From positions 8,802 to 72,801 of the forward strand of contig CAJFCJ010000055.1 of NCBI GenBank assembly GCA_904063045.1: a stretch of DNA of 64,000 bases, in the 5' to 3' direction. Positions 1 to 64,000 of the stretch are shown one piece after another; position 1 is the stretch's first letter; each line of letters opens with the position of its first letter. Source of the DNA: Dimorphilus gyrociliatus. Taxonomy: Eukaryota; Animalia; Annelida. Both the position numbers and the translations under genes were made by a program. The notes under the pieces were generated by a model. It saw nothing but the letters and a program-made list of their open reading frames with translations, made no database searches and was not told where the DNA came from.

Positions 1-145
1 CCTTTGTAAGAATCTTATTCATAGGAAATGCACAGGTATGTAACTCTTTAATCAGCTTTCATGTAATTATATTTTTTAACATATTCTTATAGAAACACAT
101 AACATACCAATTTGCAAACCTTGTAACAAAAGAAAATGTACTGTC

Positions 146-1835
146 ATGCTCAAGAAGTTAACTAATCTGGAAATTCATCAATTCAAAGTAAATTCTGAAG
201 AAAGCTTTATTGATGAAAGAAATAAGATTGCTGCAGTTGAGGAATCAATATTGGAGGATGAAAATCATGTTCTTTCAGAATGCCAATCAATGGACCTAGA
301 CTCTTTGGAGGAAGTTGAAGAGAATGCTGAAGAATATTGTGAATCATCCACAAAAAGTGATTTTGAGATTGTAAAAGGAGGAAGTAGAAAGGGACATGAC
401 ATTTTACTGAATGATGGATATTCTTTTGTTGTTAAACATAAAACACCATCAAGTACTATTTGGGTGTGCAGTGTGAGAAGTAAGAAGAAAAGATGTGTGG
501 CCAGAATAAGACAAAATGGAAATTTATTTCTCAAAGGCAATTTGGAACATAATCACAACAGAAAAAAGAATTTAGAAGTGGATATTAAAGTGAAAACAGA
601 TTTGAAAATTGTTTGCAGAAGTGATAATCAAACATCTGGAAGAAGCATTGCTGAAAAAGTTCTTCTATCCTATGAACCCAATGCAACTTGTCTTCCTGAT
701 ATCAACTATTTGAAGAGAATGGCAAACTCAAATAGACAAAAGTTTAGGCCAGTGGAACCTAAAGTGTACAACTTTAATTTAGATGAAACATTTTTGCCTG
801 ATGAATTTTTGCAGAAAGATATTTGTGAAAATGGAGAAAGAATTTTAATCTTTGCAACAAACCATCAGCTGAATTTATTATCAAAATCCAACTGTTGGTA
901 CATTGATGGTACTTTCAAGATTGTAAAAGAACCATTTTATCAACTTGTCACTATTCACTCATTTGTTAAGAAGAGTGGTGATATGAAGCAAGTTCCTCTT
1001 GTTTTTATTTTTCTGACTTCAAAGCATACCAAAGCATACTTACAAGCATTTCAAGTAAATATTTCATATTATCTCTTCAAAAGTGATGATAAATAAAGTT
1101 GCTTTTTTGTAGCATATCAACAATCTTATCAATGATTTTCATCCAAAAAGAATTACAATGGATTTTGAAAAAGGACTATGGAAAGCATTATCAAAAGTAT
1201 ATCCCCTCACTGAATTTCAAGGTTGTGTATTTCATTTCACACAAGCAGTATACAGGAAAATACAAGTCAGTTACATTCAAATATATATAACATTATCTAT
1301 TAAATAACTTATATTATTGAATAGGCTCTTGGCTATGTAAAGAAATACAAAGAAAAAGGAAATGATTGGAAAGATTTCAGAAATTGATGGCTCTGCCATT
1401 CTTGCCAGCACATATTATTCAACCAACATTTGACAGCATAAATGCAGAACTTTGTGAAAAAAATAGATTTTTGGACCTGCTGCAATACTTCCAAACAAAC
1501 TGGATCAAAAATAAATTATGGAAACCAAATAACTGGTCAGTTTTTGGTTTGTCTATTAGGACCAATAATGATTGTGAAGGATGGCATCAAAGAATGAATA
1601 GTAAGCTGCCTGCTAAAGGTTCTTTTTACATGCTGGTTGATGAGCTAAAAAAGAGTCTGAGTTGATTGCAGTTTATGAGAAATTACTGTCAGAAAAAAGG
1701 ATTTACAAACATCAAAAGAAAAAGTATATTGACATCCAAAAGAAAATTTTTGATTTATGGGATGATTTCAAGTTGAACAAATTGACATCAATTGATCTAT
1801 TAATGCAGACATCCCATATCTACTCTCCAGCATAA
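146..1835 (+). mobile_element. Mutator-like (MULE) DDE transposase with FLYWCH zinc finger, spliced (introns 1055-1112 and 1266-1324), two -1 frameshifts; element begins before the window
   Basis: FLYWCH GYSFVVKHK...IWVCS...CVAR...HNH; catalytic motifs WYIDGTF, ITMDFE, GCVFH, RTNNDCEGWH. Both GT-AG introns are phase 0 and exon 1113-1265 is exactly 51 codons. Stop at 1833-1835. Confidence 0.92.
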
Positions 1836-1955
1836 ATATCATTTGTCAAGCTTTATTGTTTTTTAGTATAATATTTAGTCTTTTAAATACATACTTTTAG
1901 ATTTATAGCTAAATCTTTTATTCAAAAATTCAAAAATAAAATAAATATAAAAATA

Positions 1956-2040
1956 GGGTGCGAACGTACCTGGGTACGTTCGCACCCGCCCAGGGTACGT
2001 TCGCACCCGGGTACGTTCACACCCAGGTACGTTCGCACCC
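1956..2040. repeat. Terminal repeat array of the MULE element: 15-bp motif GGTACGTTCGCACCC, four direct copies plus one inverted copy forming a perfect palindrome
   Basis: gggtgcgaacgtacc (1956-1970) pairs with ggtacgttcgcaccc (1973-1987); further copies at 1993, 2009 and 2026; lies about 120 bp after the transposase stop. Confidence 0.85.
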
Positions 2041-2369
2041 CAACTCAAATAATAAATATCAATGTTAGACCAAACAGCATAGATGCTGATTTAAATTAAA
2101 CTTTAGCCTCAAAGATTTTCTTCACAGACTGATCACCTGCTGCTGTTTTCATTCTTGCAATAAAAAAATGGAATTAATATAATTGGTTATCTCTTTCATC
2201 TTGTTTCATACATGAGATGCTTTAAATATCTTTTCTAGTTTTATAAGACATTTAGCACACTAAAAATTCATTGGGTGTTTTCAACAATCCTCCTTTCTAG
2301 CTCTCAGTTTAGCCTTACATGACCTGAAAATGAAAAGTTTTCCAACCCTACAAATGCTCATAATCTTAC

Positions 2370-2500
2370 CTTTTTTCCATATTTCATCTAAATTTAGTTC
2401 TTCCAAACGAGGAATGCACCAAATTGCTTCACCAACATTTGAAGCCATGTTTGCCTCAAGGAAATTGTCAGATAGGAAAGCAATTTCTATTTTAAAAGCA
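2370..2500 (-). CDS. Probable isolated LRR exon (RI-type), possibly a downstream exon of the NLR gene
   Basis: IAFLSDNFLEANMASNVGEAIWCIPRLEELNLDEI resembles the NLR repeats (e.g. IFLCDCQLDANIGNLIGEAIGKQSQLSVLDL); bounded by a ttttag acceptor and a g|gtaag donor. Confidence 0.45.
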
Positions 2501-2574
2501 CTAAAACAAACATAAAAATAATTTATATAAGAAAATGAAAGAAATAGCCAAGCCATAGTTTATGATCTATAAAC

Positions 2575-2680
2575 TGCATTAATCAGACATGTCTCCTCCT
2601 TATATACTGACCATTAGCTGGTTGTTTAAACTTACTTGTCTAGAACTAGAAGCTCATTTTATTTAAATTGCATTAACTAA
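2575..2680 (+). repeat. Internally deleted fragment of LTR family A
   Basis: taatcagac..ctccttatat matches 6002-6030 and attagctggttgtttaaac..ctagaactagaagctcatttta matches 6355-6400. Confidence 0.7.
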
Positions 2681-2889
2681 GATTATTTCTTCTCATATGG
2701 TGCAGGTACTTTGATTTTAAGTACTTTAACTGTAATAATTGAAATTATAGGCCAAGAGTGATTAGCTAATGTTGGCCATTGTTTTACATAGGTAAGTCTA
2801 CTGAATAGGCTTAATTTGTATAAATAAAAAATAAATAATAAGAGTGAGAAAGAGAGATAGAGATTATAATAATTGTCTGCTAATGGGAC

Positions 2890-4587
2890 CTAGACAAAAT
2901 GTCCCCTTGACAGATTGTCTCTTGAACTAGAAAAGTGAAATAATTTCTTTGTTGTACTAAATAATGTTTTATTGAATTGCTAATTAAATATTAATATAAA
3001 AAGTGTTTCAAACTATTTTAAATGTACTTAAAATTAGAATTATTTAGTTTGAAAAAAAAGTACTATTTCACAGGAAGTCTTGTCCACTTCCTATTTTTGA
3101 TGCCTGGTAGCCATCTTTTTTTACTACAATTATTATTCTTGATGCTGTAACCAAAAGGTGGTTTTGGTATAGATATTTCATCAAAGACTTTCATACTCCC
3201 AAGGTATTTATTTAAAAAAAGTAAGTTGTTTACTTAATCTTTATTTGGGCATTGTGTCATGTCCACTTTCTAATTTTTCATCAAGGTGATGGCTCCTTAC
3301 TGTCAAATGTGTAAATATAAAATATTTGGAAGAAAATTCACAAGGAAATGCTCACTCTGCTCTCATCAGTTTAACTTTCATAAAAAATGCATTTCAAGTA
3401 ATATTCACATTTATTATTTTATCATTCCTATTTATTTCTATATATTTGCAGTGTCTGATGTAAATTTATGTTCCACCTGCACTGATATCTCTGAAAAGAA
3501 GTGCTTTGTCACATTAAATAGAAGTACCTGTTCCAGACCTACATTTGTTGAATATAACTCTTTTACTGGAGATAAAAATGGAAAAGATGAAATTGTAGGG
3601 AATGAACAAGAATTATCTGATCAGAGGAATAATGGAAACCATTCAACACATATCTCTCAAGATGATTTAATGGAAAACTCTTTTGATAACGCAAATATTC
3701 AAGAAATGGACCCTGCATTTACAATATTGGAAGGAATGAGTCAAAAAGGGAAAAATCTCCTTTTGCATGAAGGATACAGTTATACTGTAAAAGAAAAGAC
3801 TGCAAACACAGTTAAATGGACATGTAGTGTCAGAAACAAATCCATGAAGTGTCCTGCAAGAGTTTCCCAAAGAGATAATTCCTTTATCCTTGGCAAAATG
3901 AATCATATTCATGAGAGAAATAATAACCTGGAAATGGAAATAAGAATTAGACACAAATTAAAAGAAAATGGTCAGAATGATGAAACGACATCAAGAAAAC
4001 ATTTGACAGTGAATTTCCAAAATCAAATTTTGCTATTCCATCTATTGATAGCTGTTATGGACTTATTAATAGAACAAGACAGCAGTTTAATCCTAATGAA
4101 CCAGATGGCTTATACTTCACTCTTGATAAAACTTTTATTCCAGATAATTTCCTGATAAATGATATTTGCAGAGAAAATGAAAGAATAATTATATTCTCTA
4201 CACAAAGTCAAGTAAAATTACTATCTCATGGAAAGATGTGGTTTATGGATCGAACCTTTAAATGTGTTAAGGATCCATTTTATCAGCTATTTACCATTCA
4301 TGAATTTGTTAAAGAGAACAGTGAATTGAAACAAGTTTGTTTGGTCTTTGCATTTATGAGCTCAAAAACAAAGAAAGCATATAAGCTTTTGTTCCAGGTT
4401 AATTATCCTTCAATATTTTTTCTATTTTGATAACTAGACTTTTCATTTAAGTTTTTTTTTTAAATATAGTTTCTATACTTATTAAATATTTTTCACAATC
4501 ATAAATAATACAAAGACATTTTTAATTATACTCAATGAAAGATTTATCCAGGGGATGTTTTGTCCAGGGGACGTTCTATCTAGCATT
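2890..4587 (+). mobile_element. Truncated PHD-FLYWCH-MULE element with degenerate TIRs
   Basis: ORF 3286-4155: PHD-type C4HC3 finger split by a 54-nt in-frame intron (3398-3451) and FLYWCH (GYSYTVK..WTCS..CPAR..HIH); WFMDRTF and QLFTIH at 4236-4430. Ends gacaaaatgtcccc (about 2893) and inverted ggggatgttttgtccaggggacgttctatctag (4551-4583). Confidence 0.85.
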
Positions 4588-5073
4588 CTTTTTTATTACA
4601 GTTTTTATTATTGGTAAACTATTGTGGTATAAGGATCATTTCAGCCAGTAAAATAGGTTATATAGTCATTTATATAACAAGTATAACTATAAATTTGATT
4701 TAAATTACTTCTCTCTTAGATATCAATTACAACCAACACTACAGCAACTACTACTTCTACATCTACTTAAGTAAAAGCCATTGAAAACACTTTTATATTT
4801 TTTAACCCTTGGAAATTTTTGCTAAATTCAAGAAGATCATTGTATCATTGTAAAAACCTATTACAGTATTCATTACAGTAGATGCCATTGTGCTCAGTAT
4901 TACAGATATTTTATGCATATAATTATAAATGTATTAATAAATTCTGGAAAACATTGATTACAATAAAAATTTCATAGAAAACAACATTGTAGCCCTCTTG
5001 TAGCTCCTAACCCTAACCCTCAACTCTGACTAAGGTTAAAATGTTTATTATATAAATTGCATATAGCCCATTT

Positions 5074-5664
5074 TCACATTGTCCTTTCTTCAATTTTATA
5101 ATTGAAACCGCAATTATTTATATTCACGGCAATTAGGCGATTGCTACTACTTTGAAAATATTCTAATAAACCATCTCCAATTTGCTGTCCAAGTGAATTG
5201 TCATTCAAAAATAGATGAGTAAGAGAATATTGCTGTTGAATTGCCTCACAAAGACTAGTGCCAATATTTGAATTAAATTCACATTTTTCCAAAAAGATTT
5301 TTTTTAATAATGTACACTTATCTTTAATATTTTTAAATATACATTTTCCAATATCCGATCCAAGTGGATTTCTTGATAAATTTAAATAGACAAGTTTAGG
5401 CTGTTGGCCAATTGCTTCGCCAATAACATTACCAGTTTTCTCATCTAGACCACAATTTTCAAAATCTATTTCAACTAAGCTATTACAATGTTTTTTAATA
5501 TTTTTGAAAATGTATTGTCCAAGTGTTGAACCGAAATTGTTATTTTGTAAATTCAATACTGAGAGATAGATTTTTCCAGTAAATAATTCTCCAACAACAA
5601 GACCAACAGTAACAGAAATATTGCAGTCGTTCAAGTAAATTTCTTGAAGATTTAAACATTTATT
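5074..5664 (-). CDS. C-terminal LRR segment of the NLR, separated from the rest by the solo LTR insertion
   Basis: Alternating RI-type repeats (LQEIYLNDC.., LSVLNLQNNNFG..) continue the 6600-9438 array in frame once 5665-6599 and one TSD copy are removed (NTIKNKCL). Confidence 0.88.
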   Translation of the reverse strand, partial: NKCLNLQEIYLNDCNISVTVGLVVGELFTGKIYLSVLNLQNNNFGSTLGQYIFKNIKKHCNSLVEIDFENCGLDEKTGNVIGEAIGQQPKLVYLNLSRNPLGSDIGKCIFKNIKDKCTLLKKIFLEKCEFNSNIGTSLCEAIQQQYSLTHLFLNDNSLGQQIGDGLLEYFQSSSNRLIAVNINNCGFNYKIEERTM

Positions 5665-6599
5665 TGTACACATACATTCGTCAGCTATATTCTACAATAG
5701 AGAAGTAGTATTGAACCAGTATTGTACTATGCAGATAGCACTGATAAAGATAAGCAGTAGTGACCTAGTTTCGCATAGGGCAGTGCATACACATTATGCA
5801 GTAATAAAACCTATTGAATTATATAAAGAATATTTGCTATTTGCAACCTAGCATTAATATTACAATTTATTAATCCATAAATTTATGATTTCGAACTAAA
5901 ACTAGTTCAATTAATTGTCAATTATGCTTAAATTCTAAGTTTAGATTATATTGACTATTCAACAGTATTGTATACACAATACTGTTCTTTTTAACATGCA
6001 TTAATCAGATATACTTCCTCCTTATATGCTGATGCTAAATTTACTAACTCAATCAATTGAATATCATTATTAAGGTAGAATATAAAAACGGTCAAATATA
6101 CAATCTACATGTTTTCTTGATTGTTGGACTTGTCCTACTAAAATTGTTACATCTTATGCAACTCTCCAACCTTCGAAATTCAACTATTATTTAGAAGAGG
6201 AAAACAATAAAAACATGACCATATTTAGAACTTTTCTTTGTCTTTAAATGTTACTTTTGTTTTTGTGAACATTGAAATTTGTGAACTATCAACCCTTAAA
6301 AGAGTATATAAACCCTACGAAATTAACAGTTGATAGTTCAGTTTTCTAACCGTCAGCTAGTTGTTTAAACTAGCTTGTTTAGAACTAGAAGCTCATTTTA
6401 CTCAATACATATTCTTTGGACGAAATACTGGTGTTTTGTTAATCAATTTCTACCGAAATTGCCTTTGTTAGACTATTTGTGGACGAACTTTAAAGGTTCT
6501 ATTTGGACCAGTACTTTGGCAAGTTGGTAAATGATTGGAAAGGACGATTACAGTTGTGACGAACCAGAAATTCCTACAATTACAATACAACAAAGTACA
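5665..6599 (+). mobile_element. Solo LTR (family A), 935 bp, TGTAC...GTACA with 5-bp TSD TTATT
   Basis: TTATT at 5660-5664 and 6600-6604; TG..CA inverted termini; TATATAAA at 6305 and TCAGT at 6338; shares gttctatttggaccagtactt and both termini with the Gypsy 3' LTR at 46253-46827. Confidence 0.88.
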
Positions 6600-9438
6600 T
6601 TATTCTTAATTGTATTAAATAATTTATTTACAACGGCAGAACCTAGTGGATTTTTTTGAAAATTTAATGAAATCAATTCATTCTGTTGCCCAATTGCACC
6701 GTCTAAAACATTTTCAATATTCCAGTCGAGATTACAATTCGCCAAATCGATCTTTTTTAATTGTTTACAGTTTTCTTTAATATTTTCAAATAGACATTGG
6801 CCAACTGATGATCCTAATGGATTATTATCTAAATTCAAATAGGCAAGTCCTGATTGTTTGCCAACTGCTTCACCAAGTGTATTGCCAATATTCGAATCGA
6901 GTTTGCAATCATGTAAATATAGAAATCTGATATGTTTACAGTTTTGTTTAATATTATTAAATAGACATTTACAAATATCCGATTCAAGTGGATTATCCCC
7001 TAAATTTAGATATACCAGTTTAGTTAGTTTTCCAATTGCTTCACCGACAATATTACCAATAATTGAACCAAATTTACAATTTTCCATAAATAAAACTGCT
7101 AATTCTTTACAATAATCTTTAATACAAATAAATAAACTCTTTCCAATGGTTGAACCAAGTGGATTATTGCTTAAATTCAATATAAAAAGTCTATGTTTTC
7201 TACCAATTGCTTCGCTAATGTCATTTTTTAAACTTGAATCGAAATTACAATTATCTAAATGTAATTCTGCTATGTTTGAACAGTGTTCTCTTATACTCTT
7301 AAATAAACTCTTACCAATGATTGGACCAAGTGGATTATCTTCTAAATTTAAAACAGTCAGATTAGTTTGTTCTCTAATTGCCATACCAACAATTTCACCA
7401 GTTTCTGGACCAAAATTACAATTACCTAAATAGATTTCCTCTAATTGCCTACAATTATCCCGAATTTTTTGAAAAAGTGTCCTTCCAATTTTTGATCCTA
7501 GTTGATTAGACTCTAAATTTAAATACGTCAATCCTTTTTGTCTTCCAATTACATTACCAATAATAGAATCGCCGATTGTTGAATCAAAACAGCAATTATT
7601 TAAAGATATCGACGTTAATTCTTTACAATTTTCTTTAATATTCTCGAATAGAACTCTACCAGTTTCCGTTCCCAGTGGATTATTTCCTAAATCCAATACA
7701 GAAAGTTGAGATTGTTTACCAATAGCCTCTCCAATTAAATTACCAATATTGGCGTCTAATTGACAATCACAAAGAAAAATTTCTTTTAAATTTTTGCAAC
7801 GATCTCTTATATTTTTAAATAGGTTTCTACCAGTTTCCTTTTCGAATTGGCAACATTGTAATTGAAGTTTCGTAATTGATTGTTTTATAATGGAATCAAT
7901 AAATTTCTTTGCAGTATTTCGTTGAAATTTACAAGAATTTATATCAATTGATGATAATTTATGGCAATAATTTTTTATATTTTCAAATATTGCAATTCCT
8001 CTTGTATTATCGTTAAAAGTTGTATTTTTTATATTTAAAACTTGAAGATTTTCAACAGAATTCTTATCTTTTAAAACACCATTCAAAATGTTTAATTCAT
8101 CAATAGTCATTTCTTTAAATGCGCGTATTTCTTCAATTTTTAATATATTTGTTTCAACAATCAATTGAATAATCTCGAATGGAAATTTTTTACTGTATGG
8201 AAAGATAAGAGTTCTATCATTTAGAATTGTAGTAAAATCACTCAATAATTCATTAATAAAATTGAGATTGAATTTTTCACTGTTCAAAATATCATTCAAG
8301 TGAATATTTTGATTGATAATAATAGATTGATTATCAAGTGAATTTAGAATAAATAATTTCTTGAATCTTTTCACTTCAAGACAAATTTCAATGATATTTT
8401 GAATTTGAAATGAACAATTATGAATATATAATTCTCTTGGATTATCTCTATTCCTTTCATTAAATTGTTTAAAGAAGTAGAGAAGAGAAATTGAATTAAA
8501 ATGATTATGTGAAATATATAATTTTTTCAACATTGAAAATTGATTTATATATTCTCCAAACATTTTTAAATGGCGTCCATTCAAACAACAATTCATCAGT
8601 AATAATTCTTCGACATTTCTAAATGACGATGACGTTCCGTATAATTCATTCGTTAACATTGTTGGTGACATTTCAGAGAAATCAATATAAATGAATTGTT
8701 TATCATTTTTAAAAATGTTTATAATATCTTTTGAGTGTAAATTTGAACAATTCAATTTAATTGAGTACTTTTCCTTTTCATTCGATAACGATTGTTCATC
8801 TTTTAGAATACTTTTTGAAAAGTAATTATCCAATAATAGATCGCCTGGAATTATTGAATTGTATAAAAAGAGACTGTATAGGCCTTTTGTATATTTTAGA
8901 ACTTTTTTAAAGAACATCTTGATGTATTCTCTTTCCAGTGAATTTCCTCCAGAATCCAAATACTTTAACTGAAAATTTGGAGCATTTTCTATCCAACAAT
9001 TCAAATTACACTCTTCTGTATATGAAGGTGTTTCATCTTTAATATGCGGAAGTGATAATTCCAATAATGACATCATTAATACTTCCGGTAAGAATGAATG
9101 TTGTTTATCGGCTAGAACGTTTCCTTTTATATCTAGAATTTTTACCATTGGATGGTTATTCAAAAATTCTATTAGCGTAGTTGATTCCAGTTGAGCATTG
9201 CAGTTGGCTATTTGTAAGCATGTTATATTTGAATAATTTTCATTCAAGATCTCAATTGGGTCACAGCCATTAAGATTATTTGTCGAATAATTCAATGAAG
9301 TATAATTACACTGAGAATTTTTAAGAAACTTTAAAAATTCAGTAGGCGTATCCAAACCGGAAATGCATTGCGATAGATTAATATATTTTAAATATGAGTT
9401 AGTTTTCATCATATTAAAGAGTTTTTCTATATCATCAT
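6600..9438 (-). CDS. NLR leucine-rich repeat exon (long ribonuclease-inhibitor-type array of alternating 28/29-residue repeats)
   Basis: ORF 6548-9475; repeats such as LSVLDLGNNPLG/LTSISLNNCCFD; joined to the NACHT exon by a phase-1 intron at 9439-9515. Confidence 0.92.
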
Positions 9439-9515
9439 CTAAAAAAAGAATGAATGAATAAATTAATTTTTTCAAATTGTTATCAACAGTATTTTTTTTT
9501 ACTCTTTCAACTTAC

Positions 9516-11517
9516 TTGAAAGTTGATTTTGTGATAAATTCAATCTTATCAATTCCGGAAGTTGTATAAAAGAAAAAATTGATTGTATTCCACCACTTAG
9601 ATTACAATTTATTAAATTTAATTCATGTAACGATTTGGATGTAATGTCGTATTTTAATAATTCAATATTCATATCGAAACTGATATTTGTGACGCTCAAT
9701 ACACTTAACGCCTTCATATTTGATATTAAAACTAAAAGATAACGAATAGAAATGAACTGTTGAATACCATTGAATAGTTTTAAAACTTGTAGTTTATGGT
9801 GTAAATGCTTCACAACATTCTGAACAAAATGGTGGAATGAAAATGATACATAATTTAAATGTATTTCCTTTATATTACATTGATAACTATCTATAATTGT
9901 AAGGAAATAGGCAGTATCTAATTCGACAGCCTCCAATTTGATTAGGTCACGTGACTCTTCATTTCTAATAACTCGAATAATATTTTCGTCAATTTTTAAA
10001 ATTTCAAGGATATTTTTATGATTTTCAATAATTTTTGAAAAAATTTCATTATTTTCTTCTTTAATATAATTAAAGGCGTTTTTTAATAATAATAAAACTT
10101 TTGAATCGTTAAAGGCGTCACTAAATTGTTGACTATAGGTGGCGTCTTTATAGTTTTGAATTATATATTTGGCGCAAAGGTACTCTTGAAAGAGAAAATG
10201 AATAAAAGTTAATTCATTATTGTTTGTCATAGTTGATCTTTTACAAACAGGAATTAGAATACCACCAATAGAGAATGTTTTTTTTATAAAATCATCATTT
10301 TCCAACATTTTCTCACCGCATAAATTCGAAAAAGCAATTTTTGCGGAACGTTTTAAAATAATTTTAAAAGTTTCACTTTCCGAATTGATACCTTTTTTTT
10401 GAAGAAGAATTTTTATTACATCTTCGTATATTGAATATTGATTGGATGTCATCTTTGACCTTTCCTCTTCCCATATACCAGCAACTAGACAGGCTATTAA
10501 TGGCCTATTACATAATTTCAATAAATCTTTCTTCTTATCTTTTAAAAATTGAATTAATTGATTAGATTCATTTTCTTTAATTTCTAAATGAAAATATTCA
10601 ACTGAATTCAAATGATTTTCTTGAAAAAAATTGGAGAAATAATTCATTAATTGATATTCTTTGAATCCTTCAATATTGTAGACGTAATCGAATGTATCAA
10701 TAACCTCCTTTACTTTCCAACTTCTAGACCAAACAATCACGTGATAATTATCTATTTTCGTTCTATTTTTTATTATATTAGAGAAAATTGAACATTCTAC
10801 TTTCAGTTCATCGGCTCCGTCCAAAAGAAGGAGGAACTTTTCATTTTTGAAATGATTTAATAAATGTCCACTTACTGAAGAGTTTTTATTGAAATTAAAT
10901 TCGGCTAAGGTACTTTGTAAACAATTTCCATCTTGAAAATTTTGACTAAGATTGACGTAGAGAAGAAGATATTCTTTTAAAAAGTCTCTACCATGAGCCC
11001 AATTAAGTAAAATTTTCATAGCGTGATAGGTTTTACCCATTCCGGCGTCTCCTCTTACCAATATTCTTGTGTTTTCTCTATTGAGTATCATATTCAAATT
11101 TTGTACATTATTCAAATCTTCTTGATTAGACGCCAAATTTTTTAAAGACTTTAAACTTATTTGCGAAAAAATATTATTAAAATTAACTATAGCGTTACTT
11201 TTTTGCCAAAAATCAAATTTTCTTACAGTTTTAAACTCTTCCATTATGTAGTTTTTTCTGATTTCTTGTAAACTCTTCCAAGTATTTTCTATTACTGTTG
11301 AAAGTTTCATATATTTTGTCTCTTTCATATTTCTTAATAGAATAATAAAATCAAATGTATTCATATATTGAATTACATTTGTAAAAGCCATTTGAAAAGT
11401 AGAAGCTTCCTTTAAATATCCAGCTCCTCTTAGATGATTACTAAGAATTTGAACATTATCTTCGAAACAGTTTCTTATTCTCTCAAAATGATATTTTAAC
11501 AAATGATTCTCCTCCTC
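9516..11517 (-). CDS. NLR exon: N-terminal death-fold (CARD-like) region, NACHT NTPase, helical domains and first LRRs
   Basis: Walker A ILVRGDAGMGKT, Walker B FLLLLDGADE, CNRPLIACLV, TFIHFLFQEYLCA; N-terminal LLKYHFERIRNCFEDNVQILSNHLRGAGYL resembles CARD helices 1-2. Confidence 0.92.
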
Positions 11518-13125
11518 TAGACTATTATGATAATTAGATAAAAAATATTGATCACGTGATAATGTTATAAATAATTTTTAAAAAAGTCTTACCTCATTTT
11601 TGAAACTGCTCAGTGTTTCAAATAGATCAACGTAGCACTGATTTTTGAATAATATAGCCAAGTGATTGCAACAGAAATCAAAATAGTTTTGTATGAATAT
11701 TTTGAATAAATATTAATCCTCTTAACACCAATTATTTCACAATAGTTCTTAAAGAAATGGCAAAAAATAGATTGAATTCTCTATTTACTGTACAAATATC
11801 ATTTTTCTTTTATTTTCACTTTTTTTTTTACTATTCAAGTATTTTTTCTGATTGTATCCAAATGTCATGGTGTGATCTGTTTTACAAAGAATAAGAAGAC
11901 AAATATCACTTGAGAAGGTTCAAGTTTATTCATAATTTTATTGATACTATTAACTTTGATATTGATTATAATAATACTTATTATAGTTATAGGTTAATAG
12001 TATACAATTATACAACACTGTTGAATGTTCAAAAGATGATTTAAGTACTTTAAAAAGTTCTTGTTACTATTAATAATGAGTAATATGTCAAGGTCGTGAA
12101 AATGGGACAATGTCTACCTTAGTATCATAGCTATAATAGTGTTGACTGACCTCATCAATATCAACAGGGCTATGTCTTTAACATTCATGAATGTTTATTC
12201 ATAGTAAAAAGAATTTATGTATTTTTATCCTCAGACTGTTTCGGGAACCTAATTTCTACACAATTATATTTAACTCCTGTGTGAAATCGTGATAAAAATC
12301 CAGCATCCAAACACTAAACGGCCTATCAAACAGATTGTCAGGTTAATTAGAATTGAAAAAGAATTTCAATATCTGATCACATAACCAAATCCTATTTATA
12401 ACCAGTAGAAAGTCATTCACAGCAGAGATAATAACTGTTATTGCCACATATTTTTTCATAATTAATAAGTGTATGTAATTTATACAAACACTGGCGCCAT
12501 CTGCTTTTCAAAAAATGCATATAAAACAATTAAAAAACACCCACTATTCATTTTGTTCATAAAATGTTTCAAAATTGTTTAACTATCTTTATTATCACTC
12601 TATTAAATTTTAAATCAACATATTTAAGTTTGTAATGTTTACTTAAAATGATTTCTATATTCTTTTTAAATTTTTTTGAAAACTTCCTGTTCCTACTCAG
12701 GGAGAGATGTTATAAAGATTATTGGCAATCCTAAAGCAATGAATACAAGTGCTGGAGATACATTTTGTAAAACTATCTGTGATAAATTAACAGAATGTTC
12801 GTATACCAGTTTTCTTTTTACAAGAACAATAACAATTTTAACTTATTAATTCCATAAAAAAAATTTTCAGGTTTTTAGATACTGAAATAAGTTTATGCAA
12901 ATCCTATAAAAATATAAGACAATCTTCAAATTTCAATACTTTAGGTAAAAATTTTGAAAAAACAATGCAATGTTATAAGTGAAAATTTAAATTTAGTTCT
13001 TCAATTTAACAATTTACTACATCTAAAAGCTAATAATCCAATCATAAGTAAGAATAACTTTAATTTTATGCTTGAATGCAATTTTTAATTTAATTTTTTT
13101 TAGGTAGAAAACAGTCAAAGTGTCT

Positions 13126-13262
13126 ATTTCCTGCAAAATAGAGTTCTTTCTAAAGTTGCACCATTATAATTCCTGCGAAATAGAAGTATTTCTATAGTTG
13201 CACCAGTCTAATTCCTATGAAATAGAAGTCTTTCTAATGTACCCATATATCTAAAGTCTAAG
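13126..13262 (-). repeat. Inverted fragment of LTR family C (about 40-bp internal repeats)
   Basis: Reverse complement of 14565-14700 (ctttctaaagttgcaccattataattcct..gaaatagaagt). Confidence 0.75.
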
Positions 13263-13510
13263 TATTGGGGCGTTTTCAACAATATCCTTTGTAATATTGT
13301 TGTCAATTCTTCCATAACTGTTGTTCTTGGCCATTTGTAATATGGTCCTTTGTTTTCATCAAACACCAGAAGTTTTCCTTTCTGAGTAAGTTTTTGTCCA
13401 TTAAGAGTTTTCTTAGAATTAAGCATTTTTCTACATTGCTTTTCAGTCAAGGTAAGTGTTTGTTTTTCAATTCTGTGCTTCTTTGCTCCGAAGAAACATA
13501 CTGTATTTAA
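13263..13510 (-). pseudogene. env: Inverted fragment of env fusion domain (paralog of 44.3-44.7 kb)
   Basis: Translates VCFFGAKKHRIEKQTLTLTEKQCRKMLNSKKTLNGQKL..GPYYKWPRTT, aligning with YYFFGSKKHRVEKFIVTLSEEECRKMYQEKKAYSGQKL..GTAYKYPSTT. Confidence 0.85.
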
Positions 13511-13544
13511 ACAAGTATCTCAACTTTTATGCAAAGAGTTTATC

Positions 13545-14470
13545 ATGAGAAATAAGATGGTGGCATTGCTTACACCTTTGGCACCTCAACTTCCAACAAT
13601 ATTGGATTCAACACAAGGAACTCACAGCACCTGGCTGGGTGATCTAACAACACTCAACACATGCACAGAACTAAAATCAGTTCAAGTAATTTGTGATGTT
13701 GGAATCATAACAATAAATGCACTATGTTCAAAACAATTCCTCACCAAGTATAAGGGTCTTCTATTTTCAATTGATCCAATACTACATCATGCCTACCACA
13801 TAACAAAAGAAAATATAAGATATGGGGAATGTGACAAAACACAATATCTTTTTAATATAAAAAAGAACCCTCTGGATGCTGACAAGAATCAGAAAGGCAC
13901 ATCTTCTGGAAGGAAATCTTGTATCTATTATACAAAGAATGGTTGTAAATTCCAAGCAGCTGCTTCCAGGTCAATCAGAATGAAAATCAGCAATGGAATT
14001 GAAGAACCAAAACTGGAAGTTGCAAGGCTCACTGAGTTACTGCAATTGGGTATAAAAGATGATGTTGGCAAAAACACCAACAGTTCCAACAAGTTCTTGA
14101 CTACATACAAGACACTTTAACAAGGCATAACAAGAATATCAACTTTGCTAATGAATTAGGAATTGACTCAAGTATGTCAACACATCAACATTTATTTTCA
14201 TCATGGCTGAATACTCCAACCAAAATGCTGATTAACATTGCATTCCTAACAATAATTATTATTGGAACTTCATTCATACTATGGCTGGCATATAAAAGAA
14301 GATGTAGCAAACTTACCACGAAAAGACTTTGGAAATACTTAGAAAGAAGGAAAGTCCAACTAACAGCTCCAGGTATACAACAAAAAGAATTACAGATCCC
14401 AACATACTCAACTATGGAAATTGACCAAGAAGCAATACCTCTTCAAAACTACCCAACATTTACAAAATAA
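13545..14470 (+). pseudogene. env: C-terminal half of env glycoprotein with TM anchor and cytoplasmic tail (second Gypsy family)
   Basis: LLTPLAPQLPTILDSTQGTHSTWLGDLTTLNTC matches 45584-45937 (LLSPITRQLPTVLSEEKGTHSTWLGDLATINCC); TM LINIAFLTIIIIGTSFILWLAY followed by KRR; one stop near 14118; followed by a PPT and an LTR. Confidence 0.85.
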
Positions 14471-14522
14471 GATAATAGAGTCATTGTGACAAGTCCCAGA
14501 CCTTTTGTGGAAGCAAGGTCTT

Positions 14523-14730
14523 AAAAGGGTGGGATATCTGTGCGCATAGAAATAATGATATATCAATACATAGACTTTAGTTATAAGGGTACATTAGCAA
14601 GACTTCTATTTCATGAGAAGTAGAATGGTGCAACTATATAAATACTTCTATTTTGTAGGAATTATAATGGTGCAACTTTAGAAAGACTTTTATTTCATAG
14701 AGTTAGCTTTTAGTACTTTATAAAGTATTG
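14523..14730 (+). mobile_element. Polypurine tract (AAAAGGGTGGGA) and start of 3' LTR family C (TG at 14539); right end not defined
   Basis: Purine tract then tc-TGTG directly after the env stop, the same spacing as the PPT-tc-TGTA junction at 46240-46256; near-duplicate at 17078-17195. Confidence 0.7.
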
Positions 14731-15064
14731 TAAAATAGTCAAAAAAAAACATTGTAATACACCACATTAGGCAAAAAAGGTAGTATAAATTTATCTTAAA
14801 TAAATCAGTGACTGCTTATAAACATATACTCCATTTTAACCTTAAAAAAACACTTTTTATTAAAATTTCATCTTACCTCTGTTGAGTGAAAATGGAAAAG
14901 GAAGTTGATCTTTTCTATTTTGACAGCAGAAGATTTCCAACAATACCTGTTTTTGCTGGGAATCATACATTTTTTTTAGTTTATCAAAAGTGTGAATTAA
15001 AAATCTTTTTGTTACTATGAAGAGATATCTAAAAGTTTTTTGCCACTTAGTAAATATTTTGTTT

Positions 15065-15127
15065 TTTGTGGATGTTTTCTGTCACTTTGTGGACGTTTTC
15101 TGTCTCTTTTTGGACATTTTCTGTCCC
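15065..15127. repeat. Three tandem 21-bp copies of the MITE terminal motif (tttgtggacgttttctgtc)
   Basis: Units start at 15065, 15086 and 15107; same motif as the TIRs of the telomere-like MITEs. Confidence 0.75.
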
Positions 15128-15177
15128 TTAACCTTAACTATCAAAGTCAACTTTTTTGTAAATATAACTAATTTTAC

Positions 15178-15530
15178 TGTACTTCTTTGTATTGTAATTG
15201 TAGGAATTTCTGGTTCGTCGCAACTGTAATCATCCTTCCAATCATTTACCAATCTGTCAAAGTACTTACACAAATAGAACCTTTAAAGTTCATCCACAAA
15301 TAGTCTAACAAATGTAATTTTGGTAGAAATGAATCAACAAAACACCAGTATTTCATCCAAAGAACATGTATTGAGTAAAATGAGTTTCTAGTTCTAAACA
15401 AGCTAGTTTAAACAACCAGCTGATGGTTAGAAAACTGAACTGATAAGCTGGGGAAATGTATTTCCTTTTATACATTTACCAAAGCTTGGGTTCACTTGGT
15501 CAAAAGATTACGAAGTTGAAATGTAACAGT
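15178..15530 (-). repeat. LTR family A fragment (3' end), inverted
   Basis: Begins TGTAC at 15178; near-identical to the reverse complement of 6330-6599 and 28640-28995. Confidence 0.85.
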
Positions 15531-15714
15531 CTCATAATGCAGATATAACAGACATGAAAAACTATTGCATCACTTATGGCTAACATGTGGCACTGCAAAA
15601 ACAAGCCTGCCTCTTCTGCATCTGTTTTTGAATAAGACGTAACAAGTTTGGCATGCCTTTTTTCTATATTGTTTGTTCCATTGTTAATTCCATAATGGCA
15701 CCATCTGTTATGGT

Positions 15715-15945
15715 CAAAGAATTTGTTTCCTACGAAATAAAGGTCTTTTTAAAGTTCTAGAATCTAATTCTACTAATTAAAAGTCTTTCTAAAGCTCCAC
15801 AAGTATAATTTTTATGAAATAACACTTTTTCTAAACTTCCACCATTATAATTCCAACAAAATAAAAGTCATACTATAGTTCCCCCATTATAATTGCTACG
15901 AAATAAAAGCCTTTCTAAAGTTCTGTAATATCTAAAGTCTAAATA
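15715..15945 (-). repeat. Degenerate tandem array of about 40-bp units from LTR family C
   Basis: Recurring gaaata(a/g)aagtctttctaaagtt(g/c)caccattataattcc units ending in atatctaaagtctaa, as at 13240-13260. Confidence 0.65.
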
Positions 15946-16476
15946 TTATTATGTTGATATTTCTAAGTGCACATATACATATAAAATTAATACTGTTCTA
16001 TAAAGTTTTCCAAAGAAAAAGGTTTTCTTTTTCACCTATTTTTTTCACTGATTTAATTTTGTGGATGTTTTCTGTTGTGGACATTTTTTGTCTGAACCAT
16101 CATAATAACATTGTCCATTTGAATAACATCCATAAGTATTACAATGACTAAGATCAGTTTCAGTTGATCCACATGGTTTAAGCCTTCTATGCATGACAAC
16201 AGGCTCTATAAAGGAATGGGAATGTTTCTCAAAATTAACAGAATGACATCATTCAAAATTATATATTTACTGCAAATTCCTGATTTCAGTCCAAGATAGT
16301 TTGATTGAGTATCTTCCACAAAATTTTCAAATGATGACTACTTATCAGCCAAATTTATATAACAAATAATTGCACTTTTCTCATAATTAATTGATCTATG
16401 AAAAATAAACTGGTAGTTTGAAAATTAAAGAAAAAGTAGGATATTTACTTGCAACCTGAATTACTAATACATTGAA

Positions 16477-16680
16477 ATGGCCAGGAAGTACATCTTCCAG
16501 CAAGATAATGCTGGCTGCCATACAGCAAGAGCAACTGAAAGGGCTGAATTATGGAAAAAAATTAAGAAGTGCTGCTATGAGCTTATAAAGAAGAATCCAG
16601 AGTTGCTTCCAAATTTGTATGTTGGAATGGGTCATAGGATTAGTAAATGCATTGAAAGATAGAGTAGGCACATACAAAGA
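16477..16680 (+). pseudogene. Tc1/mariner transposase C-terminal remnant
   Basis: YIFQQDNAGCHTARAT and LLPNLYVGMGHRISKCI match the Tc1 FQQDNAPxH and C-terminal helix motifs. Confidence 0.75.
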
Positions 16681-17004
16681 TGAAGAAAGTTTCAGCTCAA
16701 AAGGCTATGTGCCAATAATCATGTCATTTGGCCAAATAAGAAAGAAAAATCATAAATCAATAGTGATTTTTATAAAAAAAAAATATGTAAAAACTTACCT
16801 TAATGCTTTTTGAAAGAAATTTATATACAATTCCAAGTTTAATCTATAATTTAAAACTGAGAAAATATAAATAATAATCTTTCCTCATAATGAAAATCAA
16901 AATTTGAGGTGTGCCTATATACATGTCATTTACTTTATGCAATGATTCAATGTTTGTTTAGAGTCAAAAGGTGACCTTTGTAAGTCATTTCTCTAGTAGA
17001 AAAC

Positions 17005-17195
17005 CATCCAATATTTACAAAAGAAGGTAATATAGTCATTGTGACAAGTCCCAGACCTTTTGTTGAAGCAAGGTATTAAAAGGGTGGGATATCTGTGCAC
17101 TTGGCTATATGATATATCAATACTTAGACTTTATATATAAGGCTACATTAGAAAGACTTCTATTTCATACGAATTACAATGGTGCAACTATAGCC
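17005..17195 (+). mobile_element. Second copy of env 3' end, PPT and LTR family C start, interrupted by a MITE
   Basis: gtcattgtgacaagtcccagaccttttg..aaaagggtgggatatctgtgc duplicates 14480-14545; LTR sequence resumes after 17375. Confidence 0.8.
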
Positions 17196-17374
17196 GGGGT
17201 CGACAGAAAACGTCCACAAATGAGAAATGGTTAGGCAGAAGAAAACAGCAACTGATTTGTACTTAGGAGGGTCTCCTCTAAGGGTTAGGGGTAATGGAAA
17301 AGGTTAGGTACAGCTAAGGGCTGGGTTAGGGTTAGGGTAAAAGCACCAATTTATGGATGTTTTCTGTCGCATCC
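17196..17374 (+). mobile_element. MITE with TIRs and internal TTAGGG-like repeats (copy 1)
   Basis: TIRs ggggtcgacagaaaacgtccacaaat and atttatggatgttttctgtcgcatcc; internal gggttagggttagggt; TSD not preserved. Confidence 0.85.
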
Positions 17375-18982
17375 CTTTTAGTACTTTAGAAAGAACTTTA
17401 TTATTTATTGATTATTGATTTTAGTTGTAAAAACAAATTTACTTCAATAAAATTTTTTATACAAGAATATACTGTTTAATAGAATAACAATAAAATAAGT
17501 TCTTTTTAATAGAAAGCTAAAAAGGCTGACTAATACAAATGACCTGCGGATTGACCATTTCTCTTGCTGCCTCCCTTTCTAGTGCTATTTCTGTGGAGCT
17601 GTGTTCATACCATCTGTGACCCTCTGACTCACGATTTTAGTTGGAAGACACACAGCTAACAGAACATAGGTCTTTCAACTCTCAATAAGCAGAAAAAGGT
17701 AATCAATACTGAAGTTCTCAATACTCTATAAGTGGGCGTTGAGCTAGCAATTGTTAGAGGACAAGCAGCATTCATATATTTATGTCTTTGTATATTCATA
17801 CACTCGCCACCTCCACAAATGCCAAAAAAATGTTGTTTACAAGAAATAAGAAATTTAAACAAGAACAATTAAATATATAAGTTTTTTCTCCTTATATACT
17901 CGTCCATCTCTTTGTGTCCCTTAACTGGGTCCTCGACACTACTCACCTTTTTGTAAGGTCATACATCATTCAATTTGACTCAACATCATGACGATTTTTA
18001 CATGATATCAAGTCAAGTTGACCTACAATGCTTTCAAACTTAATTGTCCACCTAAATATCTGACATGCACACACACACACACAGTGACATACATTCATCT
18101 TTCTCTCTTAAACATTCATATTGCCTCATCAACACAGCTAACAAACTTTGTTTTGTTCAGCTTGAATTGCACTACAAACCAAAAGTGATTCTCTCCTTTT
18201 TTGTGACTTTGAAAATAATACAAATGAAAGGAGCATTGAAAAAGCTCTTAAAAAACAAGTCTCACATCAAGCATCTATGTAATGTCACTATTATCTTTGT
18301 AGGCTACAACAAGGTTTAAAAAGCAAATTTTTAGCTCCTTTTATCAAGCAATTCTTTTTATCATTACTTTCATAAAACAATATATAGTCCTAAAAATTTA
18401 GTAGCAGAAAAAAGGGGTCGCTGCTTGAATTCTAAATTTAGACAGAAGACCATTTCTTGAAAGTGCTCTTATTTTATGCAGTTTCCAATAGACTTTCAAG
18501 CAGTGCACAATGAAAGCTACGGCTAAACTAATAATCATTTGTTTATATGCATTTTTCACTCTAATTAACATCTTTGCTGCCAACTATCAGACATCAAAGG
18601 AGGAGCAATTGTAAAAAAAAGAGTTTAAATGTTGATTGAGAGTTGTTCTTTTTTCCTTGTCTCTTCACTTTTGATGCAAATGTTAAAAGAACTTTATGGA
18701 ATTGCAGAGTATATGAGTTTTATTAAATTAAATTATTGACAATAAGTATATTGGTAAATATGAACTTAAGACTATGATTTTAATTTATATACAAATGATT
18801 GCAAGACAACAAAAAAAGGACTATTCTCATTAATATTTACAATTTATTGATTGTTTTATTTTATAGTTATTAGTTTAAAAAATCTAATCAAGTCTTCTAA
18901 ACATTTCAAGTGAAATTTCTTCTTACATAAACTGCATATGCCTTCATATCTTTTATATATTTTTGTTTGGCAAGAAAAGCAA

Positions 18983-21649
18983 GGTAGCAGGTGAAACCAT
19001 ACCCAAGTGAAACCGTGCCCATGCTGGGTGAAACCATACCCATAAAAATATTACATTTTTTTAATTTTATTATTTAGAATTATAATAATGGAACCTACAA
19101 AAATAAAAACACTGTTGAAATATAAACTAACAGCCATTTTAAAAATGATGAAACTGAAGTTAACTTTCACTTTGGAAAGAATTTAATTTGAAAGTCAAGC
19201 TTTTTTTGATAATTATATTTGGGCAAAGATTATCATTTTATATTTAACAGAGGTAATTTCATGTGCATTGTAATCTAGATTAATGTTATATTCATATTTT
19301 CAATACATGTTTTTTAATTTTGTGAAAAAATCCAATTTATTTGAAAAATATTTTTCAGCCATTTTGAATAATTGTAAGTATACCTTTCCAATACTCATTT
19401 CAAATCAAAATATTATTCTTCTTTTATAGATGTGTTCAATAATATTATTTTTTATTTATTCACTAATTACATTTAATATTTTCAGTCTGGTATAGAGAAT
19501 TATTCATAAAACATGACAGTCAAATGTAAGAATTGTAAGCTTTTTGTATATGAAAGACAGAAGAAAATGTCTTGTGTGCTTTGCAATGAAATTATTCATC
19601 AAAAATGTGTCATAAGTATGATTCTATATTCAATATGGCATTTATAAATATTCAGCTATTTCAATCAGATTCTAAGGTGTCAGTTTGTCTGGATTGTGAA
19701 AAAAACAGATTCCTTCTTCAGATGAAGAGACCAGAAGATCAAATTGTAGAAACTGGTGATGTTGATGGAAAATTACAAAATTCAACTAATCTTCAAAATG
19801 AAGATGGAGAAAGTCACCAAGTTTCAAATGAGCCAGAGTTTTGTGATGGTGGCAATTTTGATAACTGTCACATGAATGGAAATGAAATGGATGAAAATTT
19901 ATATGAAGATGTGGTTGTAGATGCAAATGAAGGTGTGATGGATGCAAATGTGAATGACAATGGAATATTGAACAATGGAAATATTGAACACTTGCTGGAA
20001 CTTATTCATGACAACTTTCAAATAGTTAAAGATGGAAGTCAAATGGGAAAAGATATTCTGATAAGTGATGGATTTTCATTCACTGTAAAAGCTAAAACTT
20101 CAAAAAGTATCATTTGGGTGTGCAGTAAGAGGACCAAAAAACAAAGATGCCCTGCAAGAATTTGCCAGCAAGGAAAAACATTCATCAGGGGAAGTTTAGA
20201 ACATATTCATGGTAAAAATAACCACCTAACCAGTGACATCAGAATCAGAAAAGATTTAAAAGATATTTGTAAAACTGACACAAGTTCCAGTGGGAAAAGA
20301 TTAGCAGAAACAATTCTTTTAAAACACAAAAATGAAACAGATTCTCTGCCAAATGTTGATTATTTGAAAAGAGTGGCTAATTTTACAAGGCAAAAACTAA
20401 GGCCAAGTGAACCAAAAGAAGTAGACTTTTATTTAAATACAGATTTCATCCCAGATGATTTTTTGAGAAATGACATCTGTGAAAATAAAGAGAGAATTCT
20501 TATTTTTGGTAGCAGCCATCAACTTAATTTGTTTGGTTAGTCAAAACACTGGTTCATTGATAGGACATTTAAAATGGTAAAGGATCCTTTTTATCAGCTC
20601 TTATCTATACACAGCTATGTCAAAAAAGATGGTGAAATGAAACATATGCCATTGGCATTTATTTTTATGACATCAAAGAAAAGAAAGAGTTATAAAAAAG
20701 CATTTAAGGTATCATTTTGAGAAATTCATTCTTTAACTACTTTCAGATGAATGTTTCATTCTTCAAAGTGTCAGAAACCTGACTGGCATGTCACAGCCTG
20801 AGAAGATAACAATTGATTTTGAGATGGGTCTGTGGAGAGCTGTATCCAAAATATATCCAGAATCACAAATTCATGGATGTGTATTCCATTTTACACAAGC
20901 AATATATAGAAAAATACAGGTAAAACATTTAATTTAACCTCTAAGGTTTGTTTTTACAATTATGATCCTTCAAGTCTCTTGGATACTCTGGAAAGTATAT
21001 GGAGAAAGGAGAGGACTGGAGAGGCATGAGAAAGCTGATGGCTTTACCTTTTCTGCCTGCTCATATCATTGCTCCAACATTTTACAGATTGAAATCTAAA
21101 CTTACAGAAAAAGAAAAATTTGCAGACCTGTTGGAATATTTCGAAGCAACATGGATTATGAACTCTATATGGAAACTAGAGAATTGGTCTATATATGGAT
21201 TATCCATAAGGACTAATAACAGTGTGGAAGGATGGCACAATAGAATGAATACTAAAGTACCACCTAAAGGATCATTTTATTGGCTGCCTGATGAGCTGAA
21301 GAGAGAAGCTGATTTGGTTATTATCTATGAAAAGCTTATTTCTGAGAAGAAGATTATCAAGTACCAAAAAAAGCAGTATATTGAGATAGAAAGAAAAATA
21401 TTTGAAATTTGGGAAAATTATAGACTTGGAGGGCTTTTGGCAGATGAATTATTGGTTCAAACATCATATATTTATGCTCCATAATATTCTTTTTTTTAAA
21501 TGTCTTTTTTTTCACTTTTTCCATTCTTTTATCTTTCAAAGTTATGTGTTAATCTATTATCATTTTCTTAGTATTATATATACTTTTCTTGAGTATTAAT
21601 AAAATTAAAAAAACCTAATATTTTTATGGGTACAGTTTCACCCCTATTC
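18983..21649 (+). mobile_element. Complete Mutator-like element with TIRs and 9-bp TSD GAAAAGCAA
   Basis: TSD at 18974-18982 and 21650-21658; TIR gggtgaaaccatacccataaaaatatt (19026-19052) matches the inverted 21617-21643 at 25/27; three tandem gtgaaacc(a/g)t(a/g)ccc copies at the left end. Confidence 0.9.
19513..21484 (+). pseudogene. PHD-FLYWCH-MULE transposase, three introns (19616-19668, about 20709-20766, 20920-20974), premature stop at 20538-20540
   Basis: Spliced N-terminus CKNC..CVLC..HQKC..CLDC (C4HC3); FLYWCH GFSFTVK..WVCS..CPAR..HIH; WFIDRTF, ITIDFE, GCVFH, RTNNSVEGWH. Confidence 0.88.
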
Positions 21650-21999
21650 GAAAAGCAAGAAGGAACTATTTTGAGATGGTCTCATATAAAATACAACTTT
21701 CTGGAAAAAAAATCATAAGAAGAAGAAAGTTAGTTCTTTTCAAATATAACATAAATCACTCAGTAGTTTTACTATTATATATGTTTAAATTATCAAATTT
21801 ATGAATTTTACCTAATGGTTTCAAACAGATGTGCAAAGTTTGTAGAGTTCAGAAAGTCAGCAAAAGTCCATTTTGACCTTTCAATACTCTAAAAAAATTG
21901 TCTCTTATCTTCATATATATTACATCAATCAACATCCATTATTTCCAAATATCTTACCTTAGTCTGAAAGGATTGACTGCAAAACAATCCCTGCTGGGA

Positions 22000-22140
22000 C
22001 AAGTCTTCTACTCCTCTAACATTGGATACAAGTTTGGTAATTTGGCAACCTGCTGTTACAAACAAACTACTGTCCTGTTGAACTTTTACATTGTTAAGAG
22101 CTTAAGTATTTAATTTGTTTGAAAGTTTGAGTAGAACCAT
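22000..22140 (+). repeat. Dispersed repeat family D (tttggtaatttggcaacctgct...gagtagaacca)
   Basis: Copies also at 25566-25735, 26382-26580 (minus), 48760-48830 (minus) and 57586-57735. Confidence 0.8.
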
Positions 22141-23395
22141 TAATGCTAAAATTTTTGTTTCAAACAAGTGACAAGAATTTTGAGGAAAATTTTCTAAGAA
22201 CAATTTTTTAATTTAGTTTTACTTAGCAGATAATAATCAGAATATTACGTATAAACAGCTTTTAATCACTTGTGAGGCATATTCATGATATTAAATTTTT
22301 TAAACCAATTATTTCCGGTATGAAATTCATGTTTCCTGTATGAAATTAAATAGCTTTTTAAAATATGTGAATTAAATTGATATTTTCAATTAAACAAACT
22401 ATAAATTGTAATAGTCAGCTTACTGACAGAGTTCACAAATGAGGTTAAACATTTATGAATAGTATTTAAAACAATATATCTTTGAATATGCAATTTAATA
22501 AAATACATAGAAAATGTATCAAATGACATTGCCAAACCCTACTCTTTTTTGATTTCATAGAAATACATTCGATCTAATGTTTCTGAGAAAGCTGACACTT
22601 ATAGAATATTTTAAATTAAATAATATTATTAAATTATAAGTCTTTTGGCATAAGTAGAGACCTCTACTTTGAGATTAATAAAATTACTTGTTTTTTGAAT
22701 ATCTCTCAAAATTTATACCTTTTAAAATTTTCTATAGAGAATAAAATAAATATTATAAATAATATTATATACTTTCAAGTCTGTTATTTTAAAATTAATT
22801 TAGCTGAAACACTATGCTATTAATGTTTTTTTAAATTAGACAGGTAACCAGTCTTAATAATTTAAAAACTGACTGTTTTCTAGCTATATGATTAACTGAA
22901 GAGAATTTTGAGGTGACATTTTTTCTCTTCTCTAACTATCTTGATAGTATGAAATCTATTGAATATTTTACAAAATGTTTTACTTTCTGCCATATCTTGC
23001 TAGCAATAAAGTCAAGGCCTAAAATACCTGGACACTGTAAATTTTGATAGGCCAATTTTGAAAACATCCCAAAAATGTTATCTTTGTTTTAAATTGTTTT
23101 TTTGTGTGTAAATTTCCATGAAGAAAAGTTATATTTATGTAATACTGAAAAAAATTATAGAAAATTATCATATTTGTGAAAATTATTAGCAAATTTTTTT
23201 ATTAATTTTTATTGTTTTTTTTTTTATTTGGCCATAAGTCCAAATTAACCGTACATCCGGATTACATCCGGTTTTGCGTTTAAATAGATATCTTAAACTG
23301 AAATTTTTTTCAACAAAATTAATTTTCCAAGTTAAGTTGATTACTTATTATCTATTTTACCTACTTTAGTTAATTTTTATCTCATTTATTTCATT

Positions 23396-23520
23396 ATGGC
23401 ATGGGGAAAAGAGGTTAGGAACCTGGTAATCCAGAAATATGAAGAATTGGGGAAAGTAAGGGAAACTGCAAGGGCTTTGGGAATGGCATCATCTACAGTT
23501 AGTGACATTTTAAGGTATAA
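23396..23520 (+). pseudogene. Helix-turn-helix N-terminus of a Tc1/IS630-like transposase
   Basis: EVRNLVIQKYEELGKVRETARALGMASSTVSDILR is a typical paired-like HTH. Confidence 0.6.
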
Positions 23521-24039
23521 GCCACCCAAACAAGAGAAGTGTAAAATCACATTTATTAAACAAGTTTTGGAAGACGACTTTTAACAAGTTTGTCTAAAAT
23601 GCTACAAACAGAAAAGCATATGTATGTATAATCTATTATTAACATTTATTTAAAAAAGTATAATAAGGATTTGTCTTCATTTATTCAGATATATTTGCTA
23701 ATAGATCACACAATAACTTTAATAATTTTGAACTTTTACTTAAAAATAATTCTCATGTTTATAAAATTTCAAAAACGAATCAATCTAAAAGTGAATTATG
23801 TAGAAAATCAGAATTCATTTTAATGAATTTTAACTATTTGAATAATACATTCAATGGAAAGAATGTATTTATTACAATATTTGCCAACAAAATCTCTTCC
23901 TATGTACTCAACAACAGCAGCAATCAAATAGATAATAACCCTTTTCTCATTTGCAATTATTCACAATTAGAAGGTGTTTATTGAATAACTTTCAGAAAAA
24001 AAATTAAAAATGGTTAAATTTCTCATTTATTCATAGAAT

Positions 24040-25318
24040 TAAATTTTGAACCTATTGGTTTAAATTCTGAAAATACATTTATTGCTCAAAGAATTTTCAA
24101 AAGTTTTAAGAATTTAATGAAATATTATTTTATTTCAAAAACATATGGAATAATTCCACCATTAGTCTTTAATAATCAAAATATAAATAATTTTAACAGT
24201 TCAGATGTTTGTTGGTTATTTACTAAAAGACTTTTGAAGAACAAACAAGAGTAAACATTTTTTTTTCCTTACTAGATACTAGTAAATCATTTTTTTTGTT
24301 CATTTTTTGCAGTTGGTTACCTTTGAAAATTGTTTCGTTTTAAAAGAAAATTTTACAAATATTTTCAATTGTAAAATATTAAATTCTAAATTATTGAGAA
24401 CAGATAATAGGATGAATGAAATTGATAATATCATTGGTAAAGAATGCAGAAATGAGGATGGTACACTTTTTTTGTAAAAAGGGACTCACAATAGAAATTG
24501 TCTGTAAAGTTTTCTGTTTTAACTTATATTGCGAAATATGTTTAAGTTGTACTAGATAAAAAATCTTTAGCAGACAATTTTCTGTTTCATCCTATTTTTT
24601 TTGTTTTTTACTATTTTTTGGCTTAATAAAATATTACTTTTAGTAAAATTTGCCTCACTTCCAATAATGACTATTTTAAATGTGTTAGAAGACAATAGTG
24701 TATACAGTATTGGATTTGTTGAAACATTTGTTTCAAATGTGGAAATGTTTGTAAAAGTTTCATTTCCAACTTGGGAAATTTCTCCTAAAATCTTTAATGA
24801 AATTTGTAAAGAAATGGGTTATGATAATTTTCATTCAATAATTTTTGCTAATAAAATGCAACATTTTTCATCTCCCTATGTTTATTTTGATGTGTTCAAT
24901 AGTACAATGAAATTACATTTAGGAAGAATTGACATAGGCCTATGTTTAAAATGTTTTAAATCAAATGTACCATGTAAGATAGATAGTATGAAAAGAATTT
25001 TAAAAATCCCCCTATTGACCATTTCATATAGATCTCTTCATTAATTACGAAAATCACATTCAGCTAAGAGAAAATTTCAAAAGTTATCACGTTGAAACAA
25101 AAATAAGTGCTCATATTTTATGTCCTTTGGCCTATTTTTATAAAAATTACAATTCAAATAATGACACTTGGTTAACTATACAAGAAATAGATGAAAATGA
25201 TGTGTTAATTATTAGTGATCATTTAAAATATGATGAATTAATACCAAAAATTTGCAATTGTTCAACAAGTAAAGGTGAATTATTGTTGTTTGAATATTTT
25301 GATTCATAATAATATGCT

Positions 25319-25349
<31 letters not shown>

Positions 25350-25560
25350 ATATAAACAGCATTATCACTGGAAATAGTTGGTGAAAATGATATGAATTCA
25401 AGAACATATTTGAAAAAATATCCTGAATTTTCCAAACAAAGCGATACATTCTTTGTATCAAAAACTTATGGAATTATTCCTTCTTTGTATGATATAACAA
25501 AATCTTATATTTCATCAGTTCATTCAAATATTCCTTATAATTGCTTTCAATTTAAAACGA
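24040..25560 (+). pseudogene. Degenerate SRCR-like and SKT(Y/F)G(I/V)xP-motif exons, paralogous to 53.7-54.8 kb
   Basis: 24601-25044 GFVETFVSNVEMFV..WE..FNEICKEMGY resembles the SRCR start; YFISKTYGIIPP (about 24130) and FFVSKTYGIIPS (about 25450) match MFVSKTFGVLPP (about 54450, minus). Confidence 0.5.
25319..25349. repeat. (TC)n microsatellite
   Basis: Direct reading of the sequence. Confidence 0.9.
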
Positions 25561-25565
25561 AACTC

Positions 25566-25735
25566 TTTGGTAATTTGGCAACCTGCTATTACAAACTATC
25601 TACTCTGCTATTGAACTCTCATATTGTTACTTGCTTAAGTATTATTATTGAGAATAAACCGTTTTAATTTAAACATTTGTTTAAAGGTTCGAGTAGAACC
25701 AGTATTGTTATAACTTGCAAACGCATAGATTTTAT
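25566..25735 (+). repeat. Repeat family D copy
   Basis: Near-identical to the reverse complement of 26382-26550. Confidence 0.85.
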
Positions 25736-26381
25736 ATAGGATATATTTGCAGTCCTATTTACTCTTAGTGATATGTTTTGTAAAAACTTTAATTTTTACA
25801 TATTATTTGCCAATTTCAACAGAGTTGCTTCGCAATATGAAATTGAGATGCAAATTAATTATAGTAAAAAATTATTTGCAGGTATACACTAATAAAACCC
25901 TCAATGGACCTTACAAGCCATGTTTAACATGCTACTCTATTTAGTTTATTCAAAGATCCTCCAAAACAATACCTTCCTATGTTTATTTGCTTTTTATCTC
26001 ATCAAGAGAACCTACATTTAAAAAATATTGATAAAGATGTCTTTAAATCAATCTTTGATTTTAAACCAATGCATGAATGTCCAACTCAATACATTGATCC
26101 CTAATTGGTCATATATTTTCAGGCTAAGTAATAATTGATGCTCTATGTATAGTGTTTTCAATGTTAAGAAATAGGATAAATTTGAAGTATCTTGATGAAT
26201 TTAGCTTTTACTTTACTTCTTGCCTCGGCAAAGACATACTTCAAGCTTTTCTAAAGTGTAGTTCCAAAGATTTGCAATTTCTTCACAAACAGAGCAAAAC
26301 TTGGATGTCAATGAGAAATGTAAACAACTTGTTGGTAATTCTTTAAAATGAACACATTCCTAGTGTACTGCTCTTGCTGGC

Positions 26382-26580
26382 AAAATCTATGCATTTGCAA
26401 GTTATAACAATACTGGTTCTACTTGAACCTTTAAACAAACGTTTAAATTAAAATGCTTTATTCGCAATAGTAATACTTAAGCAAGTAACAATATGAGAGT
26501 TCAATAGCAGAGTAGATAGTTTGTAATAGCAGGTTGCCAAATTACCAAACTGTCTTCCAATGTTGAGGAGTAGATGGATG
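26382..26580 (-). repeat. Repeat family D copy
   Basis: Inverted relative to 25566-25735; preceded on its own strand by the purine run ggaagacag. Confidence 0.85.
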
Positions 26581-27226
26581 GTTCCAGTGGAGGTTGTTTC
26601 CAGGTTATCTTCCCAGGTCCTTGGGTCCAGATGGAAGCTGCACGCAGAATGAGAATAGTGAGGATTTATATACTTTGAGGTTTGCCTCTGACATCCAATC
26701 ATCACTTTACAGTTGCCGAAATGTGTAGTTCATATTTATCTTTAGTAACAGGATGTTACAAGGTTCAACATTTAGGAAGGTTAATTGAATTATAACTTGG
26801 CCACACCCTAGGCAAGTTAATTAGATTATAACTTGGCCAACCTTAACTGGTAATTAAAGATGAGCCTTCAAGCTGACTAATCAAACCAGTGTTTGGCCAA
26901 TGTTATAGCATTTTCTTGTGTAGGTTTTAAGATGTACATGTATAAGTTGCATAAAATAATAAAGTTCAAGCATGTAAAATATAACCAAAGTTGTACACTA
27001 GAAATATCAAAGATTTTATAGAACCAAACTTTTTAAAATGAATCAGACAACAGCAATTGGATACAGTCTATCAAGATTATAGCAAATGTCTATTAACCTG
27101 AATTAGGTTAAGAAAGGTGGCAATTGAAAAAGGCTGTAAATCATAAATTCCCCAAAAAAAAACAAAGTTAGTTTTTAGTAGATGAGACTGAAAGTAAAAA
27201 TGTAAAAATCCATACACAATATAAAG

Positions 27227-27900
27227 ATGGCTACCACAAGATATTTTATTAATCAAAATGTATTTGACTGTGCAATATGTTTGGGTTCTTGGAGAGGAAA
27301 TGATCCTAGAATATTGTCTTGTCAACAAACCTTTTGTTTCAAATGTTTAAAAAGACTACCAATTGATAATTATGAAATAGCCTGTCCTAAGTGTAGAAAG
27401 TTGAAAATACCTCTTGGCCAAATTGATCAACTAAAAAAACCAAAATTGAACATTTAAAAGAAAGTCAAGAAATTAGAAAAAATCCATGCAAAAAACATGT
27501 TAAGGATTCATTTATGTATTGTCAAACACATAATCTGGAAAACCTGCAGAATTCGTGTTTGAATGAAAATCATGTGAAATGTATAAAATTTCCAATGAAA
27601 ACGTTAGCAAAATTAAAAGAAAAATTGAATAAAATATTAATGAAAAACCAGAAAGCTACTAAAGAAATTATAACAACAATTAATGAATACAAAAGGAAAG
27701 CAGTAAATAAATTAAAATTAGAGTTTGACACAAATAAGACACAAATTCATTCAATTAAATGATCTACCTACTGCTTTTTATAAAATATTTACAACCCAAT
27801 ATGAAAAAGTAGAGAATCTATTAGAAGGAAAAACTTTGTTATCATTTTTGGCTAATAAAACAGCCATTTTTCAAACACAAAGAATATGAATTTTTGCATT
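27227..27900 (+). pseudogene. Intronless TRIM-like gene (RING, B-box, coiled coil), frameshifted and truncated
   Basis: RING CAIC..CQQTFCFKC..CPKC; in another frame B-box CKKH..YCQTH..C..HVKC, then a K/E-rich coiled coil. Confidence 0.75.
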
Positions 27901-28291
27901 GAATATAATAACAAAAAAGAATTATAAGAATTGAACTGAATCTGCAATGGAACATTTCAATATTTATTTTTTGATCACCAATAATCAGATTGTTTAATCT
28001 ACCAAATTTCTTTCCACAGGATAGACCTAATGGAACTTTGTCTGTGCCATCAAATGACTTTTTTGGATTTTTTAATAGTGTCTCTTTTGATTGAAAAAGA
28101 ACAACATAATCAGTAAAGATACTGTCTCTGGAGCACCTTAAACTTTTTATGGTAGAAAAATTTTTTAAATCAGAATTTCCAGTTTTTCTCATACTTTCAT
28201 TAATAGCATTGTGAATAGAATACAACAAAAGCCCATAGTCACGTGATGGGTCTTCTTGGTAGGCCTGGGCACACTTCCTATTTAGAATCAT
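27842..28291 (-). CDS. Possible SEA-domain exon or fragment
   Basis: SRDYGLLLYSIHNAINESMRK..FSTIKSLRCSRDSIFTDYVVLF resembles the SEA alpha/beta pattern. Confidence 0.35.
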   Translation of the reverse strand: MILNRKCAQAYQEDPSRDYGLLLYSIHNAINESMRKTGNSDLKNFSTIKSLRCSRDSIFTDYVVLFQSKETLLKNPKKSFDGTDKVPLGLSCGKKFGRLNNLIIGDQKINIEMFHCRFSSILIILFCYYIQCKNSYSLCLKNGCFISQK

Positions 28292-28439
28292 TTTTAGTTC
28301 AATGGTTGCTGCATACAGTTGACATCTAAAACATTTAATGAATAATATATAAAATCTATCTTATTTTTATATTTGATATTTTCATTTTCTTCCTTTGTTA
28401 AAAGAGAAGAAACAATCAAATCAGTCAGCTGAAAATCAA

Positions 28440-28995
28440 ATGTTGACAGCACTGATAGAGATAAGCATTCTTGACCTACTTTTGTGTAGGGCTGTGCATA
28501 TACAATGCGCAGCAACATGTTTTATTAAATTATAGACAAATATTGGTATTTGCAAACTGAACTTTAATATTACAATTTGAACAATATACAAATTTATTCA
28601 CTAATATGAAAATTACTTTAATGAAATGCCACTTAAGCTTTTACCGTCAGATTTCAACTTTGTAATCCTTTGACCACTTGAACCCAAGCTTTGGAAATGT
28701 ATAAAAGGAAATGCATTTCCCCAGCTTGTCACTTCAGTTCTTTAACCATTAACTGGTTGTTTAAACTTACTTGTTTAGAACTAGAAACTCATTTACTCAA
28801 TACATATTCTTTGGACGAAATACTGGTATTTTGTTGAATTATTTCTACCAAAATTACATTTGTTAAGACTATTTGTGGACGAACTTGAAAGGTTCTAATT
28901 GGACCAGTACTTTGGTAAATTGATAAATGATTGGAAAGGACGAATACTGTTCTGAGGAAGCAGAAATTCCTACAATTACAATACAACTAAGTACA
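28440..28995 (+). repeat. LTR family A copy (left end degenerate), ending GTACA at 28995
   Basis: Matches 5740-5880 and 6330-6599; TATAAAAG at 28700. Confidence 0.8.
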
Positions 28996-29207
28996 TTGAT
29001 AATATATTTCGAAATATTTAAATGATAATTTTCAAATTCTGGCATATGATAATCATATTTTTAACAATCACTATAATTTATTATCTCATTCATTAAAAAA
29101 TAATTCATATCAGCATATTTATTTTGACTAGAACAGAATTTTTCAATAAAAGGCAACCACAACAGAATATTTTTTGTGTTAAATAGTGTTGTATATAGTT
29201 GTTTGAA

Positions 29208-29415
29208 GGATTCGACAGAAAACGGCCCCAAAAGCATGGTTTTACCCCAACCCTAAACCATCCCTAATGTATCCCTAACCCTTTTTCATTACTCCTAACC
29301 CTTAGATGGGACCCCCTTCACTACAAATCAATAAATGCTTTCTTCCTCCTAACCATTTCTTAACCCAAAATGCTGCCTTCAAATATCCTTCTTGGGGCCG
29401 TTTTCTGTTGATCCC
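29208..29415 (-). mobile_element. MITE (related subfamily) with TIRs and perfect 9-bp TSD TTGTTTGAA
   Basis: TSD at 29199-29207 and 29416-29424; TIRs ggattcgacagaaaacggccccaa and ttggggccgttttctgttgatccc; internal ccctaa repeats. Confidence 0.88.
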
Positions 29416-29491
29416 TTGTTTGAAAGGTAATGTACCAGTTACATTTTGAGCACTTTCAGTATTTTCTATATTTAGTAATACAATGAAAAGC

Positions 29492-29692
29492 GGGGGCGAC
29501 AGAAAACGTCCACAAATGAGAAATTTCAAGACAAAAATTTGGATTGAGAAATGATTAGGCAGAAGATAACAGCAACTGATTTGTAGTTAGCAGGGTCTCC
29601 TTTAAGGATTAGGGGTAATGGAAAAGGTTAGGTACAGCTAAGGGCTGGGTTAGGGTAAAAGCACTGATTTGTGGATGTTTTCTGTCGCATCC
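29492..29692 (+). mobile_element. MITE with TTAGGG-like repeats (copy 2)
   Basis: Same TIRs and body as 17196-17374. Confidence 0.85.
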
Positions 29693-30369
29693 TTCAACAT
29701 GATTAAAAGAAACTATTGGTTTTGAGTACATTATGCTATCTTCTTTAAATGATGATCAAACATTCCGTTAAAACCATCTCCTCTTCTTCGATGGAAAAAA
29801 CATGTTTATTATTTAAAGTGACATTTATTAAATAAGATAAACTGGATTTGTCTACAAACACTAAGCATATTGAGTTCATAATGAAATACCCTAAAATTGC
29901 TCATATTATCCTTATAAGTGATATTTTTAACAAAAGAAAACATTTTCAAAAGAATTGTCATGATTTTGATTAGTTGAGAATAAAATTGAATTAAAAAATC
30001 TGAATATTAAAATGTTTGGCAATGCTCTCCTCTTACATTATCCTAACTACAACTTGTTAATGTTACCAAAGGTCAAACTTGAGTTTTGGACCAGTTCCAA
30101 GTTTTCATATTGAATGCTTGAAAACATATGTTATCAAATTTTTTACATCTTATGACAGAAACTGTCTGCATAAATATATCCAACCTCATTTCCACATGAA
30201 GAATGATATATAAAATGGAACAACATTTAAACTTTTCAATTGTGTAAAATTGTGTGCTAACCCTGATGCATATTTTATTTCATTTGTTCATAGTTTGACA
30301 TAAAATTTCATTTCTTTGTAAATATTTTTATAATCTGAATATATACTGGACAATGGATTGAAATGAAAC

Positions 30370-30600
30370 AGCTATTGGCTTTACCATTCTTACCTACTGA
30401 TATCATTCCAAAAGAATTTCACAAAAAGAACAGTTGAAAGCAATTCAGGAATTGGAAGACCTAATTACATATATTGAGACCACTTGGATTGAAGATAGTC
30501 TGTAGACATAGTTCTCTTGGTCTACGTATGAATCTCCTCTCAGGGCAAATAGTGATGTTGAATGATTCAATAATAGCTTGAATATAAATACTTATAGTTG
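30370..30600 (+). pseudogene. Old MULE transposase C-terminal remnant
   Basis: LLALPFLPTDIIP..YIETTWIE..WSTYESPLRANSDVE is homologous to LMALPFLPAHII..RTNNDCEGWH. Confidence 0.7.
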
Positions 30601-31326
30601 ACGATTTGTTATATTTTACTTTAATAATAATAATTAATTGCATCAGTTAATAAATTTTGTTTTTACTCTACAACCTATAAAGTAGAAGTTGTCTTGTATG
30701 TACAAATTTGTAAGAGAAAAAACAACATTATTCCAATAGAAATCTTCTCATCTTTTCATGGCAAAAGAAAAGTGCTGGTGGGTTTAATAGATTTCCCAAA
30801 CCTCTTACTTTTTTAATAACTTATTAGAAGAAAACCAGATTAAAAATTACTGAGAGGGGGCAAAACCACAGTAGGAAAAAAGTTCAAAGTAAACAAATAT
30901 TTCTAATAGAATTTTCTTTAAATGTCATTTTTGGTGTATTTTTTCTTTGACTCCTCCAGAAATCAATTGGGACTCTTGAAATATGAGGATTCTGTTTCCC
31001 TTTTTTGACAGTCAAAAAAATCCCTAACACTATCTTGCAATTATATACATTGGCCAGGCAGTGGAATATTGATACTGCAGTTGGTCTAGCTTTTCTTATA
31101 AAATATTGCAGATTTTCTATTATTAAAGGCCATTTATCTCATCTTCAATCTTGATAGTATTGATATAATTGAGGTGAAATTATCCAGATCCTTAAAAAGC
31201 AGTAGTGACAGGTGAGAGAAAATTCGTCCCTGGGAAAATTTGTTCGCCTTTTTTTAAAATAGCTAATGTAAACTGAGAAACTTAATTTTTTTTAGATATT
31301 AGAGATGACAAACTAATTTAAAGATA

Positions 31327-31600
31327 ATGTATAAAAGGAAATGCATTTCCCCAGCTTGCCAGTTCAGTTCTGTTAGCTGGTTGTTTAAACCTGCATGTTT
31401 AGAACTAGAAACTCATTTACTCAATACAAATTCTTTGGATGAAATACTGGTGTTCTGTTTATTAATTTCTACTGAAATTACATCAATGGGAGAGATGAAT
31501 GCCAGAACAGTTTCATTCCTCTTCCTGTAATTGGTTTTTAGTATTTTAGTTGGTTTAAATTATGTTGTTTTAAATAGAGATATAACTCAGGAAGTGTACA
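31327..31600 (+). repeat. Partial LTR family A copy
   Basis: gtataaaaggaaatgcatttccccagc..ctagaaactcatttactcaatac matches 28698-28830; ends gtgtaca at 31600. Confidence 0.75.
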
Positions 31601-31856
31601 TATATACAATATTAGGTTTAGGGTTACAGTTACTTTTACTAATATTATGTAGTTTATTAGTTACTCACTTAATTCTTTGATTATCCATCTACTTTCAATG
31701 TGTTTGGAAATTCTGATCCCAAACATTAATAAATGGAAAATTATTGTTTTGATGTTTTCTCAAAATTTCTAATTCATTTGGCTTCCTATTATATAAACAA
31801 AACAAGGACAAACAACAAAGTTTGATGATGATAGCATCATCACAATTGAAAAGATT

Positions 31857-32055
31857 ATATCATATTTATGTAAATAAACACTTGTTGTTGTTGTCAACAT
31901 GTTTGTTATGTAACATCTTATCCTTTGCCTATAAAAGGGGTTGATTCTGGCAGTTCTGTACCATCTACCCTAGAGGCAACATCTACTTCAACACTTCTAC
32001 CATATAGTAAGTATCATTTATAAAATATCTACAAACTATAGTTCGTAAGTGTACA
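31857..32055 (-). repeat. 5' third of the Gypsy LTR (family B), inverted
   Basis: Reverse complement of 46253-46450; TATAAAAG on the plus strand at 31930 and GTAAGT at 32007. Confidence 0.9.
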
Positions 32056-33019
32056 CTGTTAATTTACGTTATTAGATTACTAAAGTTGAAATGCATAGTT
32101 ACTGTACCTTAAATAAGTTTTTGTAGTTTTTCATTAATCTATATATCTTCAATCTAAAACAAAAAGGGATGATTAGTCAGAGAAAGGAGTAGAATCTAGT
32201 TTATCTTCAATGATAAAAAAGACAATCTTACATACAATGACATTTCTAACATCAATAAAATTGTGCAATATTGCCTTACAGACATGTGATGAATCTTGCT
32301 ATCCACTTGAAATTTTGTTTAAATTTGATAATTGGTGAATTGTTTCTGATTAATACAGATAAATGTATCTTCAAACAAATGATTTCATACTTTTATAGCA
32401 GTTTATGCATGTCAATCAATTTACATGCTGACTTATCACAATAGGAGGGAAGGAGCATTAACTGTTGGGGAGTCAGCTGGGCGCGTCAATTCAGTCTTTA
32501 CTGAAAACTCCCAACTGGAAGTTCACTATCTTCAAATATCAAATTTGTTTTTGCCATATTGAGAAATTCAATTTCAAATATTATATTTATATAAGATAAG
32601 ATAAACTTTTAATATACTGCTATTTCTTACGAACGGGGAAGTAATTTTTTCTATAGATAGTAAAGATTCATTGCATAAGTTAACCTGCACTCCCAACAGA
32701 CTGAAAGTTGAGTTGGTAACATTTTATTTCTCATCTTCTACTTGTTCTTCTTCTTCCCAAATTGTCTTCTATATCAGTACAGCTTTCTACACATTTTCCT
32801 CCCAGGTGATTTGAGAACAAAACTTCTAATATGAACAGAAAAAGTATGGAACAGTTGGAAATTTCTACTGTTGATCAAAAACCGGATAGTATAATTACTA
32901 CAACAATTGTTACTAACCAGCCAAAAGAACAAGAGATAATTCAAGAATCACATGTATCAAATTATTTGGTAGAGTAGAGCATTTTAGTTTTTTTATTATT
33001 AATTTTCTTTTACCATAAC

Positions 33020-33905
33020 AGATGGAGATTTTTTTGTTCACAATTGTTAAATGTAGACACATCATCCAATAAATATGAAGAGTACGATAATGTTGCCAAA
33101 CTGGATTCTGGAGCCACTTGCAATCATTCATCTGCTCTTCCTGGCAAGGAATGCCAGATGGCAATTGATTGGACTTTATCTGAAAGTTGAAATGCAATTT
33201 GCCATAGTAGTGTATCATGTACTGATCAATACATCAACGTTTCTCAATTAAACAAATTGAACATTGAATTATTTTTTTTTCCAGGAAATACTCAATGTGT
33301 TTATTCAATTCCAGAAATTTCTCCTGTTATCTTTTATATACCAAAAGAATTTCATAATAATTTTATAGCTATAAAATTCAAAGTTTATGGACAAGGAAAC
33401 TTAAATCAAACTGAAAATTGTAAATCAATTCAAAGCAATTTCAAATTCAAATGAATGTTATAGAAGATGATGAAAATTATCTTATGTTTACAAACTATAA
33501 ACCAACAGAAAGAACTGAAAAATTTCATTTAGAAAGTTCATTAGTCAGATGTAAAAAATGGAGTGAATTTTGGTTGGAAACTTTCACAGAAAAAGTATAT
33601 TTTGGATCTGGTAGAGTATATGGTATCAATACTTTAGCTGAAGTCAGTTTAAACGCATCGAACATCTTCAAGAAGATTCTATTGAGCAACTCTGAGACAG
33701 ATGTCATCAATCAGTTTCAAATTACTGACATAGGTATAACAAAATGTTGATAAGGATCAAACTACAAGATAGAATGTAGGATCTAATGTCAAGGTTACCT
33801 TTCAGTGTGACCTCTAAATATACAATAGCATAACATTAACTACTAATCATTTTTTTCTTTTTCCTTCTTTATTCAGATGGACTAAAAATATTTCCATTTG
33901 GTAAA
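33020..33905 (+). pseudogene. Multi-exon secreted-type gene fragment: discoidin-like segment and FAMeT (Methyltransf_FA)-like domain, in-frame stop at about 33188
   Basis: NVAKLDSGATCNHSS..CQMAID..S*N; SLVRCKKWSEFWLETFTEKVYFGSGRVYGINTL resembles the FAMeT wxeFWi..vGxG motif; short GT-AG introns. Confidence 0.45.
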
Positions 33906-34049
33906 AAACAATGCTCTTTGAGTGACTGATAAAAAATTCACCTAATTAGTGAAAATGGTAAATTTGAAACTGAAGCTTTTCATCCATTAGTTGTATTTAA
34001 AAAATAGAATGATAACATTGAAAATGTTGTTGTAGAACTTTTTTTCACA

Positions 34050-34400
34050 TTTAAAACTCCAACAGATATTAAAATTGTAAGATTTTATAAATTGCAAACA
34101 ATATTTGAACAAAAATCTTATATTATTATCAAATCTGCAATGAAATGTTGAAGTATAACCGTAATGTCCAATATTATGTTTAGGCCTATTACAAGAATAC
34201 ACAATTTCTGTAAGGAGCTCAATAAACAACTGATTGTTTGTTAGTACATGGTTTTTCAGCTTGTTTAGTCTTGCATTAAAATCTCCGGAGCATAGGTTGT
34301 TAATTACAATTGCAAAATTTCATATTTGAAAATTATCTTAAATAGAAATTCTTGTAGCTTCTGATAGGTTCACAATTTTAAAACTTTTTAAAAGTGACAC
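34050..34400 (-). pseudogene. LINE APE-endonuclease remnant
   Basis: GDFNARLNK..NQLFIELL..TSTF, with the GDFN motif at about 34269-34286. Confidence 0.55.
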
Positions 34401-34897
34401 TTCTTTTCTTTAGGGTTAATTTTCTGAACATACATGATGCTTACTCATCTCGATAAATAGGCCTATCGAATTAAAGTATTGATATTCCTAAAATAGTTTG
34501 GAAAGAAAAAAGTCAAATTCTACTTATGGTAGTAATATCACAACCAATATGTTTTATAACAAGAACAATATACAAGGTTATTGAATCTTTAAATATATTT
34601 TTCAAGATATAAATATTGCCTTTTGATGTAAAAGTATTTTAGAATATTAAGTTCTTTTTGTCATGTATTTTAAAAAGAAAGATTAGAAATATAATATATA
34701 TGCATTTTATAAGTGAGAGGAGTGGGCTAAACAACCATTTAATCCCAAAGATGACAGCACTCATAGCCAAAAACTGTAAATGAGTATAGCCAATTTTCAT
34801 TTTTGCTTGTTAAATAGAAATATACAATTACTAGTTGATAATGTTTCAACTTGTACTGATTTACTTTAACTTCCCTCTCTAATTTCTTGTGTAATTT

Positions 34898-35590
34898 TTA
34901 CCAATAAAATTCTTTGGTGTTTTTGGAGCAACAATATCTTTGAGTAACACTATAGATTGCCTGGGTGAAGTGGAAAACACAACCATGAATTTCTGATTCT
35001 GGATAGATCTTAGAGACAGCTTTCCACAAACTCATCTCAAAATCCATTGTTATTTTCTCAGGCTGTGATATTGAGGTCAAGTTTCTGATGCTCTGAAGTG
35101 TGAATTGGGTATCAGAAAAATTGTTAATGAACTATTAAAATGTATACCTTGAATGCCTTTTTATAATATTTTTTTTGCTTTGATGATATAAAAATGAAAG
35201 CCGGGGGAACATGTTTCATTGCACCATTCTTTTTCACATAGCTATGAATAGATATTAGTTGATAGAATGGATCTTTCACAATCTTGAATGTTCCATCTAT
35301 AAACCAATGATTTGATTTACCAAGTAAATCAAGCTGATGATTTGTGGCAAAAATCAAGATTCTATTGTTGTTTTCATAAATGTCATCTTTTAAGAAATCA
35401 TCAGGAATGAAATTCTTATTTAAATCAAAGTCCACTTCTTTTGGTTCATTAGGCCTAAGTTTCTGTCTGGTAAAATTTGCAACTCTTTTCAAATAGTCAA
35501 TATTTGGCAGAGAGTCAGTTTGTTCTTGGTGTTTCAACAGAACTGTTTCTGCTAATCTTCTTCCACTTGAATGTGTGTCAGTTTTACAAA
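34898..35590 (-). pseudogene. MULE transposase fragment closely related to 19.5-21.5 kb
   Basis: DSLPNIDYLKRVANFTRQKLRP..WFIDGTF; ITMDFE and GCVFHFTQ; intron at the same position. Confidence 0.88.
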
Positions 35591-36724
35591 TATCTTTTAA
35601 ATTAAATTATATGACCCTTCTTGCTCCATTTTCTTATTCCCCATTTTTAATTCCTTAAAGTTTAATGTTATAAGCAATAAATAAAAAAAAATTACTTTCA
35701 ATAGAATTTTATCAATGTTGAATTATTGGAGAAAATTTAGCGAAACTGATTGTAAATTAGCTTATAATTCATCCAATCAAGTTAAAACTATATTTTTCCT
35801 TAATTACAAACTTGAGTATTGTTCCAATAAAGTGTGTTTCATGAGTGAATATCAATGCTACAAACTGCAGTATTGTATACTAACCCTAACCTCAAAAATG
35901 CTTTATTAGATTTCTTTAAAAACATGTTTTTCACTTCATATTTTTAATTTAAATATGTTTTTTATTATTGCTATTCAAACTATAGCTATTTTATATATTT
36001 TTCATTTTCTAGGCCTAATTTCAGTTAGTAAGATTTACCAACTCAATGATTTATACAATTCTTTATCAATAAATCTTGTTCAAATTGCATTTTTAATTAT
36101 ATTTTCTTTTTCAAATTGTGCTTCTGTAACAAAATGATATAAGATAGTTTCAAAAAGTGCTCCAAGAAGAGAAATGTAAGGAAAAATTTAAAGCAAAATG
36201 ACACAGTGAAAAGAGCTTTTTTTTCTTTTAGTTTCTCTTCTCAAAATTTTTTTCTTTTAGCTCACAATATAAATTCAAATTGGTATTCAAGTAATATCTA
36301 TTCAAAATATAAATATGATATTGTTAAATTTGAACAGAGTTGTTTTTAAATGACACAAATTAGCTATAAACAAAAAAAACACAAAAATTATTTTAATCTC
36401 ATTAGCAAAACAATTAATAAATTCTATTAAAAACTTCCAATCAATGGCATTACTCTTTAAGAAACATCTCAAGATAATAAATGTCTATTATATCGTAAAT
36501 ATTCAAGTCTTTTTAACCAGTCAGAAATCCTTTCCTGCTAAATTCTTATATTTCCTTCCAGTTAGAAACATCTCTAGATAATTGCACAAGATTATTGCAA
36601 TCACAAAATGGAAACGATCTTCTTAGCTGAGCTGTTGGGTTAAGGTTATGCTAAAAATTGAAAAAAACTGACATCTTTTTCCATACCTGTTTTTGTTTAG
36701 CAATTAATCATTTCTTACTGATGC

Positions 36725-36990
36725 TTATGGCCTGAAGTGACATTGTAACAATAAAAAAATGGCCATAGAACACACCATGGCTGCTATAACAAATGTACAT
36801 GACCAATCAGAATATCTATTAGCTGGTTTATGATCTATCAAATGATTAGGATCAAGATCAGGATCAGGAATAGGAACAGACTCAGGGTTAGGAGTAGAAT
36901 GAAGATTCGTCTGTTCCATATAAAAGGTTGAATAAGTTGTTGTTGAAGAAGGCTGATCTGTCACTGGTGGGGCAGTAGAATCTTCAAATC
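36725..36990 (-). CDS. Probable terminal exon of a type I membrane protein (T/P-rich stalk and TM), interrupted at its start by a MITE
   Basis: FEDSTAPPVTDQPSSTTT..PDPDLDP..SCTFVIAAMVCSMAIFLLLQC; removing the MITE gives ttttcttctcatag|AGA TTT GAA GAT in phase 0. Confidence 0.5.
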
Positions 36991-37197
36991 GGGGCTGACA
37001 GAAAATGTCCCCAAGTGAGATTTTGGAAAGCAAGATTTTGGATTGAAAAATAGTTATCAGGAGTAAAGTACCTTTTGATTTGTAGTTAGGGTGGTTCCAT
37101 CTAAGGGTTAGGGGTAATCAAAAAGGTTAGAGAGAGACAAGGGCTAGGTTAGGGTTAGGGTTAAACAATGCATTTGGGGACATTTTCTGTTGTATCC
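36991..37197 (+). mobile_element. MITE with TTAGGG-like repeats, 9-bp TSD CTTCAAATC
   Basis: TSD at 36982-36990 and 37198-37206; TIRs ggggctgacagaaaatgtcccc and ggggacattttctgttgtatcc. Confidence 0.88.
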
Positions 37198-37367
37198 CTT
37201 CAAATCTCTATGAGAAGAAAATATTTTATAGACAATTTTTGATAGAAAATGTCACTTTCTACTTTCCAATGCATAAGCAAGTCTATACAAATTGAAAGAA
37301 AGTATAGTCTTATAAGCAAAATACTTTTGTGATAAAAAGAAAAAAATACTTGATTATTGTTGAAATT

Positions 37368-37568
37368 GGATATGACAGAAAATGTCCACAAATCAGTGCT
37401 TTTACCCTAACCCAGCCCTTAGCTGTACCAAACCTTTTCCATTAGCTCTAACCCTTAGAGGAGACCCTCCTAAGTACAAATCAGTTGCTGTTTTCTTCTG
37501 CCTAACCATTTCTCAATCCAAATTTTTGTCTTGAATTTTCTCATTTGTGGACATTTTCTGTTGACCCT
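37368..37568 (-). mobile_element. MITE with TTAGGG-like repeats, TSD GTTGA(A/C)ATT
   Basis: Flanks 37359-37367 and 37569-37577 match at 8/9; body is the reverse complement of 29492-29692. Confidence 0.88.
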
Positions 37569-38226
37569 GTTGACATTTATAGAAACAATAACCACAATGA
37601 GTTGAATTTTTTGCAATCAGAAAGCAAAGCTCTAGATAAATAAACCTCTCTTTTTGTGTTTATTTAATTAGGTAAGTGTGAATCATATGAATAAGAAATA
37701 GCAAATAATATCTGCCTGGTGCAGGGCTAGAATAAAAGAAAAATGTGGTTGGCTGCGAATGTATCTGTTAGGAAATCGGCAGTTTGAAAATTTGATTGAA
37801 TTTATTGCTACAGGGGCTCCGAGTTAGGATTAGGGAATATAAATAAAACAGATATTACACTCAACTTTGAATATGCTGAGGTAGGCAACACAGGAAAAAA
37901 CAACTACTTCAATTATACATGAAAAAACTATCATTTACTGATTGTAATCTAAAAACATACGATATATTTATATAGCCTCCAATGACCAATGCATCTCCAC
38001 ACATTAGTTTAGTAGCTGCTCTGAAAGAGAAAAATAAAAAAAAACAATTACTAAACTCTTTAAAATCATATTTTAAAAAGGAACAAAGAACATGGGACAT
38101 ATTAGACTGAGAAATGGGAAATTCTGGTGGGATTATTGTTGAAAGTTGATTCTACTCCATTTGAAGCAATTGAACATCATTTTCATTGTGTTCTTTGGCT
38201 GTTATATATGGTCACAAAGGTGCAGT

Positions 38227-38309
38227 GACATTTCGGCCCAGGACAGTTCAGCCCACTTTTGGACATTTTGGCCCATTTGGGACATTTTGGCCCAGGACAT
38301 TTTGGCCCA
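38227..38309. repeat. Five copies of GGACATTTTGGCCCA; orphan MULE-type terminus
   Basis: Units at about 38227, 38241, 38261, 38280 and 38295; no inverted partner was found in the window. Confidence 0.75.
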
Positions 38310-38824
38310 TTTTATGACTTTTTGAGTTAATTATGAATTAAATACAATAAATAAGAAAAAGCAAATCAATTTTAAAATTAATAAAAAATATAATAAGTAA
38401 TATAATATAGTAATTCGAGATATGTAAAATAATTATTATAAAATTCAAAATATTTCCAGAATAATGGATACCAGTTTTCCTTATTTCTGAAGTATATTTT
38501 ACATTGTTTTACAATTTCCTTTTCCTGTTTTGAGAAAAAGTAGAAAGCATATTTCTTTTCTTCATTTATCATAGAAGCTTCAATAGAAATTACAACATGA
38601 ATTTGAAAAACTGTTGGAAGTGTGGATTAAGATTTCATTGGACTCAAAGAAAATTCAGATGCAAGTTGTGCAGACATTTTTATCATACAAAGTGTTCAAA
38701 ATGTAAGTAAACTCTCTAACTTTCTCAGGTATAATGCTATATCATCAAATGTTTTATCAACAAAATAGATTGCAGGTGTTTACAATTCAAAATCATTTAT
38801 TAAATATTTCCTTGATATTTCAGA

Positions 38825-39130
38825 ATGAAAATAAGACTTCTGGAAATTGTTATTTTGCTTTCCTTAACTATTTCTTCATTAAACTGTGATATTTTTAAAC
38901 TAGCAGAAGAATTCAATAATTTACTTGACAACAAACTTGGCCTAAAATCATTTCAGGTACACAATTCATTTGTTCATACATTCATTAATTCAGGTTGTAA
39001 AATTATCATATTCAGAAATTTATTGATGACAAAAGCAAGGTGATCTATAAAAAGAGATTTCTAGATAATTCACATAGCCATTTTGTCATCCAAAAAGTTA
39101 TTATTAAAAATTTAATTAAAAGATTTATAG
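38825..39130 (+). CDS. First exons of a signal-peptide-bearing protein, possibly alpha2-delta/CACHD1-like
   Basis: MKIRLLEIVILLSLTISSLNC signal; DIFKLAEEFNNLLDNKLGLKSFQ|gt, then ttcag|KFIDDKSK..; family call is by resemblance only. Confidence 0.35.
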
Positions 39131-39147
39131 TATACTTATTTTTTTAA

Positions 39148-39354
39148 AGATGCAACAGAAAATGTCCACAAATGAGTGGTTTTACCCTAACCCTAACCCA
39201 GCCTTTAGCAGTACCTAACCTTTTGCATTAGCCCTAACCCTTAGAGGAGACCCTCCTAAGAACAAATCAGTGGCTGTTTTCTTCTGCCTAACCATTTCTC
39301 AATCCAAATTTTTGTTTTGAAATTTCTCATTTGTGGACATTTTCTGTTGACCCC
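39148..39354 (-). mobile_element. MITE with TTAGGG-like repeats
   Basis: Near-identical to 37368-37568; (ccctaa)2 core; TSD not evident. Confidence 0.85.
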
Positions 39355-39755
39355 CAGATACCCACCTTCTTATAGAACATTCACTCAGAGTTTCATCCCC
39401 AAAATAGCCCTTTAACTGTATATAAATTTTCATTTGAGAGACCTTCTCATGCACCAAAAATGCAATGATATTTCATTGAATGGAATGTGTGGACATGACA
39501 TGTGGTTGCTTACACCAAAATAAATTTGAAATGGCTTGACAGAATCGAATGAAAGTTTACACAGTGAAAGTTTACTAATTCACTAAGATTATTGGAAAGT
39601 ATCAATGTGATTAGTTTAGCTGTTTTAAAATTATAGCACAGAGCTTGAAATTTTTCCTAATATTTTGTATTTTGTTGTATCCTGATTGTACACTTATGAA
39701 CTATAATTTATAGATATTTTATAAATGATACTTACTATATGGTAGAAGTGAGTAT

Positions 39756-40800
39756 ATGCTGAAATTGGAAGAATATATGGAGAAAATAAAGAATTTGGGT
39801 GGAGCTGTTGATGGTGAATCCTTCATTGCAAAACATGTGCAGTCTGGTTCATTAACTCTTCCTGAAAACTCTTCTATGTATGGAAGTTCAAGTAGCCTCA
39901 AATTGCAATCTGGTAGTTCAAGTGAGTCAATGTCTCAAGCAAGGAATAGGGGACAGAGGACAACAGAACAGCTCATAATGAGAATCACTGAATTGGAACA
40001 TACCATGGCAAATTTACTTTTGGATGCTGGTGAAAGACCAAATACTACATTGTTGAAACCATATTCTGGAAGAGAGGACACCTGGAATTTTAAAAGGAAT
40101 TTCAGAACAGCTGCAGAAATAAGTTCATGGAATACTGAAGCAAAAAGAATACAAATGTTAAGAAAGTACACTGTAGATAAAGCTAGACTGTTTGTTGAAA
40201 GACTTCCTCCTGAAGCATCAGAAAAAGATATATGGGGAGCTTTAGACTTTGAGTTTAACCCTCCCCCTATTATCTATAAAAGAGATGTTGAAAGGTTAAA
40301 GCAATTAACTGGTGAAACTGTAACAAGTTTTGCTGGGAGAGCAAGTGATCTTTTTGAGAAATTCTTGCCTGGAAATGCAAATGATCAGCCTGCTGTGATT
40401 GAAAGGATAAGAGAAATACAGTTATTAAACACCTTGAGATCTGGCCTGAGAGCTGATATAGTCAACCATGTGGAACAACACAGGAATATTGACAATGCAA
40501 AACAGTATCTAAATTTGGCAAAAGAAGCTGAAGCATATCTTAGTACTCTATGAATAGAGGAAAAAGAGGAACAATATTGGAAGAAAAATGATTGGAAGAC
40601 TTATAATCCTCCACAACACAGACACAGTAATCCAGAGAATAGAGGTTACAATCCAAGATATGGTGAAACCATCATGGAAACAGGAGAGCTGAATCAAAGT
40701 CAACCCTCCACAGAATCAGTTTTGAGAAACCTGACAAACCATCAGATGGCGAAAATACAGCTGGAACAGTTGCAATATATCATGTGGGACAAGAAACAAA
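39756..40800 (+). pseudogene. gag: Gag (Ty3-type capsid, degenerate zinc knuckle)
   Basis: KPYSGREDTWNFKRNFRTAAEISSW..LKQLTGETVTSFAGRASDL (major-homology-like region); YHVGQE..HFRC knuckle remnant; frameshift near 40550. Confidence 0.8.
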
Positions 40801-43800
40801 GTACCATTTTCGATGTACTTCTCAAGTTAAGGGAAGAAATGACTTCATGATTAGATTTGTGAATCCAAAAGGGAGAGAAACTTTGGCTCTGTGTGATTCA
40901 GGTACTCTCATATCCTTCATTACAGAAAAGGAAATACAGCTGTTAGGTGATAAGATACAGATGGAATTACCCCCTGGGTCACTATGTTTTACAACAGCTG
41001 ATGGCACAAGACTAAACACACTTGGACACTGTAAATTGAATATTCAGTTTGCTGGTAGGATTCTGGAACAGGAATTAATTGTAGTAAAGGATCTGGATTT
41101 GTCAATTCTACTTGGATGTGATTTTCTGACAAAAAATGGTGCAAGATTGGACTTTGCAACAAAAACTGCATCCCTCCCCTTTTTCATACAGAATGGTAAA
41201 GATGCAAAAGAAGAATTACATGTGAAATCTTTTCATGGAGCTGGAGGAAGAACAGAAGAAAAGAAGAAAAAAAGAAGCAAGAAGAAATTTGCTGTTAGAA
41301 TGATCAGAAATGAAAAGAATTCAGACAAGGCAGTGGAATTAACCAGAATTGAAAAAGAAAGAAGAAAGTTGAAGAATCTATTGTTGAAGAATTTGAAGAG
41401 ATTATGGCTAAAGATGAAACAGATATTGGCACACCTGATGTACCACCTCTCTCAATTGATCTTTGTGAAGAAGCCACCCCATTCAAGCTAAGACCATACA
41501 GATTACATCCAGTGAAAATGGATGAATGTAAAAAGCAAGTTAATGACTTACTGAACAGTGGAATTATTAGAATAAGTAAAAGTGAATGGGCATCTCCTAT
41601 TCTGTTTGTACAAAAGAAAGAAGGAATGCAAAGACTTTGTATTGATTATAGAAAACTCAACAAACAGACTAAGAAAAATAGGTATCCACTCCCTCATCAA
41701 GAAGATTTATTTGATCAGCTAGGAGAAAATAAATATTTCTCTGTACTCAACCTCACAAGTGCTTATCACCACATCAAAATTAAAGAAGAAGATAGAGAGA
41801 AAACAGCATTTATAACACCATTTGGCCTCTTTGAGTTTAATAGAATGCCATTTAGGTTAGCAAATGCCCCACCTCACTTCAGCTATGTTATGGCAACATT
41901 TGCTTTAAATGGAATGGATAAATTCTGCCTCAATTATATGGATGATATTATCATATTTACCAACACTCTAGAGGAGCATAAAGTAGCTTTGACAAAAGTG
42001 CTGGAACAAATCAAGAGAAAAGATTTTAGAATCAAGCTGAGCAAATGTAACTTTCTTCAGGAATCAATTCAATTCCTTGGACACAGAATAAGTAAAGATG
42101 GAATTGCTACTGATGCAGAGAAAATTGCTAGGATCAAGGAAGCAAACAAACCTGTATTTGCAAATACATTACTCAGTTTTGTTGTGTTTTGTGGATATTA
42201 TAGAAGGTTTATAAAAGACTTTGCAAGAATTACCAAACCTCTACAAAATTTGATAAAGGAACATGGTAAAAACAGCAAACTCAACTGGACTAAGGAAGCA
42301 GAAGAAGCCTTTGATACCCTCAAGAGAGGGATGATAACACCTCCAATCCTACAGCTACCTGATTATAACAAACCTTTCTACCTTACCACTGATGCATCTG
42401 ACTTTGCAGTTGGAGCTATCTTAGAGCAAGAAACTGTTGGAGCTGATGGAAAGAAAACCAAGAGACCAGTTTCATTTGCATCAAAATTACTTATCAATTC
42501 ACAGCTCAAGTATGCTGCATATCAAAAAGAAGCTTTTGCTGTTTATTGGGCAACACAGAAGTTTTCACATTACCTAAGATACAAGAAGTTCTTCTTATAT
42601 ACTGACCACCAAAGTTTGGTTCAAACATTTGTTCAAAGAAAACTTAATTTGTGTACAGTAAAATGGGTAATGGCACTTATGGATATGGAATTTGAGATAA
42701 TATACATACCTGGTAGGAACAACAGAGCTGACTGGATATCCAGAATTGGTGAAGGAAAACCCCAAATAAGCTTTAAAGATTTATTGAAGAAGGAGTTATT
42801 GGAAGAGAAGGCTGAAGAGTCTGCAACACAACTTATGCAAAGAAAAGACATAATTTCATGTAATTTCCTAGATGCAGAAGAGTTTGAGGATATAGATAGT
42901 AATGATGAAAATGAGAATGGCAATGAAAATGAAGCTGCTGAAATCACAATGAATTTTCCACAAGAACAAGCTAAAGATTTGGAACTGATGAAAGTAGTAG
43001 ATAAATTAGAAGGTTTAGAAATTTCAAATGCAGAAATGGGTGAATATGCTGATCATTTGGAAAAGATGCTGATAAGAGATGACTTGGTAAGCTATTTGAG
43101 CAGATGCATGGGCATCCCTTATTCAGACATTATGGCATTGATACCACTATACAAACTTGGGAATATGCATTCTGGCACCCAAAATTGAAAACTAATATTA
43201 AAAATCATCTACATCAGTGTGAAGTATGTGAACAACTAAGAGCACCAAGCCATAGGCATGAATTGATAGAAACACCACATCCTGTTGAACCTCTACAAAG
43301 AATTGACATGGATATTATTGGACCTCTTAATGGACATAATACTTTCAAGCACATTTTGGTTATTGTAGATCACATGCCAAGATTTACAAACCTGTATCCT
43401 CTTAAGGGACAAACTTCAGAAGAGATACTAAAACACTTGTTTTATGACTATTTTCCTAATTTTGGTTTACCAGAGGAAGTGTTAACTGATCAAGGAAGAA
43501 ACTTCCTAAGTGAGACATTTGTTGAGCTTGTCACATCCCTGGGTGTAAGGAAAATCAAAACTACAGCCTTTCATAGCCAAAGCAATGGCATAGTAGAAAG
43601 AAGAAACTTGGAAGTAAGAAGAGCACTACATAAGTTACTGGTAATAGAAGGGTATACTAATTGGGTGAAGCAGTTACCAATTATTTAAAGCTGCCTCAAC
43701 CAAATTCCAGTTGGAAGTACAGGAAAAACCCCTCATGAATTACTTTATGGACTTAGAAATCGAAACATGTTGGATACATTGCTAACAATTCCAAGAATTG

Positions 43801-44130
43801 AGCCAACAACCAAATTCTTATTTGATAGAAAGCAAGACATGGACAAATTAAGGACAACTGCATTATGTAAATCAGTAATAAAGAAGAAGGAATACAGGGA
43901 TAGAATTAACAAAACCCTGACCAGAAAACCTCCAACCTATAGTATTGATGATTGGGTACATATTAGGAGAGAAGATATTCACAGAGGTATGGAAAGGATA
44001 CCAAGCTTTAAATGGAATGGACCATATAAGATAACAGCTGCAGATGCAACCAAATGTTTGTATGAAGTGGAATTGGAAGATGGCAAAAGAAAATATTATC
44101 ATGCAACAAGATTAAGATTGGCTAATAACC
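40784..44130 (+). pseudogene. pol: Pol: aspartic protease, reverse transcriptase, RNase H, integrase (frameshifts near 41370 and 43100; stop at 43686-43688)
   Basis: ALCDSGTLISFI; SEWASPILFVQKK..RLCIDYRKLN; YMDDIIIF; TTDASDFAVGA, YTDHQSL, RADWISR; HHCC H..H..CEVC; DMD, TDQGRNF, NGIVER; GPY motif at 44019-44027. Confidence 0.95.
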
Positions 44131-44207
44131 AAGCAAGAGATGAGACAGTTAATCATGTTGGTACAGAAAATAGAAGAAAACCATCAAGGTTATTTCCAAT
44201 TAGAGAG

Positions 44208-46232
44208 ATAATACCTCTAATAATAATCATGATCATATTTATGCTACTACCATTGACAATGGCAAACCAATTCACAACTGGTGCTAACATCACTTTAGAA
44301 TTTGTACTTCCTATTCAATACTGCAATGGACAGCAACTACAGCAAGCATTTGATTTAGCAGATCAACCTGAATGTCAAGTATACAACCAACCTGTGACCA
44401 AAATATTAGCCAATGTCTATGAAATAAACACAGCTGATTTAGAGGTTGAAGCAGTAAAATGCATGGTGAGGAAGAGAGAGAACTTCTACACTTATTATTT
44501 TTTTGGTTCAAAGAAGCACAGAGTTGAAAAATTCATTGTTACATTGTCAGAAGAAGAATGCAGAAAGATGTATCAAGAGAAGAAAGCTTACTCTGGGCAG
44601 AAGCTTTATAACAAAGGAAATATTTGGACTTATAATGAAAGGAAAGGAACAGCCTATAAATACCCATCAACAACTTTAGTTATAGAATATACTACAATTA
44701 TACAAGTTGGAAAAGCATACTGGTTACCTTATCAAAACTATGTAACAACAGATCTTGATTTTGTTGAAGATTGTCCAGTTCAACAAAGATTTTGCAGAAC
44801 TATAAATTCAGTTATTATCCTCCAATTGTTAAAAGATAATAGAATCATGGGACAAGAATCACCATGGAGAGTGATTTCAAGAAGGATATCATGTATAAAG
44901 TTTGCAGGATATTACTCCTGTCCTGAATATACTATTATGGATAAATACTATAAAGATAGTTTCATAGAAGGATTTGGAGGGCCAGGTACAAGAGTTCTGG
45001 TTCCTATCAAAGAAAACCAACTTCTGACAACAGATTTATCAACATCTGGGTACCAAGATGATGAAATGCTAAAGAATGCAGTATTCAAGCTGGTGTCAGA
45101 AGAGGAAGTAGTTTATTGAAAAAGTACCAGTCAAAGAGTTTAATGATAAGGAATGCTCTTCAGAAAGACCACGAAAGTATACCAACATTTAGAGATTGGT
45201 ATAGGGAAGGAGATAAAACATATCATATGATGATTAAAATCCCTGGTCATGCTGTAGTCAGAACATACCAATTAAAGCAATCTATAGCACCAGATGTATG
45301 GAGTATACAAAACACATATATTGGAAAAATGTTAAAGAAAGTAACCTTGCCCATTGCAAAGGAGTGAAGAAAAGACCAGTACAAAGTTACCCACAAATTT
45401 GTTGAAGAAAAATTGTTGCCAAAAACAGGTGTTTGGTTTCAAGGACCTCAAGGGAAGCAGTTTAAGTTGACTAAAAGAAAATTAGGATATCTCCTACTAG
45501 AAAGAATTGCAAAATCAGAAAAAGAAAAAGAGATGAAAATAAAAATCATCAAAGTGGAACAAGGGCAGCATTTCTAAAATCAGTTGATAAAAATTTCATC
45601 AACTTACAAGATACCTTTAACCAGCTCTCAAGAATGTTATGTAGAGCATTTGTGCAGAGGAAATTATTATCTACTAAGTCCTATCACACGTCAGTTACCA
45701 ACAGTTTTATCTGAAGAGAAAGGAACACATAGCACTTGGCTGGGAGACCTCGCAACAATTAATTGTTGTACACAACACAAATCTATTCAGATCATATGTG
45801 ACTTGAACATTATTGTGAAAGATGGTAAATGCTCAAAGCAACTATTGGCCAAATATAAGGAGTTAATATTCTCAGTGGAGCCCATAACCCATCAATTGCG
45901 TGATAGCTTAAAAGATATAATATATGGAATAACATGAACAAATCTTCAGGTAAAGAATCTTTGGAAGCCAGAGTAATATGAACAAATAAGCTTGATCAAT
46001 ATTCGACAATTTGAAACAATTGGATATGATAATAATTAGGATAATGTTGGAAAGAAACATAAAATATAAACAAAAAAAAAAAAAAAAAAAAAAAAAATGT
46101 AACACAAAGAATACTAAACAGATTCAGAAAAACAAATGACATCAAATCCATTGAGGAAGGCCAACCCTTAAGAGTTGTCATCAGCAGGAAAGGTCAAGTT
46201 ATTATTGCCAATGTTGAACCATCAGTGGAATG
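44208..46232 (+). pseudogene. env: Env-like class III fusion glycoprotein, in frame with integrase; 3' half frameshifted and TM eroded
   Basis: Internal signal IIPLIIIMIIFMLLPLTMA; NIT sequon; KC..YYFFGSKKHR..TLSEEEC..AYKYPSTT..DCPVQQRFCRTINS parallels the rhabdovirus G fusion domain; ECYVEH..YLLSPITRQL..KGT resembles the chuvirus G CYxELPV..FLxPxT..GT motif. Confidence 0.78.
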
Positions 46233-46252
46233 ATGCTTTAAGGAGAGAAGTC

Positions 46253-46827
46253 TGTACGCTTACAAACTATAGTTTATAGATATTTTATAAATGATACTTA
46301 CTATATGATAGAGGTGTTGAAGTAGATGCTACCTCTAGGGTAGATGGTACCAAACTGCCAGAATCAACCCCTTTTATAGGCAAAGGATAAGATGTTACAT
46401 AACAAACATGTTGACAACAACAACAAGTGTTTATTTACATAAATATGATGTAAGAATTGACCCTTGATGGGTAACCTATGCAAAGTTGTTGTTGTTTACA
46501 TCACTATTGCATAATATGATAACCCTTGACCCTGTTTGTTGTGAACAATCCTTATCTGGGGTTAGACCCTTGTTGTTGACAGCCAAGGCATAAACAACTG
46601 ATAAGGAATTGTATAAAAGCAGGGCATAGGCAGTAACAGGCATTCAGTCCTGAATCAACTCCCTTAGTGAACAGGTCTAGTATTACTTTAGAATACAGTT
46701 ATATTATTCTTATGGTTTGGTTCTATATTCATCCTTCATCAATTCTACATCTCTCTCCTAAGTGGCTTACTCCTGGTTCAGTTCTATTTGGACCAGTACT
46801 TACCTACAACCTCAGCAGGAAAGTACA
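46253..46827 (+). repeat. 3' LTR (family B), 575 bp, TGTAC...GTACA
   Basis: Follows PPT aaggagagaag; sense TATAAAAG at 46612 with TCAGT at 46644; antisense TATAAAAG at 46378-46371. Confidence 0.82.
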
Positions 46828-47097
46828 TCTGTATTTCTTTTTAAATGTATTCAAATCAGATAGACATTGATTCATGAGCACGAAAATAAAAGTTAGATAT
46901 TAAATTGTTTTCCATTTGATAAATTAAAAATGGATTCTTCTAAGAGAATGTAATTATTATTGAATTGATGAACATTAGATTTTAGTTTATTTGATTTTTT
47001 AGGATATGATAAATAAAGTATTCACAACCCTAACCTAACATTCAGAATACAAAACAACAATATAACTAAAAGATGGAAACTAATTTTCTCTCTTTTC

Positions 47098-48021
47098 TTA
47101 TCTTAAATATTTTCTACAAGTAATCTTTTTAAAGAGATTAGTATAAAGTTTTTTTGTTTGTTGTCTTATAGATGATTTAGTATAGCCATGAATAAGTGGA
47201 TTAATTGTTGAATTTGACAGAAAAATTGTTGTAAGCATTGAAAGAGAAAATTTATAAAGTGCTGACTGCATCATAATCTTTGTAGTTTCCATTTTATTAT
47301 AATTTATAATAGTTGTTGTAGTTGATAGAATCCATAAAATAGTATTAAATATTAAAAGGCAGGTTAAAGCCGTTATGCTACTTCCTCCTGACATTGTACT
47401 AATGGCATTTGATGCATTAGAAATTGCTTTTTTGTGTTTCCATACTGCTCTTAATATAGGAATATATAAAACTATACCAGTTATAGCATTTGGTGAAACA
47501 GTACTAAATGTCCAAAAATACAAATAGGAAGGTGGAAGGAGATCTAAAATATTACATATAACAGTAACATTTTCTTTAAAGTTAGTCTGGTAAGTATTCC
47601 AACCAATAAGAGGAAATATACAAATGACAATATTGAACAGCCACATACCAGCAAGTATGATAACTGCTCTCCTTATTGTCCATATTTTATGAAATTTTAA
47701 AGGATTTACAACTGCAATAAACTTTTCAAATGTAATTAGAGTCAATGTAAAAGATGATACAGCAATAATTAATAATACTAGTTGAGTTAGAAAAAGACAA
47801 CTGTAAAAACTTGCTGGTTTATCAGTAAGATAAAAAAAGCATAAAATACTTATTGAATATAAAATATCAGTAAAAGTCAATGCAGTAACACCAAAATTCT
47901 CTAATTTCCAAATATCTCTATTTATTGTACGAACAGCAATCAAATTTCCATTTAAAATTAGACCAAGAATCTGATTGCAACTCATAAATATCATTACAAA
48001 TGTTTGATAGAAATAATCCAT
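47098..48021 (-). CDS. Intronless class A (rhodopsin-like) GPCR, 307 aa
   Basis: Seven hydrophobic segments; GNLI, LTFTD, CLF..ITFEKFIAVVNPLKF, PLIGWN, C, NSTINPLIHG. Confidence 0.92.
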   Translation of the reverse strand: MDYFYQTFVMIFMSCNQILGLILNGNLIAVRTINRDIWKLENFGVTALTFTDILYSISILCFFYLTDKPASFYSCLFLTQLVLLIIAVSSFTLTLITFEKFIAVVNPLKFHKIWTIRRAVIILAGMWLFNIVICIFPLIGWNTYQTNFKENVTVICNILDLLPPSYLYFWTFSTVSPNAITGIVLYIPILRAVWKHKKAISNASNAISTMSGGSSITALTCLLIFNTILWILSTTTTIINYNKMETTKIMMQSALYKFSLSMLTTIFLSNSTINPLIHGYTKSSIRQQTKKLYTNLFKKITCRKYLR

Positions 48022-49943
48022 TTTTTACAGGAATGTAGATAATGCAAAGTTTCTGCTTAGTGTAAATTCAAAAATTCAAAATGGCTGCTTTTATTGAGTT
48101 AATTTTCTCTTATACGTCTGATGTTATAGTTCATAAATTATTTATTACTTAATGTGTCCCTTTAAAATTGCATAATCCTATCATGTTGTTTAGAAATCAC
48201 TTTAGAACAAATACTTAGAATAGAGTTCAGAAGTCATTTTTTTAGGTTTTAGGATAAAAACACACGCAAAATGTATTTTTAAAACTTTATATTTTATAAC
48301 AAAAATATTTTTATTTCGAATTTAAAATGAAACATAAAGAAAATTCATTGCTTTAAATATTTGAAAAACAAGATTAAAAGGTTTTATAACATTGACAAAG
48401 CTCTAATGTGTGGCTACAGAGCTGTACAGTTCCAACTTTTAGTTCTTCATTATTTCACTCATTAATATATTAACATTAGAATGCTACAGAGTTAAACTGT
48501 ATTATTCTCCATTTAAAAGCAATTTTGTACACTTTATACACAAAAATTTTGTAATGGCACCTCTTTGTATCAACTGTTGTAAAAGGTTTTGTGGTAGACA
48601 TAGAAAGATAAAATGCAATCATTGTCAAATACTTGACTCACTTTTGAGTAGTACCAACCTAGTGTTAGCAAAGAGAAAAGATCATCAAAGTAAATGTATT
48701 CTTTTGAACACAATGTAAAAACAAATGTTTCATTTTAAGCGATACATACTCAAGTACAAATGCCTTATAGTAGCATGTTGCCAAATTGCCTAACTACCAT
48801 TCAATGTTGAAGAAGGCTTGTTCAAGTCCATGTTGTTAAAAAATTTTTGGTAGGTAACTTGATTAGTCTGTCTTAGTCATTATTTGAAAACCTTACCAAC
48901 ATTTTCAGACAGTGGTACTCTTGCAATCAAAATTTCAGCTAAGAATTGTTTTAATAGACTGTCGCCTGCTAAAATGTTCATTACAACAGAAGGGTTTAAG
49001 GATAGCTGTCTTACTGGACAATATAGTCAAATAGTTTTAAAGATACAGCTTTACGGTTTTAAAAAAAAAAGAACAATATAAATCAATAACAACCTAGGAT
49101 ATAAGCCTATCTCTAAAAGAGAGAAAAAGGAATTGAAATTGGAAACAACTATTGAATACCAAAAAATAGTAACTATTTTATTAAAGATGGAAAAAAACTG
49201 CTATGAACCAGTTGTATTATTATAAATATGACGCTTTTGTAATAATTTTCTAATAATGCCTCCTAAGACAAAAATATCATTCTTCTGTTTATCATTTTCA
49301 AGAATGTTCATGCCATTTAATTTAATTATAAACACATTTCTTGTAGTCTGTTAAAAGAAAAGATCAAATAATAGAAGTGAGTAGTTTATAAACAGTAAAC
49401 AGGTGTTGGGCAGTAGGAAAAAACAATATTGGTCCTTATTATGTTTTTAAACCATTTTTTAAGCCTAGATTTCATAAAATAACTGCAGTTTTCTCCCTTT
49501 TCCAACAGATGTGCCTGTGTGTTTGAGTTTATATTTATATATATTACATCATAACATATTGTATCTAGTGTTAGTTTCTGATTCAAACAGAATGACATAT
49601 CATGAAGATTTAAGATTCCAGTTGTAATGTCTTGTATCAATTTGAAATATTTGAATTTTATAAATAATTCCCTAGAATAGACAACATCTTGAAAATATTT
49701 ATATTGATAATTCTGTAATAATAAATGATTTTGTGGATTGTTGACAAATTTTGCAACTGCAAAAAAAAGAAAACAATATTATAGGCCTATGATATATATT
49801 AATATAATATATATTGAATAATGTTTACATTTCGTTTTTAATTGATTTGCAGTGTTTTGAATTGATTTTAAACTGATTTTTGTTTAGATAAAAAAAAACA
49901 GATTTGTTACTATAACAATTTTTTTTATGTTTTTTTTTTCTTC

Positions 49944-52900
49944 TTACTGTCTCAAATTTCTCATTTCAACTTTATTTTTGATCAATTGTTGAAAATCACT
50001 TAATGAATATATCAATGGATTTAAAATTGAATTTAGTGGTAAAAATAATCCAATTATTATTGAGTAGAGTGTATTATTCAATTCAAAATTTGGTAGTATG
50101 GTTAATAAGCCTAAACACGAAATTGGTAGCCAACACATGAAATTGGTGATAATTATAAGTAGAGCAGCTGTAAAGATTTTATTCTTCTTTTCGGAATTAT
50201 TTGATTGTCTCTTTGACCTTTTTACAATTCTACTAATATCAACATACAATATTACAATTATACTACTGATTAACATTGGAAAAATGCTAAAGAGAATCAA
50301 ATCCGAAATCCAGCCATTACTCTTTTCATTTCTTATATAAATATTTAAGCAGATTGGTGTTATTTCAAATCTATTCTACAAAATAAATTAAAATTGACAA
50401 TTTTCAATTTTGACTGTCTGCCAAAAATTTTACATTACGAAGCAAGATTGGTATTATTGCTAGACAACTGCAAATAAAATGGACGCCAAAGCTACTGCAA
50501 TACTTTTTGATTTAATAAATGTTTTTGTAAAGAGATACTTAATTGTTTGCTGCCTTTCTAATGTTACAAGCAGTAGAGACACGGACGATTCAAGAAGAGA
50601 TAGTGTCATTACTATTTCAATAGCTTGACAGAAAGTACTATTGCGCCATCTGTTGTCATTTTCTACATAGATTTCTCTCAAGTTTAAATCTACAATAGCA
50701 ATTGCGAGAAAATAGAATGAAGTTAAACTATCGCTTAAGATTAATGATAATCTATAGGTGTTTAATGGACGCTTCTTTAAAGTTAATACAAATGATAAAC
50801 AATTTCCCATTAATCCAAAGATACCAAAAATCCAAAATAAAAATCTAATGAAATTAATACCAAGAATATTTGAACATGTAAAAAATATTGATGTAGAAGG
50901 TTGACAATAGATGTCGCCACCAATAAATTTCCATATATGACAACAGAGGAAAAATGATTCGCTAAATATTTTCTTTATTGAATACAAATTTTGAGCAAAT
51001 GGAAGAAAATATTTTGCAGGCAGTTTTGTTTCTTTTAAATGAAGTTCCAAAATGGCTGAAATATTTTTAAAAAATTGACGTTTTATACTAAATATTTTGC
51101 AATTGGAAATTTTTAATATTTGTAAATTTGGAAGATATTTCGAAGGAAGGTCAAGGACATTTAAATTATTTCCAGATATATCTAAATATCTTAGAAAAGG
51201 GCATGCAATTCTTTTTATATATTTAATAATATCAATGTTGTTGTAGGAGAGGTCAAGGTATTGAAGGAGTAGATTTACATTGATATCATCATTTTGACTA
51301 AGACTTCCACCTCTTCCTCTTGAAATGATTAAAAAAATAAGATTGGGAAATATATTTAAATTTCTTAATGGAAAATTTTCCAGATTTTCTACTATTTCTA
51401 AATATCTCAATTCTTTCATAGTCTTGGTATTATTTATTATAATATCACCAATTATTCTTATCTTCTTTATCTGTTCATTCAAATTTAAAATATTCGAAAT
51501 TTTTCTATCATTTTCAACTGCAATTTTGCAGTTCAATTCGAACATTGACAATTGACTTGTCATTTCACAAAGGGGATTATGAGTAAAAGTTGTTTTTATG
51601 CAAAAAATTTCATCGCTACCGTACTGACAGTCAAAGATTTCATTACAAACTTTTGTTAATAATATAAATTTAGGTTGTTTTTTGCATTTGAAAAATCCTC
51701 TAGGCATAAAAGATTCTATGTGAGAAGTAATAGATAGATAGATTGATTGAATGATCACGTGACACATCAACTACCACAATTTAATTCATCCTCATTGTTT
51801 AAGCAATGATTAATACCATCGCAAACAAGTTCAATTTGAATACAGAATTTTCTCTTCTGACATAAATATTCACCTGGTTGGCAGTTTTCTCTTTGACAAT
51901 CAACCAATTCTCCATTTAAAACTTGACTATTACTTTCCAAATGACCCATGGAATTATAATTTATTGAACAATTTCCAAGTTTAATCTCTTTAAAACAATT
52001 TTCATATTTCTCATTTTCAACTGTTTCGCAATCGTCATTATATTTGCATAAATTATGTTTTAATATACAAGTTTTAGAGCAGTGATATTGAAAGTCATTT
52101 CTACATTCTAACAGAAAAATAATTTTGAATTTTTAAATGTTTGAATTTAATTGTTTACTATTTTTAAAAAATTTGTCAATTGAATTTTCATTGCCACATA
52201 TTTCATCTGACCAATCAGCGCAGTTTCTTTCAGAATCACAAACATATTTGTCCTTTATGCATTGACGATTTTTACATTCTCTTGAAAGAATTGGAATACA
52301 TCATATCAACATTTCTCATTTTTATTGGTATTGTTTTTTACCTTTCATTGCTTGAATTACAAACATTTGTTTCTTTTTTTTGAATAAATTTAAGAAAACA
52401 TCTGTTAATGTTACAAAAAATAGAATGTAGGCTTATATACCGCAATGAATTTCATCAAATCCATTTGGACAATCTTGAATAAAATCACAAACTAATGTAT
52501 AACTAATTGATATATTAGTATTGTATGGAAAACAGTAAAATTGTTGCTGTTGTTGCTGCTGATTAGTATTATCATTTTTGCATATTTCATCAGATTCATC
52601 TTCGCCGAATGGACAATCCATTTCTCCATTACAAATATATAAAATATTTATGTATATTTTGCCTTTTAAACAATAAAAACTGTTTAAAGGAACAGTTATA
52701 TTCCAATCTTGGTATTTGAAGGTCAAATCCAATTTTGAGGTGAAATTTATTGTATTATCATCTGAAATTATTAAAATATGATAATTTAGAGGAATTTTCG
52801 GGTAAGTTTAATACAAGAATCTCCTACTAATTATTTTTTGGCAGGTATAGATAGTACTCAATATTTCTGAACATTTTCTCTTTGATATTTCCCATACTTT

Positions 52901-53684
52901 AAAAGAAAAAAAAACACATACACCAAACAAATAACTGTACTGATGTGTCATTACGCAATAAATTACCATATTTTAAATCTTTGCCTGAAGCAAAAGATTG
53001 CTAAAGAAAATGTAAACTCGACTGATTACATAATGAAATAGAATAAGTGTTTTTTTAACAAACTCCTTCAAATTCCATGCAATCGCCTTTTTTTCCATTT
53101 AAAAATTTCAACTTTAAAGCGTATTCCTGTAAATAGCGCCCTCTATCTTTCTCCGACAAAGAAGAGGAACTAATAAAAGAATTCTATGAAAATGAGAAAA
53201 TTTTTATTTTTATCTTATTAATTAAAAATATTATTATTTTACAAAATTAGGCCTATGTGGACTAAACTTTGGATAAAATGAAAAAGGTAAATTTGTCAAT
53301 GTAGTATCAATAATTTTCCCATCCTTTTCCTTTGTATTTAAAACTATACCGGAAGTAGTGTTAAGTATATTAATTATATATATAGAAAAATATTTTCATA
53401 CAATTATATAATAGAAAAGGATCAAATAAATTTTGTTCCATTAAAGAAAATTGAACATGACTGAATGTAAACATTAAATTTTCAATGAAATTTGTTGATG
53501 GAAAATCAGCTAAATTCATATTTTTTCTTTCACATTCTTCTTTCATTTCATAAATATTTAATTGTATTTTATTAATAAAAATAAAATAGCATATATTGTC
53601 AAAAAAGAATGAGATTTTTTCACCGGAAGTAGCATTACCCTTACAAATATTGCTTTGAATAATGTTTGAACAATTTATAAACAT
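49944..53684 (-). CDS. GRL101-like leucine-rich GPCR: C-type-lectin-like segment, LDLa repeats, LRRs, 7TM (multi-exon; one -1 frameshift at about 50477)
   Basis: LDLa motifs (CNGEMDCPFGEDE, CDFIQDCPNGFDE, CDSERNCADWSDE, CDGINHCLNNEDE); LQYLDLSYNNI LRRs; FLCCH..CQP..CSNI hinge; TLER, NFMCWLP, LNSILNPLIYS; short GT-AG introns at LDLa boundaries. Confidence 0.88.
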
Positions 53685-53761
53685 TTTATAAGGAAATCTA
53701 AATTTGAAAAAGAGATTGACAAACTAGACAAACTAATTTAGTTTGTCAAAAAAATAATAAC

Positions 53762-54771
53762 TTACTGTATCATAGAAGATTTTGAATTCATTCTATGATG
53801 ACAATACCTTATGTCTGATATACTTCTATTGTTTTTACAATTCAATGAGACCAATGATGGTCTTTCCAATAATTGAGATTTTAAATTATTTGGAGTTATA
53901 CTAAAATATTTAAAATTAAAACTTTTACAAATAATTCTTGTTTGTTGAATATCAATATGATTGAAATAATAAATATTCTCCTTTTTAAATATTACCAATT
54001 CTCCATAGAAATAATTTAAAAAGTGCTCTTGAAATGGAAATAGGATTATGTTATTGTAAAATAATCCAAAAAATGTTTCTTTTTTAAATGAAAAATGGAA
54101 ATTTCAATACAAAATTACAAATGAAAAAATATTCTATACTTTCTTCAATTTTATAAACGTTTAAAATATGTAAATTTCTTCCACTTTTTAATAACTCACT
54201 TCGACAATTCGTAATTTTTGAGTGGTAATCGCAAAGGAACACTCTATCGCTCTTAAAAAACAAAATGGCGGTGATCATTGTGGAGAATATAGTATCTTAC
54301 AGAGTTCCCTAATTTTATAAAGTTTACCTTGTAATATATCATTTCCACTTGGCAGTACTTCTTTCGAAAGAAACCTCCAATTGCTCGATGAGCACTTTTA
54401 CAAATTGTATTGGCATTGGTGATTTGATTAAAAAATGGTGGTAAAACACCAAAGGTTTTCGAAACGAACATATATCTAGCATAGTTTTTAAACATTTTTA
54501 AATATGCATGACTTTTCATTTGGCTTCGTCCAATTGATTGATAAGAGACATCCGGTGAATTTGAACAGTTCATTATCATTTGAAATCTAGTATCGTAACG
54601 TTTCAGATGTTTAATTTTTATTCTACTGTTTAAATAAACAGATTGTTCTTTTGAAATATTTAATTTTTTATTAAGCATAAACTCTTCCAAAGAATATTCA
54701 AAATCACTGCAAAATAGTGCCTTTCTCCTATAATCTCCAACAATTGGATAAATTAGCTTTGGAGTTTTCAA
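53762..54771 (-). CDS. Probable 5' exons of the GRL101-like gene: SKTFGVLPP-motif exon and SRCR-like exon
   Basis: Same strand, directly upstream; TRIICKSFNF..LVSLNCKNNRSISDIRYCH resembles the SRCR B-C region; linkage to the receptor is inferred. Confidence 0.45.
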
Positions 54772-55014
54772 ATATAGATTGTCAATGAAATTTTTTCCTT
54801 TTATAGAAATGATATCTACTCAAAAAACGAAAAAATAAGAAAACAGTTTAAAGAGAGGGAAGATAATTTTTTTTATGTTCTTTACAAGATTTTGATTTGT
54901 TATAACATTTCAAACATAATCCACTTTCTCTTTTAACAAATTTTAACAATTCACTAAAAAAAATCATAGAATCACGTGATCATTAATACAAAAATTTTGT
55001 TTTTGTTTTTATTT

Positions 55015-55416
55015 TTACAGTTTACAGCAGCTTTTAACAGTAAATTGAAAATTTGAATCAAATGTTAAATTAGAGTTCTTTTTGTCCATATTCACATTCT
55101 TATTTCTGTTGTTCATCTTTCTCATCTCTTTCTTTACATGGTCAATTCTACAAGGATAGGAGACTGAAAGAATTGAATCATAATCGTTAATTTCACATAA
55201 TTTATTACTCTGAGTAATATTTAATTTTTGATATAAAATATGATAATTTTTTTTATTTTCATCAATTAAATTTAACAATCCTTGAACAAAATTTGTCCTT
55301 TTTTCAAACAATTCAATATTCAATTGTTTTTCAACAACTGTTGAAAAATTCAAAACAAAATTTCCAATTATTTTCTGAATAAGAATTAAAATTTTACAAA
55401 ATTCCACTTTGTTCAT
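55015..55416 (-). CDS. Unassigned ORF, 133 aa
   Basis: Open frame in AT-rich DNA with no recognisable motif. Confidence 0.2.
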   Translation of the reverse strand: MNKVEFCKILILIQKIIGNFVLNFSTVVEKQLNIELFEKRTNFVQGLLNLIDENKKNYHILYQKLNITQSNKLCEINDYDSILSVSYPCRIDHVKKEMRKMNNRNKNVNMDKKNSNLTFDSNFQFTVKSCCKL

Positions 55417-55840
55417 TATTTAATTCCTTTTTCCTTTTTTTTATGACATTCTTCTGCCATTTTCCACATTTATAAACCTTTTTATTTTGTAGGTAATTAA
55501 CATTTTAAAAATTCATATTTAGCATTTTGAAAAAAGGTTAAATGTTATCTTCTTACAAAATTCAAAACTTGAAAATGAATGTACTACAACTTCTATAATT
55601 AGTCAAATTTGATAATGAAATATCACTAAATACAACAGCAAGAACAAAATTAGGTTAAAAATGAATGATTGATGGATGAGATGGAATATTGTGTTATGAA
55701 TTCTCTCATCATCTATCCTTCTTTTAAGTTGTTAATGGATAACTGCTAAATTTTTAATCAGAATTTTCTTATTAATCAAACTGTATTATATTGCTTTTTA
55801 AGCCTTCACTGATTATTAAAAACTAGAATATCATCAATTC

Positions 55841-56761
55841 TTAATTGACTTTTTTGCAAGTGAACTTTTTCAAGAGATTTAAATAGAATTTCTTAGTTTG
55901 ATGTCTTATTGATGCTTTTGTGTAGCCATGAACTAATGGATTGATTGTTGAATTTGAAACAACAATTGCTCTAAATGAATCCCTGAGTAATACAAAATCC
56001 GACTCGGAGAGAGAGAATGTTTGCTGTCTTCTATGATAAGTTATTATTGTGATAAGAGTAGGTATAATCCATAAAAAACAATTGAATATTATCAAAAATG
56101 TTAAAACTCTTATATTTCTTCCTTCATTTTTCAAGTTTTCTGCATTTGTTACATCAGAAATTGCTTTTCTTTGTTTTCTTATTGCTCTGAGAATTGGAAT
56201 AAATAATAATAAACTGGTAATAGCATTTGGTAAAACAGTGCTAAATGACCAAAAATACATATAAGCAAATGAAAAAATATTATTAGTATTACAATAGAAA
56301 GCGGATTTTTGTTTTAAAGCAATTTCATATTTGTTCCAACCCAAAACCGGAAATGAACATATAATAAAAGAGATAGACCATATAAAAGAAAGTAGGATAA
56401 ATGCATTCCTAGTTGTCCAGAGTCTGTGGAATTTTAAAGGCTTTACAACAGCCAAATATTTTTCTAATGTTATTAAAGTTAATGTGAAAGATGATATTGA
56501 AATTATTAGAAAAATTGATTGATTAAAAATGAGGCAACTGTAAAATTTTGTCTGTTTTTCATGAAGGAGAAAGAAACATAATAGGCTTATTGAATATAAA
56601 ATATCTGTAAATGTTAGTGCAGTTACACCAAAATTATGTAATTTCCATAAATCTTTGTTAATTATACCAATAATAATTAAATTGCTGTTTAAGCATAATC
56701 CAATAACTTGATTTATACATGAAACTAATAATATTAACTGTTTGGCAGAGATCATTTTCAT
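55841..56761 (-). CDS. Intronless class A GPCR, 306 aa, paralog of 47098-48021
   Basis: Shares NFGVTALTFTDILYSIS, SSFTLTLIT(F/L)EK, PNAIT, SNSTINPL(I/V)HGYTK with the first copy. Confidence 0.92.
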   Translation of the reverse strand: MKMISAKQLILLVSCINQVIGLCLNSNLIIIGIINKDLWKLHNFGVTALTFTDILYSISLLCFFLLHEKQTKFYSCLIFNQSIFLIISISSFTLTLITLEKYLAVVKPLKFHRLWTTRNAFILLSFIWSISFIICSFPVLGWNKYEIALKQKSAFYCNTNNIFSFAYMYFWSFSTVLPNAITSLLLFIPILRAIRKQRKAISDVTNAENLKNEGRNIRVLTFLIIFNCFLWIIPTLITIITYHRRQQTFSLSESDFVLLRDSFRAIVVSNSTINPLVHGYTKASIRHQTKKFYLNLLKKFTCKKVN

Positions 56762-57129
56762 TTAAATACAGAAACTCCTTTCAGTAGACAATAAAACTTG
56801 TTCAGTAATTAGAAAATTCTTAACACTGTACAAAGTATATATGATCTGATGAGTCATATATCATAAATATTATTTCTAACACAAATAAATAACTTTTATG
56901 TCTTCATTTATTATTTATGAATTTATATATAAACTATTAGAAATATTATTATTGATCAATCTTGTTTCAGCAAAGTAATTTTCTTGTTTGTTAATCCTTT
57001 GTAGTGTTAAAAATTAATATAATAAAATAGCTTTGAAAACAACAATTAAAACATTTTTACATTACCTCTAATGAGTGAAAATAGAAAAGGATATTGGTTT
57101 TTGCTTATATTATGTTTAAGCCTTGCTTC

Positions 57130-57585
57130 TTTCCTCATCTGCTTCTTAGCAATTCTCATGTGTAATGTAAAATAGATTCCTTCATGAGCAATCCTAAATT
57201 CTCTGGCTGGAAACCTGAGTGAAATTGTACCTTTTTGAATCAAAAAGAAAGTACTTCCAATACTGGGCATATGGTACAATGGAGAATTTAAGATTACTCA
57301 AGTTAATTTGAAAAAAATCACCTATAATGAGTATAAAACAAATAAGCTTTTCTACAAAACAATTCAAACCCACTAAATCCTGCAAGGAACCAACAAATGA
57401 AAGACGAAACATATGTGTACTATTCTGAAAGAGGATGCAGATTTCACACTGTGTCTGCAAAATCAATGCAGTTGAATATCCACAATCACCTTTTTGAACC
57501 AAACATTGAAATTTCTAGGTTAGCTAACCTACTCCACCAAGGCGTAAAGAAAGATATTGGATACCAACACTCAACAAAGGAAGGC
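57130..57585. pseudogene. env: Third env remnant (plus-strand piece 57397-57560; possibly an inverted piece at 57130-57280)
   Basis: YVYYSERGCRFHTVSAKSMQLNIHNHLFEPNIEISRLANLLHQGVKKDIG aligns with CIYYTKNGCKFQAAASRSIRMKISNGIEEPKLEVARLTELLQLGIKDDVG (13.9-14.1 kb). Confidence 0.7.
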
Positions 57586-57734
57586 AGTTTAGTAATTTGT
57601 CAACCTGCTATTACGAACTATCTCCTCTGCTATTGAACTTTAATATGGTGTTTTACTTAATTATTTTACATCAAATAAACTATTTAAAATTAAACATTTG
57701 TTTAACAGTTCGAGTAGAACCAGTACTGTTGTAC

Positions 57735-58095
57735 CCTGCAAAAGTATCTGGAATAAAAGTTTTATTAAGAGTGAAGTATAAGCCATCTAGTTTATTAGAA
57801 TTAAATTGCTGTCTTGTTCTATTAATAAGTCTACAACAGCTATCAATAGATGGAATAGCAAAATTTGATTTTGGAACTTCACTGTGAACATTTTCAGATA
57901 AAAATTTTCCTGATGTCATTTTATCATTCTGATCACTTTCTTTTAATTTGTGTTTTATTCTTATTTCCATTTCAAGGTTATAATTTCTCTCATGAATATG
58001 ATCCCTTTTGCCAAGGATAAAACAATTATCTCTTTGGGAAACTCTTGCAGGACACTTCATGGATTTGTTTCTGACATTATATGTCCATTTAACTA
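57735..58095 (-). pseudogene. FLYWCH-MULE fragment closely related to 3.8-4.2 kb
   Basis: KWT..VRNKSMKCPARVSQRDNCFILGKRDHIHERNYNLEMEIRIKHKLKE is nearly identical to the 3286-4155 ORF. Confidence 0.88.
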
Positions 58096-58103
58096 ATGTT
58101 TTC

Positions 58104-58306
58104 TGTCATTAAAAACAGCCATAGCTGAAATTTTTGAAAGCTAGATTTCAAGGTGGGAAATGATTAAGAGGAAAAAGATAACTATTGATATGTTCTTAGG
58201 GGAGTTCCATCTAAGGGTTAGTGGCATTTAAAAAGCTTAGACAAAAATAGGGGTAGATTAGGGTTAGGGTAAAATCATAGATTTATGGCCATTTTCTACC
58301 ACATCT
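58104..58306 (+). mobile_element. Diverged telomere-like MITE
   Basis: ccatctaagggttag..gattagggttagggtaaaatcatagatttatggccattttctacc layout matches the other copies. Confidence 0.6.
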
Positions 58307-58942
58307 GTTTTGACTTATAGTAGAACAGATACACAATATGTCTAATGTCAATCTAACTATACTTTTCATACTTCTGTATTTATGGACTTTTTTCTCTTTC
58401 TTTTATTAAACATATTAGAGAGGATAGAATAGAAAGAGAATATGAAAATATAAATGTTTAGCATAATTGTAAGATGTGCATTTCTAAGCTAAACAGTTTG
58501 GATTCTGACTGATAAGAGTTTGGTGAATTTTTAAATTAAAACTCTATTAGTCTTCATTGCAATTTATTAGTAGATTAAACACGTACAACACTTAAATATC
58601 TTTACAAATCTTCTTAGACATTAAATTCTTTTGGATTTGTATTTTTTGTATTTTCAAACATATGGATCAATTTTGAATAAATTTTCTGAATTATGATGAT
58701 TAATTTTCTTTTGATAATCTTTTGATTTGCAAGTAGTCAATACTATATCAAATAGTTCTAAATCTCCATTAGAATCCCATGAAATAGCCAATTTTTCCAA
58801 AGCTGTTATTCTATTATATAATTCTAAAAAAATAATTCAGTAGTATAATATACTTAAATTAGATTATAAAAAAAATAAACCTTGAAATTTACACTCATTA
58901 TATACACTACATGTATTTTCTATTTTGTTAACATCAAAATCA

Positions 58943-61900
58943 TCAGCATTCTTTGAAAATAATTTCTTTAAATTTTTTTGTAATATATTGAAAAACTTGA
59001 TGATCTTCTGGTAAAACAGTTGGATCAAGTTTTACAGCATTTAAAAATTCATTTAATGTTGTAATAAAAATATTTAATACTAAATATGTCATTACTGATG
59101 CATATGAAATTATATAAATTTTTCCCATAAATCCTCCATTATCAGATAATATATCAAAATCCAAATGTCCAAAAATGGTTACAATTAATGCATAGCAAGT
59201 AAATTTGAAATTTTTATAATTGTTTATATATCTACCAAAAATAATGTAACCCCAACAAGCATAGCCAATAAAAACAATACAAGTGCAAAATCCAATTGCT
59301 ATTAAATCTTTGCCTGATTTTTTTTAAAGTATTTACAAGAATTGAAATTGTTCTTGATATTTTTAGTAAACTCAGTACATGAAGTTCGCCAAAAAATCCA
59401 CTAAATGCTGCAAACATCATAAAATAGCTGTGAATGTTAAAGAGTGTTGATAAATTTATATATTCATTTCTAGAATTCATAACATTCTCAACAACTTTTA
59501 CACCAATTATTGTCCTCCATATATATAGTAGAACAGCACAAAGAAAACATACCAATGAGATTATTAGAAGAATACCAGGGAGTTTTGAATATTTCATAAA
59601 AGAATAAAAGCATAAAATAACTAATATAAGCCACACAAATATAGATATAATTTCAAATATAAGAGAAATTAATCCACCAAACCCAGTATATCTATAAAGT
59701 TGTAGTGAATCACTCCGAACAGTTACAATCACACCACCAACTGGTTTAAGTTCAAATTTCCATGTTGCCTGTGAAACAATTTCTTGATTCATAATTGTTA
59801 AATCTAATTGAACAAAACGGGTTTGTCGATCCAGCCAACCATATTTTTTCAAATGGTGTATAATTTCCATTGCATTATTTGCTTCTTGACCTTATGAAAT
59901 TGAATAACCTTTATGTTTTTCAGAATAAATGAAAGCATCATGAGTTGTATTCAAGTTAAACTCATTCCAATAAGTTGAAAAATTCATTTTAAGCTCATCA
60001 TTAATTGAATAATAACCAAAACAACTATGATTTAAAAAATAGTTTTTCAAATTTGTAGCTGCAATTTGGCAGTTTTGTCTTTTGACTCTCCTTTGAAAGA
60101 GTCTAACAACTGAAAATCTCATATGGTTCATTTCTCTTGTATGTTTAAGATCATACTTTGATAAATTCCTATCGTTATAATAAGTTTTTGGATAAATTTC
60201 TGGTATGGCATAGGTTACCATCCAATTCCAAAATTTTTCATAATTATTTACTTTGTTAATGTTTGGTATTGTATTGCAAATTGATTTATTCTGATAATAA
60301 GCCATAGGATTTTGATTGTTGTAGCATATGAACAGAGCAAATATTAAATAGACTACATGTAAAAAGATATTCTTTATCATATGATGCATTTTATCTTTCA
60401 GAATTTTGTCATTTTTTAAAGTATGAGTCTTATCCAATGCTTTCTTCAATCTCTCATGAATATTCAATTCTGTTAAAAATATTTTGAAATTATTTTAAAG
60501 TGTTTTTGTATCAATTCACTTACCTAAAGGAATGTGAGATAAATTTTCCATTTTTAATTTTTTCATATCTTTAATGTTTTGTTCATATTCAGTAAGATTT
60601 GTGTCTTTTTTAAACAAAATTGTTACTAAAAATGCAACAAGTATTACTTTGATTGGCTGAACAAAGATAATACTCTGTACAAATGACAAAATAAATGACA
60701 TCAACCATTTTAATGATTTCTCTTTTCCCCATTGGATTGAATATAAAATTGTAAAGAATGCTGCTGTTAATGCTGCAAGAAATGCTATAATCCATCCCAA
60801 TGGAATGGTGTACTTCCGCCATCTTTTTGAATTGAACAGCAATGTTATCAGAAGCAAACCAGGGAATACAACAATACTACTGGCCAAACCTACATATAGT
60901 TCATACATTGTGAATGTAACTGGTCCCAATGTTAATCCAAGTTTAGCATCAGTCTCTTTAGAATTTCTATAGAACATACAACTTGCAATCATTGATAAGA
61001 ATAGAGCAACAAAGCAAACTGATAATCTTTGTAGTCTTGTAAATTTTGATTTTGTTCTTCTTGTCCCAACAGATAACCATAAATGATCATCCATCAATTT
61101 TGTTTTAATTCCCTTTAAAAATTGTTCATCCATATCTGGTTTAGTTGCAACAAGAACTCTTTCTATTTGACAATCTAAATGTGTAGGAGATAGCCACTGA
61201 TCACAATCAAAATGATACCAAGAATTTTTTATAGATTTATCAATAATAATTATTCTTGATAAGAACCAAGGATCATATTCTTTTAATTCTAAGTTGATAT
61301 TCTCAAGAGATATTTTTATACATATAATTGATCCAATACTATTAGAAGTTGTCATTATAAATGATCTAGTTGATCCAGCTTCAAAAGAAACTACACTTTC
61401 TGAAATAAGACTTCGATTTTCTTATTGGATTTGGTTCCATAGCATGCCAAGTTTACTCTGGAATTTGTTCCACCATCTTTCTTATTTCCAGTGTAAACAT
61501 GTATAACATATTCATATTTATCATCTTTATGATTGTCCAATAGTGGTAATGGTGTCCACAGTAATCTATCCCTTTTGTCTAATCTTTTTTACTAGTAATG
61601 CAAAGGGAATGAAAAGAGCAAACAATGAACAAACTGTTCCAAATACAGCAGCATTGTCTGCTAATTTACTTGCAAAATCATCAAATACTGTTTCAAAATT
61701 AATGAGATTTGGTGCTAAATCTAATCCAGCTCCCAAACTTCCAAATAGATTACTTGTAAATTTTGCTTTTGATACTGTTGTCTCTTTATCAATTGAATTT
61801 CAAATGAAACAATATGATATAATAATTCCAATTCAATAAAACGTTAAAGACATAGTTAATTGATTGATAAATTGTTTCTTATTCTTTTTTTTACCATCTA

Positions 61901-62503
61901 ATATTCCATAAAATTCAAATACTACTCCTGGACTGGAATAAAATCCATGGATATAAAAACGGAGGTATTTAGCCCTTATAGGCTTATCAAATAGGGTTTG
62001 AATGGGAATAAATGTAACTCGTTCATTTGAAGCTTGAAAAACTATAATATTACCATCACTACCTCTTAATTTATCATCTAATGAGTCATAATTATATCCA
62101 ACTGCTAATGTGAATGATTCTACATAACCTGCCATCTCAGGGCTAGGAGCTAAACTTAGCCCATATAATTGGATTGGTAATGGCCATGTTACACCAAACC
62201 AATTTTCCCTTGAAGTTGCATAAAAACAGCTGCGTTCAAAAGAAAACTCTTTCATTTAAAAGAAAAGGCTCCAAAATGATTGTCATGTCTAAAATTTCCA
62301 TATCTGCCTTCAGAAGGTTTTGATGAACTAGCAGTGCTTGAAGCTGAAAAGCTGGAATCAGGCAGTTGGTCAATAATGTTATTTTGCATTGCACAAGTAT
62401 CAGATTCGCATTCAAATTGATAATGTCTAAAATGTGTGTTAAAGTTTAATTCTGGAAAGTTGTCGGCATACAATTTATCTATATGAAAATGACATCTTGC
62501 CAA
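58943..62503 (-). pseudogene. Polycystin-1-like (PKD1L) gene: F5/8-type-C domain, TM1, PLAT, TM2-5, polycystin (TOP) domain, channel TMs; several disablements
   Basis: KPIRAKYLRF (F5/8C); LAPNLINFETVFDDFASKLADNAAVFGTV; HVYTG..GGTNSRV and PWFLSRIII..FDCDQWL (PLAT); DDHLWLSV..FTRLQRLS; GWLDRQTRFVQLD. In-frame TAA at about 59892; frameshifts near 61420 and 59315. Confidence 0.85.
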
Positions 62504-62961
62504 ATAATTATCCCATGAAACACTAGAGCAATTACCATATGTTCCAGAAATGCAAGCCTATATGAATAAGGAGAAACAAACATTACATTGCTGTTCATGA
62601 TTGGTATCAATACAATTAAATCATACTTTAAGACAAGCATCAAAAGAAATAATCTTGACTTTATACTGTCTAATATCTCTATAATTGTTTAGAAAATACC
62701 AATAAGGTCTGCAGCCAGTAGGGTCAACTTTTCATTTCAAAATGGCGGAGTAAGTGAGAGAAAGAGAGAGATTAAATAAAGTGTTACAATCTATAAAATT
62801 ACCAACTTTTGTTCATTTCACACAAATATCTAGCTGTGGGATGAAAATCTTTCACAGTTGACCAAACTCCATTTAGTGAACGTATCATAACAAAATCTTG
62901 ATTATTAACAATTGTATTTGCCGGTTGTTCAAAAATTTCGGAAATTTAATGGTGTATTATC

Positions 62962-63915
62962 GAATACGACAGAAGTCGCCCAGGGCAGAAGTCGCCCAGG
63001 ACAGAAGTCGCCCAGACATTGATAGAAGTCGCCCAGAGCTGTGACAGAAGTCGCCCAGAAGTGTGATAGAAGTCACCCAGGACTATGACAGAAGTCGCCC
63101 AGAAGTGTACTAGAAGTTTACAGTATGCTTAATAAAATGCAAAATATATGAAAATAATTTATGAAGTAGTTTGTATTTATTATTTGTAATCTCTGAGTGA
63201 TAATGAAAGAAATTGTTTTACCAGTTTTTTTTTGTAGAGTAATGTTTTACCACTTGATTTGTTGTGAAAATTGAATTGTTAGCTATTCGAATTAAGTGAT
63301 TTTCTGCATTGTAATCCTTCAAAAGTAACAATTGTTTTGATAAAAATATTAGTCTCTTTAAAATCATGTATATATCTTACAATTTTTTTTAATTCTCATG
63401 ATCTTTGACATAAGAGGTATTTGAAAGAAATTTATCAACATGGCAAAATTCTGCTTTGAATGTAGAAACAAATTTAATAAATTAAATGAAATGCATAAGA
63501 TTTTTAGTTTAAAACTCAATACTGTACTTTGTATTGTGATTGTGGGAATTTTCTGCTGTACTGATCCAAATAGAACCTCAAGTTTGTGCACAAGTTTAAG
63601 CAAATAAATGATATTTATGTGAAACCTTCAACAGAATGCCAGTATTTTATTTTAATTCATCACTATTTAGTTATTATTAAATGATGCATTCTATATTTAT
63701 TAATACTTATTATATATTTCAATTGTCAGAAATCAATAGAAACAAAGAACAAACACATTATGTCTTCTACAGTTCTAGGCGACTTCTGTCATAGTCCTGG
63801 GCGACTTCTATCACAGTTCTGGGCGACTTCTGTCACAGCTCTGGGCGACTTCTATCAATTTCTGGGCGACTTCTGTCCTGGGCGACTTCTGCCCTGGGCG
63901 ACTTCTGTTGTTCCC
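62962..63915. mobile_element. Non-autonomous MULE-type element, 954 bp, with repeat-array TIRs and 9-bp TSD TGTATTATC
   Basis: TSD at 62953-62961 and 63916-63924; multiple (GAC)AGAAGTCGCCCAG copies at 62968-63105 and inverted CTGGGCGACTTCT copies at 63775-63907; carries an LTR-A end fragment at 63523-63600. Confidence 0.9.
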
Positions 63916-64000
63916 TGTATTATCGTGCCATGTAAAATCTTTGGAATAGTTTCCTGTTGTTCCTATTCTCCTTAGGCCTAAAAAGTAGTAATTCTTAGTC

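Follow-up and report, generated by a model that had tools for sequence, protein, structure and literature searches.

A 64,000-nt stretch of the Dimorphilus gyrociliatus genome (the window) carries, at positions 39687-46827, what is very probably a decayed member of a multicopy family of Ty3/gypsy LTR retrotransposons. Its env gene encodes a predicted class III fusogen, which likely belongs with the HSV/gB-type Env proteins of errantiviruses. In the predicted structure of Env, a PH domain carries an elongated fusion domain with two loops; a long helix and a beta domain come next. The env gene was most likely inherited within the errantiviruses over a long time, and not recently taken from a virus.

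Limits of the element and its LTRs

The limits given for the element in an earlier note on this DNA, 39687 and 46827, coincide with TG...CA LTR ends. The 3' LTR (46253-46827, forward strand, as are all parts of the element) is complete at 575 nt, with TG...CA termini. It is immediately preceded by a purine-rich tract, and loose ends accumulate past 46827 in runs X2 and X4. Only the first 64-78 nt of the 5' LTR remain (39687-39760), a remnant of which 64 nt align at 91% identity, with 6 differences, to the beginning of the 3' LTR; one contig of run X2 places the LTR end upstream of 39747. The rest of the 5' LTR and the primer-binding site region are absent, and the copy is not a standard intact one. 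No tRNA gene was found in the window. A partial solo LTR of the same family lies on the reverse strand at 31855-32055 (95% identity to the 3' LTR over 201 nt).

gag and pol

The ORF map places gag, likely encoding the capsid protein, at 39756-40553, where it ends at a stop that is followed by a 98-codon open stretch in the same frame. The Gag sequence had no Pfam match and weakly matched the N-terminus of the retroelement polyprotein P0084 (E 1.4e-5).

Pfam searches bore out the proposed Ty3/gypsy backbone, with matches to an aspartyl protease, RVT_1, two RNase H models, an integrase zinc finger and rve in the gypsy order PR-RT-RNase H-IN across 40667-43688; no BEL/Pao-specific model was among the listed matches. 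The protease piece (40667-41491) includes a DSG motif near 40892 and matched RVP_2 with 27.6 bits (cut-off 20.3). The reverse transcriptase and RNase H region (41353-43188; RVT_1 E 8.5e-30, RT_RNaseH_2 E 8.9e-30), with YMDD at 41935, is not in frame with either the protease or the integrase piece, and its best RT matches are gypsy-type polyproteins that are ~50% identical. The integrase, consisting of zinc finger, core and C-terminal tail (43083-44189; rve E 5.7e-10, Integrase_H2C2 E 4.4e-9), is interrupted by an in-frame stop at 43686-43688, and its tail continues in frame into env (ORF 43689-45119). No Pfam chromodomain model matched 43689-44190 at E values up to 10. Given several stops and frame changes, gag, pol and env are not uninterrupted, and the element fails the inclusion filter applied to intact errantiviruses (PMC13524379).

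Organisation and decay of env

The region 44190-44264 encodes a signal peptide or signal anchor (Kyte-Doolittle mean 2.79 for 19 residues from 44208) with a basic stretch ahead of it; the peptide corresponds to helix 7-24 of the AlphaFold model. The N-terminal half of Env (44265-45119), predicted from the model and its class III matches to be a PH-like domain into which an elongated fusion domain is inserted, has two aromatic loops encoded near 44493 and 44652, and eight of its cysteines are common to the window Env and the homologs P0121 and P0122. The motifs reported for this half were found where they had been placed: KC at 44457, YYFFGSKKHR at 44493, TLSEEEC at 44541, AYKYPSTT at 44652 and DCPVQQRFC at 44769. 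Alignment with P0122 gave a score of 287 and a maximum of 66 in 200 shuffles, a likeness that exceeds chance.

A glycoprotein of about 680 codons had been proposed. From the signal peptide onwards, 687 codons precede the 3' LTR, but they do not form one ORF: the longest open stretch stops at 45119 and the remainder is scattered in fragments among three or more frames. The broken, lysine-rich middle region (45065-45574), which is covered by run X1 contigs, is longer than that of the homologs and unlike it, the scores of 27-35 against P0122 and P0123 being in the shuffle range. The C-terminal half, recognised by frame matching in pieces at 45574-45937 with a frame break between about 45655 and 45668, includes a predicted central trimerisation helix and then a beta region with the conserved motif VEPITH at 45875; it scored 102 and 107 (shuffle maxima 54 and 51).

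The 3' end of env (45938-46252), which contains a 26-nt A run (46072-46097), is decayed as judged by hydropathy scans and sequence. No transmembrane segment was found by hydropathy scans between 45600 and the LTR, and no furin-type R-x-K/R-R site occurs in any frame of 45000-45700. An env tail encoded at 46099-46230 was considered and rejected, as it does not align to the tail of the sister relic described below. The window copy is dead: its 5' LTR is reduced to ~70 nt, neither pol nor env is intact and the membrane anchor is gone.

The chuvirus-like motif reported for the later part of Env proved to be partly off-frame. Between 45571 and 45665, the homologs match a different frame, which scored 57 and 44, values reached by none of 1000 shuffles, whereas the frame giving ECYVEH (45632) scored like shuffles (443/1000 and 655/1000). 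The YLLSPITRQL portion aligns where the predicted central helix ends, ~70 codons upstream of VEPITH. The chuvirus/Jingchuvirales G model PF24664 was not among the listed Pfam matches of Env or its homologs.

Predicted fold of Env

The model of the N-terminal half supports the proposal of a class III fusogen with two aromatic fusion loops, its top 11 fold matches all being class III. The best of 48,161 chains was HSV-1 gB (Z 8.9, 207 aligned, rmsd 7.4), followed by Chandipura G and HCMV gB (both Z 8.3), with the first unrelated chain at 4.2 and no cellular protein ranking near the class III matches. A homolog model gave the same ranking, and with both models herpes gB and rhabdovirus G were tied within 1 Z unit. 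Herpes gB made up 35 of the 37 PDB rows among the Foldseek matches listed. No F-type or Gc-type fusogen was listed in any fold search, which alone does not exclude one; class III is preferred because the positive match decides, not the absence of rivals. By sequence, the Env protein and profile had no match in the PDB at E values up to 10.

The modelling used an alignment of five sequences, and one of five AlphaFold models was confident, with a pLDDT of 71 overall and of 72-94 in blocks within residues 71-270 (45-53 for the other models). In the confident model, strands 85-103 and 106-116 form a long hairpin, and residues 154-159 a second loop. The C-terminal half of P0122 folded poorly (mean pLDDT 49, about 30 in the helix region), a long helix at 345-373 being predicted with low confidence; hence, the assignment of domains III-V rests on low-confidence prediction.

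The short, rhabdovirus-sized fusion domain ascribed to Env was supported. The rhabdovirus fusion domain model Rhabdo_glycop_FD (PF00974; cut-off 22) matched P0122 with 25.6 bits, P0121 with 13.8 and the window Env with 12.9, and had no match in P0123 or P0124. It was the sole class III Pfam match, the gB and Monjiviricetes models giving none. The nearest Atlas clusters to P0123 were Monjiviricetes_fusion (0.96, below the reliable level) and then rhabdovirus G (0.94); the window Env had no usable Atlas match. The best BFVD matches were glycoproteins of Keturi virus, Beihai rhabdo-like virus 3, a nyavirus and a xinmovirus.

These data bear on the origin suggested in the earlier note, in which a gypsy lineage, independently of the gB-type errantiviruses, captured the G gene of a rhabdo-, nyami- or chuvirus-like negative-strand RNA virus. 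The PF00974 match of P0122 above its cut-off (25.6 vs 22), the negative-strand RNA virus glycoproteins that head the viral-library matches, and the spacing of the first two fusion-domain cysteines (33 residues, as in the VSV numbering given in the earlier note) all agree with such a capture. However, the viral structural matches are 8-16% identical to Env, gB and rhabdovirus G are tied, and errantivirus envelopes look closer by eye (see below). Moreover, the short fusion domain and the loop motifs recur in Env proteins of errantiviruses from tunicates, bryozoans, nematodes, water fleas and tardigrades in the portion of the catalogued sequences covered, and none of 549 pattern matches among IMG/VR viral contigs was confirmed to encode a relative of Env. 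Capture from an RNA virus is accordingly considered improbable.

The rhabdovirus G proteins of VSV, Chandipura and rabies viruses (PF00974) have a short fusion domain with two loops set into a PH domain, as predicted here, but rhabdovirus and other Mononegavirales G proteins share only 9-16% identity with the window Env, and PF24833 and PF24834 did not match. The loop-flanking cysteine pair of the VSV and sigmavirus rows is missing in the window Env and also in the rabies row. Chuvirus (Jingchuvirales) G has the class III fold that is predicted for Env. Mosquito BEL/Pao elements named Anakin reportedly carry a chuvirus-like env; their backbone differs from the gypsy backbone found here, and in the BEL Env rows the first loop is longer than, and different from, that of the window Env.

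Homologs, other copies and derivatives

A profile search recovered P0121-P0124 as the only four env carriers in 124 proteins, and the same env was present on none of 120 pol homologs. Word-index searches found the N-terminal half of Env in none of 1397 candidates among longer proteins and, with alignment A2, in one of 4801, which was P0123 itself. Metagenome contig scans for relatives of Env were negative (0/177 and 0/65). Proteins that share the eight cysteines and both fusion loops are 26-46% identical.

The element family is multicopy and has an env-deleted derivative. Run X1 contains many divergent copies, with 155 contigs on 2.3 kb, 38 of which are less than 90% alike. Its depth over env, about 790-2600 per bin where a flank contig has 75, may point to tens of copies, though it gives no copy number. 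In runs X4 and X5, an env-deleted form is assembled in which ~44632 is joined to 46109, the middle of env having little or no cover; a similar joint is present in X1.

A rearranged relic of a sister family with inverted repeats at both ends occupies 13125-14725 of the window, where it adjoins other repeats. It consists of an inverted fusion-domain fragment (13289-13504, reverse strand) and the C-terminal half of env (13500-14470, forward strand), which keeps the tail and the membrane anchor at 14225 (hydropathy 2.43); P0123 retains the anchor too. These pieces are 53% and 55% identical in protein sequence to the corresponding pieces of the main Env.

Alternatively, the glycoprotein might derive from a host gene, or from an unrelated endogenous viral fragment, inserted into the window copy alone. 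No exact 4-6 bp target-site duplication was found between the flanks of the element, so that the window copy may be recombinant. Against a chance insert, integrase and env share a reading frame, the window contains another env relic that has diverged, and no cellular protein approaches the class III fold matches. Contigs of other copies cross the integrase-env junction, which largely refutes this explanation, and it is regarded as highly improbable.

Another alternative is that Env is a passenger or acts only intracellularly, the element spreading as an ordinary retrotransposon from which env is being lost. The env-deleted copies and the broken state of both env copies in the window are in line with this. 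On the other hand, retention of the eight cysteines and both loops at 26-46% identity points to long selection on the fold, and deleted non-autonomous derivatives are expected beside functional copies. A passenger role seems rather unlikely; it is compatible with an errantivirus-type Env, and one does not exclude the other.

Relationship to known errantiviruses

The view that class III env on a gypsy backbone is unknown outside Tas and Pao elements was not borne out. Class III (HSV/gB-type) env genes are catalogued on gypsy elements of cnidarians, ctenophores, tunicates, bryozoans, flatworms, nematodes, arthropods and the annelid Dimorphilus (Chary & Hayashi, eLife 2026, PMC13524379), and the pairing of gypsy pol with a class III env is not novel. 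In Dimorphilus gyrociliatus, the Dingle family (Dinophilidae Gypsy-like elements) was described in 2020 (PMC7854359); like the window element, it has env 3' of the integrase, with HSV-1 and CMV gB as the best structural matches. The part of Supplementary file 1 of PMC13524379 covered here lists Annelida_Polychaeta_Dgyr_errantivirus_1 as ENV_HSV with 7 copies. That element spans ~9.3 kb and has LTRs of ~630 nt and a chromodomain, as compared with the 575-nt LTR and no chromodomain match in the window element. In the annelid and mollusc rows of that part, 29 of 30 elements are F-type and one is class III (PMC13524379), and class III env thus seems rare in these groups.

The HSV/gB-type errantiviruses, chiefly C2/C3 (ascidian Clep, Amen and Atur), have the same gag-pol-env order as the window element. 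Their Env proteins have a class III ectodomain with two hydrophobic fusion loops, as predicted here, and, in the sequences covered, the same C-x10-YFFG...C and second-loop motifs as judged by eye. Their ectodomain lies between a signal peptide and a membrane anchor; the window copy has the former, while the anchor is kept in the sister relic and P0123. An ascidian C3 Env agreed by eye with the window Env in 9 of 22 residues of the first loop and 5 of 9 of the second, where VSV G agreed in 4 and 2, respectively; on these sequences the ascidian Env proteins look closer to the window Env than VSV G does. Three of the eight parts of the PMC13524379 sequence sheet contained no annelid or mollusc Env, and the Dimorphilus Env was absent from that file as covered. 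In seven supplements of the same paper, HYFFG occurs four times and the other four motifs are absent.

The rhabdovirus-sized fusion domain, the long lysine-rich extra region and the in-frame fusion to integrase could also mark this env family as a class III lineage of its own, closer to the G proteins of Mononegavirales than to gB. In the material covered, neither the cysteine pattern after the fusion domain nor the long lysine-rich middle was matched to a named configuration of the errantivirus Env proteins. Fused POL-ENV frames and extra domains also occur among the errantiviruses, according to those labels and comments of PMC13524379 that were covered. A separate lineage is thought unlikely. 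If true, it would mean that gypsy elements and negative-strand RNA viruses have exchanged a gene, the retroelement possibly being the donor, and the published HSV/gB-type class would split in two.

If Env is of the errantivirus type, the window element is a further damaged example that adds little to a pairing published for many phyla and one annelid. A second family, accompanied by a sister relic and by a derivative lacking most of env, nevertheless widens the sample of an env type that seems rare in annelids and molluscs, and its short fusion domain, rhabdovirus-like in Pfam, makes it a useful taxon for class III relationships among errantiviruses, rhabdoviruses, chuviruses and herpesviruses.

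By analogy with known class III proteins and Drosophila gypsy, Env of a working element would be synthesised together with Pol or downstream of it, released by cleavage at the signal peptide and trimerised in the membrane around budding Gag particles. Its two aromatic loops would insert into the membrane of a neighbouring cell, and the protein would fold back and fuse the membranes, which may carry the element from somatic cells into the germline. The window copy is incapable of these steps because its 5' LTR is largely gone, its pol is no longer open and its membrane anchor is missing.

Dimorphilus gyrociliatus has MULE transposons and locally duplicated immune genes; the window likewise contains FLYWCH/MULE relics and a NACHT-LRR gene.

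Structure of the gypsy element

The Ty3/gypsy element at 39687-46827 has a GC content of 35%, compared with 29% across the AT-rich window. Its 3' LTR is complete (575 nt, TG...CA termini), and 64-78 nt of the 5' LTR are left, with 6 differences from the 3' LTR in 64. A partial solo LTR, inverted and 95% alike, is located at 31855-32055. No exact target-site duplication was found around the element. Following gag (39756-40553), protease, RT-RNase H and integrase were identified by Pfam in gypsy order, spread over different frames and with stops present. A stop codon in integrase (43686-43688) precedes a 476-codon frame reaching 45119, in which the integrase tail is followed by a basic stretch and then a hydrophobic 19-mer (44208), with the N-terminal half of env coming last. 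The gene order, an in-frame env, a signal peptide and the breaks are all seen in this copy, which is incapable of acting.

The strongly hydrophobic 19-mer starts 5' of the first methionine in the 476-codon frame. This suggests that env may have been translated from a start further upstream, as part of a polyprotein or via a spliced RNA. Elements labelled POL-ENV or GAG-POL-ENV, together with remarks about additional domains, show that fused frames and inserts occur in the covered part of a published errantivirus survey (PMC13524379).

Conservation and layout of env

Comparison with other proteins indicates that env is a genuine gene. A search through all 1.84 billion representatives yielded four homologs at E <=0.001, P0121, P0122, P0123 and P0124 (46%, 30%, 28% and 25% identity, respectively), all singletons without genomic context. 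The N-terminal half scored 287 against P0122 (shuffle maximum 66), and the C-terminal piece gave scores of 102 and 107 (shuffle maxima 54 and 51). The spacing of eight cysteines is the same in the window env, P0121 and P0122. In the homologs, the fusion module is followed by a linker, a long helix and a beta region with the conserved motif VEPITH, and P0123 has a membrane anchor near residue 465, after the beta region. The env helix is encoded in another frame than ECYVEH, which the earlier note had read as a chuvirus-like env motif; that reading is not supported.

The middle region comprises about 190 codons in the window env versus roughly 25-60 in the homologs, to which it shows no similarity. 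No membrane anchor was found before the 3' LTR. In a rearranged relic of a sister env-bearing element at 13125-14725 (13.1-14.7 kb), a piece of the fusion domain lies inverted, directly next to the C-terminal half of env with its anchor and tail, and inverted repeats stand on either side. Its anchor is retained 152 codons past the counterpart of VEPITH, and this spacing, applied to the main element, would run beyond the 3' LTR start. Related repeats lie at 15745-15977 and 17000-17193.

Predicted fold of the fusion module

AlphaFold2 on a five-sequence alignment gave a best model with mean pLDDT 71 (45-53 for the remaining four), in which the N-terminal half forms a long hairpin with YYFFG at the tip and a second aromatic loop. 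When this model was compared with 48,161 representative chains, rows 1-11 were all class III fusogens, including HSV-1 gB (Z 8.9), Chandipura G (8.3), HCMV gB (8.3 and 8.0), MHV68 gB (7.0), Bourbon (6.6), Thogoto (6.1), GP64 (5.2) and rabies (5.1 and 4.5); small PH-type domains followed at Z <=4.2. The P0122 model, poor past residue 268 (mean pLDDT 49), gave the same ranking. Thus, it is well supported by modelling that domains I-II are of class III, as the earlier note had proposed, with the support lying at class level and not with one nearest viral family.

Other comparisons divide between families. With Foldseek, the PDB yielded 96 matches at E <=0.001, gB accounting for 35/37 among the matches listed. 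Glycoproteins of negative-strand RNA viruses, 8-16% identical, stood at the top of 184 BFVD matches. The Pfam rhabdovirus fusion domain scored 12.9 bits with the window env and 25.6 with P0122 (cut-off 22). In Atlas, Monjiviricetes_fusion clusters ranked top for P0123 (0.96) and rhabdovirus G second (0.94), recognition being low. That env is a distinct lineage nearer to Mononegavirales G is considered improbable.

Relation to published elements

Chary and Hayashi described 1512 env-carrying gypsy elements from most animal phyla with F-type or HSV/gB-type env, and in the part covered favour an ancient origin over recent capture (PMC13524379). Annelid elements are F-type in 14 of the first 15 of 74 rows, the remaining one being a Dimorphilus gyrociliatus element with HSV-type env in 7 copies; all 15 mollusc elements among 15 of 46 rows are F-type (PMC13524379). 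The Dimorphilus genome paper, in the part covered, names this HSV-type family Dingle, with env modelled on CMV and HSV-1 gB (PMC7854359). MULE relics and an NLR-like gene in the window are compatible with such a host. In having no chromodomain and another LTR length, the window element differs from Annelida_Polychaeta_Dgyr_errantivirus_1, and hence is probably not that element.

The loop motifs called rhabdo-like in the earlier note are present, but they also occur in ascidian errantivirus envs of C3, an HSV/gB-type group. Compared by eye, one of these C3 envs shares 9/22 residues with the window env in the first loop and 5/9 in the second, versus 4/22 and 2/9 for VSV G (PMC13524379). Related short fusion domains are seen in bryozoan, nematode, water-flea and tardigrade env rows of the part covered (PMC13524379). 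No publication in the literature searched, with supplements covered in part, names a rhabdovirus-G-type env on gypsy as a class of its own. The element is a decayed errantivirus-like copy, and its combination of gypsy and class III env is already known; both the observation and the interpretation of the earlier note stand in part.

Other copies of the family

The env region is present in five sequencing runs from two studies, as assembled contigs that give neither copy number nor expression. One contig crosses the LTR-flank junction with no difference from the window, so that one of the runs may stem from the same source as the window. Contigs also cross the integrase-env junction. In X1, 155 contigs fall on 44100-46400, 38 of them <90% alike; thus, several diverged copies carry env. 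The diverged X1 copies do not have all breaks of the window copy. A derivative with a joint at 44632-46109, lacking most of env, was found in X1, X4 and X5; in the smaller runs X4 and X5, the assemblies have this form. This suggests an amplified non-autonomous subfamily, and the existence of the derivative indicates that copies were able to spread without env.

A functional env in the lineage is suggested by how long its cysteines and loops have been conserved. By analogy with known class III proteins and with gypsy of Drosophila, the signal would be cleaved to free env with its predicted class III fusion module, env would trimerise, and enveloped Gag particles would bud. The loops would then insert and fold-back drive fusion, and spread from soma to germline may have followed.

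Other features of the window

The window genes are of animal type with few introns. An NLR-like gene with NACHT (Pfam E 7.5e-15) and long leucine-rich repeats occupies three long ORFs at 5074-11391 (minus). An LDLa-LRR-7TM receptor gene almost without introns, GRL101-like, lies at 49944-52132 (minus). Two intronless rhodopsin-class GPCR paralogs (47098-48021 and 55841-56761, both minus) are 71-79% alike at the DNA level in repeated stretches. Pieces of a polycystin-1-like gene (PLAT, Polycystin_dom and PKD_channel by Pfam) are found at 59232-61355 (minus). Broken FLYWCH/MULE-type transposase genes occur at 146-1096 (the one covered by the Pfam run), 3289-4155 and 19605-21484. MITE-like inverted repeats occur at 62966-63911, 25566-26549 and 36991-39354. 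Two of the pairs measure 149-168 nt with a distance of 648 nt in each, and 22-nt subterminal repeats occur in one of them. A further repeat, high in copy number and containing TTAGGG-like units, is present at 17221, 29251-29701, 37016-37567, 39149-39354 and 58126.
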